A DNA stretch of 64,000 nucleotides. Source: Squalus acanthias (Eukaryota). This document shows, in pieces, positions 1-64,000 of this stretch. The DNA is taken from positions 744,001 to 808,000 of the forward strand of contig JASTWF010000088.1 of NCBI GenBank assembly GCA_030390025.1, read 5' to 3'. Each line of letters opens with the position of its first letter. Within the stretch, counting starts at the first letter, position 1. The notes below the pieces were generated by a model. That model did not search any database and was not told the DNA's origin. It saw only the letters and a list, made by a program, of their open reading frames with translations. Both the position numbers and the translations under genes were made by a program.

Positions 1-3000
1 TGTGTGTGAAGGGTGGGGAGTTGGATGGGGTACAGTGTGTGTGAAAGGGTGGGGAGTTGGATGGGGTACAGTGTGTGTGAGAGGGTGGGGAGTTGGATGG
101 GGTACAGTGTGTGTGAAGGGTGGGGAGTTGGATGGGTACAGTGTGTGTGAGGGTGGGGAGTTGGATGGGGTACAGTGTGTGTGAAGGGTGGGGAGTTGGA
201 TGGGGTACAGTGTGTGTGTGAGGGTGGGGAGTTGGATGGGGTACAGTGTGTGTGAAGGGTGGGGAGTTGGATGGGGTACAGTGTGTGTTGAAGGGTGGGG
301 AGTTGGATGGGGTAAAGTGTGTGTGAGGGTGGGGAGTTGGATGGGGTACAGTGTGTGTGAAAGGGTGGGGAGTTGGATGGGGTACAGTGTGTGTGAAGGG
401 TGGGGAGTTGGATGGGGTACAGTGTGTGTGAAGGGTGGGGAGTTGGATGGGGTACAGTGTGTGAGAGGGTGGGGAGTTGGATGGGGTACAGTGTGTGTGT
501 GAGGGTGGGGAGTTGGATGGGGTACAGTGTGTGTGTGAAGGGTGGGGAGTTGGATGGGGTACAGTGTGTGTGAAGGGTGGGGAGTTGGATGGGGTACAGT
601 GTGTGTGAAGGGTGGGGAGTTGGATGGGGTACAGTGTGTGTGAGGGTGGGGAGTTGGATGGGGTACAGTGTGTGTGAAGGGTGGGGAGTTGGATGGGGTA
701 CAGTGTGTGTGAAGGGTGGGGAGTTGGATGGGGTACAGTGTGTGTGAAGGGTGGGGAGTTGGATGGGGTACAGTGTGTGTGTGAAGGGTGGGGAGTTGGA
801 TGGGGTACAGTGTGTGTGAAGGGTGGGGAGTTGGATGGGGTACAGTGTGTGAGAGGGTGGGGAGTTGGATGGGGTACAGTGTGTAGGTGAAGGGTGGGGA
901 GTTGGATGGGGTACAGTGTGATGTGAGGGTGGGGAGTTGGATGGGGTACAGTGTGTGTGTGAAGGGTGGGGAGTTGGATGGGGTACAGTGTGTGAAGGGT
1001 GGGGAGTTGGATGGGGTACAGTGTGTGTGTGAGGGTGGGGAGTTGGATGGGGTACAGTGTGTGTGTGAGGGTGGGGAGTTGGATGGGGTACAGTGTGTGT
1101 GAGGGTGGGGAGTTGGATGGGTACAGTGTGTGTGAGGGTGGGGAGTTGGATGGGGTACAGTGTGTGTGAGAGGGTGGGGAGTTGGATGGGGTACAGTGTG
1201 TGTGAGGGTGGGGAGTTGGATGGGGTACAGTGTGTGTGAGGGTGGGGAGTTGGATGGGGTACAGTGTGTGTGAGAGGGTGGGGAGTTGGATGGGGTACAG
1301 TGTGTGTGTGAGGGTGGGGAGTTGGATGGGGTACAGTGTGTGTGAGGGTGGGGAGTTGGATGGGGTACAGTGTGTGTGAGGGTGGGGAGTTGGATGGGGT
1401 ACAGTGTGTGTGAAGGGTGGGGAGTTGGATGGGGTACAGTGTGTGAGAGGGTGGGGAGTTGGATGGGGTACAGTGTGTGTGAAGGGTGGGGAGTTGGATG
1501 GGGTACAGTGTGTGTGAGGGTGGGGAGTTGGATGGGGTACAGTGTGTGTGAAGGGTGGGGAGTTGGATGGGGTACAGTGTGTGTGAAGGGTGGGGAGTTG
1601 GATGGGGTACAGTGTGTGTGAAGGGTGGGGAGTTGGATGGGGTACAGTGTGTGTGAGGGTGGGGAGTTGGATGGGGTACAGTGTGTGTGAGGGTGGGGAG
1701 TTGGATGGGGTACAGTGTGTGTGAGGGTGGGGAGTTGGATGGGGTACAGTGTGTGAGAGGGTGGGGAGTTGGATGGGGTACAGTGTGTGTGAGAAAGGGT
1801 GGGGAGTTGGATGGGGTACAGTGTGTGTGAAGGGTGGGGAGTTGGATGGGGTACAGTGTGTGTGAAGGGTGGGGAGTTGGATGGGGTACAGTGTGTGTGT
1901 GAAAGGGTGGGGAGTTGGATGGGGTACAGTGTGTGTGAAAGGGTGGGGAGTTGGATGGGGTACAGTGTGTGAAAGGGTGGGGAGTTGGATGGGGTACAGT
2001 GCGTGTGAAAGGGTGGGCAGTTGGATGGGGTACAGTGTATGTGAGAGGGTGGGGAGTTGGATGGGGTACAGTGTGTGTGTGAAAGGGTGGGGAGTTGGAT
2101 GGGGTACAGTGTGTGTGAAGGGGTCGGGAGTTGGATAGGGTACAGTCTGTGTGAGGGTGGGGAGTTGGATGGGGTACAGTGTGTGAAAGGGTGGGGAGTT
2201 GGATGGGGTACAGTGTGTGAAAGGGTGGGGAGGTGGATGGGGTACAGTGTGTGTGAAAGGGTGGGGAGTTGGATGGGCTACAGTGTGTGTGAGGGTGGGG
2301 AGTTGGATGGGGTACAGTGTGTGAAAGGGTGGGAAGTTGGATGGGTACAGTGTGTGTGAAAGGGTGGGGAGTTGGCTGGGGTACAGTGTGTGTGAAGGGT
2401 GGGGAGTTGGATGGGGTACAGTGTGTGTGAAGGGTGGGGAGTTGGATGGGGTACAGTGTGTGTGAAAGGGTGGGGAGTTGGATGGGGTACAGTGTGTGTG
2501 AAGGGTGGGGAGTTGGATGGGGTACAGTGTGTGTGAAGGGTGGGGAGTTGGATGGGGTACAGTGTGTGTGAAGGGTGGGGAGTTGGATGGGGTACAGTGT
2601 GTGTGATAGGGTGGGGAGTTGATGGGGTACAGTGTGTGTGAAGGGTGGGGAGTTGGATGGGGTACAGTGTGTGTGAAGGGTGGGGAGTTGGATGGGGTAC
2701 AGTGTGTGTGTGAGGGTGGGGAGTTGGATGGGGTACAGTGTGTGTGAAAGGGTGGGGAGTTGGATGGGGTACAGTGTGTGTGAAGGGTGGGGAGTTGGAT
2801 GGGGTACAGTGTGTGTGAGAGGGTGGGGAGTTGGATGGGGTACAGTGTGTGTGAAGGGTGGGGAGTTGGATGGGGTACAGTGTGTGATAGGGTGGGGAGT
2901 TGGATGGGATACAGTGTGTGTGTGCAAGGGTGGGGAGTTGGATGAGGTACAGTGTGTGTGTGAAAGGGTGGGGAGTTGGATGGGGTACAGTGTGTGTGAA

Positions 3001-6000
3001 GGGGTGGGGAGTTGGATGGGGTACAGTGTGTGTGAAAGGGTGGGGAGTTGGATGGGGTGCAGTGTCTGTGTAAAAGGGTGAGGAGTTAGATGGGGTACAG
3101 TGTGTGTGAAAGGGTGGGGAGTTGGATGAGGTACAGTGTGTGTGAAAGGGTGGGGAGTTGGATGGGGTACAGTGTGTGTGTGAAAGGGTGGGGAGTTGGA
3201 TGGGGGACAGTGTGTGTGTGAAAGGGTGGGGAGTTGGATGGGGTACAGTGTGTGTGAAAGGGTGCGGAGTTGGATGGGGTACAGTGTGTGAAAGGGTGGG
3301 GAGTTGGATGTGGTACAGTGTGTGTGAAAGGGTGGGGAGTTGGATGGGATATAGTGTGTGTATGAAAGGGTGGGGTGTTGGATGGGGTACAGTGTGTGTG
3401 AAAGGGTGGGGAGTTGGATGGGGTACAGTGTGTGTATGAAAGGGTGGGGAGTTGGATGGGGTACAGTGTGTGTGTGAAGGGTGGGGAGTTGGATGAGGTA
3501 CAGTGTGTGTGAAAGGGTGGGGAGTTGGATGGGGTACAGTGTGTGTGTGAAAGGGTGGGGAGTTGGATGGGGTACAGTGTGTGAAAGGGTGCGGAGTTGG
3601 ATGGGGTACAGTGTGTGAAGGGTGGGGAGTTGGATGGGGTACAGTGTGTCTGTGAGGGTGGGGAGTTGGATGGGGTACAGTGTGTGTGAAGGGTGGGGAG
3701 TTGGATGGGTACAGTGTGTGTGTGAAAGGGTGGGGAGTTGGATGGGGTACAGTGTGTGTGAAAGGGTGGGGAGTTGGATGGGGTACAGCGTGTGTGTGAA
3801 CGGGTGGGGAGTTGGATGGGGTACAGTGTGTGTGAAGGGTGGGGAGTTGGATGGGGTACAGTGTGTGTGAAAGGGTGGGGAGTTGGATGAGGTACAGAGT
3901 GTGAAAGGGTGGGGAGTTGGATGGGGTACAGTGTGTGTGAAAGGGTGGGGAGTTGGATGAGGTACAGTGTGTGAGAGGGTGGGGAGTTGGATGGGGTACA
4001 GTGTGTGTGAAAGGGTGGGGAGTTGGATGGGGTACAGTGTGTGTGAAAGGGTGGGGAGTTGGATGGGGTACAGTGTGTGTGACAGGGTGGGGAGTTGGAT
4101 GGGGTGCAGTGTGTGTGAGTGAGGGGAGTTGGATGGGGTACAGTGTGTGTGAAAGGGTGGGGAGTTGGATGGGGTACAGTGTGTGTCAGGGTGGGGAGTT
4201 GGATGGGGTACAGTGTGTGAAAGGGTGGGGAGTTGGATGGGGTACAGTGTGCGTGAAAGGGTGGGAGTTGGATGGGGTACAGTGTGTGAAAGGGTGGGGA
4301 GTTGGATGGGGTACAGTGTGTGTGAAAGGGTGGGGAGTTGGATGGGGTACAGTGTGTGTGTGAAAGGGTGGGGAGTTGGATGGGGTACAGTGTGTGTGAA
4401 AGGGTGGGGAGTTGGATGGGGTACAGTGTGTGAAAGGCTGGGGAGTTGGATGGGGTACAGTGCGTGTGAAAGGGTTGGCAGTTGGATGGGGTACAGTGTA
4501 TGTGAGAGGGTGGGGAGTTGGATGGGGTACAGTGTGTGTGTGAAAGGGTGGGGAGTTGGATGGGGTACAGTGTGTGTGAAGGGGTCGGGAGTTGGATAGG
4601 GTACAGTCTGTGTGAGGGTGGGGAGTTGGATGGGGTACAGTGTGTGAAAGGGTGGGGAGTTGGATGGGGTACAGTGTGTGAAAGGGTGGGGAGGTGGATG
4701 GGGTACAGTGTGTGTGAAAGGGTGGGGAGTTGGATGGGCTACAGTGTGTGTGAGGGTGGGGAGTTGGATGGGGTACAGTGTGTGAAAGGGTGGGAAGTTG
4801 GATGGGTTACAGTGTGTGTGAAAGGGTGGGGAGTTGGCTGGGGTACAGTGTGTGAAAGGGTGGGGAGTTGGATGGGGTACAGTGTGTGTGAAAGGGTGGG
4901 GAGTTGGATGGGGTACAGTGTGTGTGAAGGGTGGGGAGTTGGATGGGGTACAGTGTGTGTGAAGGGTGGGGAGTTGGATGGGGTACAGTGTGTGTGAAGG
5001 GTGGGGAGTTGGATGGGGTACAGTGTGTGTGAAAGGGTGGGGAGTTGGATGGGGTACAGTGTGTGTGATAGGGTGGGGAGTTGGATGGGGTACAGTGTGT
5101 GTGAAGGGTGGGGAGTTGGATGGGGTACAGTGTGTGTGAAAGGGTGGGGAGTTGGATGGGGTACAGTGTGTGTGTGAGAGGGTGGGGAGTTGGATGGGGT
5201 ACAGTGTGTGTGAAAGGGTGGGGAGTTGGATGGGGTACAGTGTGTGTGAAAGGTGGGGAGTTGGATGGGGTACAGTGTGTGTGAGAGGGTGGGGAGTTGG
5301 ATGGGGTACAGTGTGTGTGAAAGGGTGGGGAGTTGGATGGGGTACAGTGTGTGAGAGGGTGGGGAGTTGGATGGGATACAGTGTGTGTGTGCAAGGGTGG
5401 GGAGTTGGATGAGGTACAGTGTGTGTGTGAAAGGGTGGGGAGTTGGATGGGGTACAGTGTGTGTGAAGGGGTGGGGAGTTGGATGGGGTACAGTGTGTGT
5501 GAAAGGGTGGGGAGTTGGATGGGGTGCAGTGTCTGTGTAAAAGGGTGAGGAGTTAGATGGGGTACAGTGTGTGTGAAAGGGTGGGGAGTTGGATGAGGTA
5601 CAGTGTGTGTGAAAGGGTGGGGAGTTGGATGGGGTACAGTGTGTGTGTGAAAGGGTGGGGAGTTGGATGGGGGACAGTGTGTGTGAAAGGGTGGGGAGTT
5701 GGATGGGGTACAGTGTGTGTGAAAGGGTGCGGAGTTGGATGGGGTACAGTGTGTGAAAGGGTGGGGAGTTGGATGTGGTACAGTGTGTGTGAAAGGGTGG
5801 GGAGTTGGATGGGATATAGTGTGTGTATGAAAGGGTGGGGTGTTGGATGGGGTACAGTGTGTGTGTGAAAGGGTGGAGAGTTGGATGAGGTACAGTGTGT
5901 GTGTGAAAGGGTGGGGAGTTGGATGGGGTACAGTGTGTGTGTGAAAGGGTGGGGAGTTGGATGGGGTACAGTGTGTGAAAGGGTGCGGAGTTGGATGAGG

Positions 6001-8168
6001 TACAGTGTGTGAAAGGGTGGGGAGTTGGATGGGGTACAGTGTGTCTGTGAGGGTGGGGAGTTGGATGGGGTACAGTGTGTGAAAGGGTGGGGAGTTGGAT
6101 TGGGTACGGTGTGTGTGTGAGAAAGGGTGGGGAGTGGGATGGGGTACAGTGTGTGTGTGAAAGGGTGGGGAGTTGGATGGGGTACAGCGTATGTGTGAAC
6201 GGGTGGGGAGTTGGATTTGGTACAGTGTGTGAAAGGGTGGGGAGTTGGATGGGGTACAGTGTGTGTGAAAGGGTGGGGAGTTGGATGAGGTACAGAGTGT
6301 GAAAGGGTGGGGAGTTGGATGGGGTACAGTGTGTGTGAAAGGGTGGGGAGTTGGATGAGGTACAGTGTGTGAAAGGGTGGGGAGTTGGATGGGGCACAGT
6401 GTGTGTGAAAGGGTGGGGAGTTGGATGGGGTACAGTGTGTGTGAAAGGGTGGGGAGTTGGATGGGGTACAGTGTGTGTGACAGGGTGGGGAGTTGGATGG
6501 GGTACAGTGTGTGTGTGAAAGGGTGGGGAGTTGGATGGGGTACATGGTGAAAGGGTGGGGAGTTGGATGGGGTACAGTGTGTGTGAAAGGGTGGGGAGTT
6601 GGATGGGATACAGTGTGTGTGAAAGGGTGGGGAGTTGGATGGGGTACAGTGTGTGTGAGGGTGGGGATTTGGATGGGGTACAGTGTGTGAAAGGGTGGGG
6701 AGTTGGATGGGGTACAGTGTGTGTGAAAGGGTGGGGAGTTGGATGGGGTACAGTGTGTGTGAAAGCGGGGAGTTGGATGGGGTACAGTGTGTGTCAGGGT
6801 GGGGAGTTGGATGGGGTACAGTGTGTGAAAGGGTGGGGAGTTGGATGGGGTACAGTGTGCGTGAAAGGGTGGGAGTTGGATGGGTACAGTGTGTGTGAAA
6901 GGGTGGGGAGTTGGATGGGGTACAGTGTGTGTGAAAGGGTGGGGAGTTGGATGGGGTACAGTGTGTGTGTGAAAGGGTGGGGAGTTGGATGGGGTACAGT
7001 GTGTGTGAGAAAGGGTGGGGAGTTGGATGGGGTACAGTGTGTGTGTGAGAAGGGTGGGGAGTTGGATGGGGTACAGTGTGTGTGAAAGGGTGGGGAGTTG
7101 GATGGGGTACAGTGTGTGTGTGAAATGGTGGGGAGTTGGATGAGGTACAGTGTGTGTGTGTGTGTGAAAGGGTGGGGAGTTAGATGGGGTACAGTGTGTG
7201 TGTGAAAGGGTGGGGAGTTGGATGGGGTATAGTGTGTGAAAGGGTGGGGAGTTGGATGGGGTACAGTGTGTGTGAAAGAGTGGGGAGTTGGATGGGGTAC
7301 AGTGTGTGTGAAAGAGTGGGGAGTTGGATGGGGTACAGTGTGTGTGTGAGGGTGGGGAGTTGGATGGGGTACGGTGTGTGAAAGGGTGGGGAGTTGGATG
7401 GGGTACAGTGTGTGTGAAAGGGTGGGGAGTTGGATGGGGTACTGTGTGTGTGAAAGGGTGGGGAGTTGGATGGGGTACTGTGTGTGTGTGAAAGTGTGGG
7501 GAGTTGGATGGGGTACAGTGTATGTGACAGGGTGGGGAGTTGGATGGGGTACAGTGTGTGTGTGAAAGGGTGGAGAGTTGGATGGGGTACAAGGTGAAAG
7601 GGTGGGGAGTTGGATGGGGTACAGTGTGTGTGAAAGGGTGGGGAGTTGGATGGGGTACAGTGTGTGTGAAAGGGTGGGGAGTTGGATGGGGTACAGTGTG
7701 TGTGTGAGAGGGTGGGGAGTTGGATGGGGTACAGTGTGTGAAAGGGTGGGGAGTTGGATGGGGTACAGTGTATGTGAGAGGGTGGGGAGTTGGATGGGGT
7801 ACAGTGTATGTGACAGGGTGGGGAGTTGGATGGGGTACAGTGTGTGTGTGAAAGGGTGGGGAGTTGGATGGGGTACAGTGTATGTGAGAGGGTGGGGAGT
7901 TGGATGGGGTACAGTGTATGTGACAGGGTGGGGAGTTGGATGGGGTACAGTGTGTGTGTGAAAGGGTGGAGAGTTGGATGGGGTACAAGGTGAAAGGGTG
8001 GGGAGTTGGATGGGGTACAGTGTGTGTGAAAGGGTGGGGAGTTGGATGGGGTACAGTGTGTGTGAAAGGGTGGGGAGTTGGATGGGGTACAGTGTGTGTG
8101 TGAGAGGGTGGGGAGTTGGATGGGGTACAGTGTGTGAAAGGGTGGGGAGTTGGATGGGGTATAGTGTG
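1..8168 (+). repeat. G-rich satellite, ~35-bp unit (GT)nGAA(A)GGGTGGGGAGTTGGATGGGGTACA, left of the LTR element
   Basis: Uninterrupted tandem units; length varies about 33-38 bp through the (GT)n and GA(A/G)n segments; runs off the left edge of the window. Confidence 0.98.
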
Positions 8169-8383
8169 TGACGTAATAAAGACTCACTACGCACTTGAAC
8201 ATAAAGCAAGGCTTTAATCAACTTGTAACAAAACATGGAGGTCTAGTCAGCAGTCACTAGCTTCCTGTTTCCAGATTCTCTCTCCCCAAGGTGGGCCCAT
8301 GCCTGAGTATTTATACTCCCTGGACGGCGCCCCAGCTGGCCACCCAGTAGTACTTCCTGAGTTGTTACTTGCGATTTATGACA
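8169..8383 (-). repeat. 3' LTR (215 bp)
   Basis: Minus strand reads TGTCATAAAT...TTACGTCA; direct repeat of 12464-12678 with 7 substitutions by manual alignment. Confidence 0.96.
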
Positions 8384-8395
8384 TTCTTCCTCCCT
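8384..8395 (-). other. Polypurine tract (AGGGAGGAAGAA)
   Basis: All-purine 12-mer on the minus strand directly abutting the 3' LTR. Confidence 0.9.
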
Positions 8396-8421
8396 GAAAG
8401 GTTTGGAAGTCCAGTCTTCCT

Positions 8422-11400
8422 TTAACGGACTAGGCGGACCAGAAATATCCGCAGACGTTTAGCTCTCTGCTTGTGACTGGAAGGCACGTCTCCCCGGACC
8501 GTGTCCTGGTCCCTGGGTCGCTTGGCCCGTACCGGTAAGTCAGTAGAGTCCGCGTCATCTTGATCATCCTGCGGAGGACTGGGAATATCATGACTCCGGG
8601 TGCGGGTCCCCACAGGTGCTGAGCTGGCCTCATCCCGGGTCGTGGCTGGAGATTGTCCGGCGTCCTGGTTTCGGGTGGCCATCCTACGGGGAGCGTCCAG
8701 CTCCCTGAGTTGATCCGGTAGCGTTGCCAGCAGATCCCCCGATGTCCCAGGCGGTGCGTCATTTTCATAGGGGTGCGGAGTGTTGATATCATTGTCGGGG
8801 GATCCTTCATCATTCGGGCCCGTGTGCCCGGTTGGGCAGGGAGCCAGATCTCGGAGCGAGACGGTGGTCTCCCGGCCATCAGGGTACCGTACGTGCGCAT
8901 ACGTGGGGTTTACCTCCGTTAACTCCACCTCGTCAACGAGAGGGTCGTTTTTGGCAGACCGGACGAACCTCCGGAGTAGTACCGGGCCTGGAGCCACCAA
9001 CCATGACGGTAGAGACGTCCCATGTGTAGAGCGACGCCGGAATTTGAAGAATCGCTCATGAGGCGTGACAGTAGTAGATGTGGAGAGAAGAGACCTGATA
9101 GAGTGTAACGCGTCGGGGAGCACCGTTTCCCACTGCTGGTCCGGCAGGTTGCGTGACCTTAGTGCCAGACGGACAGCGTTCCAGATGATGGCATTGTATC
9201 GTTCAACCTGTCCGTTACCGATTGGGTGATATGGTGTCGTCCTACTTGAGGCGATTCCCCGTTGGGAGAGATAACTTTTAAGTTCACTCGACATAAAGGA
9301 GGGACCCCGATCCGTGTGGATAAAATTGGCCGTCCCGCAAAGGGAAAAGACCTGATCGAGGCATTTAATTACCGTAGAGGTAAGCATATTAGGGCAGGGG
9401 AAGGCGAAGGGAAAGCGTGAATACTCGTCCACCATCGTAAGTAGGTAGGTGTTCCTTGTCGACGAAGGCAATGGCCCTTTAAAGTCTATGCTGAGCCTCT
9501 GCATAGGCTGCATTGCATGTATGAGTAAGCCATCTGATGGGCGAAAGAATTGTGGTTTCAATTCTGCACAAATCCTACAGGAGGAGCATGTTTTCTTTAC
9601 GTCCTCGGTTGAAAATGGTAGATTTTTGGAGCGCACAAAGTGCAACATGCGGGTCACACCAGGATGGCATACGTCCATATGCAAATCCGCCAGAGTCGAC
9701 GTTGACATTGAGGAGCAAAATGCCCGTGTGAAGGTATCTGGGGCCACGTTCTGTTTGCCGGGTCGGTAACAGATAGTATATCCAAAGGCAGCCAGTTCCA
9801 TCCTCCAGAGTTGAATTTTATTATTTTTGATTTTCGTGCGCCTCCGGTTATCCAACATGAAGGCCACAGAGCGCTGGTCAGTTATAAGCGTAAAATGACG
9901 CCGAGCAAGAAAATGACCCCATTGGCGTACAGCCTCGATGATGGCCGTAGCCTCCTTCTCGACGGGGGGGTAATGGAGCTCGCTACCCTGCAAGGTTCTG
10001 GATAGGAATGCCACGGGTCGGCCACCTTGATTCAAGGTAGCGGAGATCGCCACCTCCGATGCATCGCATTCGACCACAAAAGGAAGATTTTCGTCAATGG
10101 AGCGAAGCGTGGCTTTCTCCAGCTGTCGTTTGAGGAGGTTGAAGGCAGAAATAGCCGTAGCTTCCAATGGAAAAGACTTCGCATGGAGCAGGGGCTGTAT
10201 TTTATCGGAGAAGTGTGGTATCCATTTTGCGTAATAAGCAAACATGCCAAGTGCCCGACGAAGAGAGCCGAGGTTCGTCGGGGGAGGGAGCTCCTGAAGT
10301 GGACGAAGTCGCTCTGGGTCCGGTTTAATAACACCGTTGCCCACCCAGTAGCCAAGAATGTTCACCGATGGCACCGACTTCACCGATTTGGATTCGTTTA
10401 ACGTTAAGTGGCGACGGCGGAGTACGTCAAAAAATCTCTGAAGATTGGCGTCATGCTCCTTTTGATCATGGCCGGCAATAGTGATATTGTCTAAATACGG
10501 AAAGGTATCCGTCAAGTTCTCTTGCCGGACTAGGCCATCCATGGCCCGTTGGAAGACGGCCACCCCATTGGTGACCCCGAATGGAAGGCGGCGAAACTGG
10601 AAAAGCCGACCATTGGCCTCAAAGGCCGTATACTTCTTGTCGGAGTCTTGCAGTGGCACCTGATGGTACGCGCTTTTTAAATCGAAGGTCGAGAATACCT
10701 TGTATTTGGCAAGGTTGTTGACCATGTCATCTATGCGTGTCAGCGGGTAGGCATCCAGATCGGTATATAGATTAATAGTCTGCGAATAATCGATACACAG
10801 ACGTTTTTTATGTTGTTTTAAGGGATTCCTCACGATGACGACCTGAGCCCGCCAGGGAGATGAACATGGCTCGATAATACCGTCGACTAAAAGGCGAGAG
10901 ATTTCCGCCTCAATAAACGCTCGATCGTCTTGGCTAAAGCGCCGCGATTTGGTGGCTATGGGTTTACAGCGGGGGGGAAGATTGGCAAACAGGGAGGGTT
11001 CACCGAGTAAGGCCGCCGAGAGTGCACAAAACGGCACCTTAGAAATGGTAAGCTCCGGCCTTGACCCTCCAAACTCAAAAGTGATCTTCTTGTGCTGCTT
11101 CTGGAAGTCCTGTCCCAGAAGCACATCGCTGCATAAGTTTGCGAGTACTCCGAGCCGGGTGGAGAGATACGTGCGGCCGTTGAGGATGAGGTTGACCAGA
11201 CAGAAGCCAGAAGAATTGGTGGTCAGAGTCGTCAGAGCCATTGCAATCTCCCTGTCCGAGGGATAAATGTGCAGTTTTAACCTGTTGACAGCCCGCTTAC
11301 TAATGAAGCTGTCAGAGCTGCAGGAGTCAATTAGCGCGCTTAGAGTGTGCCCATTTACTGAAACCTTCGTGGCTGCATGGGACAAACTTTGGGGAAAAAC

Positions 11401-12363
11401 AGCCGTGATGGGAGGAGGGGCAATTTTCCCTTCGGCAACTGTAGCCTTAACAGTAGTTCTTGGGGGAGGAGCAGCTCCATAGATAGCAGCTGTGAAGCTA
11501 ACAGGAGCTCTTGACCTGTATACTTTAGAGGAGCGGCCTTTCTTGTTAGCAAAGGCCCGTGACTGGCATACCTTGGAAAAGTGTCCTTTCTTGCTGCAAT
11601 GATTGCAGGTCACATTACGAGCCGGGCAAAATTTTCTGTGATGGCACGCCCCTCCACAAAAGAAACACTTTCTTCCTGATTGCCAGGATGCTGCTAGGGC
11701 GGGGTCGTCATCAGCGAAGGCCTCTAGGGTAGGGTCGTCGTCTGTTAGAGTAGAGTCAACATCAGTGGGGGCATCCGCCCGAGACCTACCGAAAGACTCA
11801 TTAAAGGAGATAGCCGCCGCCCGTGCACGTGGTGGGAGATAAGTGTCTGCATTTTTCTTGGCCAAGTCCAAGGAACACGCCTGGTCATAAGCAGCCCGTA
11901 AATTGAGGGTTTTATTTTCCAGCAGGCGCTGACGTATAAAAGGGGACGCGATTCCATTGATAAAGGAATCGCGGATTAGTTCCTCTTGATACTGTTCAGC
12001 TGAAACTGCTTTAAGGTTACAATCCTTGCTGAGCCTGCGAAGTTTCTGGAGAAATTCATCGAGTGATTCCCCAGGCTGCTGCCGAGTTGTGGCCAGTAGG
12101 TGTCGAGCAAAGATTTCATTTGGGGACTTGACATATAGCTGCTGTAAGATTTCGATAGCAGTGTCATAGTCTATACAGTCCTCAATATAATCATACACAT
12201 GAGGAGACACGTAGTTGATAAGCATTCGTAACTTATTAGGGACATCCGCCCCACATTCTTCAAGAAAGTTGCTAAAGGTACGAAACCAATGCTTCCATAC
12301 CTTTGCTGCCGCAGGTGCATTCGGGTCCAGGTCGAGACGAGCGGGTCTAAGGAGTTTTTCCAT
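8422..12363 (-). CDS. Gag-Pol polyprotein, 1313 aa (gag with two CCHC knuckles, aspartic protease, RT, RNase H, integrase)
   Basis: CFFCGGACHHRKFC and CNHCSKKGHFSKVC knuckles; LIDSCSS protease; RT motifs LCIDY, FDLKSAYHQ, LPFGVTNG, YLDN; RNase H CDAS/EKEA/TDQ; integrase H-H-C-C and SIDFKGP/HTDRG/GQVER. Confidence 0.96.
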   Translation of the reverse strand: MEKLLRPARLDLDPNAPAAAKVWKHWFRTFSNFLEECGADVPNKLRMLINYVSPHVYDYIEDCIDYDTAIEILQQLYVKSPNEIFARHLLATTRQQPGESLDEFLQKLRRLSKDCNLKAVSAEQYQEELIRDSFINGIASPFIRQRLLENKTLNLRAAYDQACSLDLAKKNADTYLPPRARAAAISFNESFGRSRADAPTDVDSTLTDDDPTLEAFADDDPALAASWQSGRKCFFCGGACHHRKFCPARNVTCNHCSKKGHFSKVCQSRAFANKKGRSSKVYRSRAPVSFTAAIYGAAPPPRTTVKATVAEGKIAPPPITAVFPQSLSHAATKVSVNGHTLSALIDSCSSDSFISKRAVNRLKLHIYPSDREIAMALTTLTTNSSGFCLVNLILNGRTYLSTRLGVLANLCSDVLLGQDFQKQHKKITFEFGGSRPELTISKVPFCALSAALLGEPSLFANLPPRCKPIATKSRRFSQDDRAFIEAEISRLLVDGIIEPCSSPWRAQVVIVRNPLKQHKKRLCIDYSQTINLYTDLDAYPLTRIDDMVNNLAKYKVFSTFDLKSAYHQVPLQDSDKKYTAFEANGRLFQFRRLPFGVTNGVAVFQRAMDGLVRQENLTDTFPYLDNITIAGHDQKEHDANLQRFFDVLRRRHLTLNESKSVKSVPSVNILGYWVGNGVIKPDPERLRPLQELPPPTNLGSLRRALGMFAYYAKWIPHFSDKIQPLLHAKSFPLEATAISAFNLLKRQLEKATLRSIDENLPFVVECDASEVAISATLNQGGRPVAFLSRTLQGSELHYPPVEKEATAIIEAVRQWGHFLARRHFTLITDQRSVAFMLDNRRRTKIKNNKIQLWRMELAAFGYTICYRPGKQNVAPDTFTRAFCSSMSTSTLADLHMDVCHPGVTRMLHFVRSKNLPFSTEDVKKTCSSCRICAELKPQFFRPSDGLLIHAMQPMQRLSIDFKGPLPSSTRNTYLLTMVDEYSRFPFAFPCPNMLTSTVIKCLDQVFSLCGTANFIHTDRGPSFMSSELKSYLSQRGIASSRTTPYHPIGNGQVERYNAIIWNAVRLALRSRNLPDQQWETVLPDALHSIRSLLSTSTTVTPHERFFKFRRRSTHGTSLPSWLVAPGPVLLRRFVRSAKNDPLVDEVELTEVNPTYAHVRYPDGRETTVSLRDLAPCPTGHTGPNDEGSPDNDINTPHPYENDAPPGTSGDLLATLPDQLRELDAPRRMATRNQDAGQSPATTRDEASSAPVGTRTRSHDIPSPPQDDQDDADSTDLPVRAKRPRDQDTVRGDVPSSHKQRAKRLRIFLVRLVR

Positions 12364-12463
12364 GATGGATCAGTTTCTTGCCCAAGTTCCCTTCTGTGGT
12401 TCGAGTTGCAGCTGGTTGTTCCGAATCACCCAAAGCGTGGAGACGATATCAAGTTGATTAAAT

Positions 12464-12678
12464 TGACGTAATAAAGACTCACTACGCACTTGAACATAAA
12501 GCAAGGCTTTAATCAACTTGTAACAAAACATGGAGGTCCAGTTAGCAGTCACTAGCTTCCTGTTTCCAGATTGTCTCAACCCAAGGTGGGCCCATGCCTG
12601 AGTATTTATACTCCCTGAACGGCGCCCCAGCTGGCCACCCAGTAGTACTTCCTGAGTTGTGACTTGCGATTTATGACA
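12464..12678 (-). repeat. 5' LTR (215 bp)
   Basis: Direct repeat of 8169-8383; minus strand has TATAAAT near 12605-12611 and ATTAAA at 12508-12513. Confidence 0.96.
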
Positions 12679-15600
12679 GTGTGTGTGAAAGGGTGGGGAG
12701 TTGGATGGGGTACAGTGTGTGTGAGGGTGGGGATTTGGATGGGGTACAGTGTGTGAAAGGGTGGGGAGTTGGATGGGGTACAGTGTGTGAAAGGGTGGGG
12801 AGTTGGATGGGGTGCAGTGTGTTTGAAAGGGTGGGGAGTTGGATGGGGTACAGTGTGTGTGAGGGTGGGGAGTTGGATGGGGTACAGTGTGTGAAAGGGT
12901 GGGGAGTTGAATGTGGTACAGTGTGTGTGAAAGGGTGGGGAGTTGGATGGGGTACAGTGTGTGTGAAGGGGTGGGGAGTTGGATGGGGTACAGTGTGTGT
13001 GAGTGAGGGGAGTTGGATGGGGTACAGTGTGTGTGAAAGGGTGGGGAGTTGGATGGGGTACAGTGTGTGTGAGGGTGGGGAGTTGGATGGGGTACAGTGT
13101 GTGAAAGGGTGGGGAGTTGGATGGGGTACAGTGTGTGTGAAAGGGTGGGGAGTTGGATGGGGTACAGTGTGTGAAAGGGTGGGGAGTTGGATGGGGTACA
13201 GTGTGTGTGAAAGGGTGGGGAGTTGGATGGGATACTGTGTGGGTGAAAGGGTGGGGAGTTGGATGGGGTACAGTGTGTGTGTGTGAGGGTGGGGAGTTGG
13301 ATGGGGTACAGTGTGTGTGAAAGGGTGGGGAGTTGGATGGGGTGCAGTGTTTGTGTAAAAGGGTGGGGAGTTAGATGGGGTACAGTGTGTGTGAAAGGGT
13401 GGGGAGTTGGATGGGGTACAGTGTGTGTGAAGGGTGGGGAGTTGGATGGGGTACAGTGTGTGTGTGAGGGTGGGGAGTTGGATGGGGTACAGTGTGTGTG
13501 AAGGGTGGGGAGTTGGATGGGGTACAGTGTGTGTGAAGGGTGGGGAGTTGGATGGGGTACAGTGTGTGTGAAGGGTGGGGAGTTGGATGGGGTACAGTGT
13601 GTGTGAGAGGGTGGGGAGTTGGATGGGGTACAGTGTGTGTGAAGGGTGGGGAGTTGGATGGGGTACAGTGTGTGTGAAGGGTGGGGAGTTGGATGGGGTA
13701 CAGTGTGTGTGAAGGGTGGGGAGTTGGATGGGGTACAGTGTGTGTGAAGGGTGGGGAGTTGGATGGGGTACAGTGTGTGTGAAGGGTGGGGAGTTGGATG
13801 GGGTACAGTGTGTGTGAAGGGTGGGGAGTTGGATGGGGTACAGTGTGTGTGAGGGGTGGGGAGTTGGATGGGGTACAGTGTGTGAAAGGGTGGGGAGTTG
13901 GATGGGGTACAGTGTGTGTGAAAGGGTGGGGAGTTGGATGGGGTACAGTGTGTGTGAAGGGTGGGGAGTTGGATGGGGTACAGTGTGTGTGAAGGGTGCG
14001 GAGTTGGATGGGGTACAGTGTGTGTGAAGGGTGTGGAGTTGGATGGGGTACAGTGTGTGTTGAAGGGTGGGGAGTTGGATGGGGTACAGTGTGTGTATGA
14101 AGGGTGGGGAGTTGGATGGGGTACAGTGTGTGTAAGGGTGGGAGTTGGATGGGGTACAGTGTGTGTGTGAAGGGTGGGGAGTTGGATGGGGTACAGTGTG
14201 TGTGAAAGGGTGGGGAGTTGGATGGGGTACAGTGTGTGTGAAAGGGTGGGAGTTGGATGGGGTACAGTGTGTGAAGGGTGGGGAGTTGGATGGGGTACAG
14301 TGTGTGTGTAAGGGTGGGGAGTTGGATGGGGTACAGTGTGTGTGAAGGGTGGGGAGTTGGATGGGGTACAGTGTGTGTGAAGGGTGGGGAGTTGGATGGG
14401 GTACAGTGTGTGTGAAGGGTGGGGAGTTGGATGGGGTACAGTGTGTGTGAGGGTGGGGAGTTGGATGGGGTACAGTGTGTGTGAAGGGTGGGGAGTTGGA
14501 TGGGGTACAGTGTGTGTGAGGGTGGGGAGTTGGATGGGGTACAGTGTGTGTGTGAGGGTGGGGAGTTGGATGGGGTACAGTGTGTGTGAGAGGGTGGGGA
14601 GTTGGATGGGGTACAGTGTGTGTGAAAGGGTGGGGAGTTGGATGGGGTACAGTGTGTGAGAGGGTGGGGAGTTGGATGGGGTACAGTGTGTGTGTGAAGG
14701 GTGGGGAGTTGGATGGGGTACAGTGTGTGTGAGAGGGTGGGGAGTTGGATGGGGTACAGTGTGTGTGTGAGGGTGGGGAGTTGGATGGGGTACAGTGTGT
14801 GAGAGGGTGGGGAGTTGGATGGGGTACAGTGTGTGTGAAGGGTGGGGAGTTGGATGGGGTACAGTGTGTGTGAAGGGTGGGGAGTTGGATGGGGTACAGT
14901 GTGTGTGAAGGGTGGGGAGTTGGATGGGGTACAGTGTGTGTGAGAGGGTGGGGAGTTGGATGGGGTACAGTGTGTGTGAAGGGTGGGGAGTTGGATGGGG
15001 TACAGTGTGTGTGAAAGGGTGGGGAGTTGGATGGGGTACAGTGTGTGTGAGGGTGGGGAGTTGGATGGGGTACAGTGTGTGTGAAGGGTGGGGAGTTGGA
15101 TGGGGTACAGTGTGTGTGAAGGGTGGGGAGTTGGATGGGGTACAGTGTGTGTGAAAGGGTGGGGAGTTGGATGGGGTACAGTGTGTGTGAGAGGGTGGGG
15201 AGTTGGATGGGGTACAGTGTGTGTGAGGGTGGGGAGTTGGATGGGGTACAGTGTGTGTGAAAGGGTGGGGAGTTGGATGGGGTACAGTGTGTGTGAGAGG
15301 GTGGGGAGTTGGATGGGGTACAGTGTGTGTGTGAGGGTGGGGAGTTGGATGGGGTACAGTGTGTGAAGGGTGGGAGTTGGATGGGGTACAGTGTGTGTGA
15401 AGGGTGGGGAGTTGGATGGGGTACAGTGTGTGTGAGGGTGGGGAGTTGGATGGGGTACAGTGTGTGTGAAGGGTGGGGAGTTGGATGGGGTACAGTGTGT
15501 GTGAAGGGTGGGGAGTTGGATGGGGTACAGTGTGTGTGAAGGGTGGGGAGTTGGATGGGGTACAGTGTGTGTGAGGGTGGGGAGTTGGATGGGGTACAGT

Positions 15601-18600
15601 GTGTGTGAGAGGGTGGGGAGTTGGATGGGGTACAGTGTGTGTGAGAGGGTGGGGAGTTGGATGGGGTACAGTGTGTGTGAGGGTGGGGAGTTGGATGGGG
15701 TACAGTGTGTGTGAAGGGTGGGGAGTTGGATGGGGTACAGTGTGTGTGAAGGGTGGGGAGTTGGATGGGGTACAGTGTGTGTGAGGGTGGGGAGTTGGAT
15801 GGGGGTACAGTGTGTGTGAGAGGGTGGGGAGTTGGATGGGGTACAGTGTGTGTGTGAGGGTGGGGAGTTGGATGGGGTACAGTGTGTGTGAAAGGGGTGG
15901 GAGTTGGATGGGGTACAGTGTGTGTGAGGGTGGGGAGTTGGATGGGGTACAGTGTGTGTGTGAGGGTGGGGAGTTGGATGGGGTACAGTGTGTGTGAAAG
16001 GGTGGGGAGTTGGATGGGGTACAGTGTGTGTGAGGGTGGGGAGTTGGATGGGGTACAGTGTGTGTGAAGGGTGGGGAGTTGGATGGGGTACAGTGTGTGT
16101 GAAGGGTGGGGAGTTGGATGGGGTACAGTGTGTGTGAGAGGGTGGGGAGTTGGATGGGGTACAGTGTGTGTGAAGGGTGGGGAGTTGGATGGGGTACAGT
16201 GTGTGTGAAGGGTGGGGAGTTGGATGGGGTACAGTGTGTGTGAGAGGGTGGGGAGTTGGATGGGGTACAGTGTGTGTGAAGGGTGGGGAGTTGGATGGGG
16301 TACAGTGTGTGTGAAGGGTGGGGAGTTGGATGGGGTACAGTGTGTGTGAGGGTGGGGAGTTGGATGGGGTACAGTGTGTGTGAGGGTGGGGAGTTGGATG
16401 GGGTACAGTGTGTAGGTGAAGGGTGGGGAGTTGGATGGGGTACAGTGTGATGTGAGGGTGGGGAGTTGGATGGGGTACAGTGTGTGTGAAGGGTGGGGAG
16501 TTGGATGGGGTACAGTGTGTGTGAAGGGTGGGGAGTTGGATGGGGTACAGTGTGTGTGAAGGGTGGGGAGTTGGATGGGGTACAGTGTGTGTGAGGGTGG
16601 GGAGTTGGATGGGGTACAGTGTGTGTGAGAGGGTGGGGAGTTGGATGGGGTACAGTGTGTGTGAGGGTGGGGAGTTGGATGGGGTACAGTGTGTGGGTGA
16701 AGGGTGGGGAGTTGGATGGGGTACAGTGTGTGAAGGGTGGGGAGTTGGATGGGGTACAGTGTGTGTGAAAGGGTGGGGAGTTGGATGGGGTACAGTGTGT
16801 GTGAAAGGGTGGGGAGTTGGATGGGGTACAGTGTGTGTGAAAGGGTGGGGAGTTGGATGGGGTACAGTGTGTGTGAGGGTGGGGAGTTGGATGGGGTACA
16901 GTGTGTGTGAAAGGGTGGGGAGTTGGATGGGGTACAGTGTGTGTGAAGGGTGGGGAGTTGGATGGGGTACAGTGTGTGTGAAGGGTGGGGAGTTGGATGG
17001 GGTACAGTGTGTGTGAGGGTGGGGAGTTGGATGGGGTACAGTGTGTGTGAAAGGGTGGGGAGTTGGATGGGGTACAGTGTGTGTGAATGGGTGGGGAGTT
17101 GGATGGGGTACAGTGTGTGAAAGGGTGGGGAGTTGGATGGGGTACAGTGTGTGTGAAGGGGTGGGGAGTTGGATGGGGTACAGTGTGTGTGAGGGTGGGG
17201 AGTTGGATGGGGTACAGTGTGTGTGAAAGGGTGGGGAGTTGGATGGGGTACAGTGTGTGTGAAGGGTGGGGAGTTGGATGGGGTACAGTGTGTGTGAAGG
17301 GTGGGGAGTTGGATGGGGTACAGTGTGTGTGAAGGGTGGGGAGTTGGATGGGGTACAGTGTGTGTGAGGGTGGGGAGTTGGATGGGGTACAGTGTGTGTG
17401 AAAGGGTGGGGAGTTGGATGGGGTACAGTGTGTGTGAAGGGTGGGGAGTTGGATGGGGTACAGTGTGTGTGAAGGGTGGGGAGTTGGATGGGGTACAGTG
17501 TGTGTGAGGGTGGGGAGTTGGATGGGGTACAGTGTGTGTGAAAGGGTGGGGAGTTGGATGGGGTACAGTGTGTGTGAAGGGTGGGGAGTTGGATGGGGTA
17601 CAGTGTGTGTGAAGGGTGGGGAGTTGGATGGGGTACAGTGTGTGTGAAGGGTGGGGAGTTGGATGGGGTACAGTGTGTGTGAAGGGTGGGGAGTTGGATG
17701 GGGTACAGTGTGTGTGAAGGGTGGGGAGTTGGATGGGGTACAGTGTGTGTGAAGGGTGGGGAGTTGGATGGGGTACAGTGTGTGTGAGAGGGTGGGGAGT
17801 TGGATGGGGTACAGTGTGTGTGAAGGGTGGGGAGTTGGATGGGTACAGTGTGTGTGAAGGGTGGGGAGTTGGATGGGGTACAGTGTGTGTGAGAGGGTGG
17901 GGAGTTGGATGGGGTACAGTGTGTGTGAAGGGTGGGGAGTTGGATGGGGTACAGTGTGTGTGAGAGGGTGGGGAGTTGGATGGGGTACAGTGTGTGTGAA
18001 GGGTGGGGAGTTGGATGGGGTACAGTGTGTGTGAAGGGTGGGGAGTTGGATGGGGTACAGTGTGTGTGAAGGGTGGGGAGTTGGATGGGGTACAGTGTGT
18101 GTGAGGGTGGGGAGTTGGATGGGGTACAGTGTGTGTGAAGGGTGGGGAGTTGGATGGGGTACAGTGTGTGTGAAGGGTGGGGAGTTGGATGGGGTACAGT
18201 GTGTGTGAAGGGTGGGGAGTTGGATGGGGTACAGTGTGTGTGAAGGGTGGGGAGTTGGATGGGGTACAGTGTGTGTGAAGGGTGGGGAGTTGGATGGGGT
18301 ACAGTGTGTGTGAAAGGGTGGGGAGTTGGATGGGGTACAGTGTGTGTGAAGGGTGGGGAGTTGGATGGGGTACAGTGTGTGTGAAGGGTGGGGAGTTGGA
18401 TGGGGTACAGTGTGTGTGAAGGGTGGGGAGTTGGATGGGGTACAGTGTGTGTGAAGGGTGGGGAGTTGGATGGGGTACAGTGTGTGTGAAGGGTGGGGAG
18501 TTGGATGGGGTACAGTGTGTGTGAAAGGGTGGGGAGTTGGATGGGGTACAGTGTGTGTGTGAAGGGTGGGGAGTTGGATGGGGTACAGTGTGTGTGAAGG

Positions 18601-21600
18601 GTGGGGAGTTGGATGGGGTACAGTGTGTGTGTGAGGGTGGGGAGTTGGATGGGGTACAGTGTGTGTGAGGGTGGGGAGTTGGATGGGGTACAGTGTGTGT
18701 GAGGGTGGGGAGTTGGATGGGGTACAGTGTGTGTGAGGGTGGGGAGTTGGATGGGGTACAGTGTGTGTGAAGGGTGGGGAGTTGGATGGGGTACAGTGTG
18801 TGTGAGAGGGTGGGGAGTTGGATGGGGTACAGTGTGTGTGAGGGTGGGGAGTTGGATGGGGTACAGTGTGTGTGAGGGTGGGGAGTTGGATGGGGTACAG
18901 TGTGTGTGAGAGGGTGGGGAGTTGGATGGGGTACAGTGTGTGTGAGAGGGTGGGGAGTTGGATGGGGTACAGTGTGTGTGAGGGTGGGGAGTTGGATGGG
19001 GTACAGTGTGTGTGAGGGTGGGGAGTTGGATGGGGTACAGTGTGTGTGAGGGTGGGGAGTTGGATGGGTACAGTGTGTGTGAGAGGGTGGGGAGTTGGAT
19101 GGGGTACAGTGTGTGTGAAGGGTGGGGAGTTGGATGGGGTACAGTGTGTGTGAAGGGTGGGGAGTTGGATGGGGTACAGTGTGTGTGAGAGGGTGGGGAG
19201 TTGGATGGGGTACAGTGTGTGTGAAGGGTGGGGAGTTGGATGGGGTACAGTGTGTGTGAAGGGTGGGGAGTTGGATGGGGTACAGTGTGTGTGAAGGGTG
19301 GGGAGTTGGATGGGGTACAGTGTGTGTGAAGGGTGGGGAGTTGGATGGGGTACAGTGTGTGTGAAGGGTGGGGAGTTGGATGGGGTACAGTGTGTGTGAA
19401 GGGTGGGGAGTTGGATGGGGTACAGTGTGTGTGAAGGGTGGGGAGTTGGATGGGGTACAGTGTGTGTGAAGGGTGGGGAGTTGGATGGGGTACAGTGTGT
19501 GTGAAGGGTGGGGAGTTGGATGGGGTACAGTGTGTGTGTGAGGGTGGGGAGTTGGATGGGGTACAGTGTGTGTGAAGGGTGGGGAGTTGGATGGGGTACA
19601 GTGTGTGTGAGGGTGGGGAGTTGGATGGGGTACAGTGTGTGTGAGGGTGGGGAGTTGGATGGGGTACAGTGTGTGTGAAGGGTGGGGAGTTGGATGGGGT
19701 ACAGTGTGTGTGAGGGTGGGGAGTTGGATGGGGTACAGTGTGTGTGAAGGGTGGGGAGTTGGATGGGGTACAGTGTGTGTGAGGGTGGGGAGTTGGATGG
19801 GGTACAGTGTGTGTGAAGGGTGGGGAGTTGGATGGGGTACAGTGTGTGTGAAGGGTGGGGAGTTGGATGGGGTACAGTGTGTGTGAAGGGTGGGGAGTTG
19901 GATGGGGTACAGTGTGTGTGTGAGGGTGGGGAGTTGGATGGGGTACAGTGTGTGTGAAGGGTGGGGAGTTGGATGGGGTACAGTGTGTGTGAGGGTGGGG
20001 AGTTGGATGGGGTACAGTGTGTGTGAAGGGTGGGGAGTTGGATGGGGTACAGTGTGTGTGAAGGGTGGGGAGTTGGATGGGGTACAGTGTGTGTGAAGGG
20101 TGGGGAGTTGGATGGGGTACAGTGTGTGTGTGAAGGGTGGGGAGTTGGATGGGGTACAGTGTGTGTGAAGGGTGGGGAGTTGGATGGGGTACAGTGTGTG
20201 TGAGAGGGTGGGGAGTTGGATGGGGTACAGTGTGTGTGAAGGGTGGGGAGTTGGATGGGGTACAGTGTGTGTGAAGGGTGGGGAGTTGGATGGGGTACAG
20301 TGTGTGTGAAAGGGTGGGGAGTTGGATGGGGTACAGTGTGTGTGAAGGGTGGGGAGTTGGATGGGGTACAGTGTGTGTGAAGGGTGGGGAGTTGGATGGG
20401 GTACAGTGTGTGTGAGAGGGTGGGGAGTTGGATGGGGTACAGTGTGTGTGAGGGTGGGGAGTTGGATGGGGTACAGTGTGTGTGAAGGGTGGGGAGTTGG
20501 ATGGGGTACAGTGTGTGTGAAGGGTGGGGAGTTGGATGGGGTACAGTGTGTGTGTGAAGGGTGGGGAGTTGGATGGGGTACAGTGTGTGTGAAAGGGTGG
20601 GGAGTTGGATGGGGTACAGTGTGTGTGAAGGGTGGGGAGTTGGATGGGGTACAGTGTGTGTGAGGGTGGGGAGTTGGATGGGGTACAGTGTGTGTGAAGG
20701 GTGGGGAGTTGGATGGGGTACAGTGTGTGTGAAGGGTGGGGAGTTGGATGGGGTACAGTGTGTGTGAAGGGTGGGGAGTTGGATGGGGTACAGTGTGTGT
20801 GAGGGTGGGGAGTTGGATGGGGTACAGTGTGTGTGAAAGGGTGGGGAGTTGGATGGGGTACAGTGTGTGTGAAGGGTGGGGAGTTGGATGGGGTACAGTG
20901 TGTGTGAAGGGTGGGGAGTTGGATGGGGTACAGTGTGTGTGAAAGGGTGGGGAGTTGGATGGGGTACAGTGTGTGTGAAGGGTGGGGAGTTGGATGGGGT
21001 ACAGTGTGTGTGAAGGGTGGGGAGTTGGATGGGGTACAGTGTGTGTGTGAAGGGTGGGGAGTTGGATGGGGTACAGTGTGTGTGTGAAAGGGTGGGGAGT
21101 TGGATGGGGTACAGTGTGTGTGAAGGGTGGGGAGTTGGATGGGGTACAGTGTGTGTGAGAGGGTGGGGAGTTGGATGGGGTACAGTGTGTGTGAAGGGTG
21201 GGGAGTTGGATGGGGTACAGTGTGTGTGAGAGGGTGGGGAGTTGGATGGGGTACAGTGTGTGTGAAAGGGTGGGGAGTTGGATGGGGTACAGTGTGTGTG
21301 AAGGGTGGGGAGTTGGATGGGGTACAGTGTGTGTGAAAGGGTGGGGAGTTGGATGGGGTACAGTGTGTGTGAAGGGTGGGGAGTTGGATGGGGTACAGTG
21401 TGTGTGAAAGGGTGGGGAGTTGGATGGGGTACAGTGTGTGTGAAAGGGTGGGGAGTTGGATGGGGTACAGTGTGTGTGAGAGGGTGGGGAGTTGGATGGG
21501 GTACAGTGTGTGTGAAAGGGTGGGGAGTTGGATGGGGTACAGTGTGTGTGAAGGGTGGGGAGTTGGATGGGGTACAGTGTGTGTGAGGGTGGGGAGTTGG

Positions 21601-24600
21601 ATGGGGTACAGTGTGTGTGAAAGGGTGGGGAGTTGGATGGGGTACAGTGTGTGTGAAGGGTGGGGAGTTGGATGGGGTACAGTGTGTGTGAAAGGGTGGG
21701 GAGTTGGATGGGGTACAGTGTGTGTGAAAGGGTGGGGAGTTGGATGGGGTACAGTGTGTGTGAAAGGGTGGGGAGTTGGATGGGGTACAGTGTGTGTGAA
21801 AGGGTGGGAGTTGGATGGGGTACAGTGTGTGTGAAGGGTGGGGAGTTGGATGGGGTACAGTGTGTGTGAAAGGGTGGGGAGTTGGATGGGGTACAGTGTG
21901 TGTGAAGGGTGGGGAGTTGGATGGGGTACAGTGTGTGTGAAGGGTGGGGAGTTGGATGGGGTACAGTGTGTGTGTGAAAGGGTGGGGAGTTGGATGGCGT
22001 ACATTGTGTGTGTGAAAGGGTGGGGTGTTAGATGGGGTACAATATGGGTGGGGATTTGGATGGGGTACAGTGTGTGAGAGGGTGGGGAGTTGGATGGGGT
22101 ACAGTGTGTGTGAAAGGGTGGGGAGTTGGATGGGGAACAATGTATGTGAGAGGGTGGGACGTTGGATGGGCTACAGTGTGTATGAAAGGGTGGGGAGTTG
22201 GATGGGGTACAGTGTGTGTGAAAGGGTGGGGAGTTGGATGGGGAACAATGTGTGTGAGAGGGTGGGACGTTGGATGGGCTACAGTGTGTATGAAAGGGTG
22301 AGGAGTTGGATGGGGTACAGTGTGTGTGAAAGGGTGGGGAGTTGGATGGGGAACAGTGTGTGTGAAAGGGTGGGGAGTTGGATGGGGTACAGTGTGTGTG
22401 AAAGGGTGGGGAGTTGGATGGTGCACAGTGTCTGTAAAAGGGTGGGGAGTTGGATGGTGTACAGTGCCTGTAAAAGGGTGGGGAGTTGGATGGGGTACAG
22501 TGTGTGTGAAAGGGTGGGGAGTTGGATGGGGTACAGTGTGTGTGTGAAGGGTGGGGAGTTGGATGGGGTACAGTGTGTGTATGAAAGGGTAGGGAGTTAG
22601 ATGGGTTACAGTGTGTGTGAAAGGGTGGGGAGTTGGATGGGGAGCAGTGTGTGTGTGAGAGGTGGGTAGTTGATGGGGTACAGTGTGTGTGAAAGGGTGG
22701 GGAGTTGGATGTGGTACAGTGTGTGTGAGTGTGGGGAGTTGGATGGGGTACAGTGTGTGTGTGAGTGTGGGGAGTTGGATGGGGTACAGTGTGTGTGAAA
22801 GGGTGGGGAGTTGGATGGGGTACAGTGTGTGTGAGAGGGTGGGGAGTTGGATGGGGTACAGTGTGTGTGAAGGGTGGGGAGTTGGATGGGTACAGTGTGT
22901 GTGTGAAAGGGTGGGGAGTTGGATGGGGTACAGTGTGTGTGAGGGTGGGGAGTTGGATGGGGTACAGTGTGTGTGAAGGGTGGGGAGTTGGATGGGGTAC
23001 AGTGTGTATGAGGGTGGGGAGTTGGATGGGGTACAGTGTGTGTGAAAGGGTGGGGAGTTGGATGGGGTACAGTGTGTGTGAAGGGTGGGGAGTTGGATGG
23101 GGTACAGTGTGTGTGAAGGGTGGGGAGTTGGATGGGGTACAGTGTGTGTGAAAGGGTGGGGAGTTGGATGGGGTACAGTGTGTGTGAGAGGGTGGGGAGT
23201 TGGATGGGGTACAGTGTGTGTGAAGGGTGGGGAGTTGGATGGGGTACAGTGTGTGTGTGAAGGGTGGGGAGTTGGATGGGGTACAGTGTGTGTGAAGGGT
23301 GGGGAGTTGGATGGGGTACAGTGTGTGTGAAGGGTGGGGAGTTGGATGGGGTACAGTGTGTGTGAAGGGTGGGGAGTTGGATGGGGTACAGTGTGTGTGA
23401 AGGGTGGGGAGTTGGATGGGGTACAGTGTGTGTGAAGGGTGGGGAGTTGGATGGGGTACAGTGTGTGTGAAGGGTGGGGAGTTGGATGGGGTACAGTGTG
23501 TGTGAAGGGTGGGGAGTTGGATGGGGTACAGTGTGTGTGTGAAGGGTGGGGAGTTGGATGGGGTACAGTGTGTGTGAAGGGTGGGGAGTTGGATGGGGTA
23601 CAGTGTGTGTGAGGGTGGGGAGTTGGATGGGGTACAGTGTGTGTGAGAGGGTGGGGAGTTGGATGGGGTACAGTGTGTGTGAAAGGGTGGGGAGTTGGAT
23701 GGGGTACAGTGTGTGTGAAGGGTGGGGAGTTGGATGGGGTACAGTGTGTGTGTGAAGGGTGGGGAGTTGGATGGGGTACAGTGTGTGTGAAGGGTGGGGA
23801 GTTGGATGGGGTACAGTGTGTGTGTGAAGGGTGGGGAGTTGGATGGGGTACAGTGTGTGTGAAGGGTGGGGAGTTGGATGGGGTACAGTGTGTGTGAAAG
23901 GGTGGGGAGTTGGATGGGGTACAGTGTGTGTGAAGGGTGGGGAGTTGGATGGGGTACAGTGTGTGTGAGAGGGTGGGGAGTTGGATGGGGTACAGTGTGT
24001 GTGAAGGGTGGGGAGTTGGATGGGGTACAGTGTGTGTGAAGGGTGGGGAGTTGGATGGGGTACAGTGTGTGTGAAGGGTGGGGAGTTGGATGGGGTACAG
24101 TGTGTGTGAAAGGGTGGGGAGTTGGATGGGGTACAGTGTGTGTGAAGGGTGGGGAGTTGGATGGGGTACAGTGTGTGTGAGAGGGTGGGGAGTTGGATGG
24201 GGTACAGTGTGTGTGAGGGTGGGGAGTTGGATGGGGTACAGTGTGTGTGAAGGGTGGGGAGTTGGATGGGGTACAGTGTGTGTGAGGGTGGGGAGTTGGA
24301 TGGGGTACAGTGTGTGTGAGGGTGGGGAGTTGGATGGGGTACAGTGTGTGTGTGAAGGGTGGGGAGTTGGATGGGGTACAGTGTGTGTGAAGGGTGGGGA
24401 GTTGGATGGGGTACAGTGTGTGTGAAGGGTGGGGAGTTGGATGGGGTACAGTGTGTGTGAAGGGTGGGGAGTTGGATGGGGTACAGTGTGTGTGAAGGGT
24501 GGGGAGTTGGATGGGGTACAGTGTGTGTGAAGGGTGGGGAGTTGGATGGGGTACAGTGTGTGTGTGAAGGGTGGGGAGTTGGATGGGGTACAGTGTGTGT

Positions 24601-27276
24601 GAAGGGTGGGGAGTTGGATGGGGTACAGTGTGTGTGTGAAGGGTGGGGAGTTGGATGGGGTACAGTGTGTGTGAGGGTGGGGAGTTGGATGGGGTACAGT
24701 GTGTGTGAAGGGTGGGGAGTTGGATGGGGTACAGTGTGTGTGAGAGGGTGGGGAGTTGGATGGGGTACAGTGTGTGTGAAGGGTGGGGAGTTGGATGGGG
24801 TACAGTGTGTGTGAAGGGTGGGGAGTTGGATGGGGTACAGTGTGTGTGAAGGGTGGGGAGTTGGATGGGGTACAGTGTGTGTGAGGGTGGGGAGTTGGAT
24901 GGGGTACAGTGTGTGTGAAGGGTGGGGAGTTGGATGGGGTACAGTGTGTGTGAAGGGTGGGGAGTTGGATGGGGTACAGTGTGTGTGAGAGGGTGGGGAG
25001 TTGGATGGGGTACAGTGTGTGTGAAGGGTGGGGAGTTGGATGGGGTACAGTGTGTGTGAAGGGTGGGGAGTTGGATGGGGTACAGTGTGTGTGAGGGTGG
25101 GGAGTTGGATGGGGTACAGTGTGTGTGTGAGGGTGGGGAGTTGGATGGGGTACAGTGTGTGTGAAGGGTGGGGAGTTGGATGGGGTACAGTGTGTGTGAA
25201 GGGTGGGGAGTTGGATGGGGTACAGTGTGTGTGAAAGGGTGGGGAGTTGGATGGGGTACAGTGTGTGTGAAGGGTGGGGAGTTGGATGGGGTACAGTGTG
25301 TGTGAAGGGTGGGGAGTTGGATGGGGTACAGTGTGTGTGAAGGGTGGGGAGTTGGATGGGGTACAGTGTGTGTGAAGGGTGGGGAGTTGGATGGGGTACA
25401 GTGTGTGTGAAGGGTGGGGAGTTGGATGGGGTACAGTGTGTGTGAGGGTGGGGAGTTGGATGGGGTACAGTGTGTGTGTGAAAGGGTGGGGAGTTGGATG
25501 GGGTACAGTGTGTGTGAGGGTGGGGAGTTGGATGGGGTACAGTGTGTGAGAGGGTGGGGAGTTGGATGGGGTACAGTGTGTGTGAAGGGTGGGGAGTTGG
25601 ATGGGGTACAGTGTGTGTGAAGGGTGGGGAGTTGGATGGGGTACAGTGTGTGTGAAGGGTGGGGAGTTGGATGGGGTACAGTGTGTGTGAAGGGTGGGGA
25701 GTTGGATGGGGTACAGTGTGTGTGAGGGTGGGGAGTTGGATGGGGTACAGTGTGTGTGAAAGGGTGGGAGTTGGATGGGGTACAGTGTGTGTGAGGGTGG
25801 GGAGTTGGATGGGGTACAGTGTGTGTGAAAGGGTGGGGAGTTGGATGGGGTACAGTGTGTGTGAAAGGGTGGGGAGTTGGATGGTGCACAGTGTCTGTAA
25901 AGGGTGGGGAGTTGGATGGTGTACAGTGCCTGTAAAAGGGTGGGGAGTTGGATGGGGTACAGTGTGTGTGAAAGTGTGGGGAGTTGGATGGGGTACAGTG
26001 TGTGTGTGAAGGGGTGGGGAGTTGGATGGGGTACAGTGTGTGTATGAAAGGGTAGGGAGTTAGATGGGTTACAGTGAGTGTGAAAGGGTGGGGAGTTGGA
26101 TGGGGAGCAGTGTGTGTGTGAGAGGCTGGGTATTTGTTTGGGGTACAGTGTGTGAAAGGGTCGGGATTTGGATGCTGTACATTGTGTGTGAGTGTGGGGA
26201 GTTGGATGGGGTACAGTGTGTGTGTGAGTGTGGGGAGTTGGATGGGGTACAGTGTGTGTGAAAGGCTGGGGAGTTGGATGGGGTACAGTGTTTGTGAGAG
26301 GGTGGGGAGTTGGATGGGGTACAGTGTGTGTGAAAGGGTGGGGAGTTGGATGGGTACAGTGTGTGTGTGAAAGGGTGGGGAGTTGGATGGGGTACAGTGT
26401 GTGTGAGGGTGGGGAGTTGGATGGGGTACAGTGTGTGTGAAAGGGTGGGGAGTTGGATGGGTACAGTGTGTGTGAGGGTGGGGAGTTGGATGGGGTACAG
26501 TGTGTGTGAAGGGTGGGGAGTTGGATGGGGTACAGTGTGTGTGAAGGGTGGGGAGTTGGATGGGGTACAGTGTGTGTGTGAAGGGTGGGGAGTTGGATGG
26601 GGTACAGTGTGTGTAAAGGGTGGGGAGTTGGATGGGGTACAGTGTGTGTGTGAGGGTGGGGAGTTGGATGGGGTACAGTGTGTGTGAAGGGTGGGGAGTT
26701 GGATGGGGTACAGTGTGTGTGTGAAGGGTGGGGAGTTGGATGGGGTACAGTGTGTGTGTGAAGGGTGGGGAGTTGGATGGGGTACAGTGTGTGTGAAAGG
26801 GTGGGGAGTTGGATGGGGTACAGTGTGTGTGTGAAGGGTGGGGAGTTGGATGGGGTACAGTGTGTGTGAAAGGGTGGGGAGTTGGATGGGGTTCAGTGTG
26901 TGTGAAGGGTGGGGAGTTGGATGGGGTACAGTGTGTGTGTGAAAGGGTGGGGAGTTGGATGGGGTACAGTGTGTGTGTGAAGGGTGGGGAGTTGGATGGG
27001 GTACAGTGTTTGTGTGAAAGGGTGGGGAGTTGGATGGGGTACAGTGTGTGTGTGAAAGGGTGGGGAGTTGGATGGGGTACAGTGTGTGTGTGAAAGGGTG
27101 GGGAGTTGGATGGGGTACAGTGTGTGTGAAAGGGTGGGGAGTTGGATGGGGTACAGTGTGTGTGAAAGGGTGGGGAGTTGGATGGGGTACAGTGTGTGTG
27201 TGAGAGGGTGGGGAGTTGGATGGGTTACACTGTGTATGTGAAAGAGCAGGGAGTTGGATGGGATACAGTGTGTGTG
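12679..27276 (+). repeat. Same ~35-bp G-rich satellite, right of the LTR element
   Basis: Same unit resumes immediately after the LTR and ends at about 27276. Confidence 0.98.
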
Positions 27277-27356
27277 TTAAAGGATTACAAACAGTCCATT
27301 CATTTCTGAAATGATCCAGCAGTCTTCACTATGAAATGGCTTGTCCCTGCTTGGCG

Positions 27357-30055
27357 AGAGAGAGAGAAAGAAAGTGAGGTAGAAGGACAGAGGGAGAGAG
27401 GGGGTGAGGGGGAGTAAGAGAGAGAGAGTTAGGGGAGAGAGAGAGAGAAAGGAGGGAGAGAGCAAGGAGGAAGGCGGGAGAGAGAGGGAAAGGGAGAGGG
27501 TGAGGATAAGGGAGAGACGAGGGAGCGGGAGAGTGGGAAATGGCGAGGGAGAGGGAGAGTGAGTGGGTGAAGGTGAGCGAATGGGAGAAGGAGAGAGAGA
27601 AAGACCGAGGGAGAGTGTGAGGGAGAGGGCGATCTAGTGGGAGAGGGAGGGCAAGGGAGAGGGAGAGAGAGCGAGAAAGGGAAAAGGTGAGGGAGGGGGA
27701 GAGAGAGAGAGAGAGGGAGATGGAAATGGTGAGGGAGATAGAGGGAGAGGGACAGAGAGAGAGGGTGAGGGAAAGAGGGAGGAATAGAGGGAGAGGGATA
27801 GAGAGAGAGGGTGAGGGAAAGAGGGAGAGGGTGAGGGAAAGGGAGAGGAATAGAGAGAGAGAGAGAACAAAAGAGGAGAGGGAGTGGGAGAGGGCAAGGG
27901 AGAGAGAGAGGGTGAGGGAGATGGAGAGGCCAAGAGTGAGTGTGAGAGCGAGGAAGAGGAAGAGTGTGACGGAGAGAGAGGGGGAAATTGAGGGAGTGGG
28001 AGAGAGAGGGAGTGGGAATGAGAGAGAGTGGGAACGAGAATAAGAGCGAGTGAGGGAGATGGCAAAGGAGAGAGAGAGAGAGTGAGCGAGAGAGTGAGTG
28101 GGAGGGAGAGAGGGAGAAAGGGAAATGGCGTGGGAGTTGGTGTGGGTGAGGAATAGTTAGAGGATGATGGAAAGGGTGTGAGACAGAGAGGGAGTGGGTG
28201 AGGGTGAGAGAAAGAGGAAAAGAGAGAGAGGGAGAGTGAGGGTGAGTGAGTGGGAGGAAGAGAGGAACACAGGGAGAGAGCGAGGGAAAGGGCGAGGGAG
28301 AGAGAGTAAGGGGGAGGGAGTGAGTGAGAGAAAGAGGGAGCGAGAGGGAAAGAGCGTGGGAGTGGGAGTGGGTGAGAGAGGGAGTGGGAGAGAGGGGGGC
28401 GAGAGGGAGGGAGGGAGAGGGAGGTGGAGTGGGAGAGGGCAAGGGAGAGGGAGCGGGAGAGGCCGAGAGTGAGGGTGAGAGCGCGGAAGAGGAAGAGTGC
28501 GTGGGAGAGTGATCGGGGGAAGGTGAGGGAGTGAGAGAGAGAGGGCAAGGGAGAGGGAGTGGGAAAGGGAATGGGAGAGGGAGAGTGAGTGAGGGAGAGG
28601 ATGAGAGAGTGTGAGGGAGAGGGCAAGGGATACAGAGAGTGAGGGAGAGGGTGCGAGAGAGGGAACGAGGGAAAGGGAGAGGGAGTGTGAGGGAGAGAGA
28701 GAGAGGGAAAGGGCAAGGGAGATGAAGTGGGTGAGGGAGAGACTGAGAGGACGAGGGAGCGAGTGAGTGGGAGGAAGAGAGGAACACGAAGAGGGAGAGA
28801 GGGAAAGGGCGGGGGAGAGAAAATGGGTGAGGGAGGGGGAGAGAGAGGGAAAGGGAGAGGGATAGGAAAGAACGAGGGAGAGAGCGAGGGAGAGTGTGAA
28901 TGTGAGGGAGGGAGAGGGAGAGCGAAAGGGCGATGGAGGGGGAGAGAGAGAGAGAGGGAGGGCGAGGGAGAAGGTGACGGAGTGGGAGAGAGCGCGGGAT
29001 ATGGAGAGGGAAAGGGACAGTGAGAGAGAGGACGAGAGAGAGGGAGAGTAAGTGGGAGGGAGATGGAGTGGGTGAGGGACAGAGTGAGAGTGAGGGCGAG
29101 GGAGAGAGTGAGGGAAAGGAAAATCGCAAGGGAGAGGGCGAGCCTGAGTAAGGGCGAGGGAGTGGGTGAGGAAGAAGGTGTGGATGAGGGAGAGGGAGAG
29201 TGAGAGGCCAAGAGCGAGGGTGAGGGACAGAGCAAGGAAGAGGAAGAATGTGAGGAAGAGGGAGGGCGAGAGAGAGGGCGAGGGAAAGGGGGAAAGAGAG
29301 AGGGAGTGAGGGAGACAGAGGGAGTGGGTGAGGGCGAGGGAGAGTGTGAGAGAGGGAGAGAGTGGGCGAGGGAGTGGGAAAGGGAATGAGAGACAGTGAG
29401 GGATAAGGGCGAGGGAAGGGAAGAGAGTGAGGGAGTGGGTGAGGGAGTGAGAAAGTGAGAGAGAGGGAGAGGGCAAGGGTAAGTGAGGAAGAGGGTGAAA
29501 GAGAGCGAGAGGGAGAGAGTGTGGATGATGGTGAGAGACAGTCAGTGGAAGGGAGAGGGAGAGAGAGCAAGGGAGAGGGAGTGCTTGAGGGAGAGAGAGA
29601 GGGAAGGGGCAAGTGAGATGGAGTGGGTGAGGGAGAGGGAAAGGGCGAGGGAGAGAGAGGGATAAGGTGAAAGCAGGGGGGGGTGAGTGGGGGGAGAGGG
29701 AAAGAGTTTGGGAGTGGGTGAGGGAGAAGGAGAGAGAGTACGAGGGAGAGGGAGTTGGAGAGGGAGAGGTGAGAGTGAGGGAGAGCATTAGAGAGAGAGA
29801 GAGAGCACAAAGGAAAGTGAGGAAGAGGGTAAGAGAGAGTGGGAGGAAGGGAGAGAGCGTGAGGGAGAGGGGGAGAGCGCGAGTGAGGGAGATGGTGAGA
29901 GAGTCAGTGGCAGGGAGAGAGGGAGAGATAGAGTGAGGGAGATGGTGAGTCAGTGGCAGGGAGAGGAAGAGGGGAGGGAGAGAGCGGGAGAGGAAGAGGG
30001 GAAGGGAGAGAGAGAGAGTCAGTGCGAGGGAGAGAGGGAAAGGGAGAGGGAGGAG
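27357..30055 (+). repeat. GA-rich polypurine low-complexity tract (~2.7 kb)
   Basis: Almost entirely G/A with GAGGGAGAG and GAGTGGG motifs; no fixed period. Confidence 0.95.
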
Positions 30056-30156
30056 GCTTGACACGACCTTTATGCGCTGCCTTAGTTTAGCCCCCAAGGG
30101 TGACTGGGACAGCAGATGGAATGTGGGGCAGAGCAGACGGTCGTTCGCAGGGTTTA

Positions 30157-30304
30157 CCCAGTAACTTCTGATGCTGCGGTGTGTCTAATTTCTATTGGTT
30201 GGTTGGACTGTGTGAGGTGATACTGTGCCCTTTGCTGTTTGCCCTGAAACTGAAAGCTCACACAATCCAAGCTCAGGGACTTTCCATCACACGCCTTCCC
30301 AGAA
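30157..30304 (+). promoter_or_regulatory. Candidate distal immune enhancer: X1/X2, Y, ISRE, NF-kB and GAS motifs
   Basis: CCCAGTAACTTCTG(ATGC) 30157-30170; 20-nt spacer; TCTATTGG 30191-30198; GAAACTGAAAGC 30246-30257; GGGACTTTCC 30276-30285; TTCCCAGAA 30296-30304. Confidence 0.7.
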
Positions 30305-30399
30305 ATAGCTCTCCGAAATAATCAACAATCTGGCAGCCCTAGAGACAGCTCAGAACTAACTCGGATCGTGTGACAATAGCAACATGTCAAACACCACTG

Positions 30400-30906
30400 C
30401 ACACACACACACACACACTCTCACACACTCACTCGCACAAACACATTCTCACACACACACAAAAACACACTCTTATACACACACACTCACACACACACAA
30501 AAACACACTCTTATACACACACACTCACACACACACAAAAACACACTTATACACACACACACAAACACATTCTCACACACACACAAACACACACTCATAC
30601 ATACTCATACACTCGCACACACAAACACATTCTCACTCACTCACACAAACACACACTTATACACACTCTCACACAAACACTCACATACACACTCACTCGC
30701 ACACACAAACACACTCACACACTCGCTCGTACAAACACACTCACACACACACAAACACACACTTATACACACTCACTCGCACACACAATCACACACTCAC
30801 TCGCACAAACACACACACAAACGCACACTCTTATACACACACACTCACTCACATACACTCGCACACACAAACACACTCTCACACACTCACTCACACAAAC
30901 ACACAC
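30400..30906 (+). repeat. CA-rich degenerate microsatellite
   Basis: (CA)n with ACTC/AAAC interruptions; resumes at about 31351-31530 after the SINE. Confidence 0.95.
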
Positions 30907-30910
30907 AGTG

Positions 30911-31350
30911 TCAGCTATGGCTCAGTTGGTAGCACACTGGCTCCGAGTCGGAAGGTTGTGTGTTCAAGTCCCACCCAAGGGACTTGAGCCCATTAAAGCT
31001 AGGCTGACACTCCAGTGCTGTGCTGAGGGAGTGCTGCACTGTCGGAGGTGCCGTCTTTCGGATGAGACGTTAAACCTCAGGTGGATGTAAAAGATCCCAT
31101 GGCGCTATGGAGCAGGGGAATTATCCCGGTGTCCTCACCAATATTTATCCCTCAACCAACATTACAAAAACAGATTATCTGGTCATTATTACATTGCTGT
31201 TTGTGGGACTTTGCTGTGTGCAAATTGGCTGCCGTGTTTCCCACATTACAACTGTGACTCCACTTCAAAAGTACTTCTTGGCTGTAAAGAGCTTTGAGAT
31301 GTCCGGTGGTCGTGAAAGGCGCTATATAAATGCAAGTCTTTCTTTCTTTC
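30911..31350 (+). mobile_element. tRNA-headed SINE of the Deu-domain (SacSINE1/AmnSINE1-like) group, near full length
   Basis: A box TGGCTCAGTTGG 30918-30929, B box GTTCAAGTCC 30962-30971, central CAGATTATCTGGTCATTAT...GCAAATTGGCTGCCG, LINE-like tail AAAGGCGCTATATAAATGCAAG(TCTT)n. A second copy lies at 39980. Family name is from recognition only. Confidence 0.85.
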
Positions 31351-31534
31351 ATACACTCACACAGACACATATTCTCACACATTCACTCATATACTCACAT
31401 AAACACACTCACATACAAGTACATGCTCTTACTCACTTACTTGCACATAAACACACTGTCACATATTCACATACAGACTCAGATACACACACACATTCAA
31501 GAAGACACACTCGCACACAATCTCACATACATAT

Positions 31535-32178
31535 CAGAGTAAAGGCCCAGGCCCACAGTATCAGAGTAAAGGCTCAGGCCCTCAGTCCCACAGTATGACC
31601 GTAAACGTCCAGGCTCTCAGTCCCACAGTATCAGAGTAAAGGCCCAGACCCTCAGTCCCACAGTATGACAGTAAAGGCCCAGGCTCTCAGTCCCACAGTA
31701 TCAGAGTAAAGGCCCAGACCCTCAGTCCCACAGTATGACAGTAAAGGTCCAGGCTCTCAGTCCCACAGTATCAGAGTAAAGGCCCAGACCCTCAGTCCCA
31801 CAGTATGACAGTAAAGGCCCAGGCCCACAGTATGACAGTAAAGGCCCAGGCCCACAGTATGACAGTAAAGGCCCAGACCCTCACCCACAGTATGACAGTA
31901 AAGACTCAGGCCCTCAGTCCCACAGTATGACAGTAAAGGCCCAGACCCTCAGTCCCACAGTATGACAGTAAAGGCCCAGACCCTCAGTCCCACAGTATGG
32001 CAGTAAAGGCCCAGGCCCACAGTATGACAGTAAAGGCCCAGACCCTCAGGCCCACAGTATGACAGTAAAGGCCCAGACCCTCAGTCGCACAGTATCAGAG
32101 TAAAGACTCAGGCCCTCAGTATGACAGTAAAGGCCCAGGCTCTCAGTCCCACAGTATGACAGTAAAGGCCCAGGCCTT
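31535..32178 (+). repeat. Minisatellite, 30/37-bp unit CACAGTATGACAGTAAAGGCCCAG(ACCCTCAGTCC)
   Basis: About 18 tandem units of two lengths. Confidence 0.93.
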
Positions 32179-32185
32179 GAGCCAT

Positions 32186-32535
32186 ACTGTTGGAGGAGGA
32201 TGGTGTGGTCAACCGTGTCAAAGTCTGCAGACAGGTCAAGAAAGTGAGGAGGGACAGTTTACCACGGTCACAGTCACATGGATTGTCATTTGTGACTTTG
32301 ATAAGGGCCGTTTCAGTGCTGTGTCACGGGCGGAAACCTGATTGGAGGGGTTCAAACATGGAGTTGCGGAAAAGATGGGCACGGATTCGGAAGACGACAA
32401 CACGTTCAAGGACTTGAGAGAGGAAAGGGAGGTTGGAGATGGGGCGGTAGTTTGCAAGGACAGAGGGGTCAAGGGTGGGTTTTTTGAGGAAGAGGGTTGA
32501 TGACGGCAGATTTGACAGGGAGGGGGACAGGAGCT
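32186..32535 (-). mobile_element. L2/CR1-group LINE reverse-transcriptase fragment
   Basis: Minus frame reads LKKPTLDPSVLANYRPISNLPFLSQVLERVV...LQSGFRP, then DHTILL; degenerate and truncated. Confidence 0.85.
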
Positions 32536-32933
32536 GAGGAGAGGTCTCAGTATCTGGTGACGAGCTGGTCCCGTGGTTGAACCTGCCGGTAATTCCCAGA
32601 GACAGCAAGGCTCCTCCCTCCCCAGCAGTACACAGGTCACTCAATGCTGCTGTGGAAAGTCCCAGTGATTCACCGTAGCAGATAACTGAGCAAGAAACAA
32701 ATAAAAAGAACAGAAATATCACTGAGGCAGGGGAGGAGTGGAGCGGGCGGTTAAACACGAGATCAACTGAAAACATCAGGATGGCAGCAAACGTGACACA
32801 GACACTGTCCTGTTTGCAGTATATCGTCCCGATCCCAGACTCGGCAGATAACCTGTACACAACATGGTCACAAACTTTACAATCTGAGCTCTGCCTCTCA
32901 CTTTGACAGACGTTATCAACAGGAGCAAACTCA

Positions 32934-33315
32934 CAGACTGTAGTTAGACTGTAAACAGTTTCACCCTGTGATCTCACTGCCAGACTGTAGTTAGACTGTA
33001 AACAGTTTCACCCTGTGAGCTCACTGCCAGACTGTAGTTAGACTGTAAACAGTTTCACCCTGTGAGCTCACTGCCAGACTGTAGTTAGACTGTAAACAGT
33101 TTCACCCTGTGAGCTCACTGCCAGATTGTAGTTGGACTGTAAACAGTTTCACCCTGTGAGCTCACTGCCAGACTGTAGTTATACTGTAAACAGTTTCACC
33201 CTGTGAGCTCACTGCCAGACTGTAGTTAGACTGTACACAGTTTCACCCTGTGAGCTCACTGCCAGACTGTAGTTAGACTGTACACAGTTTCACCCTGTGA
33301 GCTCACTGCCAGACT
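32934..33315 (+). repeat. 47-bp minisatellite CAGACTGTAGTTAGACTGTAAACAGTTTCACCCTGTGAGCTCACTGC (first segment)
   Basis: 8 tandem units; continues at 35305-35412, about 35492-35586 and about 36138-36184 between insertions. Confidence 0.95.
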
Positions 33316-35304
33316 ACATAGATACATAGAACAGTACAGCACAGTACAGGCCCTTCGGCGCTCGATGTTGTGCCGAGCATTGTCCGAGACCAAGATCAAG
33401 CTATCACACTCCCTATCACTCTGGTGTGCTCCATGTGCTTATCCAATAACCGCTTGAAAGTTCCTAAAGTGTCCGACTCCACTATCACAGCAGGCAGTCC
33501 ATTCCACACCCCAACCATTCTCTGAGTAAAGAATCTACCTCGGACATCCCTTCTATATCTCCCCCCATGCACCTTATAGTTATGCCCCCTTGTAACAGCT
33601 GCCTCTACCCGAGGAAATAGTCTCTGAACATCCACTCTATCTATCCCCCTCATCATCTTATAAACCTCTATTAAGTTGCCTCTCATCCTCCTCCGCTCTA
33701 AAGAGAAAAGCCCCAACTCCCTCAGCCTTTCCTCATAAGACCTCCCCCCCAAACCAGGCAGCATCCTGGTAAATCTCCTTTGCACTCTTTCCAATGCTTC
33801 CACGTCCTTCCTATAGTGAGGTGACCAGAACTGCACACAATATTCCAAATGTGGTCTCACCAAGGTCCTGTACAGTTGCAGCATAACCTCACGGTTCTTA
33901 AACTCAAACCCTCTGTTAATAAACGCCAACACACCATAGGCCTTCTTTACTGCTCTATCCACTTGAGTGGCAACCTTCAGAGATCTGTGGATATGAACCC
34001 CCAGATCCCTCTGCTCCTCCACGTTCCTCAGAACCCTGCCGTTGACCCTGTAATCCTTATTCAAATTTGCCCTACCAAAATGAATCACCTCGCACTTATC
34101 AGGGTTAAATTCCATCTGCCATTTTTCGGCCCAGCTCTGCATCCTATCAATGTCTCTTTGCAGCCTACAACTGCCCTCCACCTCATCCACTACTCCACCA
34201 ATCTTGGTGTCATCAGCAAATTTACTGATCCACCCTTCAGTCCCCTCCTCCAAGTCATTGATAAAAATCACAAACAGCAGAGGACCCAGCACCGACCCCT
34301 GTGGCACACCGCTGGTAACTGGTCTCCAGTCCGAAAATGTTCCATCCACCACCACCCTCTGCCTTCTATGAGATAGCCAGTTACTTATCCAATCGGCCAA
34401 ATTTCCCTCTATCCCACAACTCCTTACTTTCTTCATGAGACGACCATGGGGAACCTTATCAAACGCCTTACTAAAATCCATGTATACGACATCAACTGCT
34501 CTACCTTCATCTACACACTTAGTTACCTCCTCAAAGAATTCAATCAAATTTGTTAGGCAAGACTTACCCTTCACGAATCCGTGTTGACTATCCCTGATTA
34601 AGTTGCCCCTTTCCAAATGGTCATAAATCCTATCCCTCAGGACCTTTTCCATTATCTTACCAACCACCGAAGTAAGACTAACCGGCCTATAATTACCAGG
34701 GTCATTCCTATTTCCTTTCTTGAAGAGAGGAACAACATTCGCCACTCTCCAGTCCTCTGGCACCATCCCCGTGGACAGTGAGGACCCAAAGATCAAAGCC
34801 AGAGGCTCTGCAATCTCCTCCCTTGCCTCCCAAAGAATCCTAGGATATATCCCATCTGGCCCAGGGGACTTATCGACCCTCAGGTTTCAAAATTGCTGAA
34901 ACATCTTCCCTCAGAACATCTACCACCTCCAGCCTATCCACCTTTATCACACTCTCATCCTCAAGAACATGGCCCCTCTCCTCGGTGAACACTGACGAAA
35001 AGTATTCATTCATCACCTCTCCTATCTCTTCTGACTCCATGCACAAGTTCCCACTACTGTCCTTGACCGGCCCTACCCTCACCCTGGTCATTCTTTTATT
35101 TCTCACATAAGAGTAAAAAGCCTTGGGGTTTTTCTTGATCCGACCCGCCAAGGACTTCTCATGCCCCCTCCTAGCTCTCCTAAGCTCTTTTTTTAGCTCA
35201 TTCCTTGCTACCTTGTACCCCTCAATCGACCCAACTGAACCTTGTTTTCTCATCCTTACATACGCTTCCTTTTTCCTCTTGACTAGACATTCAACCTCTT
35301 TTGT
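33316..35304 (-). mobile_element. 5'-truncated CR1 LINE with ORF2 RT domain (466-aa open stretch 33396-34796; frameshift near 34870)
   Basis: NYRPVSLTS, QHGF, DFSKAFD, GVPQGSVLGP, FADD, RPHLEYC motifs; 3' tail of TCTATGT(A) repeats at 33316-33330. Confidence 0.95.
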
Positions 35305-35412
35305 GTAGTTAGACTGTACGCAGTTTCACCCTGTGAGCTCACTGCCAGACTGTAGTTAGACTGTACACAGTTTCACCCTGTGATCTCACTCCCAGACTGT
35401 AGTTATACTGTA

Positions 35413-35491
35413 ATAGAATCAGAAAATGCTGGAAATACTCAGCAGGCCAGGCAGATTTCAAATTTCCAGCATCCGTAGTATTTTGCTTTTG
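35413..35491. repeat. Short foldback insertion, probably a Penelope-type terminal-repeat remnant
   Basis: ATGCTGGAAAT...ATTTCCAGCAT inverted repeat interrupting the 47-bp minisatellite. Confidence 0.55.
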
Positions 35492-35586
35492 TGTAGTTAG
35501 ACTGTAAACTGTTTCACCCTGTCATCTCACTCCCAGATTGTAGTTATACCGTACACAGTTTAACCTGTGATCTCACTCCCAGACTA

Positions 35587-36137
35587 TTTTATTACTCGTT
35601 CCTGGGAGGTGAGCGACGCTGGCAAGGCCAGCATTTATGGCCCATCACTAGCCATCACCTTGACAAGGTGGTGGTGAGCCACCTTCTTGAACCGCTGCAA
35701 CCCATGTGGTGAAGGTACTCCCACAGTGCTGTTAGGGCAGGAGTTCCAGGATTTTAACCCAGCGACGATGAAGGAATGGCGATATATTTCCAAGTCAGGA
35801 TGGTGTGTGACTTGGAGGGGAACTTGGAGGTGGTGGTGTTCCCATGCGCCTTCAGTCCTTGTCCTTCCAGATGGTAGAGGTTGCGGGTTTGGGAGGTGCT
35901 GTTAGAAAAGCTTTGCCAAGTTGCTGCTGTGTATATTTTAGATGGTACACACTGCAGCCAGGGTGCGCCGGTGGTGGAGGGAATGAATGTTTAAGGTGGT
36001 GGATGGTGTGCCAATCAAGCGGACTGCTTTGTCCAGGATGGTGCCGCGTTTCTTGAGTGTTGTTGGAGCTGCACTCATCCAGGCAAGTGGCGAGTATTCC
36101 ATCACACTCCTTACTTGTGCCTTGTAGATGGTGAAAA
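35587..36137 (-). mobile_element. 3' fragment of a non-LTR retrotransposon (ORF2 C-terminus and 3' UTR)
   Basis: Minus frame reads YKAQVRSVMEYSPLAWMSAAPTTLKK...IHSLHHRR, typical of a LINE RT C-terminus; contains stops; interrupts the 47-bp array. Confidence 0.75.
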
Positions 36138-36184
36138 GACTGTAATTTTACTGTACAGTGTTTAACCTGTGATCTCACTCCCAG

Positions 36185-37003
36185 TCATGTGTGATCAATG
36201 ACACTGATCATCACTGCCCAGGGTCCCCCAGTAATGTGATCAATGATACTGATCGTCACTGCCCAGGGTCTCCCAGTAATGTGACCAATGACACTGATCA
36301 TCACTGCCCAGGGTCTCCCAGTAATGTGATCAATGACACTGATCGTCACTGCCCAGGGTCTCCCAGTAATGTGATCAATGACACTGATCGTCACTGCCCA
36401 GGGTCCCCCAGTAATGTGATCAATGATACTGATCGTCACTGCCCAGGGTCCCCCAGTAATGTGACCAATGACACTGATCGTCACTGCCCAGGGTCTCCCA
36501 GTAATGTGACCAATGACACTGATCGTCACTGCCCAGAGTCTCCCAGTAATGTGATCAATGACACTGATCGTCACTGCCCAGGGTCCCCTAGTAATGTGAT
36601 CAATGACACTGATCGTCACTGCCCAGGGTCTCCCAGTAATGTGACCAATGACACTGATCATCACTGCCCAGGGTCTCCCAGTAATGTGATCAATGACACT
36701 GATCGTCACTGCCCAGGGTCTCCCAGTAATATGACCAATGACATTGATCGTCACTGCCCAGGGTCTCCCAGTAATGTGATCAATGACACTGATCGTCACT
36801 GCCCAGGGTCTCCCAGTAATGTGATCAATGACACTGATCGTCACTGCCCAGGGTCTCCCAGTAATGTGACCAATGACACTGATCATCACTGCCCAGGGTC
36901 TCCCAGTAATGTGATCAATGACACTGATCGTCACTGCCCAGGGTCTCCCAGTAATGTGACCAATGACACTGATCGTCACTGCCCAGGGTCTCCCAGTAAT
37001 GTG
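36185..37003 (+). repeat. 45-bp minisatellite GTGATCAATGACACTGATCGTCACTGCCCAGGGTCTCCCAGTAAT
   Basis: About 18 near-identical units. Confidence 0.97.
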
Positions 37004-37049
37004 TGATCGAACGTCTGTGCTTATGTGTGCTGTCACAAACGCTGATTTC

Positions 37050-37790
37050 AAAATTAGAAAAGCAGAGATTGGGAAATGTTGGTATTCACAGGGACCTGGG
37101 TGTCCTTGTACACAAATCACTGAAAGCTAACTTGCAGGTACAGGAAGCAATTAGGAAAGCAAATGGTATGTTGGCCTTTATTACAAGAGGATTTGAGTAG
37201 AAGAGTAAAGACGTCTTACTGCAATTATATAGGGCCCTGGTGAGACCGTACCTGGAGTATTGTGTAGTTTTGATCTCCTTACCTGAGGAAGGATATACTT
37301 GCCATAGAGGGAGTGCAACGAAGGTTCACCAGACTGGTTCCTGGGAGGGGGAATTGTCCTGCCAGGAGAGATTGACAAGACTAGGCCTATATTCTCTAAA
37401 GTTTAGAAGAATGAGAGGTGATCTCATTGAAACATATAAAATACTTACAGGGCTTGACAGGGTAGATACAGGGAGGATGTTTCCCCTGGCTGGGGAGTCT
37501 AGAACCAGGGGTCACAGTCTCAGAATAAGGGGTCGGCCATATAGGACTGAGAGGAGGAGAAATTTCTTCACTCAGAGGGTGGTGAATCTTTGGAATTCTC
37601 TACCCCAGAGGGCTGTGGAGGCTCAGTCGTTGAGTATATTCAAGACAGAGATCGATAGATTTTTGAATATTACGGGATGTGGGGATAGTGCAGGAAAGTG
37701 GAGTTGAGGTAGAGGATCAGCCATGATCTTATTGAATGGCGGAGCAGGCTCGAAGGGCCAAATGGCCGACTCCTGCTCCTGTTCATTATC
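37050..37790 (+). mobile_element. Degenerate CR1 LINE 3' fragment
   Basis: RDLGVLVHKSLK...RPYLEYC...RRMRGDLIETYKIL...FFTQRVVNLWNSLP with a stop and frameshifts; 3' UTR GGAGCAGGCTCGAAGGGCC...CTCCTGCTCCT. Confidence 0.9.
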
Positions 37791-37799
37791 TGCCCTAAA

Positions 37800-37908
37800 A
37801 TTGCCTTATGTGGCTCAGTGTTATTTTGTTTGATAACACTTCTGTGAAGCGCCTTAGGACGTTTTACTACATTAAAGGCGCTGTATCAATTCAATTTGTT
37901 GTTGTTGT
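37800..37908 (+). mobile_element. L2/SINE-type 3' tail
   Basis: CTGTGAAGCGCCTTAGGACG...AAAGGCGCTGTAT...(TTG)n resembles the tail of the SINE at 31280-31350. Confidence 0.65.
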
Positions 37909-38014
37909 AATGTTTCTGCCTGTTGGACTTTAACCCATGTGTTTGGAACTTGGCCCTGGGTGTGGTTCTGACGATTAGCTGCTGTCCAACTCGGCCCAGG
38001 CTTTTAATCTTATT

Positions 38015-38188
38015 TGAGAAGTCGCACAACACCAGGTTATAGTCCAACAGTTTTATTTGAAATCACCTGACGAAGGAGCAGCCGCTCCGAAAGCTTGTGA
38101 TTTCAAATAAAACTGTTGGACTATAACCTGGTGTTGTGTGACTTCTCACTTTTGTCCACCCCAGTCCAACACCGGCATCTCCGCATCA
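38015..38188 (+). mobile_element. 174-bp Penelope-type foldback insertion with 12-bp target-site duplication
   Basis: 52-bp inverted arms 38015-38066 and 38097-38148 (one mismatch); TTTAATCTTATT at both 38003-38014 and 38189-38200. Confidence 0.85.
38060..38103 (+). ncRNA. Minimal type I hammerhead ribozyme motif
   Basis: Helix I AAATCAC/GTGATTT; core CTGACGA 38067-38073; one extra A; helix II GGAGC-AGCC-GCTCC; GAAA 38089-38092; palindromic AGCT helix III; CUU triplet. Confidence 0.7.
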
Positions 38189-38559
38189 TTTAATCTTATT
38201 GGAAGCATCTCCAAATTGGCAGCTGCCTGGCCCCACCCATTGCAGTCTTCAGAGCTCCTCCTTACCCAAAGGTCAGAATAAAATAGCAGGAAATAACTGG
38301 GTGGACATATTTCTTTCCAAGATTGTTTAGCTGCGGCTTGTTTTATATACAAATTGACCCCCGAACACTCCTAAAAATTTCTCAACAAGTAGAGGGGTCG
38401 TCAATCCTTCAATGAGGGAAGCTGGAGGCTTCACTCTGTCCTTTCGAGGCTACCTTTAACTTGGACATACAAATCTGGGATTATCAACACTAATGCAGAC
38501 ACTGAATGGGCCGGTTTCTTGTTTCCAGGATGAAACAGGGTTCATAAATGAGAAAACAA

Positions 38560-39562
38560 CAAGATAAGGAAGAATATTTTTATTCACACCAATGAGCATA
38601 CAAAGAACAGTAGAGAATTGTGCATGCATTACAGGAAATTGGAAGCTAAATCATCAGCGCTGTACCCTCTAAATTCAACAACTCCCAGTTGCAAAAATAC
38701 ACAATAATCAGCATTGAGTGTCTCATGTAGACGATGATTTTTTAGTAAAAGCTAATGTATGTGGTGCTAATCTCCATATTAGGCCAAGTCCAGGTATGAG
38801 GCCTTAACAGCTCAGAACACCGAACTAGGCCGAGATTTCCCCCACACACTGCAGGGTTTCCATGGGTAAATCAGCAGGGTGGAATGGAAGCCAAGTGGGA
38901 AAAGTGCAGGTGGATTCTGACCCGAGGTGTTCCAAACGGAACAGAAGCCCAATATCCAGACCCCGCCCCCCCCGCTGTGAGGTTTGAGCTGGCTGGTACA
39001 GGCGGAAGCTGTTGTGACCTCTGCTGTGTGCGGTGCACATCGAGCAGTGCGTAAGATGTGCATATACCGCTCACATTTCAGGAAAACAGAAGCTTCAAAA
39101 CTAAACCAAACACCGACATATAATATTCAAGTGATTGAGTCGAGTATCCCTCCCCCCTCAGGGATTGAGGTCTCCAGCTCTCAGAGAATGAGGTGACATT
39201 TGAACCTCTCAGCCGAGAGTTTGACTGGGCCTTTCTCGTTCTCGTTTCCTGCTTTAGTTTTAATTTGCTGGGTAACCCGGTCCTTGTGGAGGCAAATTTC
39301 AAATTAAACGAATCAGCGCTTCACAATTTCACTGGACAAGATCTAAAAACATCTCAGAAATGAGCAAGACGTCAAGGACGTAAATTACAGAGATCACAGT
39401 ATCATAAGCAAACCTACTTCCCATCACACATGTAGTTTAAGGGGTCAGATCAATTTATTTATTCATTTTAAAAGTTTACATTTGAAGATAGGTTAAACCA
39501 AAGCTGATTTGCTCCCCAGAAGTGGTCGATTCATTCAATCATCTCACTGCGGCATCCAGTGG
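38560..39562 (-). other. b2m: b2m exon 4 (non-coding 3' UTR; 3' end uncertain)
   Basis: Strong acceptor ctttcttttctctttgttttgcag| at 39563/39562 after a 96-nt intron; AATAAA at 39454-39463 (two overlapping) and 38579-38584. Confidence 0.65.
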
Positions 39563-39673
39563 CTGCAAAACAAAGAGAAAAGAAAGGCGTGGAATTTGAA
39601 CGCCGTGCTGGAACACGTCCCTTCAGTAACCAGGTCTGAGCTGTGAGACACTGCTTACCTCTGCCATGACAGG

Positions 39674-39684
39674 CTAGAAGCTGT
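39674..39684 (-). CDS. b2m: Beta-2-microglobulin exon 3, coding part (D-S-F-stop); whole exon 39659-39684
   Basis: ttctttctgctttcacccacag|AC AGC TTC TAG...GAG|gtaagc; phase 1 matches exon 2; a small stop-containing third exon is the standard b2m layout. Confidence 0.85.
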
Positions 39685-39979
39685 CTGTGGGTGAAAGCAG
39701 AAAGAAACATTAGTCTGTGACCAGATGAGGTGAGGAAACCCCCAGTGGTGGAGCGCTTTGGGAACCATAGGTGCAAAGTCACCTGTTCCTCCCAAGCACG
39801 CTCCACTCACCACACGTCATGTCCCAAGTTACAAATACTGTATCCCAAAATTTTATTTTCTGAAAGAAACCTGCCTGGGTTAATGTTAGGTAAATAGGTC
39901 AGCACCTTCAGAAACACGGTACAGAGATTCTATCCAGAGTGCTAACGTGTTACTGTATCACAGCACATTATTTTAGGCG

Positions 39980-40318
39980 TTAGCCGTGGCTCAGTGGGTG
40001 GCATTCTTGCCTCGGAGTCAGATGGCTGTGGATTCCAAACCCCACTCCAGAGACTTGAGCACAAAACCGAGGCTGGCACTCAAGTGCAGTGCTGAGGGAG
40101 TGCTGCTTTGTCGGAGGTGCCGTCTTTGGGGTGAGACATTAGTCAGAGGCCCCATCAGCCCTTTCAGGTGGATGTAAAAGATCCCAAAGCATTATTTTGA
40201 AGGCGGCCATGGGTGTTCTCTCCAGTGTCCTGGCCAATATTTATCCCTCAACCAACACCCAAAACAGATTACCTGGTCACCATCACATTACTGTTTGTGG
40301 GATCTTGCTGTGCACAAA
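39980..40318 (+). mobile_element. 3'-truncated copy of the Deu-domain tRNA SINE in b2m intron 2
   Basis: Alignable with 30911-31225 (GTGGCTCAGTGGG..., GCTGAGGGAGTGCTGC, TCAGGTGGATGTAAAAGATCCCA, AATATTTATCCCTCAACCAACA). Confidence 0.85.
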
Positions 40319-40648
40319 GCTCAACGGTTTAGTGAAACCACTGAGCCACAGGAACTTGGTCAGTGTAACCTGTTCATGGGCACATTACAGCAAATAAACA
40401 TACTCTCTATACTAGGGTATAAGTACACATTTAATTTTCCAAGGGGTTCATATACAGAATAATGGATACCTGGGAGTGAGTTACAGGCTGGAATCTAACC
40501 GAGGGTTGATGTCAGATGTTCAGTTGAGGAGGAGTCTGTGTTTGCCAGATTATGTGTGTTGGATGGAGTTTGCAACTGATGAGCTGGTACCACAGAGGGA
40601 GAGCGAGAGCTGTGTGCGTTGATGCACATTAACAGACAGATTACTCAC

Positions 40649-40921
40649 CCAGCTGAATCTCTTTCATATCGCCGTTGTGTTGCATCTTGCAGGTATACTT
40701 CACTCCACTTTGGGGGATGAAGTCCACAAACCTGGTGAGCTTGAAGCTCCAGTCTGACTCGAAGGAGAGGTCAGACTGGTTGGCATTGGGGATGCTGTTT
40801 CCATTCTGCAACAGCTCCAGCTTGATGTTGGGTGGGCTGAAATCTTTGGCATGGCACAGCAGAACATTAGATTCGCCTTCCTTTGCGGGTTTGTAGGTAT
40901 ACACCTGCACCTGTGGAGCAG
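40649..40921 (-). CDS. b2m: Beta-2-microglobulin exon 2 (Ig C1 domain)
   Basis: (T)APQVQVYTYKPAKEGESNVLLCHAKDFSPPNIKLELLQNG...QSDLSFESDWSFKLTRFVDFIPQSGVKYTCKMQHNG; b2m hallmarks P-x-V-Q-V-Y, two Cys, SDLSF-x-x-DWSF; tctctag| acceptor and G|gtgagt donor; 273 nt, phase 1/1. Confidence 0.97.
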
Positions 40922-41014
40922 CTAGAGACACACGACAGGGACAGAGTGAGTGAAATTAACAGCAACTGCATTCCAATCCATCACCAACTGGGATCTGCCA
41001 GACACTGGGGCTGA

Positions 41015-41180
41015 GAGATATCCATACACTGACTGGGGTGTCTCAGTCCCACTCTCTGGGAGATATCTGTACACTGACTGGGGTCTCTCAGTCCCAGTCT
41101 CTGGGAGTTATCCGTACACTGACTGGGGTCTCTCAGACCTACTCTCTGGGAGATATCCATGCACTGACTGGGGATCTCTT
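41015..41180 (+). repeat. 45-bp minisatellite in b2m intron 1 (about 3.5 units)
   Basis: GAGATATCCATACACTGACTGGGGTCTCTCAGTCCCACTCTCTGG repeated. Confidence 0.9.
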
Positions 41181-41799
41181 CACCCCAGTGAGAGAGACAA
41201 CAAACACTTAAACAAAAATATAGATAAAGAACGGAAACAAAAGTAGAAGAGAGAAAGATTGGTGAAAAAGCAGAGAAGTGTGTAAGTGGAGTAACAGTGG
41301 CAAGATGTACAGGATACTCGAAACAAAATAAACAGTGTGAGAAGAAAGACGAAAGTAAAAGGCTGAACTGATGTCTGGAGCAAGCTGAAGGGGAGTTTGA
41401 AGATGATGAAATGTTCTGGTGAATGAAGTGTGCAGTTCTCATGGGAGACCTCTGGTCATTGTGTGGCAACAGCACAAACCCAACCCCTTGGCAATGGCTT
41501 TCCTGTTCACTGTTTGTACCAAACTCGCACATCAACTTCACAAACACACTTACACCATTGCTAGGCTCAGCAGGCAGAGGAATCTGTCCTGGGGATGGGG
41601 GCTTCATAAATTCAACAGAACATTATCTGGGGAGAAGCAATAAAGACCCTCTAAGCATGTCCAAACATCTGCCCTCCACAGTGCTCCCCCTTCAGAAAGT
41701 AATGGGTTCCTCCACCATTCCTGTTAACTATAAACGTGGTGTCTGTCATTCACTGCTCCCTACACTGTGTCAAGGCTCAGTCGACTGGCACTTTGTCAA

Positions 41800-42736
41800 G
41801 GAATGAGACCAAAGGGAGAGCTCTTTCAGGGAGAGGGCACAGTGGCAATGGGAATGAGACCAAAGGGAGAGCTCTTTCACGGAAAGGGCACAGTGGCGAT
41901 GGGGAATGGGACCAAGGGGAGAGCTCTTTCACGGAGAGGGCACAGTGGCAATGGGGAATGGGACCAAGGGGAGAGCACTTTCACGGAGAGGGCACAGTGG
42001 CAATGGGGAATGGGACCAAGGGGAGAGCTCTTTCACGGAGAGGGCACAGTGGCGATTGGGAATGGGATTAAGGGGAGCGCTCTTTCACGGAGAGGGCACA
42101 GTGGCGATGGGGAATGGGACCAAGGGGAGAGCTCTTTCACGGAGAGGGCATAGTGGCGATTGGGAATGGGACCAAGGGGAGAGCTCTTTCACGGAGAGGG
42201 CATAGTGGCGATTGGGAATGGGACCAAGGGGAGAGCTCTTTCACGGAGAGGGCATAGTGGCGATTGGGAATGGGACCAAGGGGAGAGCTCTTTCACGGCG
42301 AGGGCACAGTGGCGATTTGGAATGGGACCAAGGGGAGAGCTCTTTCACGGAGAGGGCACAGTGGCGATGGGGAATGGGATTAAGGGGAGCGCTCTTTCAC
42401 GGAGAGGGCACAGTGGCGATGGGGAATGGGACCAAGGGGAGAGCTCTTTCACGGAGAGGGCATAGTGGCGATTGGGAATGGGACCAAGGGGAGAGCTCTT
42501 TCACGGAGAGGGCATAGTGGCGATTGGGAATGGGACCAAGGGGAGAGCTCTTTCACGGAGAGGGCATAGTGGCGATTGGGAATGGGACCAAGGGGAGAGC
42601 TCTTTCACGGAGAGGGCACAGTGGCGATGGGGAATGGGATTAAGGGGAGCGCTCTTTCTGGGAGAGAGGGCACAGTGGCGATGGGGAATGGGACCAAGGG
42701 GAGAGCTCTTTCAGGGAGAGCGGGCACAGTGGCGAT
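41800..42736 (+). repeat. 52-bp minisatellite in b2m intron 1 (about 18 units)
   Basis: GGGAATGGGACCAAGGGGAGAGCTCTTTCACGGAGAGGGCACAGTGGCGATG tandem. Confidence 0.96.
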
Positions 42737-42841
42737 GGTCCGAATGGTCCTATCTGGGTTTTAAATTATTTTCTAAACTCTGCTCAGGAGGCGGCGCACT
42801 CACCTCGGGACCCGGAACACCCAAACACTGAGGTTACTTAC

Positions 42842-42890
42842 TCGCCAGGCAGAGGGTCAGGACTGAGGCCAGGACCACGATCTTCAGCAT
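42842..42890 (-). CDS. b2m: Beta-2-microglobulin exon 1 (signal peptide MLKIVVLASVLTLCLA)
   Basis: Kozak-like GCCATCATG; 16 hydrophobic codons plus 1 nt, then gtaagt; phase 1 fits exon 2. Spliced CDS is 49+273+11 = 333 nt, 110 aa. Confidence 0.9.
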
Positions 42891-42987
42891 GATGGCTGTA
42901 GGCTCACTCCGGGTTCTCAGGCTCGGTTCGGGTTCTCGGGTTCGGTTTCAGGCTCCGCTCCAGTCGCTTCTCGCTCACTCTCTGCTC

Positions 42988-43215
42988 TTCACTTCCTGGG
43001 TTCCCGATTAAACTGCAACAAACAAGCGCCCGAGCACCAATCAGAAAAAGACTGGCCGCGCTCCGCCCCGCCCACTCACCCAATTCCAGCCAATCGCAAT
43101 ATTCATCACCACCGAGTCATCGGTCTCCGGGTAAAAGACCGCTGAACAGTTTGCGAATCGGGAGAGTGAGAGAGGGCGGGTCGGCGAGGGCAGCAGGAGC
43201 GGCGAAAGCGAAAGC
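42988..43215 (-). promoter_or_regulatory. b2m: b2m proximal promoter (ISRE, X1/X2-Y module, extra CCAAT boxes, GC boxes)
   Basis: CpG-rich; GAAAGCGAAAGC 43204-43215 (+); minus strand CCCGGAGACCGATG 43131-43118 overlapping TGACTC, 20-nt spacer, GCGATTGG 43097-43090; CTGATTGG 43044-43037; GGGCGGGGCGG 43073-43063; GGAAGTGAA near 42996-42988. Confidence 0.85.
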
Positions 43216-43252
43216 CAGGGACAAGTAATCGCTGGACTCACATATTTACAGC

Positions 43253-44706
43253 CATGTACAGAGATAGGGAAGGGGTCCACAGAGAAAGGGAACATGTACA
43301 CAGAGATAGGGAACGTGTCCATAGAGATAGGGAACATGTACTCAGAGATAGGGAACATGTATACAGAGAGGGAACATGTACACAGAGATAGGGAACATGT
43401 ACACAGAGATAGGGAACATGTACTCGGAGATAGGGAACATGTATACAGAGAGGGAACATGTACACAGAGATAGGGAACATGTACTCAGAGATAGGGAACA
43501 TGTACTCGGAGATAGGGAACATGTATACAGAGAGGGAACATGTACACAGAGATAGAGAACATGTACTCAGAGATCGGGAACATGTATAGAGAGAGGGAAC
43601 ATGTACACAGAGATAGGGAACATGCACACAGAGTTAGAGAACATGCACACAGAGATAGGAAACATGTACACCGAGAGAGGGAACATGTACTCAAAGATAG
43701 GGAACATATACACACAGAGAGAGGGAACATGTACACAGAGATAGGGAACATATATACAGAGATGGAACATGTACACAGAGATAGGGAACATGTACACAGA
43801 GATAGGGAACATGCACACAGAGATAGAGAACATGTACACAGAGATAGGAAACATGGACACAGAGATAGGGAACATGCACACAGAGATAGAGAACATGTAC
43901 ACAGAGATAGGAAACATGGACACAGAGATAGGGAACATGTACACAGAGAGAGGGAACATGTACACAAAAGAAGTAACATGTACACAGAGATAGGGAACAT
44001 GCACACAGATAGAGAACATGTACACAGAGATGGGAAACATGTACACAGTGATAGAGTACATGTACTCAAAGATAGGGAACATATACACAGAGATAGGGAA
44101 CATGTACACAGAGAGGGAACATGTACACATAGATAGGGAACATGTACACAGAGATAGAGTACATGTACTCAAAGATAGGGAACATATATACAGAGAGAGG
44201 GAACATGTACATAGAGATAGGGAACATACACAGAGAGCGGGAACATGTATAGAGAGAGGGAACATCTACACAGAGATAGAGTACATGTACACAGAGAGAG
44301 GGAGCATGTACACAGAGATAGAGAACATGTGCACAGAGATAGGGAACATGTACACATAGAGAGGAAACATGTACACATAGATAGGGAATATGTACACAGA
44401 GATAGTAAACATTTACACAGAGATAGGGTACATGTACACAGAGAGAAGGAGCATGTACACAGAGATAGGGAACATGTACACAGAGAGAGGAAACATGTAC
44501 ACAGAGATAGGGAACATGTACATAGAGATAGGGTACATGTACACAGAGATAGGGAACATGTACACAGAGATAGGGTACATATACACAGAGAGGGATCATA
44601 CACATAGAGTGGGAACAAATACAGAGAGAGGGAACATGCACACATAGATAGGGTACAAAAACACACAAATAGGGAACATTTACACAGAGATAGGGAACAT
44701 GTACAA
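43253..44706 (+). repeat. ~21-bp minisatellite GGGAACATGTACACAGAGATA
   Basis: Roughly 70 degenerate 19-21-bp units directly upstream of the b2m promoter. Confidence 0.95.
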
Positions 44707-44709
44707 AGA

Positions 44710-47700
44710 GTGGGATCGGGTGGCGTGAGTTGGGGATTGTGAGTTGGATCAGGTGGTGTGAGTTGGATCGGAGGGTGTGAGCGGGATCGGGTGGTGTGTG
44801 TGGGATCGGGTGGTGTGAGATGGATCGGGTGGTGTGAGTTGGATCGGGTGGTGTGAGTTGGATCGGGCGGTGTGAGCGGGATCGGGTGGTGTGAGCGGGA
44901 TCGGGTGGTGTGTGTGGGATCGGGTGGTGTGAGTTGGTTCGGGTGCTGTGAGTTGGATCGGGTGGTGTGAGTGGGATCGGGTGGTGTGAGTGGGATCGGG
45001 TGGTGTGAGTTGGATCGGGTGGTGTGAGTGGGATCGGGTGGTGTGTGTTGGATCGGGTGGTGTGAGTTGGATCAGGTGGTGTGAGTGGGATCGGGTGGTG
45101 TGAGAGCGATCGGGTGGTGTGAGTGGGATCGGGTGGTGTGAGTTGGATCGGGTGGTGTGAGTGGGATCGGGTGGTGTGAGTTGGATCGGGTGGTGTGAGT
45201 TGGATCGGGTGGTGTGAGTGGGATCGGGTGGTGTGAGTGGGATCGGGTGGTGTGAGCTGGATCGGGTGGTGTGAGTTGGATCGGGTGGTGTGTGCGGGAT
45301 CGGGTGGTGTGAGTGGGATCGGGTGGTGTGAGTGGGATCGGGTGGTGTGAGTGGGATCGGGTGGTGTGAGCTGGATCGGGTGGTGTGAGCTGGATCGGGT
45401 GGTGTGAGTTGGATCGGGTGGTGTGAGTGGGATCGGGTGGTGTGAGTGGGATCGGGTGGTGTGAGTTGGATCGGGTGGTGTGAGCGGGATCGGGTGGTGT
45501 GAGTTGGATCGGGTGGTGTGAGTTGGATCGGGTGGTGTGAGCAGGATCGGGCGGTGTGAGCGGGATCGGGCGGTGTGAGTGGGATCGGGCGGTGTGAGTT
45601 GGATCGGGCGGTGTGAGTTGGATCGGGCGGTGTGAGTTGGATCGGGTGGTGTGAGTTGGATCGGGTGGTGTGAGTGGGATCGGGTGGTGTGAGTTGGATC
45701 GGGTGGTGTGAGTTGGATCGGGTGGTCTGAGTTGGATCGGGTGGTGTGAGCGGGATCGGGTGGTGTGAGCTGGATCGGGTGGTGTGAGTGGGATCGGGTG
45801 GTGTGAGTTGGATCGGGTGGTGTGAGTTGGATCGGGTGGTGTGAGTGGGATCGGGTGGTGTGAGTGGGATCGGGTGGTGTGAACGGGATCGGGTGGTGTG
45901 AGCGGGATCGGGTGGTGTGAGCGGGATCGGGTGGTGTGAGTTGGATCGGGTGGTGTGAGTGGGATCGGGTGGTGTGAGAGGGATCGGGTGGTGTGAGCTG
46001 GATCGGGTGGTGTGAGTTGGATCGGGTGGTGTGAGGTGGATCGGGTGGTGTGAGTTGGATCGGGTGGTGTGAGTTGGAGCGGGTGGTGTGAGTTGGATCG
46101 GGTGGTGTGTGTTGGATCGGGTGGTGTGAGTTGGATCGGGTGGTGTGAGCTGGATCGGGTGGTGTGAGCTGGATCGGGTGGTGTGAGCGGGATCGGGTGG
46201 TGTGAGCGGGATCGGGTGCTGTGAGCGGGATCGGGTGCTGTGCGTTGGATCGGGTGGTGTGAGTTAAATCGGGTGGTGTGTGTTGGATCGGGTGGTGTGA
46301 GTTGGATCGGGTGGTGTGAGTTGGATCGGGTGGTGTGAGTTGGATCGGGTGGTGTGAGTTGGATCGGGTGGTGTTAGTTGGATCGGGTGGTGTGAGTGGG
46401 ATCGGGTGGTGTGAGTGGGATCGGGTGGTGTGAGTGGGATCGGGTGGTGTGAGTTGGATCGGGTGGTGTGAGTTGGATCGGGTGGTGTGAGTTGGATCGG
46501 GTGGTGTGAGTTGGATCGGGTGGTGTGAGTTGCATCGGGTGGTGTGAGTGGGATCGGGTGGTGTGAGTTGGATCGGGTGGTGTGAGTTGGATCGGGTGGT
46601 GTGAGCTGGATCGGGTGGTGTGAGTTGGATCGGGTGGTGTGAGTTGGATCGGGTGGTGTGAGCGGGATCGGGTGGTGTGAGTTGGATCGGGTGGTGTGAG
46701 TTGGATCGGGTGGTGTGAGTGGGATCGGGTGGGGTGAGTGGGATCGGGTGGTGTGAGTTGGATCGGGTGGTGTGAGTTGGATCGGGTGGTGTGAGTTGGA
46801 TCGGGTGGTGTGAGTTGGATCGGGTGGTGTGAGTGCGATCGGGTGGTTTGAGTTGGATCGGGTGGTGTGAGTTGGATCGGGTGGTGTGAGTTGGATCGGG
46901 TGGTGTGAGTGGGATCGGGTGGTGTGAGTTGGATCGGGTGGTGTGAGTGGGATCGGGTGGTGTGAGTTGGATCGGGTGGTGTGAGTTGGATCGGGTGGTG
47001 TGAGTTGGATCGGGTGATGTGAGTTGGATCGGGGTGGTGGTGAGCGGGATCGGGTGGTGTGAGTTGGATCGTGTGGTGTGAGTGGGATCGGGTGGTGTGA
47101 GTTGGATCGGGTGGTGTGAGCGGGATCGGGTGGTGTGAGTTGGATCGGGTGGTGTGAGTTGGATCGGGGTGAGTGTGAGTGGCGGATCGGGTGTGTGAGT
47201 GGGATCGGGTGGTGTGAGTTGGATCGGGTGGTGTGAGCTGGATCGGGTGGTGTGAGCGGGATCGGGTGGTGTGAGTGGGATCGGGTGGTGTGAGTGGGAT
47301 CGGTGGTGTGACGGGGATCGGGTGGTGTGAGCGGGATCGGGTGGTGTGAGCGGGATCGGGTGGTGTGAGCGGGATCGGGTGGTGTGAGCGGGATCGGGTG
47401 GTGTGAGCTGGATCGGTTGGTGTGAGCGTGATCGGGTGGTGTGAGCGGGATCGGGTGGTGTGAGCGGGATCGGGTGGTGTGAGTTGGATCGGGTGGTGTG
47501 AGTTGGATCGGGTGGTGTGAGTTGCATCGGGTGGTGTGAGTGGGATCGGGTGGTGTGAGTTGGATCGGGTGGTGTGAGTTGGATCGGGTGGTGTGAGCTG
47601 GATCGGGTGGTGTGAGTTGGATCGGGTGGTGTGAGTTGGATCGGGTGGTGTGAGCGGGATCGGGTGGTGTGAGTTGGATCGGGTGGTGTGAGTTGGATCG

Positions 47701-50700
47701 GGTGGTGTGAGTGGGATCGGGTGGGGTGAGTGGGATCGGGTGGTGTGAGTTGGATCGGGTGGTGTGAGTTGGATCGGGTGGTGTGAGTTGGATCGGGTGG
47801 TGTGAGTTGGATCGGGTGGTGTGAGTGCGATCGGGTGGTTTGAGTTGGATCGGGTGGTGTGAGTTGGATCGGGTGGTGTGAGTTGGATCGGGTGGTGTGA
47901 GTGGGATCGGGTGGTGTGAGTTGGATCGGGTGGTGTGAGTGGGATCGGGTGGTGTGAGTTGGATCGGGTGGTGTGAGTTGGATCGGGTGGTGTGAGTTGG
48001 ATCGGGTGATGTGAGTTGGATCGGGTGGTGTGAGCGGGATCGGGTGGTGTGAGTTGGATCGTGTGGTGTGAGTGGGATCGGGTGGTGTGAGTTGGATCGG
48101 GTGGTGTGAGCGGGATCGGGTGGTGTGAGTTGGATCGGGTGGTGTGAGTTGGATCGGGTGGTGTGAGTGGGATCGGGTGGTGTGAGTGGGATCGGGTGGT
48201 GTGAGTGGGATCGGGTGGTGTGAGTTGGATCGGGTGGTGTGAGCTGGATCGGGTGGTGTGAGTGGGATCGGGTGGTGTGAGTGGGATCGGTGGTGTGACG
48301 GGGATCGGGTGGTGTGAGCGGGATCGGGTGGTGTGAGCGGGATCGGGTGGTGTGAGCGGGATCGGGTGGTGTGAGCGGGATCGGGTGGTGTGAGCTGGAT
48401 CGGTTGGTGTGAGCGTGATCGGGTGGTGTGAGCGGGATCGGGTGGTGTGAGCGGGATCGGGTGGTGTGAGCTGGATCGGGTGGTGTGAGTTGGATCGGGT
48501 GGTGTGAGTTGGATCGGGTGGTGTGAGTTGGATCGGGTGGTGTGTGTTGGATCGGGTGGTGTGAGTTGGATCGGGTGGTGTGAGTGGGATCGGGTGGTGT
48601 GAGTGGGATCGGGTGGTGTGAGTGGGATCGGGTGGTGTGAGTTGGATCGGGTGGTGTGAGTTGCATCGGGTGGTGTGAGTTGGATCGGGTGGTGTGAGTT
48701 GGATCGGGTGGTGTGAGTGGGATCGGGTGGTTTGAGTTGGATCGGGTGATGTGAGTTGGATCGGGTGGTGTGAGTTGGATCGGGTGGTGTGAGTGGGATC
48801 GGGTGGTGTGAGTGGGATCGGGTGGTGTGAGTTGGATCGGGTGGTGTGAGTTGGATCGGGTGGTGTGAGTTGGATCGGGTGGTGTGAGTTGGATCGGGTG
48901 GTGTGAGTTGCATCGGGTGGTGTGAGTTGGATCGGGTGGTGTGAGCGGGATCGGGTGGTGTGAGTGGGATCGGGTGGTGTGAGCGGGATCGGGTGGTGTG
49001 AGTTGGATCGGGTGGTGTGAGCGGGATCGGGTGGTGTGAGCGGGATCGGGTGGTGTGAGCGGGATCGGGTGGTGTGAGCGGGATCGGGTGGTGTGAGTTG
49101 GATCGGGTGGTGTGAGCGGGATCGGGTGGTGTGAGCTGGATCGGGTGGTGTGAGCGGGATCGGGTGGTGTGAGTGGGATCGGGTGGTGTGAGGGGGATCG
49201 GGTGGTGTGAGCGGAATCGGGTGGTGTGAGTTGGATCGGGTGGTGTGTGAGTGGGATCGGGTGGTGTGAGTTGGATCGGGTGGTGTGAGTGGGATCGGGT
49301 GGTGTGAGGGGGATCGGGTGGTGTGAGCGGAATCGGATGTGGTGAGCGGGATCGGGTGGTGTGAGCTGGATCGGATGGTGTGAGTTGGATCGGGTGGTGT
49401 GTGTTGGATCGGGTGGTGTCAGTGGGATCGGGTGGTGTCAGTGGGATCGGGTGGTGTGAGTGGGACGGGTGGGTGAGTTGGATCGGGTGGTGTGAGTGGG
49501 AATGGGTGGTGTGAGTTGGTTCGGGTGGTGTGAGGTGGATCGGGTGGTGTGAGCGGGTGGGTGGTGTGGAGTGGGATGGGTGGTGTGAGTGGGATCGGCT
49601 GGTGTGACGGGGATCGGGTGTGTGAGGCGGGATCGGGTGGTTGTGAGCGGGATCGGGGGATGTGAGTTGGATGGGTTGGTGTGAGTTGTCGGGTGGTGTG
49701 GTTGGATCGGTGCCTGTGAGCGGATCGGGTGGTGTGAAAGCTGGATCGGGTGGTGTGAGCGGGATAGGGTGGTGTGAGCGGGATCGGGTGGTGTGAGTGG
49801 TATCGGTGGTTGACGGGATCGGGTGGTTGAGCGGGATCGGGTGGTGTGAGCGGGATGGGTTGGTGTGAGCGGGATCGGGTGGTGTGAGCGTGATGGGTGG
49901 TGTGAGCGTGATCGGGTGGTGGGAGCGGGATGTGTGGTGTTAGCGGGATCGGGTGGTGTGAGCGGGATCGGGTGGTGTGAGCTGGATCGGGTGGTGTGAG
50001 CGGGATCGGGTGGTGTGAGCTGGATCGGGTGGTGTGAGTTGGATCGGGTGGTGTGTGTTGGATCGGGTGGTGTGAGTTGGATCGGGTGGTGTGAGCTGGA
50101 TCGGGTGGTGTATGCGGGATCGGGTGGTGTGAGTTGGATCGGGTGGTGTGAGTTGGATCGGGTGGTGTGAGCTGGATCGGGTGGTGTGAGCGGGATCGGG
50201 TGGTAGTGAGTTGGATCGCGGTGGTGTGTGTTGGATCGGCGGTGGTGTGAGTTGGATCGGGTGGTGCTGAAGTGGGATCGGGTGGTGTGAGTGGGATCGA
50301 GGTGGTGTGAGTTGGAATCGGGTGGTGTGAGTTGCATCGGAGGTGGTGTGAGTTGGATCGGGTGGTGTGAGTTGATCGGGTGGTGTGAGTGGGATCGGGT
50401 GGTTGAGTGGATCGGAGTGGTGTGAGTGGAATCGGGGTGGTGTGAGTTGGACGGGTGGTGTGAGTTGGATCGGGTGGTGTGAGGCGGATCGGGTGTGTGA
50501 GTGGAATCGGGTGGTGTGAGTGGGATCGGGTGGTGTGAGTGGGATCGGGTGGTGTGAGTGGGATCGGGTGGTGTGAGATGGATCGGGTGGTGTGAGTGGA
50601 TCGGGTGGTGTGAGTTGGATCGGGTGGTGTGAGTGGGATCGGGTGGTGTGAGTTGGATCGGGTGGTGTGAGTGGGATCGGGTGGTGTGAGTGGATCGGGT

Positions 50701-53700
50701 GGAGTGAGTTGGATCGGGTGGTGTGAGTGGATCGGGTGGTGTGAGTGGATCGGGTGGTGTGAGTGATCGGGTGGTGTGAGTTGGATCGGGTGGTGTGAGT
50801 TGGATCGGGTGGTGTGAGTTGGATCGGGTGGTGTGAGTTGGATCGGGTGGTGTGAGTTGGATCGAGGTTGAGCTGTGAGTTGGATGGGTGGTGTGAGCTG
50901 GATCGGGTGGTGTGATTTTGGATCGGGTGGTGTGAGTTGGATCGGGTGGTGTGAGCTGGATCGGGTGGTGTGAGTGGGATCGGGTGGTGTGATCGGGATC
51001 GGGTGGTGTGAGGGGGATCGGGTGGTGTGAGTTGGATCGGGTGGTGTGATCTGGATCGGGTGGTGTGAGGGGGATCGGGTGGTGTGAGTTGGATCGGGTG
51101 GTGTGAGCGGGATCGGGTGGTGTGAGCGGGATCGGGTGATGTGAGTTGGATCGGGTAGTGTGAGCGGCATCGGGTGGTGTGAGCGGGATCGGGTGGTGTG
51201 AGTGGGATCGTGTGGTGTGATCTGGATCGGGTGGTGTGAGGGGGATCGGGTGGTGTGAGCGGGATCGGGTGGTGTGAGTTGGATCGGGTGGTGTGAGTTG
51301 GATCGGGTGATGTGAGTTGGATCGGGTGGTGTGAGCGGCATCGGGTGGTGTGAGCGGGATCGGGTGGTGTGAGTGGGATCGTGTGGTGTGATCTGGATCG
51401 GGTGGTGTGAGGGGGATCGGGTGGTGTGAGTGGGATCGGGTGGTGTGAGTTGGATCGGGTGGTGTGAGTTGGATCGGGTGGTGTGAGCGGGATCGGGTGG
51501 TGTGAGTTGGATCGGGTGGTGTGAGTTGGATCGGGTGGTGTGAGTTGGATCGGGTGGTGTGAGTTGGATCGGGTGGTGTGAGTTGGATCGGGTGGTGTGA
51601 GCGGGATCGGGTAGTGTGAGTTGGATCGGGTGGTGTGAATTGGATCGGGTGGTGTGAGTGGGATCGGGTGGTGTGAGTTGGATCGGGTGGTGTGAGTTGG
51701 ATCGGGTGGTGTGAGTTGGATCGGGTGGTGTGAGCGGGATCGGGTGTTGTGAGTTGGATCGGGTGGTGTGAGTTGGATCGGGTGGTGGGAGTGGGGCGGG
51801 TGGTGCGAGTTGGATCGGGTGGTGTGAGTTGGATCGGGTGGTGTGAGTTGGATCGGGTGGTGTGAGTTGGATCGCGTGGTGTGAGTGGGATCGGGTGGTG
51901 TGAGTTGGATCGGGTGGTGTGAGTTGGATCGGGTGGTGTGAGTTGGATCGGGTGGTGTGAGTTGGATCGGGTGGTGTGAGTTGGATCGGGTGGTGTGAGT
52001 GGGATCGGGTGGTGTGAGTGGGATCGGGTGGTGTGAGTTGGATCGGGTGGTGTGAGTTGGATCGGGTGGTGTGAGCGGGATCGGGTGGTGTGAGCGGGAT
52101 CGGGTGGTGTGAGTTGGATCGGGTGGTGTGAGCGGGATCGGGTGGTGTGAGCGGGATCGGGTGATGTGAGTTGGATCGGGTGGTGTGAGCGGCATCGGGT
52201 GGTGTGAGCGGGATCGGGTGGTGTGAGTGGGATCGTGTGGTGTGATCTGGATCGGGTGGTGTGAGGGGGATCGGGTGGTGTGAGTGGGATCGGGTGGTGT
52301 GAGTTGGATTGGGTGGTGTGAGTTGGATCGGGTGATGTGAGCGGGATCGGGTGGTGTGAGTTGGATCGGGTGGTGTGAGTTGGATCGGGTGGTGTGAGTT
52401 GGATCGGGTGGTGTGAGTTGGATCGGGTGGTGTGAGCGGGATCGGGTAGTGTGAGTTGGATCGGGTGGTGTGAATTGGATCGGGTGGTGTGAGTGGGATC
52501 GGGTGGTGTGATTTGGATCGGGTGGTGTGAGTTGGATCGGGTGGTGTGAGCGGGATCGGGTGTTGTGAGTTGGATCGGGTGGTGTGAGTGGGGCGGGTGG
52601 TGCGAGTTGGATCGGGTGGTGTGAGTTGGATCGGGTGGTGTGAGTTGGATCGGGTGGTGTGAGTTGAATCGCGTGGTGTGAGTTGGATCTGGGTAGGTGT
52701 TGAGTGGATGGGTGGTGGTGGGTGAGGTGTGGCTGTCGGGTGGTGTGAGTTGGATCGGGGGGAGTGAGTTGGATCGGTGGTGGTGTGAGTTGGATCGGGT
52801 GGTGTGAGTGGGATCGGGTGGAGAGAGTGGGATCGGAGGTGTGAGTGGGATCGGGTAGTGTGAGTTGGATCGTGGTGTGAGTTGGATCGGGGTGGTGTGA
52901 GGTTGGATCGGTGGTGTGAGTTGGATCGGGTGGTTTGAGCGGGATCGGGTGGTGTGAGCGGATCGGGTGGTGTGAGTGGGGATCGGGTGGTGTGAAGTGG
53001 GATCGGGTGGTGTGAGTTGGATCGGGTGGTGTGAGGTGGATCGGGTGGGGTGAGTTGGATCGGGTGGTGTGAGTGGGATCGGGTGGTGTGAGTGGGATCG
53101 GGTGGTGTGAGTGGGATCGGGTGGTGTGAGTGGCATCGGGTGGTGTGAGCTGGATCGGGGGGTGTGAGCTGGATCGGGTGGTGTGAGCTGGATCGGGTGG
53201 TGTGAGCTGCATCGGGTGGTGTGATTTGGATCGGGTGGTGTGAGTTGGATCGGGTGGTGTGAGTGGCATCGGGTGGTGTGAGTTGGATCGGGTGGTGTGA
53301 GCTGGATCGGGGGGTGTGAGCTGGATCGGGTGGTGTGAGCTGGATCGGGTGGTGTGAGCTGCATCGGGTGGTGTGATTTGGATCGGGTGATGTGAGTTGG
53401 ATCGGGTGGTGTGAGCGGCATCGGGTGGTGTGAGCGGGATCGGGTGGTGTGAGTGGGATCGTGTGGTGTGATCTGGATCGGGTGGTGTGAGGGGGATCGG
53501 GCGGTGTGAGCGGGATCGGGTGGTGTGAGCGGGATCGGGTGGTGTGTGTGGGATCGGGTGGTGTGAGTTGGATCGGGTGGTGTGAGTTGGATCGGGTGGT
53601 GTGAGTTGGATCGGGTGGTGTGAGTGGGATCGGGTGGTGTGAGTTGGATCGGGTGGTGTGAGTTGGATCGGGTGGTGTGAGTTGGATCGGGTGGTGTGAG

Positions 53701-54023
53701 TTGGATCGGGTGGTGTGAGTTGGATCGGGTGGTGTGAGTGGGATCGGGTGGTGTGTGTTGGATCGGGTGGTGTGAGTCTGGATCGGGTGGTGTGAGTTGG
53801 ATCGGGTGGTGTGAGAGGGATCGGGTGGTGTGAGTGGATCGGGTGGTGTGAGTTGGATCGGGTGGTGTGAGCTGGATCGGGGTGGTGTGAGCGGGATCGG
53901 GTGGTGTGAGTTGGATCGGGTGGTGTGAGTGGGATCGGGTGGTGTGAGTGGATCGGGTGGTGTGAGGGGATCGGGTGGTGTGAGCTTGGATCGGGTGGTG
54001 TGAGTTGGATCGGGTGGTGTGAG
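44710..54023 (+). repeat. 19-bp satellite GGGTGGTGTGAG(TT/TG/CG/CT)GGATC
   Basis: About 490 tandem units running up to the assembly gap. Confidence 0.98.
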
Positions 54024-54523
54024 NNNNNNNNNNNNNNNNNNNNNNNNNNNNNNNNNNNNNNNNNNNNNNNNNNNNNNNNNNNNNNNNNNNNNNNNNNNNN
54101 NNNNNNNNNNNNNNNNNNNNNNNNNNNNNNNNNNNNNNNNNNNNNNNNNNNNNNNNNNNNNNNNNNNNNNNNNNNNNNNNNNNNNNNNNNNNNNNNNNNN
54201 NNNNNNNNNNNNNNNNNNNNNNNNNNNNNNNNNNNNNNNNNNNNNNNNNNNNNNNNNNNNNNNNNNNNNNNNNNNNNNNNNNNNNNNNNNNNNNNNNNNN
54301 NNNNNNNNNNNNNNNNNNNNNNNNNNNNNNNNNNNNNNNNNNNNNNNNNNNNNNNNNNNNNNNNNNNNNNNNNNNNNNNNNNNNNNNNNNNNNNNNNNNN
54401 NNNNNNNNNNNNNNNNNNNNNNNNNNNNNNNNNNNNNNNNNNNNNNNNNNNNNNNNNNNNNNNNNNNNNNNNNNNNNNNNNNNNNNNNNNNNNNNNNNNN
54501 NNNNNNNNNNNNNNNNNNNNNNN
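54024..54523. other. Assembly gap (500 N)
   Basis: Round-number N run between two different satellites; true distance and adjacency unknown. Confidence 0.99.
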
Positions 54524-57500
54524 CCATAATATCCACACTGATGTTCAGCTCTGAATATCCAGTGAGTGAGGGAGCAGGGTTTGTGCAGAGTGCATCCCAT
54601 AATATCCACACTGATGTTCAGCTCTGAATATCCAGTGAGTGAGGGAGCAGGGTTTGTGCAGAGTGCATCCCATAATATCCACACTGATGTTCAGCTCTGA
54701 ATATCCAGTGAGTGAGGGAGCAGGGTTTGTGCAGAGTGCATCCCATAATATCCACACTGATGTCAGCTCTGAATATCCAGTGAGTGAGGGAGCAGGGTTT
54801 GTGCAGAGTGCATCCCATAATATCCACACTGATGTTCAGCTCTGAATATCCAGTGAGTGAGGGAGCAGGGTTTGTGCAGAGTGTATCCCATAATATCCAC
54901 ACTGATGTTCAGCTCTGAATATCCAGTGAGAAGGAGCAGGGTTTGTACAGAGTGCATCCCATAATATCCACACTGATGTTCAGCTCTGAATATCCAGTGA
55001 GTGAGGGAGCAGGGTTTGTGCAGAGTGTATCCCATAATATCCACACTGATGTTCAGCTCTGAATATCCAGTGAGAAGGAGCAGGGTTTGTACAGAGTGCA
55101 TCCCATAATATCCACACTGATGTTCAGCTCTGAATATCCAGTGAGTGAGGGAGCAGGGTTTCTGCAGAGTGTATCCCATAATATCCACACTGATGTTCAG
55201 CTCTGAATATCCAGTGAGTGAGGGAGCAGGGTTTCTGCAGAGTGTATCCCATAATATCCACACTGATCTTCAGCTCTGAATATCCAGTGAGTGAGGGAGC
55301 AGGGTTTGTGCAGAGTGCATCCCATAATATCCACACTGATGTTCAGCTCTGAATATCCAGTGAGTGAGGGAGCCGGCTTTGTGCAGAGTGTATCCCATAA
55401 TATCCACAGTGATGTTCAGCTCTGAATATCCAGTGAGTGAGGGAGCCGGCTTTGTGCAGAGTGTATCCCATAATATCCACATTGATGTTCAGCTCTGAAT
55501 ATCCAGTGAGAAGGAGCAGGGTTTGTGCAGAGTGCATCCCATAATATCCACACTGATGTTCAGCTCTGAATATCCAGTGAGTGAGGGAGCAGGGTTTGTG
55601 CAGAGTGTATCCCATAATATCCACACTGATCAGCTCTGAATATCCAGTGAGTGAGGGAGCAGGGTTTGTGCAGAGTGTATCCCATAATATCCACACTGAT
55701 GTTCAGCTCTGAATATCCAGTGAGGAGGAGCAGGGTTTGTGCAGAGTGTATCCCATAATATCCACACTGATGTTCAGCTCTGAATATCCAGTGAGTGAGG
55801 GAGCAGGGTTTGTGCAGAGTGTATCCCATAATATCCACACTGATGTTCAGCTCTGAATATCCAGTGAGTGAGGGAGCAGGGTTTGTGCAGAGTGTATCCC
55901 ATAATATCCACACTGATGTTCAGCTCTGAATATCCAGTGAGTGAGGGAGCAGGGTTTGTGCAGAGTGCATCCCATAATATCCACACTGATGTTCAGCTCT
56001 GAATATCCAGTGAGAGAGGGAGCAGGGTTTGTGCAGAGTGCATCCCATAATATCCACACTGATGTTCAGCTCTGAATATCCAGTGAGCGAGGGAGCAGGG
56101 TTTGTGCAGAGTGCATCCCATAATATCCACACTGATGTTCAGCTCTGAATATCCAGTGAGTGAGGGAGCAGCGTTTGTGCAGAGTGCATCCCATAATATC
56201 CACACTGATGTTCAGCTCTGAATATCCAGTGAGTGAGGGAGCAGGTTTGTGCAGAGTGTATCCCATAATATCCACACTGATGTTCAGCTCTGAATATCCA
56301 GTGAGTGAGGGAGCAGGGTTTGTGCAGAGTGCATCCCATAATATCCACACTGATGTTCAGCTCTGAATATCCAGTGAGTGAGGGAGCAGGGTTTGTACAG
56401 AGTGTATCCCATAATATCCACACTGATGTTCAGCTCTGAATATCCAGTGAGTGAGGGAGCAGGGTTTGTGCAGAGTGCATCCCATAATATCCACACTGAT
56501 GTTCAGCTCTGAATATCCAGTGAGTGAGGGAGCAGGGTTTGTACAGAGTGCATCCCATAATATCCACACTGATGTTCAGCTCTGATTATCCAGTGAGTGA
56601 GGGAGCAGGGTTTGTGCAGAGTGCATCCCATAATATCCACACTGATGTTCAGCTCTGAATATCCAGTGAGAAGGAGCAGGGTTTGTACAGAGTGCATCCC
56701 ATAATATTCACACTGATGTTCAGCTCTGAATATCCAGTGAGTGAGGGAGCAGGGTTTGTGCAGAGTGTATCCCATAATATCCACACTGATGATCAGCTCT
56801 GAATATCCAGTGAGTGAGGGAGCAGGGTTTGTACAGAGTGCATCCCATAATATCCACACTGATGTTCAGCTCTGAATATCCAGTGAGTGAGGGAGCAGGG
56901 TTTGTGCAGAGTGTATCCCATAATATCCACACTGATGGTCAGCTCTGAATATCCAGTGAGTGAGGGAGCAGGGTTTGTACAGAGTGCATCCCATAATATC
57001 CACACTGATGTTCAGCTCTGAATATCCAGTGAGTGAGGGAGCAGGGTTTGTGCAGAGTGCATCCCATAATATCCACACTGATGTTCAGCTCTGAATTTCC
57101 AGTGAGTGAGGGAGCAGGGTTTGTGCAGAGTGTATCCCATAATATCCACACTGATGTTCAGCTCTGAATATCCAGTGAGTGAGGGAGCAGGGTTTGTGCA
57201 GAGTGTATCCCATAATATCCACACTGATCAGCTCTGAATATCCAGTGAGCGAGGGAGCAGGGTTTGTGCAGACGGTATCCCATAATATCCACACTGATGT
57301 TCAGCTCTGAATATCCAGTGAGTGAAGGAGCAGGGTTTGTGCAGAGTGCATCCCATAATATTCACACTGATGTTCAGCTGTGAATATCCAGTGAGTGAGG
57401 GAGCAGGGTTTGCACAGAGTGCATCCCATAATATCCACACTGATGTTCAGCTCTGAATATCCAGTGAGTGAGGGAGCAGGGTTTGTGCAGAGTGTATCCC

Positions 57501-60500
57501 ATAATATCCACACTGATGTTCAGCTCTGAATATCCAGTGAGTGAGGGAGCAGGGTTTGTGCAGAGTGCATCCCATAATATCCACACTGATGTTCAGCTCT
57601 GAATATCCAGTGAGAGAGGGAGCAGGGTTTGTGCAGAGTGCATCCCATAATATTCACACTGATGTTCAGCTCTGAATATCCAGTGAGAAGGAGCAGGGTT
57701 TGTGCAGAGTGCATCCCATAATATCCACACTGATGTTCAGCTCTGAATATCCAGTGAGTGAGGGAGCAGGGTTTGTGCAGAGTGTATCCCATAATATCCA
57801 CACTGATGTTCAGCTCTGAATATCCAGTGAGTGAGGGAGCAGGGTTTGTGCAGAGTGCATCCCATAATATCCACACTGATGTTCAGCTCTGAATATCCAG
57901 TGAGTGAGGGAGCAGGGTTTGTGCAGAGTGTATCCCATAATATCCACACTGATGTTCAGCTCTGAATATCCAGTGAGTGAGGGAGCAGGGTTTGTGCAGA
58001 GTGTATCCCATAATATCCACACTGATTCAGCTCTGAATATCCAGTGAGTGAGGAGCAGGGTTTGTGCAGAGTGCATCCCATAATATCCACACTGATGTTC
58101 AGCTCTGAATATCCAGTGAGTGAGGGAGCAGGGTTTGTGCAGAGTGCATCCCATAATATCCACACTGATGTTCAGCTCTGAATATCCAGTGAGGAGGAGC
58201 AGGGTTTGTGCAGAGTGTATCCCATAATATCCACACTGATGTTCAGCTCTGAATATCCAGTGAGTGAGGGAGCAGGGTTTGTGCAGAGTGTATCCCATAA
58301 TATCCACACTGATGTTCAGCTCTGAATATCCAGTGAGTGAGGGAGCAGGGTTTGTGCAGAGTGTATCCCATAATATCCACACTGATGTTCAGCTCTGAAT
58401 ATCCAGTGAGTGAGGGAGCAGGGTTTGTGCAGAGTGCATCCCATAATATCCACACTGATGTTCAGCTCTGAATATCCAGTGAGTGAGGGAGCAGGGTTTG
58501 TGCAGAGTGCATCCCATAATATCCACACTGATGTTCAGCTCTGAATATCCAGTGAGTGAGGGAGCAGGGTTTGTGCAGAGTGCATCCCATAATATCCACA
58601 CTGATGTTCAGCTCTGAATATCCAGTGAGTGAGGGAGCAGGGTTTGTGCAGAGTGTATCCCATAATATCCACACTGATGTTCAGCTCTGAATATCCAGTG
58701 AGTGAGGGAGCAGGGTTTGTGCAGAGTGCATCCCATAATATCCACACTGATGTTCAGCTCTGAATATCCAGTGAGTGAGGGAGCAGGGTTTGTGCAGAGT
58801 GTATCCCATAATATCCACACTGATGTTCAGCTCTGAATATCCAGTGAGTGAGGAGCAGGGTTTGTGCAGAGTGCATCCCATAATATCCACACTGATGTTC
58901 AGCTCTGAATATCCAGTGAGTGAGGGAGCAGGGTTTGTGCAGAGTGCATCCCATAATATCCACACTGATGTTCAGCTCTGAATATCCAGTGAGTGAGGGA
59001 GCAGGGTTTGTGCAGAGTGTATCCCATAATATCCACACTGATGTTCAGCTCTGAATATCCAGTGAGTGAGGGAGCAGGGTTTGTGCAGAGTGTATCCCAT
59101 AATATCCACACTGATGTTCAGCTCTGAATATCCAGTGAGTGAGGGAGCAGGGTTTGTGCAGAGTGCATCCCATAATATCCACACTGATGTTCAGCTCTGA
59201 ATATCCAGTGAGTGAGGGAGCAGGGTTTGTGCAGAGTGTATCCCATAATATCCACACTGATGTTCAGCTCTGAATATCCAGTGAGTGAGGGAGCAGGGTT
59301 TGTGCAGAGTGCATCCCATAATATCCACACTGATGTTCAGCTCTGAATATCCAGTGAGTGAGGGAGCAGGGTTTGTGCAGAGTGTATCCCATAATATCCA
59401 CACTGATGTTCAGCTCTGAATATCCAGTGAGTGAGGGAGCAGGGTTTGTGCAGAGTGTATCCCATAATATCCACACTGATGTTCAGCTCTGAATATCCAG
59501 TGAGTGAGGGAGCAGGGTTTGTGCAGAGTGTATCCCATAATATCCACACTGATCAGCTCTGAATATCCAGTGAGCGAGGGAGCAGGGTTTGTGCAGACGG
59601 TATCCCATAATATCCACACTGATGTTCAGCTCTGAATATCCAGTGAGTGAGGAGCAGGGTTTGTGCAGAGTGCATCCCATAATATCCACACTGATGTTCA
59701 GCTCTGAATATCCAGTGAGTGAGGGAGCAGGGTTTGTACAGAGTGCATCCCATAATATCCACACTGATGTTCAGCTCTGAATATCCAGTGAGTGAGGGAG
59801 CAGGGTTTGTGCAGAGTGTATCCCATAATATCCACACTGATGTTCAGCTCTGAATATCCAGTGAGTGAGGAGCAGGGTTTGTGCAGAGTGCATCCCATAA
59901 TATCCACACTGATGTTCAGCTCTGAATATCCAGTGAGTGAGGGAGCAGGGTTTGTGCAGAGTGCATCCCATAATATCCACACTGATGTTCAGCTCTGAAT
60001 ATCCAGTGAGAAGGAGCAGGGTTTGTGCAGAGTGCATCCCATAATATCCACACTGATGTTCAGCTCTGAATATCCAGTGAGTGAGGGAGCAGGGTTTGTG
60101 CAGAGTGTATCCCATAATATCCACACTGATGTTCAGCTCTGAATATCCAGTGAGTGAGGGAGCAGGGTTTGTGCAGAGTGTATCCCATAATATCCACACT
60201 GATGTTCAGCTCTGAATATCCAGTGAGTGAGGGAGCAGGGTTTGTGCAGAGTGCATCCCATAATATCCACACTGATGTTCAGCTCTGAATATCCAGTGAG
60301 TGAGGGAGCAGGGTTTGTGCAGAGTGCATCCCATAATATCCACACTGATGTTCAGCTCTGAATATCCAGTGAGTGAGGGAGCAGGGTTTGTGCAGAGTGC
60401 ATCCCATAATATCCACACTGATGTCAGCTCTGAATATCCAGTGAGTGAGGGAGCAGGGTTTGTGCAGAGTGCATCCCATAATATCCACACTGATGTTCAG

Positions 60501-63500
60501 CTCTGAATATCCAGTGAGTGAGGGAGCAGGGTTTGTGCAGAGTGTATCCCATAATATCCACACTGATGTTCAGCTCTGAATATCCAGTGAGAAGGAGCAG
60601 GGTTTGTACAGAGTGCATCCCATAATATCACACTGATGTTCAGCTCTGAATATCCAGTGAGTGAGGGAGCAGGGTTTGTGCAGAGTGTATCCCATAATAT
60701 CCACACTGATGTTCAGCTCTGAATATCCAGTGAGAAGGAGCAGGGTTTGTACAGAGTGCATCCCATAATATCCACACTGATGTTCAGCTCTGAATATCCA
60801 GTGAGTGAGGGAGCAGGGTTTGTGCAGAGTGTATCCCATAATATCCACACTGATGTTCAGCTCTGAATATCCAGTGAGTGAGGGAGCAGGGTTTGTGCAG
60901 AGTGTATCCCATAATATCCACACTGATCTTCAGCTCTGAATATCCAGTGAGTGAGGGAGCAGGGTTTGTGCAGAGTGCATCCCATAATATCCACACTGAT
61001 GTTCAGCTCTGAATATCCAGTGAGTGAGGGAGCAGGGTTTGTGCAGAGTGTATCCCATAATATCCACACTGATGTTCAGCTCTGAATATCCAGTGAGTGA
61101 GGGAGCCGGCTTTGTGCAGAGTGTATCCCATAATATCCACACTGATGTTCAGCTCTGAATATCCAGTGAGAAGGAGCAGGGTTTGTGCAGAGTGCATCCC
61201 ATAATATCCACACTGATGTTCAGCTCTGAATATCCAGTGAGTGAGGGAGCAGGGTTTGTGCAGAGTGTATCCCATAATATCCACACTGATCAGCTCTGAA
61301 TATCCAGTGAGTGAGGGAGCAGGGTTTGTGCAGAGTGTATCCCATAATATCCACACTGATGTTCAGCTCTGAATATCCAGTGAGGAGGAGCAGGGTTTGT
61401 GCAGAGTGTATCCCATAATATCCACACTGATGTTCAGCTCTGAATATCCAGTGAGTGAGGGAGCAGGGTTTGTGCAGAGTGTATCCCATAATATCCACAC
61501 TGATGTTCAGCTCTGAATATCCAGTGAGTGAGGGAGCAGGGTTTGTGCAGAGTGTATCCCATAATATCCACACTGATGTTCAGCTCTGAATATCCAGTGA
61601 GTGAGGGAGCAGGGTTTGTGCAGAGTGCATCCCATAATATCCACACTGATGTTCAGCTCTGAATATCCAGTGAGTGAGGGAGCAGGGTTTGTGCAGAGTG
61701 CATCCCATAATATCCACACTGATGTTCAGCTCTGAATATCCAGTGAGCGAGGGAGCAGGGTTTGTGCAGAGTGCATCCCATAATATCCACACTGATGTTC
61801 AGCTCTGAATATCCAGTGAGTGAGGGAGCAGGGTTTGTGCAGAGTGTATCCCATAATATCCACACTGATGTTCAGCTCTGAATATCCAGTGAGTGAGGGA
61901 GCAGGGTTTGTGCAGAGTGCATCCCATAATATCCACACTGATGTTCAGCTCTGAATATCCAGTGAGGGAGCAGGGTTTGTGCAGAGTGTATCCCATAATA
62001 TCCACACTGATGTTCAGCTCTGAATATCCAGTGAGTGAGGGAGCAGGGTTTGTGCAGAGTGTATCCCATAATATCCACACTGATGTTCAGCTCTGAATAT
62101 CCAGTGAGTGAGGGAGCAGGGTTTGTGCAGAGTGCATCCCATAATATCCACACTGATGTTCAGCTCTGAATATCCAGTGAGTGAGGGAGCAGGGTTTGTA
62201 CAGAGTGCATCCCATAATATCCACACTGATGTTCAGCTCTGAATATCCAGTGAGTGAGGGAGCAGGGTTTGTGCAGAGTGCATCCCATAATATCCACACT
62301 GATGTTCAGCTCTGAATATCCAGTGAGAAGGAGCAGGGTTTGTACAGAGTGCATCCCATAATATCCACACTGATGTTCAGCTCTGAATATCCAGTGAGTG
62401 AGGGAGCAGGGTTTGTGCAGAGTGTATCCCATAATATCCACACTGATGATCAGCTCTGAATATCCAGTGAGTGAGGGAGCAGGGTTTGTACAGAGTGCAT
62501 CCCATAATATCCACACTGATGTTCAGCTCTGAATATCCAGTGAGTGAGGGAGCAGGGTTTGTGCAGAGTGTATCCCATAATATCCACACTGATGGTCAGC
62601 TCTGAATATCCAGTGAGTGAGGGAGCAGGGTTTGTGCAGAGTGCATCCCATAATATCCACACTGATGTTCAGCTCTGAATATCCAGTGAGTGAGGGAGCA
62701 GGGTTTGTGCAGAGTGCATCCCATAATATCCACACTGATGTTCAGCTCTGAATATCCAGTGAGTGAGGGAGCAGGGTTTGTGCAGAGTGTATCCCATAAT
62801 ATCCACACTGATGTTCAGCTCTGAATATCCAGTGAGTGACGGAGCAGGGTTTGTGCAGAGTGTATCCCATAATATCCACACTGATCAGCTCTGAATATCC
62901 AGTGAGCGAGGGAGCAGGGTTTGTGCAGACGGTATCCCATAATATCCACACTGATGTTCAGCTCTGAATATCCAGTGAGTGAGGAGCAGGGTTTGTGCAG
63001 AGTGCATCCCATAATATCACACTGATGTTCAGCTCTGAATATCCAGTGAGTGAGGGAGCAGGGTTTGTGCAGAGTGCATCCCATAATATCCACACTGATG
63101 TTCAGCTCTGAATATCCAGTGAGTGAGGGAGCAGGGTTTGTGCAGAGTGCATCCCATAATATCCACACTGATGTTCAGCTCTGAATATCCAGTGAGTGAG
63201 GGAGCAGGGTTTGTGCAGAGTGTATCCCATAATATCCACACTGATGTTCAGCTCTGAATATCCAGTGAGTGAGGGAGCAGGGTTTGTGCAGAGTGTATCC
63301 CATAATATCCACACTGATGTCAGCTCTGAATATCCAGTGAGAAGGAGCAGGGTTTGTGCAGAGTGCATCCCATAATATCCACACTGATGTTCAGCTCTGA
63401 ATATCCAGTGAGTGAGGGAGCAGGGTTTGTGCAGAGTGCATCCCATAATATCCACACTGATGTTCAGCTCTGAATATCCAGTGAGTGAGGGAGCAGGGTT

Positions 63501-64000
63501 TGGACAGAGTGCATCCCATAATATCCACACTGATCAGCTCTGAATATCCAGTGAGTGAGGGAGCAGGGTTTGTGCAGAGTGTATCCCATAATATCCACAC
63601 TGATCAGCTCTGAATATCCAGTGAGTGAGGGAGCAGGGTTTGTGCAGAGTGCATCCCATAATATCCACACTGATGTTCAGCTCTGAATATCCAGTGAGAA
63701 GGAGCAGGGTTTGTGCAGAGTGTATCCCATAATATCCACACTGATGTTCAGCTCTGAATATCCAGTGAGAAGGAGCAGGGTTTGTACAGAGTGCATCCCA
63801 TAATATCACACTGATGTTCAGCTCTGAATATCCAGTGAGTGAGGGAGCAGGGTTTGTGCAGAGTGTATCCCATAATATCCACACTGATGTTCAGCTCTGA
63901 ATATCCAGTGAGAAGGAGCAGGGTTTGTACAGAGTGCATCCCATAATATCCACACTGATGTTCAGCTCTGAATATCCAGTGAGTGAGGGAGCAGGGTTTG
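54524..64000 (+). repeat. 73-bp satellite CCATAATATCCACACTGATGTTCAGCTCTGAATATCCAGTGAGTGAGGGAGCAGGGTTTGTGCAGAGTG(C/T)ATC
   Basis: About 130 highly homogeneous units; runs off the right edge of the window. Confidence 0.98.

Follow-up and report, generated by a model that had tools for sequence, protein, structure and literature searches.

A Ty3/gypsy retrotransposon within a satellite array

The window, by which we mean the whole 64,000-nucleotide stretch of Squalus acanthias DNA analysed here, carries on its minus strand a 4510-bp LTR retrotransposon (12678-8169) that is inserted into, and surrounded by, an array of a 35/36-bp satellite (1..27276). The 5' LTR (12464..12678) and the 3' LTR (8169..8383) are both 215 bp long, are bounded by TG...CA and share 208 of 215 bases. 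The insertion is flanked by a 5-bp target-site duplication, CACAC, with its upstream copy at 12679..12683 and its downstream copy at 8164..8168, although this boundary is less certain because the satellite is CA-rich. Between the LTRs lies a single intact gag-pol reading frame of 1313 aa (8422..12363, minus strand) that comprises gag with two CCHC knuckles, protease, reverse transcriptase (RT, with the active site YLDN), RNase H and integrase, and a polypurine tract (8384..8395) adjoins the 3' LTR. The TG..CA LTR pair, the target-site duplication, the polypurine tract and the domain order gag-PR-RT-RH-IN, with integrase after RNase H, are marks of Ty3/gypsy elements (Metaviridae), and the best solved-structure match of the protein is Ty3 Gag-Pol (E 9e-54). 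We assign the element to the Ty3/gypsy LTR retrotransposons.

The seven differences between the two LTRs all fall within the first 140 nt, and the last 75 nt, which include the pairing segment described below, are identical in the 5' and 3' copies. Divergence between the LTRs (3.3%) exceeds the ~0.5% by which the internal region, with its intact reading frame, differs from contigs of public sequencing runs; the LTR pair may be chimeric in origin. A variant LTR (12464-12545), with a change in the pairing segment at 12515 and a 4-base insertion, is present in record 8 of run X1, a record that does not extend to the primer-binding site. The window holds three long satellite arrays in all, the others having units of 19 bp (44708-54023) and 73 bp (54524-64000); G-rich strand skew is strong in the first two, and the motif GAGTTGGAT is common to the 19-bp and 36-bp units. 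A LINE-type RT frame of 496 aa (33399-34886, minus strand; Pfam RVT_1, E 2e-37), which we take to be CR1-like and hence suggestive of a vertebrate host, and a second RT fragment among minisatellites (32327-32480, minus strand) also lie in the window.

The primer-binding site position is complementary to the element's own LTR

The position at which a primer-binding site (PBS) would be expected follows the 5' LTR after a single spacer base (A, 12463) and reads TTTAATCAACTTG on the minus strand (12462-12450). It lacks the TGG start of a tRNA-primed site and is the exact complement of a segment of the LTR at 12520-12508, hereafter the arm, from which it is separated by 45 nt. The first-pass annotation had drawn attention to this arrangement, and its absent TGG, perfect 13-nt own-LTR complement, one-base spacer and 45-nt loop were all reproduced from the coordinates. 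When the LTR was shuffled 20,000 times with its dinucleotides preserved, no anchored match of at least 13 arose (best 12). Within the window the 13-mer was found three times at up to one mismatch, namely in both LTRs (the 3' copy at 8225-8213) and at the PBS position, against 0.04 occurrences expected.

The arm ends in a potential polyadenylation signal, ATTAAA (12513-12508), and the loop between arm and PBS contains a predicted 9-bp hairpin at the U5 end (12466..12487) that appears in both the minimum-free-energy (MFE) and the centroid fold and resembles a U5 inverted repeat. The 13-bp stem itself was present in the MFE and centroid structures of a folded 91-nt region (z -2.7, with 5 of 200 shuffles at least matching it). 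A 141-nt fold kept the stem but was no more stable than its shuffles (z 0.04). A short hairpin just after the arm, of the kind seen in some relatives, is absent from the window copy. Upstream, a TATA-like box, TATAAATA (12603..12610), begins 90 nt before the arm, roughly the 85 nt given in the first-pass annotation.

Arm and PBS pair and covary throughout a clade of relatives

A protein search in which 8000 candidates were scored yielded 726 homologues with E<=1e-50. The best 120 of these 726 are nearly all 50-69% identical to the window protein, and those with names, known from protein only, come from Palaemon, Trichuris, Caligus, Clavelina, Xenia, Actinostola and Armadillidium, the tunicate (Clavelina) homologues among the matches listed being 52-54% identical. 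Matches in the ESM Atlas were gag-like clusters without names and gave no clade name, and viral contigs held no relatives by protein, alignment or DNA pattern. DNA of relatives was taken from the 80 best of 511 confirmed metagenome loci and from nine contigs in GTDB genomes, and is evidently eukaryotic. The GTDB genomes labelled bacterial (L084-L089; G001-G003) contain more than 100 matches to eukaryotic retrotransposon RTs (126 in G001 and 151 in G003), pointing to host contamination.

Among these 89 loci and the window, a gag start was present in 37 elements; the DNA upstream was too short in three of them, and four (L027, L059, L077 and L079) lacked a recognisable junction motif despite their gag start, leaving 30 that were scored. 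The LTR end was set by an LTR pair in 17 of the 30 and by a short motif, which is partly circular, in the other 13; the junction of L003 was placed manually, and L074 was assigned a 2-nt spacer. Clustering at 75% identity gave 20 sequence clusters, window included.

Of the 30 scored elements, counting the window, 25 carry an anchored, fully matched complement of 10-18 bp, and the remaining five (L009, L010, L036, L049 and L065) showed one or two mismatches or one G-U within positions 1-13; in L049 the 3' LTR copy of the arm pairs with the PBS at 16 of 16 positions. Scanning the remaining 60 loci brought in L023, L037, L054 and L083 (11-15 bp), and L011, read from two contig ends, pairs over 12 bp. 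These five added relatives, which come from collapsed contig ends, pair over 11-15 bp and include the most distant relative (39% identity). A 10-bp match in L087 lay ~3 kb upstream of the RT match and was dropped as chance. The 1-nt spacer recurs in nearly all relatives, LTRs are ~150-230 bp long in most paired copies, the distance from arm to LTR end ranges from 23 to 69 nt, and purine runs like the window's polypurine tract precede the LTR in 12 pattern-matched relatives, of which L036 is doubtful. In L011 the LTR at the 3' end carries an (ATT)n microsatellite expansion before the arm.

Pairing was Watson-Crick at each of positions 1-13 in at least 18 of 20 clusters, at positions 14, 15 and 16 in 12, 10 and 12 clusters respectively, and at positions 17-20 in only 4-5; in the L008 family it extends up to 19 positions with one mismatch. 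The paired bases themselves differ between clusters, with two to four pair types at each of positions 4-13. At positions 5-13, each arm paired with its own PBS at 0.967, compared to 0.582 for cross pairs, and none of 100,000 permutations reached the own-pair value, in a test that ignores kinship and with a register picked by best pairing. Compensatory changes occur both on separate branches and between close relatives (L003 versus L004/L005, 81-84% identical). The window element shares its 13-nt arm and PBS with the distant L012 family, the LTRs of the two being otherwise unlike. The first-pass annotation had named a pairing that is neither conserved nor accompanied by compensatory change in relatives as grounds for giving up its reading; across the 20 clusters the 13-bp pairing is conserved and is accompanied by compensatory changes. 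We conclude that the arm:PBS pairing is a real and deeply conserved feature of the whole clade.

These data also bear on the idea that the complementarity arose by chance or through misassembly. The 13-mer is AT-rich and the element sits inside a satellite array, which would favour such an origin; however, the shuffles did not reproduce the match, the same layout recurs in 34 relatives from independent assemblies, and contigs of three public runs cross the arm-to-PBS junction of the window element. Chance complementarity is refuted by the relatives, and the two origins together are scarcely credible.

Self-pairing is confined to one branch of the sampled elements

As a control, we analysed 40 regions around other RT matches from two assemblies that hold relatives. 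A flanking direct-repeat pair was found at 30 of 44 control RT places, and TGG occurred within 10 nt of the repeat in 23 of these 30, one of them (L127) in a doubtful repeat; among the seven that lack TGG, several appear to be mis-called repeats. None of the 30 repeat-flanked control elements contained a self-complement of at least 10 bp (maximum 9). In a quick maximum-likelihood tree of 54 RT-RH rows, made without L046, L079 and L087 (too little RT) and with an outgroup from two assemblies only, 25 in-clade sequences were split from 29 others with an SH-aLRT value of 100. The tRNA-primed controls, which are unnamed and only presumed to include Mag, form a separate branch and are ~30-35% identical to the clade in RT-RH. 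Thus, since self-pairing is absent from all 30 controls and the split is fully supported, the trait follows one clade.

The register and substitution pattern of the pairing suggest a primer

The first-pass annotation had proposed two readings of the hairpin: tRNA-independent self-priming, or a device that masks polyadenylation in the 5' LTR. Several features of the clade bear on this choice. The pairing register places the 3' end of the arm opposite the base next to the LTR end, which is the register of a primer. TGG starts none of the scored PBS sequences, and the window copy shows what is expected of self-primers, that is, a PBS 0-5 nt after the LTR, without TGG, and with an LTR complement of at least 10 nt (13 bp here). 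G-U pairs are nearly absent from the arm:PBS helix (1 of 234 pairs) and frequent in the enclosed predicted hairpins (33 of 204; Fisher p 5e-11), a control made up of hairpins that are themselves predicted and lie in T-rich sequence. G-U is also the first pair of the small hairpin directly behind the arm in 5 of 14 cases, and a short hairpin at this place with a loop of at most 10 nt is found in only 10 of 20 clusters. In L007, which is 97.7-99.0% identical to four sister elements, one arm change is present in both LTRs together with the complementary change in the PBS. In L009, an arm change is likewise present in both LTRs, and the PBS is unchanged.

The position of the arm within the LTR is also informative about where transcription might begin. 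Only 32 nt of LTR precede the arm in L054 and 42 nt in L037, and TATA-like boxes lie at -22 (L054) and at -26/-24 (L037) from the arm, both in AT-rich DNA. A perfect TATAWAWR upstream of the arm was found in one of 20 clusters, the window alone. The TATA box of the window copy would place the transcription start ~60 nt ahead of the arm and counts against a start at the arm; the caveat that the first-pass annotation attached to this distance is nevertheless weak, as the box is peculiar to this copy. Priming is favoured over a purely structural hairpin because of the near-absence of G-U pairs, the co-change in L007 and the TATA and short-LTR data. Together, the covariation, geometry and apparent co-conversion strongly support the first of the two readings, and we regard Tf1-like self-priming with a primer of ~13 nt and no tRNA as probable on these comparative grounds.

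A variant of self-priming would differ in how the primer is made, with transcription beginning further upstream (in this copy, at the TATA box) and a primer that is longer or released by internal cutting, or with an arm supplied by the 3' LTR or a second RNA. The perfect TATAAATA 90 nt before the window arm, the presence of the arm in both LTRs and the extended pairing of some families, up to that of L008, are each consistent with one of these routes. However, the TATA box is not conserved (1/20), the LTR upstream of the arm in L054 and L037 is only 32-42 nt long, and pairing drops at ~13-16 positions throughout the clade, which fits a primer whose 5' end is fixed. We therefore consider these routes unlikely.

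The second reading of the first-pass annotation, in which the hairpin mainly hides the 5' LTR poly(A) signal and priming proceeds by another, unrecognised route, draws on the sequence of the arm. A canonical AATAAA or ATTAAA lies in the arm of 12 of 20 clusters and three further PBS sequences imply ATTAAA; moreover, the terminal TAAA-like bases of the arm are nearly invariant and the stem is formed by the 5' copy only. Yet perfect pairing of 13-16 bp is retained without a canonical hexamer in L002-L005 and L008, that is, in five of 20 clusters and two lineages of the tree; L002 and L004 have a canonical signal outside the arm, downstream of it, and L046 and L084 have a second one there. Furthermore, a masking stem would tolerate G-U pairs and need not begin one base after the LTR end, and it would leave the element without a primer. 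Masking as the sole role is rejected, since arms without the hexamer still pair and no primer is supplied, and masking as the main purpose, with priming by another route, is very unlikely. It may be a side effect or benefit in most members, those 12 of 20 clusters with a canonical hexamer in the arm, and is at most secondary.

A host RNA could also bind the PBS, either a tRNA fragment or another small RNA, with the LTR arm as its copy or mimic. Half-tRNA primers are described in copia lineages (PMC6317226), and the tRNA-gene look-up, which found no tRNA gene, covers the 64-kb window alone. Against this, TGG starts are absent, and positions 4-13 vary widely between clusters, tracking each element's own LTR and not one shared sequence. 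In addition, the segment 12300-12700 has no tRNA-like Rfam match at E<=10, its only match being a sub-threshold one to a lncRNA. A tRNA 3' end as primer is rejected on the absence of TGG from every scored PBS, and a host RNA of any kind appears highly improbable.

A proposed model of self-priming and its implications

In the self-priming model that we favour, transcription would begin at the arm or immediately upstream of it (~12520), with the distant TATA box left unused, and the 5' end of the RNA would fold back to pair with the PBS. RNase H, which is present as a domain of the window protein, would then cut after 12508, and the freed 3'-OH would prime minus-strand DNA synthesis across the remaining 45 nt. 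The primer would be copied into plus-strand DNA and the PBS thereby rewritten in later rounds, while the ATTAAA of the 5' copy could be masked as a possible side effect. The Tf1 RNA anneals to its PBS through its first 11 bases and is cleaved by RNase H between bases 11 and 12 (PMC7175516). A leader-to-loop duplex like that of the Tf1 'pretzel' was not found (own 4.20 versus permuted 4.19).

The strict Watson-Crick pairing would be accounted for if the primer served to rewrite the PBS. Copying of the primer into plus-strand DNA is described for retroviruses (PMC7472051), and the co-change in L007, a single event, is hypothetically what such copying would produce. L009 fits an intermediate stage, but it is also a counter-example to rewriting. 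According to one review, Ty1 and Ty3 do not copy the primer but inherit their PBS (PMC7472051), so that rewriting does not apply across this family. We therefore treat PBS rewriting as conjectural, because of the unchanged PBS in L009 and the inherited PBS of Ty1 and Ty3. Natural variants such as L007 versus L012, and L009, make it testable from genomes alone.

In its broadest form, our proposal is that tRNA-free priming arose independently in an undescribed, animal-wide, non-chromoviral Ty3/gypsy clade, in which the ~13 first bases would serve at once as transcription start, primer and hidden poly(A) signal, and in which the PBS would be rewritten in each round so that one mutation could reach both LTRs and the PBS. 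We offer this combination tentatively, as a plausible whole of which some part may rather be expected to fail.

If self-priming holds, the clade, whose proteins occur in crustaceans, nematodes, cnidarians and tunicates among the matches listed, would stand for tRNA-free priming that either arose once more or was retained from early on, and it would bear on the proposal that hairpin priming is older than tRNA priming (PMC3601003). Fragments of tRNA 3' ends silence elements through the PBS (PMC7472051), and we suggest that self-primers would escape this silencing. Annotation that filters for a tRNA-based PBS would miss such elements.

Comparison with known systems

Self-priming is established for Tf1 and has been implicated from fungi to vertebrates within the Tf1/sushi group (PMC4600332, PMC10085805); it is also predicted for plant Tcn1 and the copia lineage TAR (PMC6317226). 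In these sources it is treated as a mark of Tf1/sushi chromoviruses, plus one predicted copia lineage (PMC10085805, PMC6317226). Among the full-text papers searched, there was no report of self-priming in a non-chromoviral animal clade, and motif searches of the literature texts returned no clade name. Large non-Mag clades, among them MolGy of molluscs and annelids, have been reported (PMC6238403, PMC8556966), and the term PBS has no occurrence in the main text of these two surveys.

Outside the Ty3/gypsy elements, the TAR lineage (Ty1/copia) resembles the window element in having no tRNA PBS and predicted self-primers; the prediction there rests on a stretch of at least 10 bp that begins 0-5 bp beyond the LTR and is complementary to it, as is also found in the window element, whereas TAR itself belongs to the copia superfamily (PMC6317226). 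Fungal GalEa elements, also of the copia superfamily, likewise have no tRNA PBS, but the hairpin of their Conserved Hairpin Site is wholly internal and not complementary to the LTR (PMC5445492).

Within Ty3/gypsy, the Mag lineage (clades A, B and C) was suggested by the first-pass annotation, which called the gag Mag-like. The two CCHC knuckles fit this description, as do the ILG-type protease motif, the lack of a chromodomain and of env, the short LTRs (PMC3601003) and, among the matches listed, relatives named in marine invertebrates. However, inspection of the window protein by eye does not reveal the GxV/I motif of Mag, and at the place of this motif D/E-P-x-V/I-D/E-x-V stands in 77 of 121 proteins (the window protein and the best 120 of 726 homologues). 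The RT-RH identity of only ~30-35% to the tRNA-primed elements sampled further weakens the likeness. Cigr-1 of Ciona intestinalis, a branch 2 element compared by description only, is alike in having two CCHC knuckles, in the loss of GPY/F and in the absence of a chromodomain, which are mostly negative features; its protease flap is listed as TANG, and no such motif was seen in the window protein.

The closest parallels in mechanism are Tf1 and Tf2 of Schizosaccharomyces pombe, Tj1 of S. japonicus, other Tf1/sushi elements including vertebrate sushi, and plant Tcn1, which likewise have no tRNA site, carry a PBS just after the 5' LTR that is complementary to a segment of the LTR in the same register, and share the Ty3/gypsy domain order (PMC7175516, PMC4600332, PMC10085805, PMC6317226). 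The primer is 11 nt long in Tf1 (PMC7175516) compared to the ~13 nt predicted here. In contrast to the Tf1/sushi group, this clade has neither a chromodomain match nor GP[YF]: as the first-pass annotation had stated, no chromodomain is visible in the window protein (Pfam, E<=1), none appears in the Pfam labels of the best 120 of 726 homologues, and GP[YF] is found in the last 300 residues of none of the same 121 proteins. Among these 121 (homologues again the best 120 of 726), 97 have two CCHC knuckles, where Tf1 has none and the V-clade one (PMC2774666, supplement 3), and 92 have the RT active site YxDN, not YxDD (residues 621-626 of P0001). Furthermore, the Tf1 pretzel consists of three duplexes (PMC10085805), whereas this clade shows predicted hairpins inside the loop instead, its LTRs are short, and its predicted primer usually holds a poly(A) hexamer. 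Self-priming thus likely extends to a clade that appears to fall outside the group known for it. The clade looks non-chromoviral, and it probably works like Tf1 while not being a member of the Tf1/sushi group.

What the first reader, a model, noticed from the sequence alone, without database searches (positions are those of the whole stretch)
30157..30304. Orphan MHC-type enhancer island (X1/X2-20 bp-Y, ISRE, NF-kB, GAS) about 12.6 kb downstream of the b2m start
Seen: a ~340-bp unique island between GA and CA low-complexity DNA holds, within 150 bp, CCCAGTAACTTCTGATGC, exactly 20 nt, TCTATTGG (same spacing as in the b2m promoter), then GAAACTGAAAGC, GGGACTTTCC and TTCCCAGAA. Established: mammalian MHC class I and B2M promoters are driven by kB + ISRE + SXY (RFX, CREB/ATF, NF-Y with NLRC5 or CIITA), and distal X-Y modules act as enhancers in the mammalian class II region. 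I saw no canonical kB or GAS site in the b2m proximal promoter here and no exon attached to the island. Inference: a distal interferon/NF-kB-responsive enhancer for b2m or a neighbouring MHC gene in a cartilaginous fish, splitting the regulatory inputs between promoter and 3' enhancer.
Basis: partly seen in the sequence, partly recalled or inferred. Interest (0 to 1): 0.85.

Follow-up and report, generated by a model that had tools for sequence, protein, structure and literature searches.

The report
Possible interferon/NF-kB enhancer beside shark b2m
A 345-base single-copy stretch about 12.7 kb past the start of a shark beta-2-microglobulin gene holds a tight cluster of immune-response binding motifs and is kept in related species, so it may be a distant switch for that gene, but nothing here shows that it works.

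Summary
All five motif strings are at the stated places. One detail is wrong: the gap between the quoted X and Y strings is 16 nt, not 20 (19 nt to the ATTGG core). The register does equal that of the b2m promoter in this window.

The island (30056-30400) lies between an AGAGGG array and a CA array. It is unique in the window. It sits 12.66 kb 3' of the b2m ATG at 42890 on the minus strand.

It is not a dispersed repeat. In a relative, one contig at depth 14.7 covers 30060-30390 at 95.2% identity, while the SINE next door reaches depths in the millions. None of the 10 listed differences falls in the 57 motif bases; 6 differences were not listed.

In 25 kb of complex DNA, the only two strict ISREs and the only two X-Y composites lie in the island and the b2m promoter. 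An ISRE, kB and GAS cluster this tight is expected 2.4e-4 to 2.5e-3 times per window.

No RNA, chromatin or cross-shark synteny test was possible. My reading is a plausible distal inducible enhancer (about 0.4); chance remains a serious rival (about 0.35). The same scan noted similar motif islands elsewhere in this genome (unchecked).

The parts
30056..30400 (.). Single-copy complex island between two low-complexity arrays
   Evidence: Sequence. Entropy segmentation. No second copy in the window. One contig of organism D covers 30060-30390 with 16 differences and no gaps; one contig of organism B covers 30062-30291 with 0 differences. CpG observed/expected is 0.46. No Rfam match.
30157..30165 (+). 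X1-like string CCCAGTAAC; its AGTAAC fits the RFX half-site form RGYAAC (consensus recalled, not from a call)
   Evidence: It aligns in register with CCCGGAGAC of the b2m promoter.
30169..30174 (+). X2-like string TGATGC; a weak, non-canonical CRE/AP-1-like position
   Evidence: No TGACG, TGACGTCA or TGASTCA in the island. It aligns with TGACTC of the b2m promoter.
30191..30198 (+). Y box TCTATTGG (inverted CCAAT; core ATTGG at 30194-30198)
   Evidence: It is in the same register as GATTGG of the b2m promoter.
30246..30257 (+). ISRE GAAACTGAAAGC
   Evidence: One of only 2 matches to GAAANNGAAASY in the window; the other is in the b2m promoter at 43204.
30276..30285 (+). NF-kB decamer GGGACTTTCC
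   Evidence: The same decamer also occurs at 32654-32663 (minus strand), inside a high-copy repeat.
30296..30304 (.). GAS-type palindrome TTCCCAGAA (TTCNNNGAA)
   Evidence: One of 3 matches in the window.
27389..30052 (.). AGAGGG-type low-complexity array forming the left border of the island
30400..30907 (.). CA dinucleotide array forming the right border of the island
43090..43215 (-). b2m proximal promoter elements used as the in-window comparator: ISRE at 43204-43215 and X-Y composite at 43090-43128
   Evidence: CpG observed/expected is 0.88 over 42891-43300.
42842..42890 (-). b2m exon 1 (ATG at 42890, leader peptide, donor GT at 42841-42840)
   Evidence: The leader resembles those of shark b2m proteins P0001, P0002 and P0005.
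40649..40921 (-). b2m exon 2 (Ig C1 domain)

Best explanation
The island is a single-copy non-coding cis-regulatory module. It is most likely a distal, cytokine-inducible enhancer lying 3' of b2m.

Inferred mechanism: IRF or ISGF3 factors bind the ISRE, NF-kB binds GGGACTTTCC, and STAT dimers bind TTCCCAGAA. These three sites sit within 59 bp. An adjacent RFX/NF-Y-type X-Y platform has the same register as the one in the b2m promoter, and could dock the same enhanceosome cofactors (an NLRC5- or CIITA-like protein).

Looping to the b2m promoter 12.7 kb away would add NF-kB and STAT input that the roughly 370-bp promoter lacks. b2m is the only host gene seen in the 64-kb window, so it is the likeliest target.

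Shown here: motif presence and positions, single copy, retention in relatives, and absence of kB and GAS at the promoter. Inferred: factor binding, inducibility, looping and the target gene.
For: 1. All motifs are present within 148 bp.
2. In 25,077 complex bases the strict ISRE occurs twice only, in the island and in the b2m promoter.
3. The X-Y composite RGNRAC-N2-5-TGAY-N18-23-ATTGG also occurs twice only in 64 kb, at the same two places, against 0.069 expected per 25 kb. That pattern was written after seeing both sites.
4. An ISRE, kB and GAS triple this tight is expected 2.4e-4 to 2.5e-3 times per 25 kb.
5. The best island-promoter diagonal is exactly the X-Y module in the same register.
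6. The promoter has no kB site even at one mismatch, and no GAS. It is hemmed in by a 21-bp array starting at 43258.
7. The island is single-copy and retained. Words of it are held by 4 other species labels. One contig in D is 95.2% identical over 331 nt, and none of its 10 listed differences falls in the 57 motif bases. One contig in B is identical over 230 nt.
8. Intergenic X-Y sites bound by CIITA are known in the human class II region. In PMC4381081 (passages read) there are 12 such sites, and functional XY boxes span 46-50 bp.
Against: - No functional evidence of any kind exists here. No listed holder is an RNA run, and no chromatin or reporter data are available.
- The island-promoter similarity is not significant on its own: 49 of 300 shuffles reach the ungapped score, and 23 to 86 of 400 reach the gapped scores.
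- 95% identity to D may simply be neutral. Every neighbouring stretch is repeat, so no neutral yardstick could be had.
- 6 of the 16 differences in D were not listed and could lie in motifs.
- Only fragments were laid for organisms C and E.
- X2 is not a CRE, and no S box was identified.
- The order X-Y, then ISRE, kB, GAS differs from the classical kB, ISRE, S, X, Y promoter order in either orientation.
- The exact kB decamer also sits in a high-copy repeat at 32654, so such strings do arise without this function.
- The motif set was chosen after looking, and the same reader flagged many motif islands in this genome (21 notes fit the look-up).
- CpG observed/expected of 0.46 is near the bulk level.
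Confidence: 0.4

Rival explanations
1. Chance. The island is neutral unique DNA left between expanding microsatellites. The motif cluster is a coincidence picked out after the fact from a large vocabulary of immune motifs.
For:
- kB, GAS and CCAAT matches occur at or below chance frequency in the window as a whole: 3, 3 and 36 seen against 3.6, 5.8 and 67 expected.
- The exact kB decamer recurs in a repeat.
- Island-promoter alignment scores lie within the shuffle range.
- No S box or canonical X2 was found.
- 95% identity can be neutral in slowly evolving genomes (established knowledge, not measured here).
Against: - The specific triple is expected only 2.4e-4 to 2.5e-3 times per window.
- It coincides with an X-Y composite expected 0.014 to 0.069 times per window.
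- It lies beside the one gene in the window whose promoter uses the same ISRE and X-Y logic.
- None of the 10 listed substitutions in D hits a motif, where about 1.7 would be expected if 10 changes were spread evenly over 331 nt with 57 motif bases (arithmetic mine).
Confidence: 0.35
2. Relic or orphan promoter. The island once drove, or still drives, a transcript of its own: a lost b2m or MHC paralogue, or a non-coding RNA. The body of that gene was destroyed or displaced by satellite expansion. On the minus strand the order is GAS, kB, ISRE, CCAAT, which resembles an inducible promoter.
For: - The X-Y register is identical to that of the b2m promoter.
- Unchecked scan notes report further b2m-like genes 172 and 186 kb beyond the window and another 'enhancer or relic promoter' island at +218 kb.
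- Large satellite blocks abut the island.
Against: - No leader-like ORF or exon lies on either side. The only ORFs run into low-complexity DNA.
- No TATAWA is present.
- CpG observed/expected is 0.46 against 0.88 at the real b2m promoter.
- A gapped alignment to promoter plus exon 1 is not above shuffles: 86 of 400 reach it.
- No listed holder is on record as RNA, which is weak evidence.
Confidence: 0.15
3. An old fragment of a transposable element, for example an LTR that carried its own kB, ISRE and GAS sites. It is now too diverged to recognise, and may or may not have been co-opted.
For: - Nearly everything around it is TE or satellite: a SINE at 30910-31224, LINE fragments at 32324-32977, 33396-34796 and 37003-37707, and a gypsy element at 8422-12363.
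- kB-like strings occur in the SINE (31205) and in the repeat at 32654.
Against: - No similarity to anything else in the window beyond 11-16 nt.
- At 80% likeness the contigs of four related runs lay on the island at single-contig depth (3.1 and 14.7), against 1e5 to 1e7 for the true repeats beside it.
Confidence: 0.1

Closest known systems
Distal X-Y / S-X-Y modules of the mammalian MHC class II region (intergenic CIITA/RFX-bound sites such as XL4 and XL7, and the HLA-DRA upstream module)
   Same: An X1-X2-Y arrangement away from any promoter, inside an MHC-linked region, with the same X-Y register as a nearby promoter. PMC4381081 (passages read) reports 12 intergenic CIITA sites in the class II locus, and 46-50 bp XY lengths for functional sites.
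   Different: Those sites are defined by factor occupancy, which is untested here. The mammalian modules are not described as packed with kB, ISRE and GAS sites. The island lies 3' of b2m, not among class II genes. No S box was identified. X2 is non-canonical.
Mammalian MHC class I and B2M proximal promoters (enhancer A/kB, ISRE and SXY, transactivated by NLRC5)
   Same: The same vocabulary: kB, ISRE, X1, X2 and Y. PMC4374748 (passages read) places S within 16 bp and Y at 20-22 bp from the X box, and shows that spacing matters.
   Different: Those modules sit just upstream of a transcription start, in the order kB, ISRE, S, X, Y. The island has no attached exon, has a different order, adds a GAS, and is 12.7 kb from the nearest start. 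That paper found the S box to be essential for NLRC5 specificity, and no S box was found here.
The b2m proximal promoter in this same window (43090-43215, minus strand)
   Same: An ISRE (GAAAGCGAAAGC against GAAACTGAAAGC) plus an X-Y composite in the identical register; 31 of 50 bases are identical across the X-Y span.
   Different: The promoter is CpG-rich (observed/expected 0.88 against 0.46). It has its ISRE upstream of X-Y and lacks kB and GAS. The overall sequence similarity is not above shuffles.
Compact cytokine-inducible modules that combine GAS, kB and ISRE/IRF sites (for example at IRF1, CXCL10 and ICAM1; recalled, no paper read here)
   Same: STAT, NF-kB and IRF sites sit within about 60 bp, which allows synergy between interferon and TNF or TLR signals.
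   Different: Those are promoter-proximal and experimentally defined. Here the sites are distal and untested.

Membership tests
MHC enhanceosome (S-X-Y) module | X1 box: an RFX-type site | tested here: inconclusive
   AGTAAC fits the recalled half-site form RGYAAC, and CCCAGTAAC aligns with CCCGGAGAC of the b2m promoter. No published weight matrix was available in text, so no score could be given.
MHC enhanceosome (S-X-Y) module | X2 box: a CRE/ATF-type site directly after X1 | tested here: not met
   The island has no TGACG, TGACGTCA or TGASTCA. The string at the X2 position is TGATGC. The in-window b2m promoter has TGACTC there.
MHC enhanceosome (S-X-Y) module | Y box (inverted CCAAT) at a fixed distance from X | tested here: met
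   ATTGG lies 19 nt after the X2 hexamer, the same as in the b2m promoter. The span from X1 start to ATTGG end is 42 nt. The published 46-50 bp XY length (PMC4381081) and the 20-22 bp X-Y distance (PMC4374748) use motif borders shown only in figures, so the match to them is approximate.
MHC enhanceosome (S-X-Y) module | S box about 16 bp upstream of X (needed for NLRC5 specificity, PMC4374748) | not tested
   The S consensus is given only in figures that I could not see. I saw no obvious shared string upstream of X1 between the island and the b2m promoter beyond TTTACCC.
MHC enhanceosome (S-X-Y) module | Occupancy by RFX, NF-Y and CIITA or NLRC5 | not testable with these tools
   This needs ChIP or CUT&RUN in shark cells.
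Interferon/NF-kB-inducible enhancer | ISRE, kB and GAS consensus sites close together | tested here: met
   GAAANNGAAASY at 30246, GGGRNWYYCC at 30276 and TTCNNNGAA at 30296 span 59 nt. The expected chance rate is 2.4e-4 to 2.5e-3 per 25 kb.
Interferon/NF-kB-inducible enhancer | Evolutionary constraint on the sites | tested here: inconclusive
Interferon/NF-kB-inducible enhancer | Open chromatin, inducible activity and contact with a target promoter | not testable with these tools
   No chromatin, reporter or conformation data are available. No listed holder of the stretch is on record as RNA.
Dispersed repeat / transposable element | Many related copies in the genome | tested here: not met
   One copy in the window. 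Single contigs at depth 3.1 and 14.7 in two relatives, against summed depths of 1e5 to 1e7 on the SINE and LINE pieces beside it, at 80% likeness.
CpG-island promoter | CpG observed/expected near 0.6 or more, plus an attached first exon | tested here: not met
   CpG observed/expected is 0.46 against 0.88 for the b2m promoter. No exon-like ORF is attached.

The most novel reading that the evidence does not exclude
In cartilaginous fish, b2m regulation is split in two. A minimal ISRE plus X-Y promoter gives NLRC5/IRF-type input. A separate 3' enhancer, built on a second X-Y platform, adds NF-kB and STAT input. If so, distal enhanceosome-type (X-Y) enhancers, so far described in the mammalian class II region, would date back to the common ancestor of jawed vertebrates, and would already have served the b2m gene while it was still linked to the MHC.
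Probability: 0.25. Interest if true: 0.65.

Novelty: new member of a known kind. Interest (0 to 1): 0.4.

Why it matters
In elasmobranchs b2m sits inside the MHC, next to the class II genes (PMC10751288, abstract and passages read). Its regulation there therefore bears on how coordinated control of antigen-presentation genes first arose.

My searches found no paper describing a distal regulatory element for a shark MHC gene. PMC10751288 contains none of the words promoter, enhancer, SXY or ISRE. The one paper most likely to discuss the shark b2m promoter, PMC3805034, is not held.

If the island works as proposed, it would be a compact, testable example of an ancient distal X-Y element combined with kB, ISRE and GAS sites. 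If it does not, it is a caution about reading function from motif clusters.

Tried and rejected
1. Homology between the island and the b2m promoter (duplication relic). Ungapped and gapped alignments always pick the X-Y module, but the scores lie within the shuffle range: 49 of 300, 37 of 400, 23 of 400 and 86 of 400 shuffles reach them. A stricter scoring gave only 12-24 nt matches, with 1274 of 2000 shuffles as good. I rejected this as evidence of common descent.

2. Dispersed repeat: rejected.

3. Structured RNA gene: no Rfam match at E up to 1 in 29900-31600.

4. Hidden exon: six-frame translation shows no open frame confined to the island. The listed ORFs run into low-complexity DNA.

5. 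Orthologous loci in other sharks.

6. An exact 40-base search of the metagenome contigs gave 0 hits.

7. b2m exon 3. A pattern search for a short last coding exon found nothing, so the 3' end of the gene is unmapped and the distance from the island to the end of the gene is unknown.

8. Organisms C and E. They hold 0.23 and 0.13 of the sampled words, but read laying placed only short fragments of their contigs on 30207-30400. I take these to be partial matches of CA-rich contigs and drew nothing from them.

9. Literature on a 3' or distal B2M enhancer: nothing relevant appeared among the 10 papers listed of the 61 matched.

Supplementary files, including the weight matrices of PMC4381081 and PMC4374748, were closed. 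A proper matrix score of the X-Y module could therefore not be computed.

Full report
**What is there.**
- CCCAGTAACTTCTGATGC at 30157-30174
- TCTATTGG at 30191-30198
- GAAACTGAAAGC at 30246-30257
- GGGACTTTCC at 30276-30285
- TTCCCAGAA at 30296-30304

The stated gap of 'exactly 20 nt' is a miscount. 16 nt separate the two quoted strings, and 19 nt separate the X2 hexamer from the ATTGG core.

The island itself, 30056-30400, is about 345 bp of normal-complexity DNA. It lies between a 2.7-kb AGAGGG-type array (27389-30052) and a 0.5-kb CA array (30400-30907).

**Context.**
The window is mostly satellite and transposon.
- G/T-rich low-complexity blocks fill 1-8200, 12701-27300 and 44701-54600.
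- ORFs recurring every 73 bases fill 54.5-64 kb.
- A gypsy-type element with a 1313-codon ORF lies at 8422-12363 on the minus strand.
- LINE fragments lie at 32324-32977, 33396-34796 and 37003-37707.
- Two copies of one SINE lie at 30910-31224 and 39979-40318, 74.7% alike.

The only host gene I found is b2m, on the minus strand. Exon 1 is 42890-42842, with the ATG at 42890 and a GTAAGT donor. Exon 2 is 40921-40649.

The exon 2 product matches solved beta-2-microglobulin chains; the best is 6luo at E 2.8e-47. It is 79% identical to the closest database b2m proteins, those of Cetorhinus maximus and Ginglymostoma cirratum.

The island centre is therefore about 12.66 kb downstream of the b2m ATG and about 10.3 kb beyond exon 2. 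I could not map the short last coding exon, so the distance to the 3' end of the gene is unknown.

**The b2m promoter as an internal comparator.**
Only about 370 bp of unique DNA lie upstream of the ATG before a 21-bp tandem array starts at 43258. That stretch holds an ISRE (43204-43215) and an X-Y composite (43090-43128, minus strand). It holds no GGGRNWYYCC, even with one mismatch, and no TTCNNNGAA.

The best ungapped diagonal between the island and the promoter pairs 30153-30202 with 43135-43086. TTTACCC, the X1 half-site, the X2 hexamer and ATTGG all fall in the same register, with 31 of 50 bases identical. So 'same spacing as in the b2m promoter' is right.

That similarity is not significant on its own. 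49 of 300 dinucleotide shuffles reach the ungapped score. 37, 23 and 86 of 400 reach the three gapped scores. I therefore do not claim that the two share descent.

**Is the cluster more than chance?**

| Motif | Seen in 25,077 complex bases | Expected | Positions |
|---|---|---|---|
| kB GGGRNWYYCC | 3 | 3.6 | 30276, 32654, 39734 |
| ISRE GAAANNGAAA | 2 | 0.5 | 30246, 43204 |
| GAS TTCNNNGAA | 3 | 5.8 | 30296, 37840, 41876 |
| CCAAT | 36 | 67 | not listed |

Both ISRE hits also fit the stricter form GAAANNGAAASY.

Under a first-order Markov model of that DNA, an ISRE with both a kB and a GAS within 60 nt is expected 2.4e-4 times per 25 kb analytically. Two such cases appeared in 20 Mb of simulated sequence, which is 2.5e-3 per 25 kb.

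A composite pattern, RGNRAC-N2-5-TGAY-N18-23-ATTGG, hits the 64-kb window exactly twice: in the island and in the b2m promoter. The expectation is 0.069 per 25 kb. The stricter RGYAAC form hits the island only, against 0.014 expected.

These figures overstate the surprise, for three reasons.
- The X-Y pattern was written after seeing both sites.
- The same reader noted many motif islands in this genome (21 and 81 notes fit the look-ups).

The exact kB decamer also occurs in a high-copy repeat at 32654-32663.

**Copy number and retention.**
The island has no second copy in the window. Its sampled 31-letter words are held by the following:

| Organism | Share of words held |
|---|---|
| A (likely source) | 1.00 |
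| B | 0.57 |
| C | 0.23 |
| D | 0.13 |
| E | 0.13 |

B, C, D and E come from three other studies.

I laid the contigs of one run each of B, C, D and E on 29500-32500 at 80% likeness.
- Organism D has a single 433-nt contig at depth 14.7. It covers 30060-30390 with 16 differences and no gaps (95.2% identity).
- Organism B has a single contig covering 30062-30291 with no difference.
- The adjacent SINE and the repeat at 32126-32500 collect summed depths of 1e5 to 1e7.

The island is therefore not a dispersed repeat.

Ten of D's 16 differences were listed: 30144, 30180, 30181, 30213, 30220, 30270, 30271, 30275, 30288 and 30340. None falls in the 57 motif bases. Two fall in the X-Y spacer and one lies directly beside the kB site. 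The other six were not listed, so the result is only suggestive.

For C and E only short fragments were laid, and I draw nothing from them. Because every neighbouring stretch is repeat, there is no neutral yardstick, and 95% identity may be neutral.

**Other properties.**
- CpG observed/expected is 0.46, near the bulk value of 0.34-0.45 and far from the b2m promoter's 0.88.
- The island has no TATAWA, Sp1, AP-1, CRE, ETS, C/EBP, RUNX or CTCF-core match. It has one E-box form.
- No open frame is confined to the island.
- No Rfam match was found.
- No listed holder of the stretch is on record as RNA, which is weak evidence.

**Reading.**
The best-supported reading is a distal cytokine-inducible enhancer. 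IRF, NF-kB and STAT sites sit within 59 bp, next to an RFX/NF-Y-type X-Y platform in the same register as the b2m promoter. b2m is the likeliest target, because it is the only gene in the window and its short promoter lacks kB and GAS. I put this at about 0.4.

The rivals are:
- a chance cluster in neutral DNA (about 0.35);
- a relic or orphan promoter (about 0.15);
- an old, unrecognisable transposon fragment (about 0.1).

Unchecked scan notes report further b2m-like genes 172 and 186 kb beyond the window, and another kB/ISRE island at +218 kb. These keep other targets and the relic reading open.

**Comparison with what is known.**
Distal X-Y sites bound by CIITA are known in the human class II region. 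PMC4381081 (passages read) describes 12 intergenic sites and functional XY boxes of 46-50 bp with conserved spacing.

NLRC5-bound SXY modules have S within 16 bp and Y at 20-22 bp from X, and the S box is decisive for specificity (PMC4374748, passages read).

The island shares the vocabulary and the X-Y register. It fails the X2 test, no S box was identified, its motif order is non-classical, and it has no occupancy data. It therefore works like such a module at best; membership is unproven.

In elasmobranchs b2m is linked to the class II region (PMC10751288, abstract and passages read). That paper does not use the words promoter, enhancer, SXY or ISRE. Ohta et al. 2011 (PMC3805034) is not held. 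Whether it describes the shark b2m promoter I cannot say.

**Limits.**
- Supplementary files with the published weight matrices were closed.

Noticed in passing
window 30910-31224 and 39979-40318: Two copies of one SINE family on the + strand, 74.7% alike. One lies just right of the island's CA array. The other lies 3' of b2m exon 2, probably in intron 2 (the last exon is unmapped). In four related species the contigs laid on it sum to depths of 1e5 to 1e7, so it is a very abundant family.
   Followed up: partly
window 41800-42738: b2m intron 1 is largely an 18-copy 52-bp tandem array (94% matches). A 21-bp array of about 70 copies (43258-44710) begins only about 370 bp upstream of the b2m ATG. 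The gene's unique promoter is therefore boxed in by repeats.
   Followed up: partly
window 8422-12363 (minus strand): A gypsy-type retroelement with an uninterrupted 1313-codon gag-pol ORF and a high CpG observed/expected ratio (0.82 over 8101-12800). It looks young. It is embedded in a G/T-rich satellite.
   Followed up: no
window 54524-64000: ORFs that recur every 73 bases fill the last 9.5 kb after a 500-N gap (54024-54523), which suggests a 73-bp tandem satellite. G/T-rich low-complexity blocks (GC skew about 0.9) fill 1-8200, 12701-27300 and 44701-54600.
   Followed up: no
window 32654-32663 (minus strand) and 31205-31214: The exact kB decamer GGGACTTTCC recurs inside a high-copy repeat, and a one-mismatch version sits in the SINE. 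Canonical kB strings in this genome are therefore partly repeat-borne.
   Followed up: partly
window 42900-42960 (minus strand): The stretch just upstream of the b2m ATG, presumably 5' UTR, carries a run of GAAACCGAA / GAACCCGA-type repeats. A 12-nt stretch of it matches the island's ISRE region with one mismatch. Its meaning is unknown.
   Followed up: no
window 40649-40921 (minus strand): This b2m Ig exon is at most 79% identical to any b2m in the protein collection. Unchecked scan notes report more b2m-like genes within about 190 kb. This copy may be one of several paralogues.
   Followed up: no
window 36190-37003 and 32934-33315: Clean tandem arrays of 45 bp (18 copies, 95% matches) and 47 bp (8 copies, 97% matches) lie between the island and b2m.
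   Followed up: no

Follow-up and report, generated by a model that had tools for sequence, protein, structure and literature searches.

Introduction

Beyond the 3' end of the beta-2-microglobulin gene (b2m) of Squalus acanthias lies a short insertion whose two sides can pair into a long hairpin, closed by a loop that reads like a hammerhead ribozyme. What kind of element left this insertion behind, how did the ribozyme come to lie at the exact centre of a hairpin, and would it be able to cut where it now stands? We addressed these questions in a window of 64 kb, the whole stretch of DNA analysed (64,000 nt), starting from an earlier note made from the letters of this stretch. What is attributed below to a cited paper refers to excerpts of that paper.

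Penelope-like elements (PLEs) have been reported from all vertebrate lineages surveyed (PMC4350176), and minimal hammerheads are found in large numbers in some vertebrate genomes, about 9,000 in the frog and about 4,000 in the coelacanth (PMC4209133). The in vivo role of PLE hammerheads is described as unclear (PMC8557442), and in vitro the hammerhead of the lizard PLE was dispensable (PMC11167929). A single locus carries little weight here, since minimal hammerheads occur in thousands elsewhere and the layout of an inverted repeat plus a tail has already been described. Short hammerhead-bearing Penelope repeats are abundant in shark assemblies. The value of this locus is that of a compact and clean specimen, in which the target-site duplication (TSD), both putative RT starts and the inversion junction can be read within 198 bp.

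Anatomy of the insertion

With both copies of its TSD, the insertion is complete in 198 bp (Table 1). Its length of 174 bp, as first reported, is made up of 52 + 30 + 52 + 40: two inverted arms of 52 nt each around a 30-nt spacer, followed by a tail. The arms, which the earlier note had already described as closing a 30-nt loop, are 98% complementary and differ at a single pair of sites, a G at 38024 facing a T at 38139, which makes a G·U pair in the RNA of the + strand and a mismatch in that of the - strand. For the + strand of all 198 nt the predicted folding energy is -101.8 kcal/mol (z = -17.2), and none of 200 shuffles was equally stable.

The 12-bp TSD is exact, in line with the first description, and the 12-mer has no further occurrence in the 64-kb window; the chance of a 12-bp match within 100 positions is about 1e-5. 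Eleven of its 12 positions are A/T, and ATT stands at or near the 3' end of both strands.

One part was absent from the first description, namely the tail of 40 nt that lies outside the hairpin, on one side only, and is rich in C (18 C, 8 A, 9 T, 5 G). It is the best diagnostic of the type of insertion. The boundaries at 38148 and 38188 both finish in the trinucleotide UCA, and a perfect 9-bp stem joins 38114-38122 to 38163-38171, a length that 16 of 2,000 shuffles reach. This stem is a candidate protein-binding or RT-start stem-loop. As support for a PLE reading, the UCA ends and the stem were recognised post hoc and deserve modest weight.

Table 1. Features of the insertion and of the adjoining b2m gene, in positions of the window
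Feature	Position	Strand	Remark
TSD, left copy	38003..38014	.	exact 12-bp duplication; AT-rich, adjoins inverted arm
Inverted partial pLTR (left arm)	38015..38066	-	reverse complement of 38097-38148; innermost few bases double as helix I 5' strand
Minimal type I hammerhead core	38067..38096	+	motif numbering, descriptor match; without Rfam match
Hammerhead C3-A9	38067-38073	+	
Hammerhead extra base A	38074	+	between 9 and 10.1
Hammerhead helix II	38075-38079/38084-38088	+	5 bp, opens with G10.1-C11.1
Hammerhead G12-A15.1	38089-38092	+	
Hammerhead palindrome (helix III)	38092-38095	+	4 nt
Hammerhead U17	38096	+	predicted cut 38096/38097
Direct pLTR body downstream of cut site (right arm)	38097..38148	+	end 38148 is the putative internal RT start
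9-bp stem joining pLTR body and tail	38114..38171	+	encloses internal boundary 38148; shuffle test
One-sided C-rich tail	38149..38188	+	end 38188 is the putative outer RT start
TSD, right copy	38189..38200	.	exact 12-bp duplication
b2m, complete, four exons	38579..42890	-	context only; PDB match, exon limits by eye from GT-AG
b2m ATG	42890	-	
b2m exons	about 42890-42842, 40921-40649, 39684-39659, 39562 onward	-	
Candidate b2m poly(A) signals AATAAA	39454-39459, 38579-38584	-	875 nt apart

The hammerhead motif

The loop had been read as a minimal type I hammerhead with a palindromic helix III, and this reading holds base by base: the conserved core (C3 U4 G5 A6 G8 A9 / G12 A13 A14 A15.1 / U16.1 H17) is fully present, and the hammerhead numbering puts the cut where it had been predicted, after 38096. 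Minimal hammerheads of PLEs are marked by an extra base between 9 and 10.1, a G10.1-C11.1 pair, a palindromic 15.2-16.2 and an AU-rich 3' flank (PMC4209133). The shark motif has the extra base, the G10.1-C11.1 pair and a helix II of at least 4 bp, with pair probabilities of 0.997-1.0 in the energy model; the palindromic 15.2-16.2 is present as well, and no stable helix III forms in the monomer. The likeness to metazoan PLE motifs extends over CUGANGA plus the extra base, G10.1-C11.1, GAAA, the 2-nt palindrome, a U, H17 and the AU-rich 3' flank (PMC4209133). In the same alignment, a GC palindrome with U17 is also found in the painted turtle and Philodina motifs, and the innermost three pairs of helix I in those of lamprey and sea urchin; the 56 aligned motifs, as excerpted, include no shark sequence (PMC4209133).

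Could such a likeness be accidental? A minimal-hammerhead descriptor, written after the consensus in PMC4209133, matched at 38067 only in the whole 64-kb window, both strands, and gave 0 matches when the surrounding 4,007 bp were shuffled 4,000 times with dinucleotides preserved (32 Mb, both strands). A check with Infernal and hammerhead models, as the earlier note had suggested, was run against Rfam and came back empty-handed: there were 0 matches at gathering score across the window, and at 37900-38300 no hammerhead family stood among the three matches up to E=10. By score, the motif at 38067-38096 falls outside the Rfam hammerhead families. The canonical models may miss it because they expect the helix III that is wanting in the minimal variant. 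One of the matches, to mir-39 (E=6e-4), was rejected as a microRNA, its 30.7 bits standing against a cut-off of 62; it mirrors the hairpin only.

Identity of the insertion

When the hammerhead strand is taken as sense, the order of the element is TSD, inverted partial pLTR, hammerhead, direct pLTR, tail, TSD. Several traits of insertions of endonuclease-bearing (EN+) PLEs are found here, namely an inverted, 5'-truncated pLTR copy beside a direct copy, a tail of 30-40 bp on one side (40 nt in this case), a short TSD (12 bp) at an AT-rich site, and a hammerhead within the pLTR, upstream of the tail. PLE tails are 30-40 bp long and often present on one side only (PMC8557442), and inverted pLTRs and 3' extensions are handled as routine curation features (PMC8969392). 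The 40-nt tail thus strengthens a Penelope-like origin. We consider it likely that an endonuclease-bearing PLE inserted here head-to-head and with severe 5' truncation, leaving nothing but terminal-repeat sequence. The Penelope-like origin, the inverted partial terminal repeat and the TSD proposed at the outset are all supported by this anatomy, tail included. There is no ORF within the 174 bp, and it is the anatomy that suggests membership of the PLE family.

Inverted arms, a TSD, a short non-coding body and the absence of an Rfam hammerhead would also suit the relic of a DNA transposon, such as a MITE, or a palindrome formed by chance, in either case with an accidental likeness to a hammerhead. 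In a MITE the inverted repeats form the two termini and adjoin the TSD. The right arm, however, stops 40 nt before the right TSD, so the inverted repeats are not terminal and the MITE candidate was rejected; the shuffles reported above speak against an accidental hammerhead. We regard these origins as extremely improbable.

All parts of the insert are of kinds already described. A typical Penelope has a direct pLTR and an adjacent shorter inverted pLTR, with an optional 31-bp tail and a 9-bp TSD (Pen2a_Av, PMC3846280), and other copies in Adineta vaga have TSDs of 8-10 bp, solo-pLTR-bounded inserts and palindromes at the inverted junction (PMC3846280). The shark insert resembles Pen2a_Av and the solo-pLTR inserts in its inverted, shortened pLTR beside a direct pLTR, its one-sided tail, its short TSD, the palindrome at its inverted junction and its AT-rich target. 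It differs from them in that it has no ORF or second direct pLTR, in the length of its TSD (12 versus 8-10) and of its tail (40 versus 31), and in a junction that falls exactly on the hammerhead, a word that does not occur in this 2013 paper (PMC3846280). Poseidon PAc of Anolis carolinensis also has two RT starts bracketing the tail, a stem-loop near the start, an AT-rich/ATT target and a hammerhead upstream of the tail (PMC11167929). PAc, however, is autonomous and has been tested in vitro, whereas the insert is an end product only, with no ORF for a call between the Poseidon and Neptune clades. In the literature on PLE mechanism, taken mostly from outside subscription papers and repeat databases, we found no account of a shark family with the sequence at 38097-38188 and none of an inverted arm that ends at a hammerhead cut site.

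The earlier note had called the insert a mobile hairpin, and the 174 bp could indeed be thought of as one copy of a non-autonomous family, SINE-like or retrozyme-like, that moves as a unit. A clean TSD and an intact hammerhead core fit this idea. Moreover, pLTR sequences suffice for mobilisation in trans (PMC3846280), and pLTR-derived retrozyme monomers occur in vertebrates, including the one chondrichthyan genome sampled (bioRxiv 10.64898/2026.07.22.740005). Like the insert, non-LTR retrozymes are short, non-coding and pLTR-derived, with a type I hammerhead, but they are defined as tandem units with at least two consecutive hammerheads (bioRxiv 10.64898/2026.07.22.740005), whereas the insert is not a tandem repeat: there is no array at the site, and the window holds one motif, set in a head-to-head arrangement. 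The retrozyme candidate was rejected on these grounds. Mobility of the whole hairpin also sits badly with a single copy in the window, no promoter source was identified for such a unit, and any transcript of it would be held in hairpin form, with the 9-bp stem near the RT start hidden. We therefore judge it improbable that the hairpin moved as a unit, and the left arm is better read as a product of this very insertion.

A search for relatives returned little. No second copy of the insert lies elsewhere in the 64-kb window, and neither an autonomous PLE partner nor an empty site was seen within the window and the prokaryotic, plasmid and phage collections. Two exact-pattern scans of prokaryotic genomes, and searches of plasmids and phages, all gave 0 matches, as one would expect of a repeat from an animal. 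Among the 35 ORFs of at least 90 aa at 30050-43300, none stood out as a PLE-type RT/GIY-YIG ORF, and Pfam, run on four of the 35, returned RVT_1 alone, in two of them and in one of these below cut-off. As a protein proxy for searches we used a 40-residue open frame that runs across the element and is not thought to be a real protein. Compared with longer proteins, it gave two candidates and 0 matches, together with 0 Pfam families and no usable Atlas match. Against 1.84 billion representatives it found three long proteins, apparently through low complexity, two of them at 37-38% identity over 8-10 stretches and one without a passing stretch; they weigh neither for nor against a PLE origin. Separately, 16 nt at 37920-37935, 80 nt to the left of the element, are 94% identical to 38113-38128 (BLAST E=0.42); this likeness is probably due to chance and possibly a relic of an older copy.

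Origin of the hairpin

How, then, would a PLE have built a hairpin around its own ribozyme? The lizard PLE protein, studied in vitro, works on both strands of AT-rich DNA, which it cuts, preferably at ATT, and then extends; its RT starts at two internal sites whose spacing equals the tail (PMC11167929). We envision that at the shark locus the two strands of the AT-rich site were nicked, 12 nt from each other, by a PLE RT/GIY-YIG protein acting in trans, and that cDNA was then primed from both 3' ends, at start sites separated by 40 nt on the element RNA. The bottom-strand cDNA would start after 38188 and the top-strand cDNA after 38148, which would leave the tail on one side. Finally, the two short cDNAs would be joined via a few bases of native helix I, bringing the hammerhead to the centre of the hairpin. 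Such a joining of two cDNAs resembles the twin priming of L1.

The hairpin is thus most likely a by-product of integration, in which native helix I served to join the two cDNA ends. Probably no more than the innermost arm bases are native to helix I, by analogy with the short helices of related motifs, and the complementarity of these native bases would explain why the junction falls on the ribozyme. Nevertheless, four routes lead to identical letters: annealing through helix I, fold-back self-priming, deletion of the centre of a longer palindrome, and run-off on an RNA cut after 38096. Fold-back self-priming was proposed for Adineta vaga copies (PMC3846280), and hammerhead pairs on opposite strands, 100-700 bp apart, have been reported (PMC4209133).

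The run-off route holds that the top-strand cDNA ran off a hammerhead-cut RNA, in which case the place where the inverted arm stops, on its inner side, would be a trace of cleavage in vivo. The inverted copy does span 38148 back to exactly 38097, the first base past the predicted cut, and the anole PLE protein, a predicted dimer, activates its own hammerhead (PMC11167929). Yet the complementarity of helix I starts at 38097 too, so microhomology joining, fold-back and deletion would all give the same letters with no cleavage. In the anole, moreover, hammerhead mutants left insertion unchanged, uncut RNA was the main template, and no RNA-seq reads ended at the cut site (PMC11167929). The arm that ends at the cut site is, besides, known from one copy (n = 1). 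Run-off on cut RNA is in our opinion unlikely, and we are just as doubtful that the inverted arm was copied from self-cleaved RNA and the direct arm from uncut RNA. Were this true, a single insertion would use two RNA molecules, one cut and one uncut, and hairpin inserts would form a fossil record of PLE hammerhead cleavage in vivo during integration. In fact, if inverted arms stop at the cut site in many copies, the role of the PLE hammerhead could be tested from genome sequence alone.

Predicted activity of the ribozyme

The arms had been said to supply helix I, which is correct as far as geometry goes. Published PLE hammerheads, however, have a helix I of about 2-6 bp (PMC4209133), which the inverted copy has lengthened here to 52 bp, and a helix of this length should hinder rather than help the formation of dimers. 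In the energy model, the A15.1-U16.1 pair has a probability of 0.000 in the monomer. Nearest-neighbour energies, which ignore Mg2+, tertiary contacts and chaperones, put the active dimer, in which helices I and III are both intermolecular, about 2.5 kcal/mol higher than a pair of monomers regardless of arm length, and 9 kcal/mol higher than the best alternative dimer. Opening the 52-bp helix I would cost 90.6 kcal/mol as compared to 0.9-3.9 for 3-5 bp, although branch migration could lower this barrier. With such a cost, a co-transcriptionally folded hairpin should be trapped and dimer formation hindered.

Thus, the ribozyme is probably silent in place, as the models give no helix III in the monomer, no partner lies within the 64 kb, the arms would act as a trap, and the motif is antisense to b2m. 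In the anole, the PLE hammerhead is assisted by protein (PMC11167929). An absence of cleavage would not refute a PLE origin, since only one of nine Xenopus dimers was cleaved (bioRxiv 10.64898/2026.07.22.740005) and the S. mansoni motif failed to cleave as a single unit and did so little as multimers (PMC4209133).

Age and relation to b2m

The insertion had been called recent. At the epaulette shark mutation rate of 7e-10 per site per generation (PMC10587355), one difference in 64 paired sites (52 of the arm and 12 of the TSD) translates into an age of 11 million generations (95% range, 0.3-62 million), bearing in mind that the difference could be an RT error and that the arms may be homogenised. 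A range of this width gives no support to the word recent.

The insert had also been placed about 390 bp beyond the distal AATAAA of b2m, and we measured 391 nt from the end of the insert to this candidate poly(A) signal (38579-38584). The note had added that read-through from either strand would form dsRNA next to an interferon-responsive gene. The insert could have been co-opted as a regulator of b2m, acting on read-through transcripts through dsRNA, editing or termination. Besides its position, three features speak for such a role: RNA read through the insert in the b2m sense is predicted to form a long hairpin (z = -12.7), an AATAAA on the b2m strand comes with the left arm (38052-38057), and an ATTAAA is found in both TSD copies. 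On the other hand, the insert lies beyond both candidate poly(A) signals of b2m, and the ribozyme is on the + strand whereas b2m is on the minus strand. A role in b2m or interferon biology is unsupported. Since the surroundings are dense with other repeats, proximity to b2m needs no explanation. Co-option is therefore very unlikely to our mind, and the insert is most likely neutral.

The neighbourhood

The identification of b2m comes from protein structures: its exon at about 40649-40921 scores 160 bits to PDB 9ch4, 8gm8 and 6luo, which we take to be nurse shark entries, as compared to 96.5 for the next, and these scores suggest a cartilaginous fish. The gene sits on an island of about 13 kb between satellites, with 52-bp and 23/45-bp minisatellites in its intron 1. 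Strand-skewed satellite makes up most of the window (1-27276, 44708-54023 and 54524-64000), in arrays of 35/36-bp (about 765 copies), 19-bp (490 copies) and 73-bp units (131 copies), with a gap of 500 N at 54024-54523.

The neighbourhood of the insert consists of LINE, SINE and satellite DNA. On the minus strand, 33396-34886 holds an uninterrupted RT frame of 496 codons (Pfam RVT_1 E=1.7e-37), presumably that of a CR1-like LINE, with a further frame beside it at 34870-35325; the LINE has inserted into a region of 47-bp minisatellite units. At 37130-37790 (plus) lies the 3' end of another LINE copy, which resembles the C-terminus of the first frame. It is followed at 37790-37910 (plus) by a SINE-like 3' tail, immediately to the left of the element; the limits of both were set by eye. 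Two similar SINE-like copies were likewise recognised by eye at 30905-31350 and 39984-40320 (plus), the second inside intron 2 of b2m, and we assume that they belong to a tRNA-headed SINE-like class. At 32324-33007 (minus) there is a weak RT fragment, below cut-off (RVT_1 E=0.002), possibly the relic of an L2-type LINE.

Upstream of b2m, a GC-rich stretch at 43000-43240 (plus) looks by eye like a promoter, with CCAAT boxes. It includes a possible non-coding first exon, also found by eye, with a GT donor near 43225, from which a divergently transcribed gene may start.
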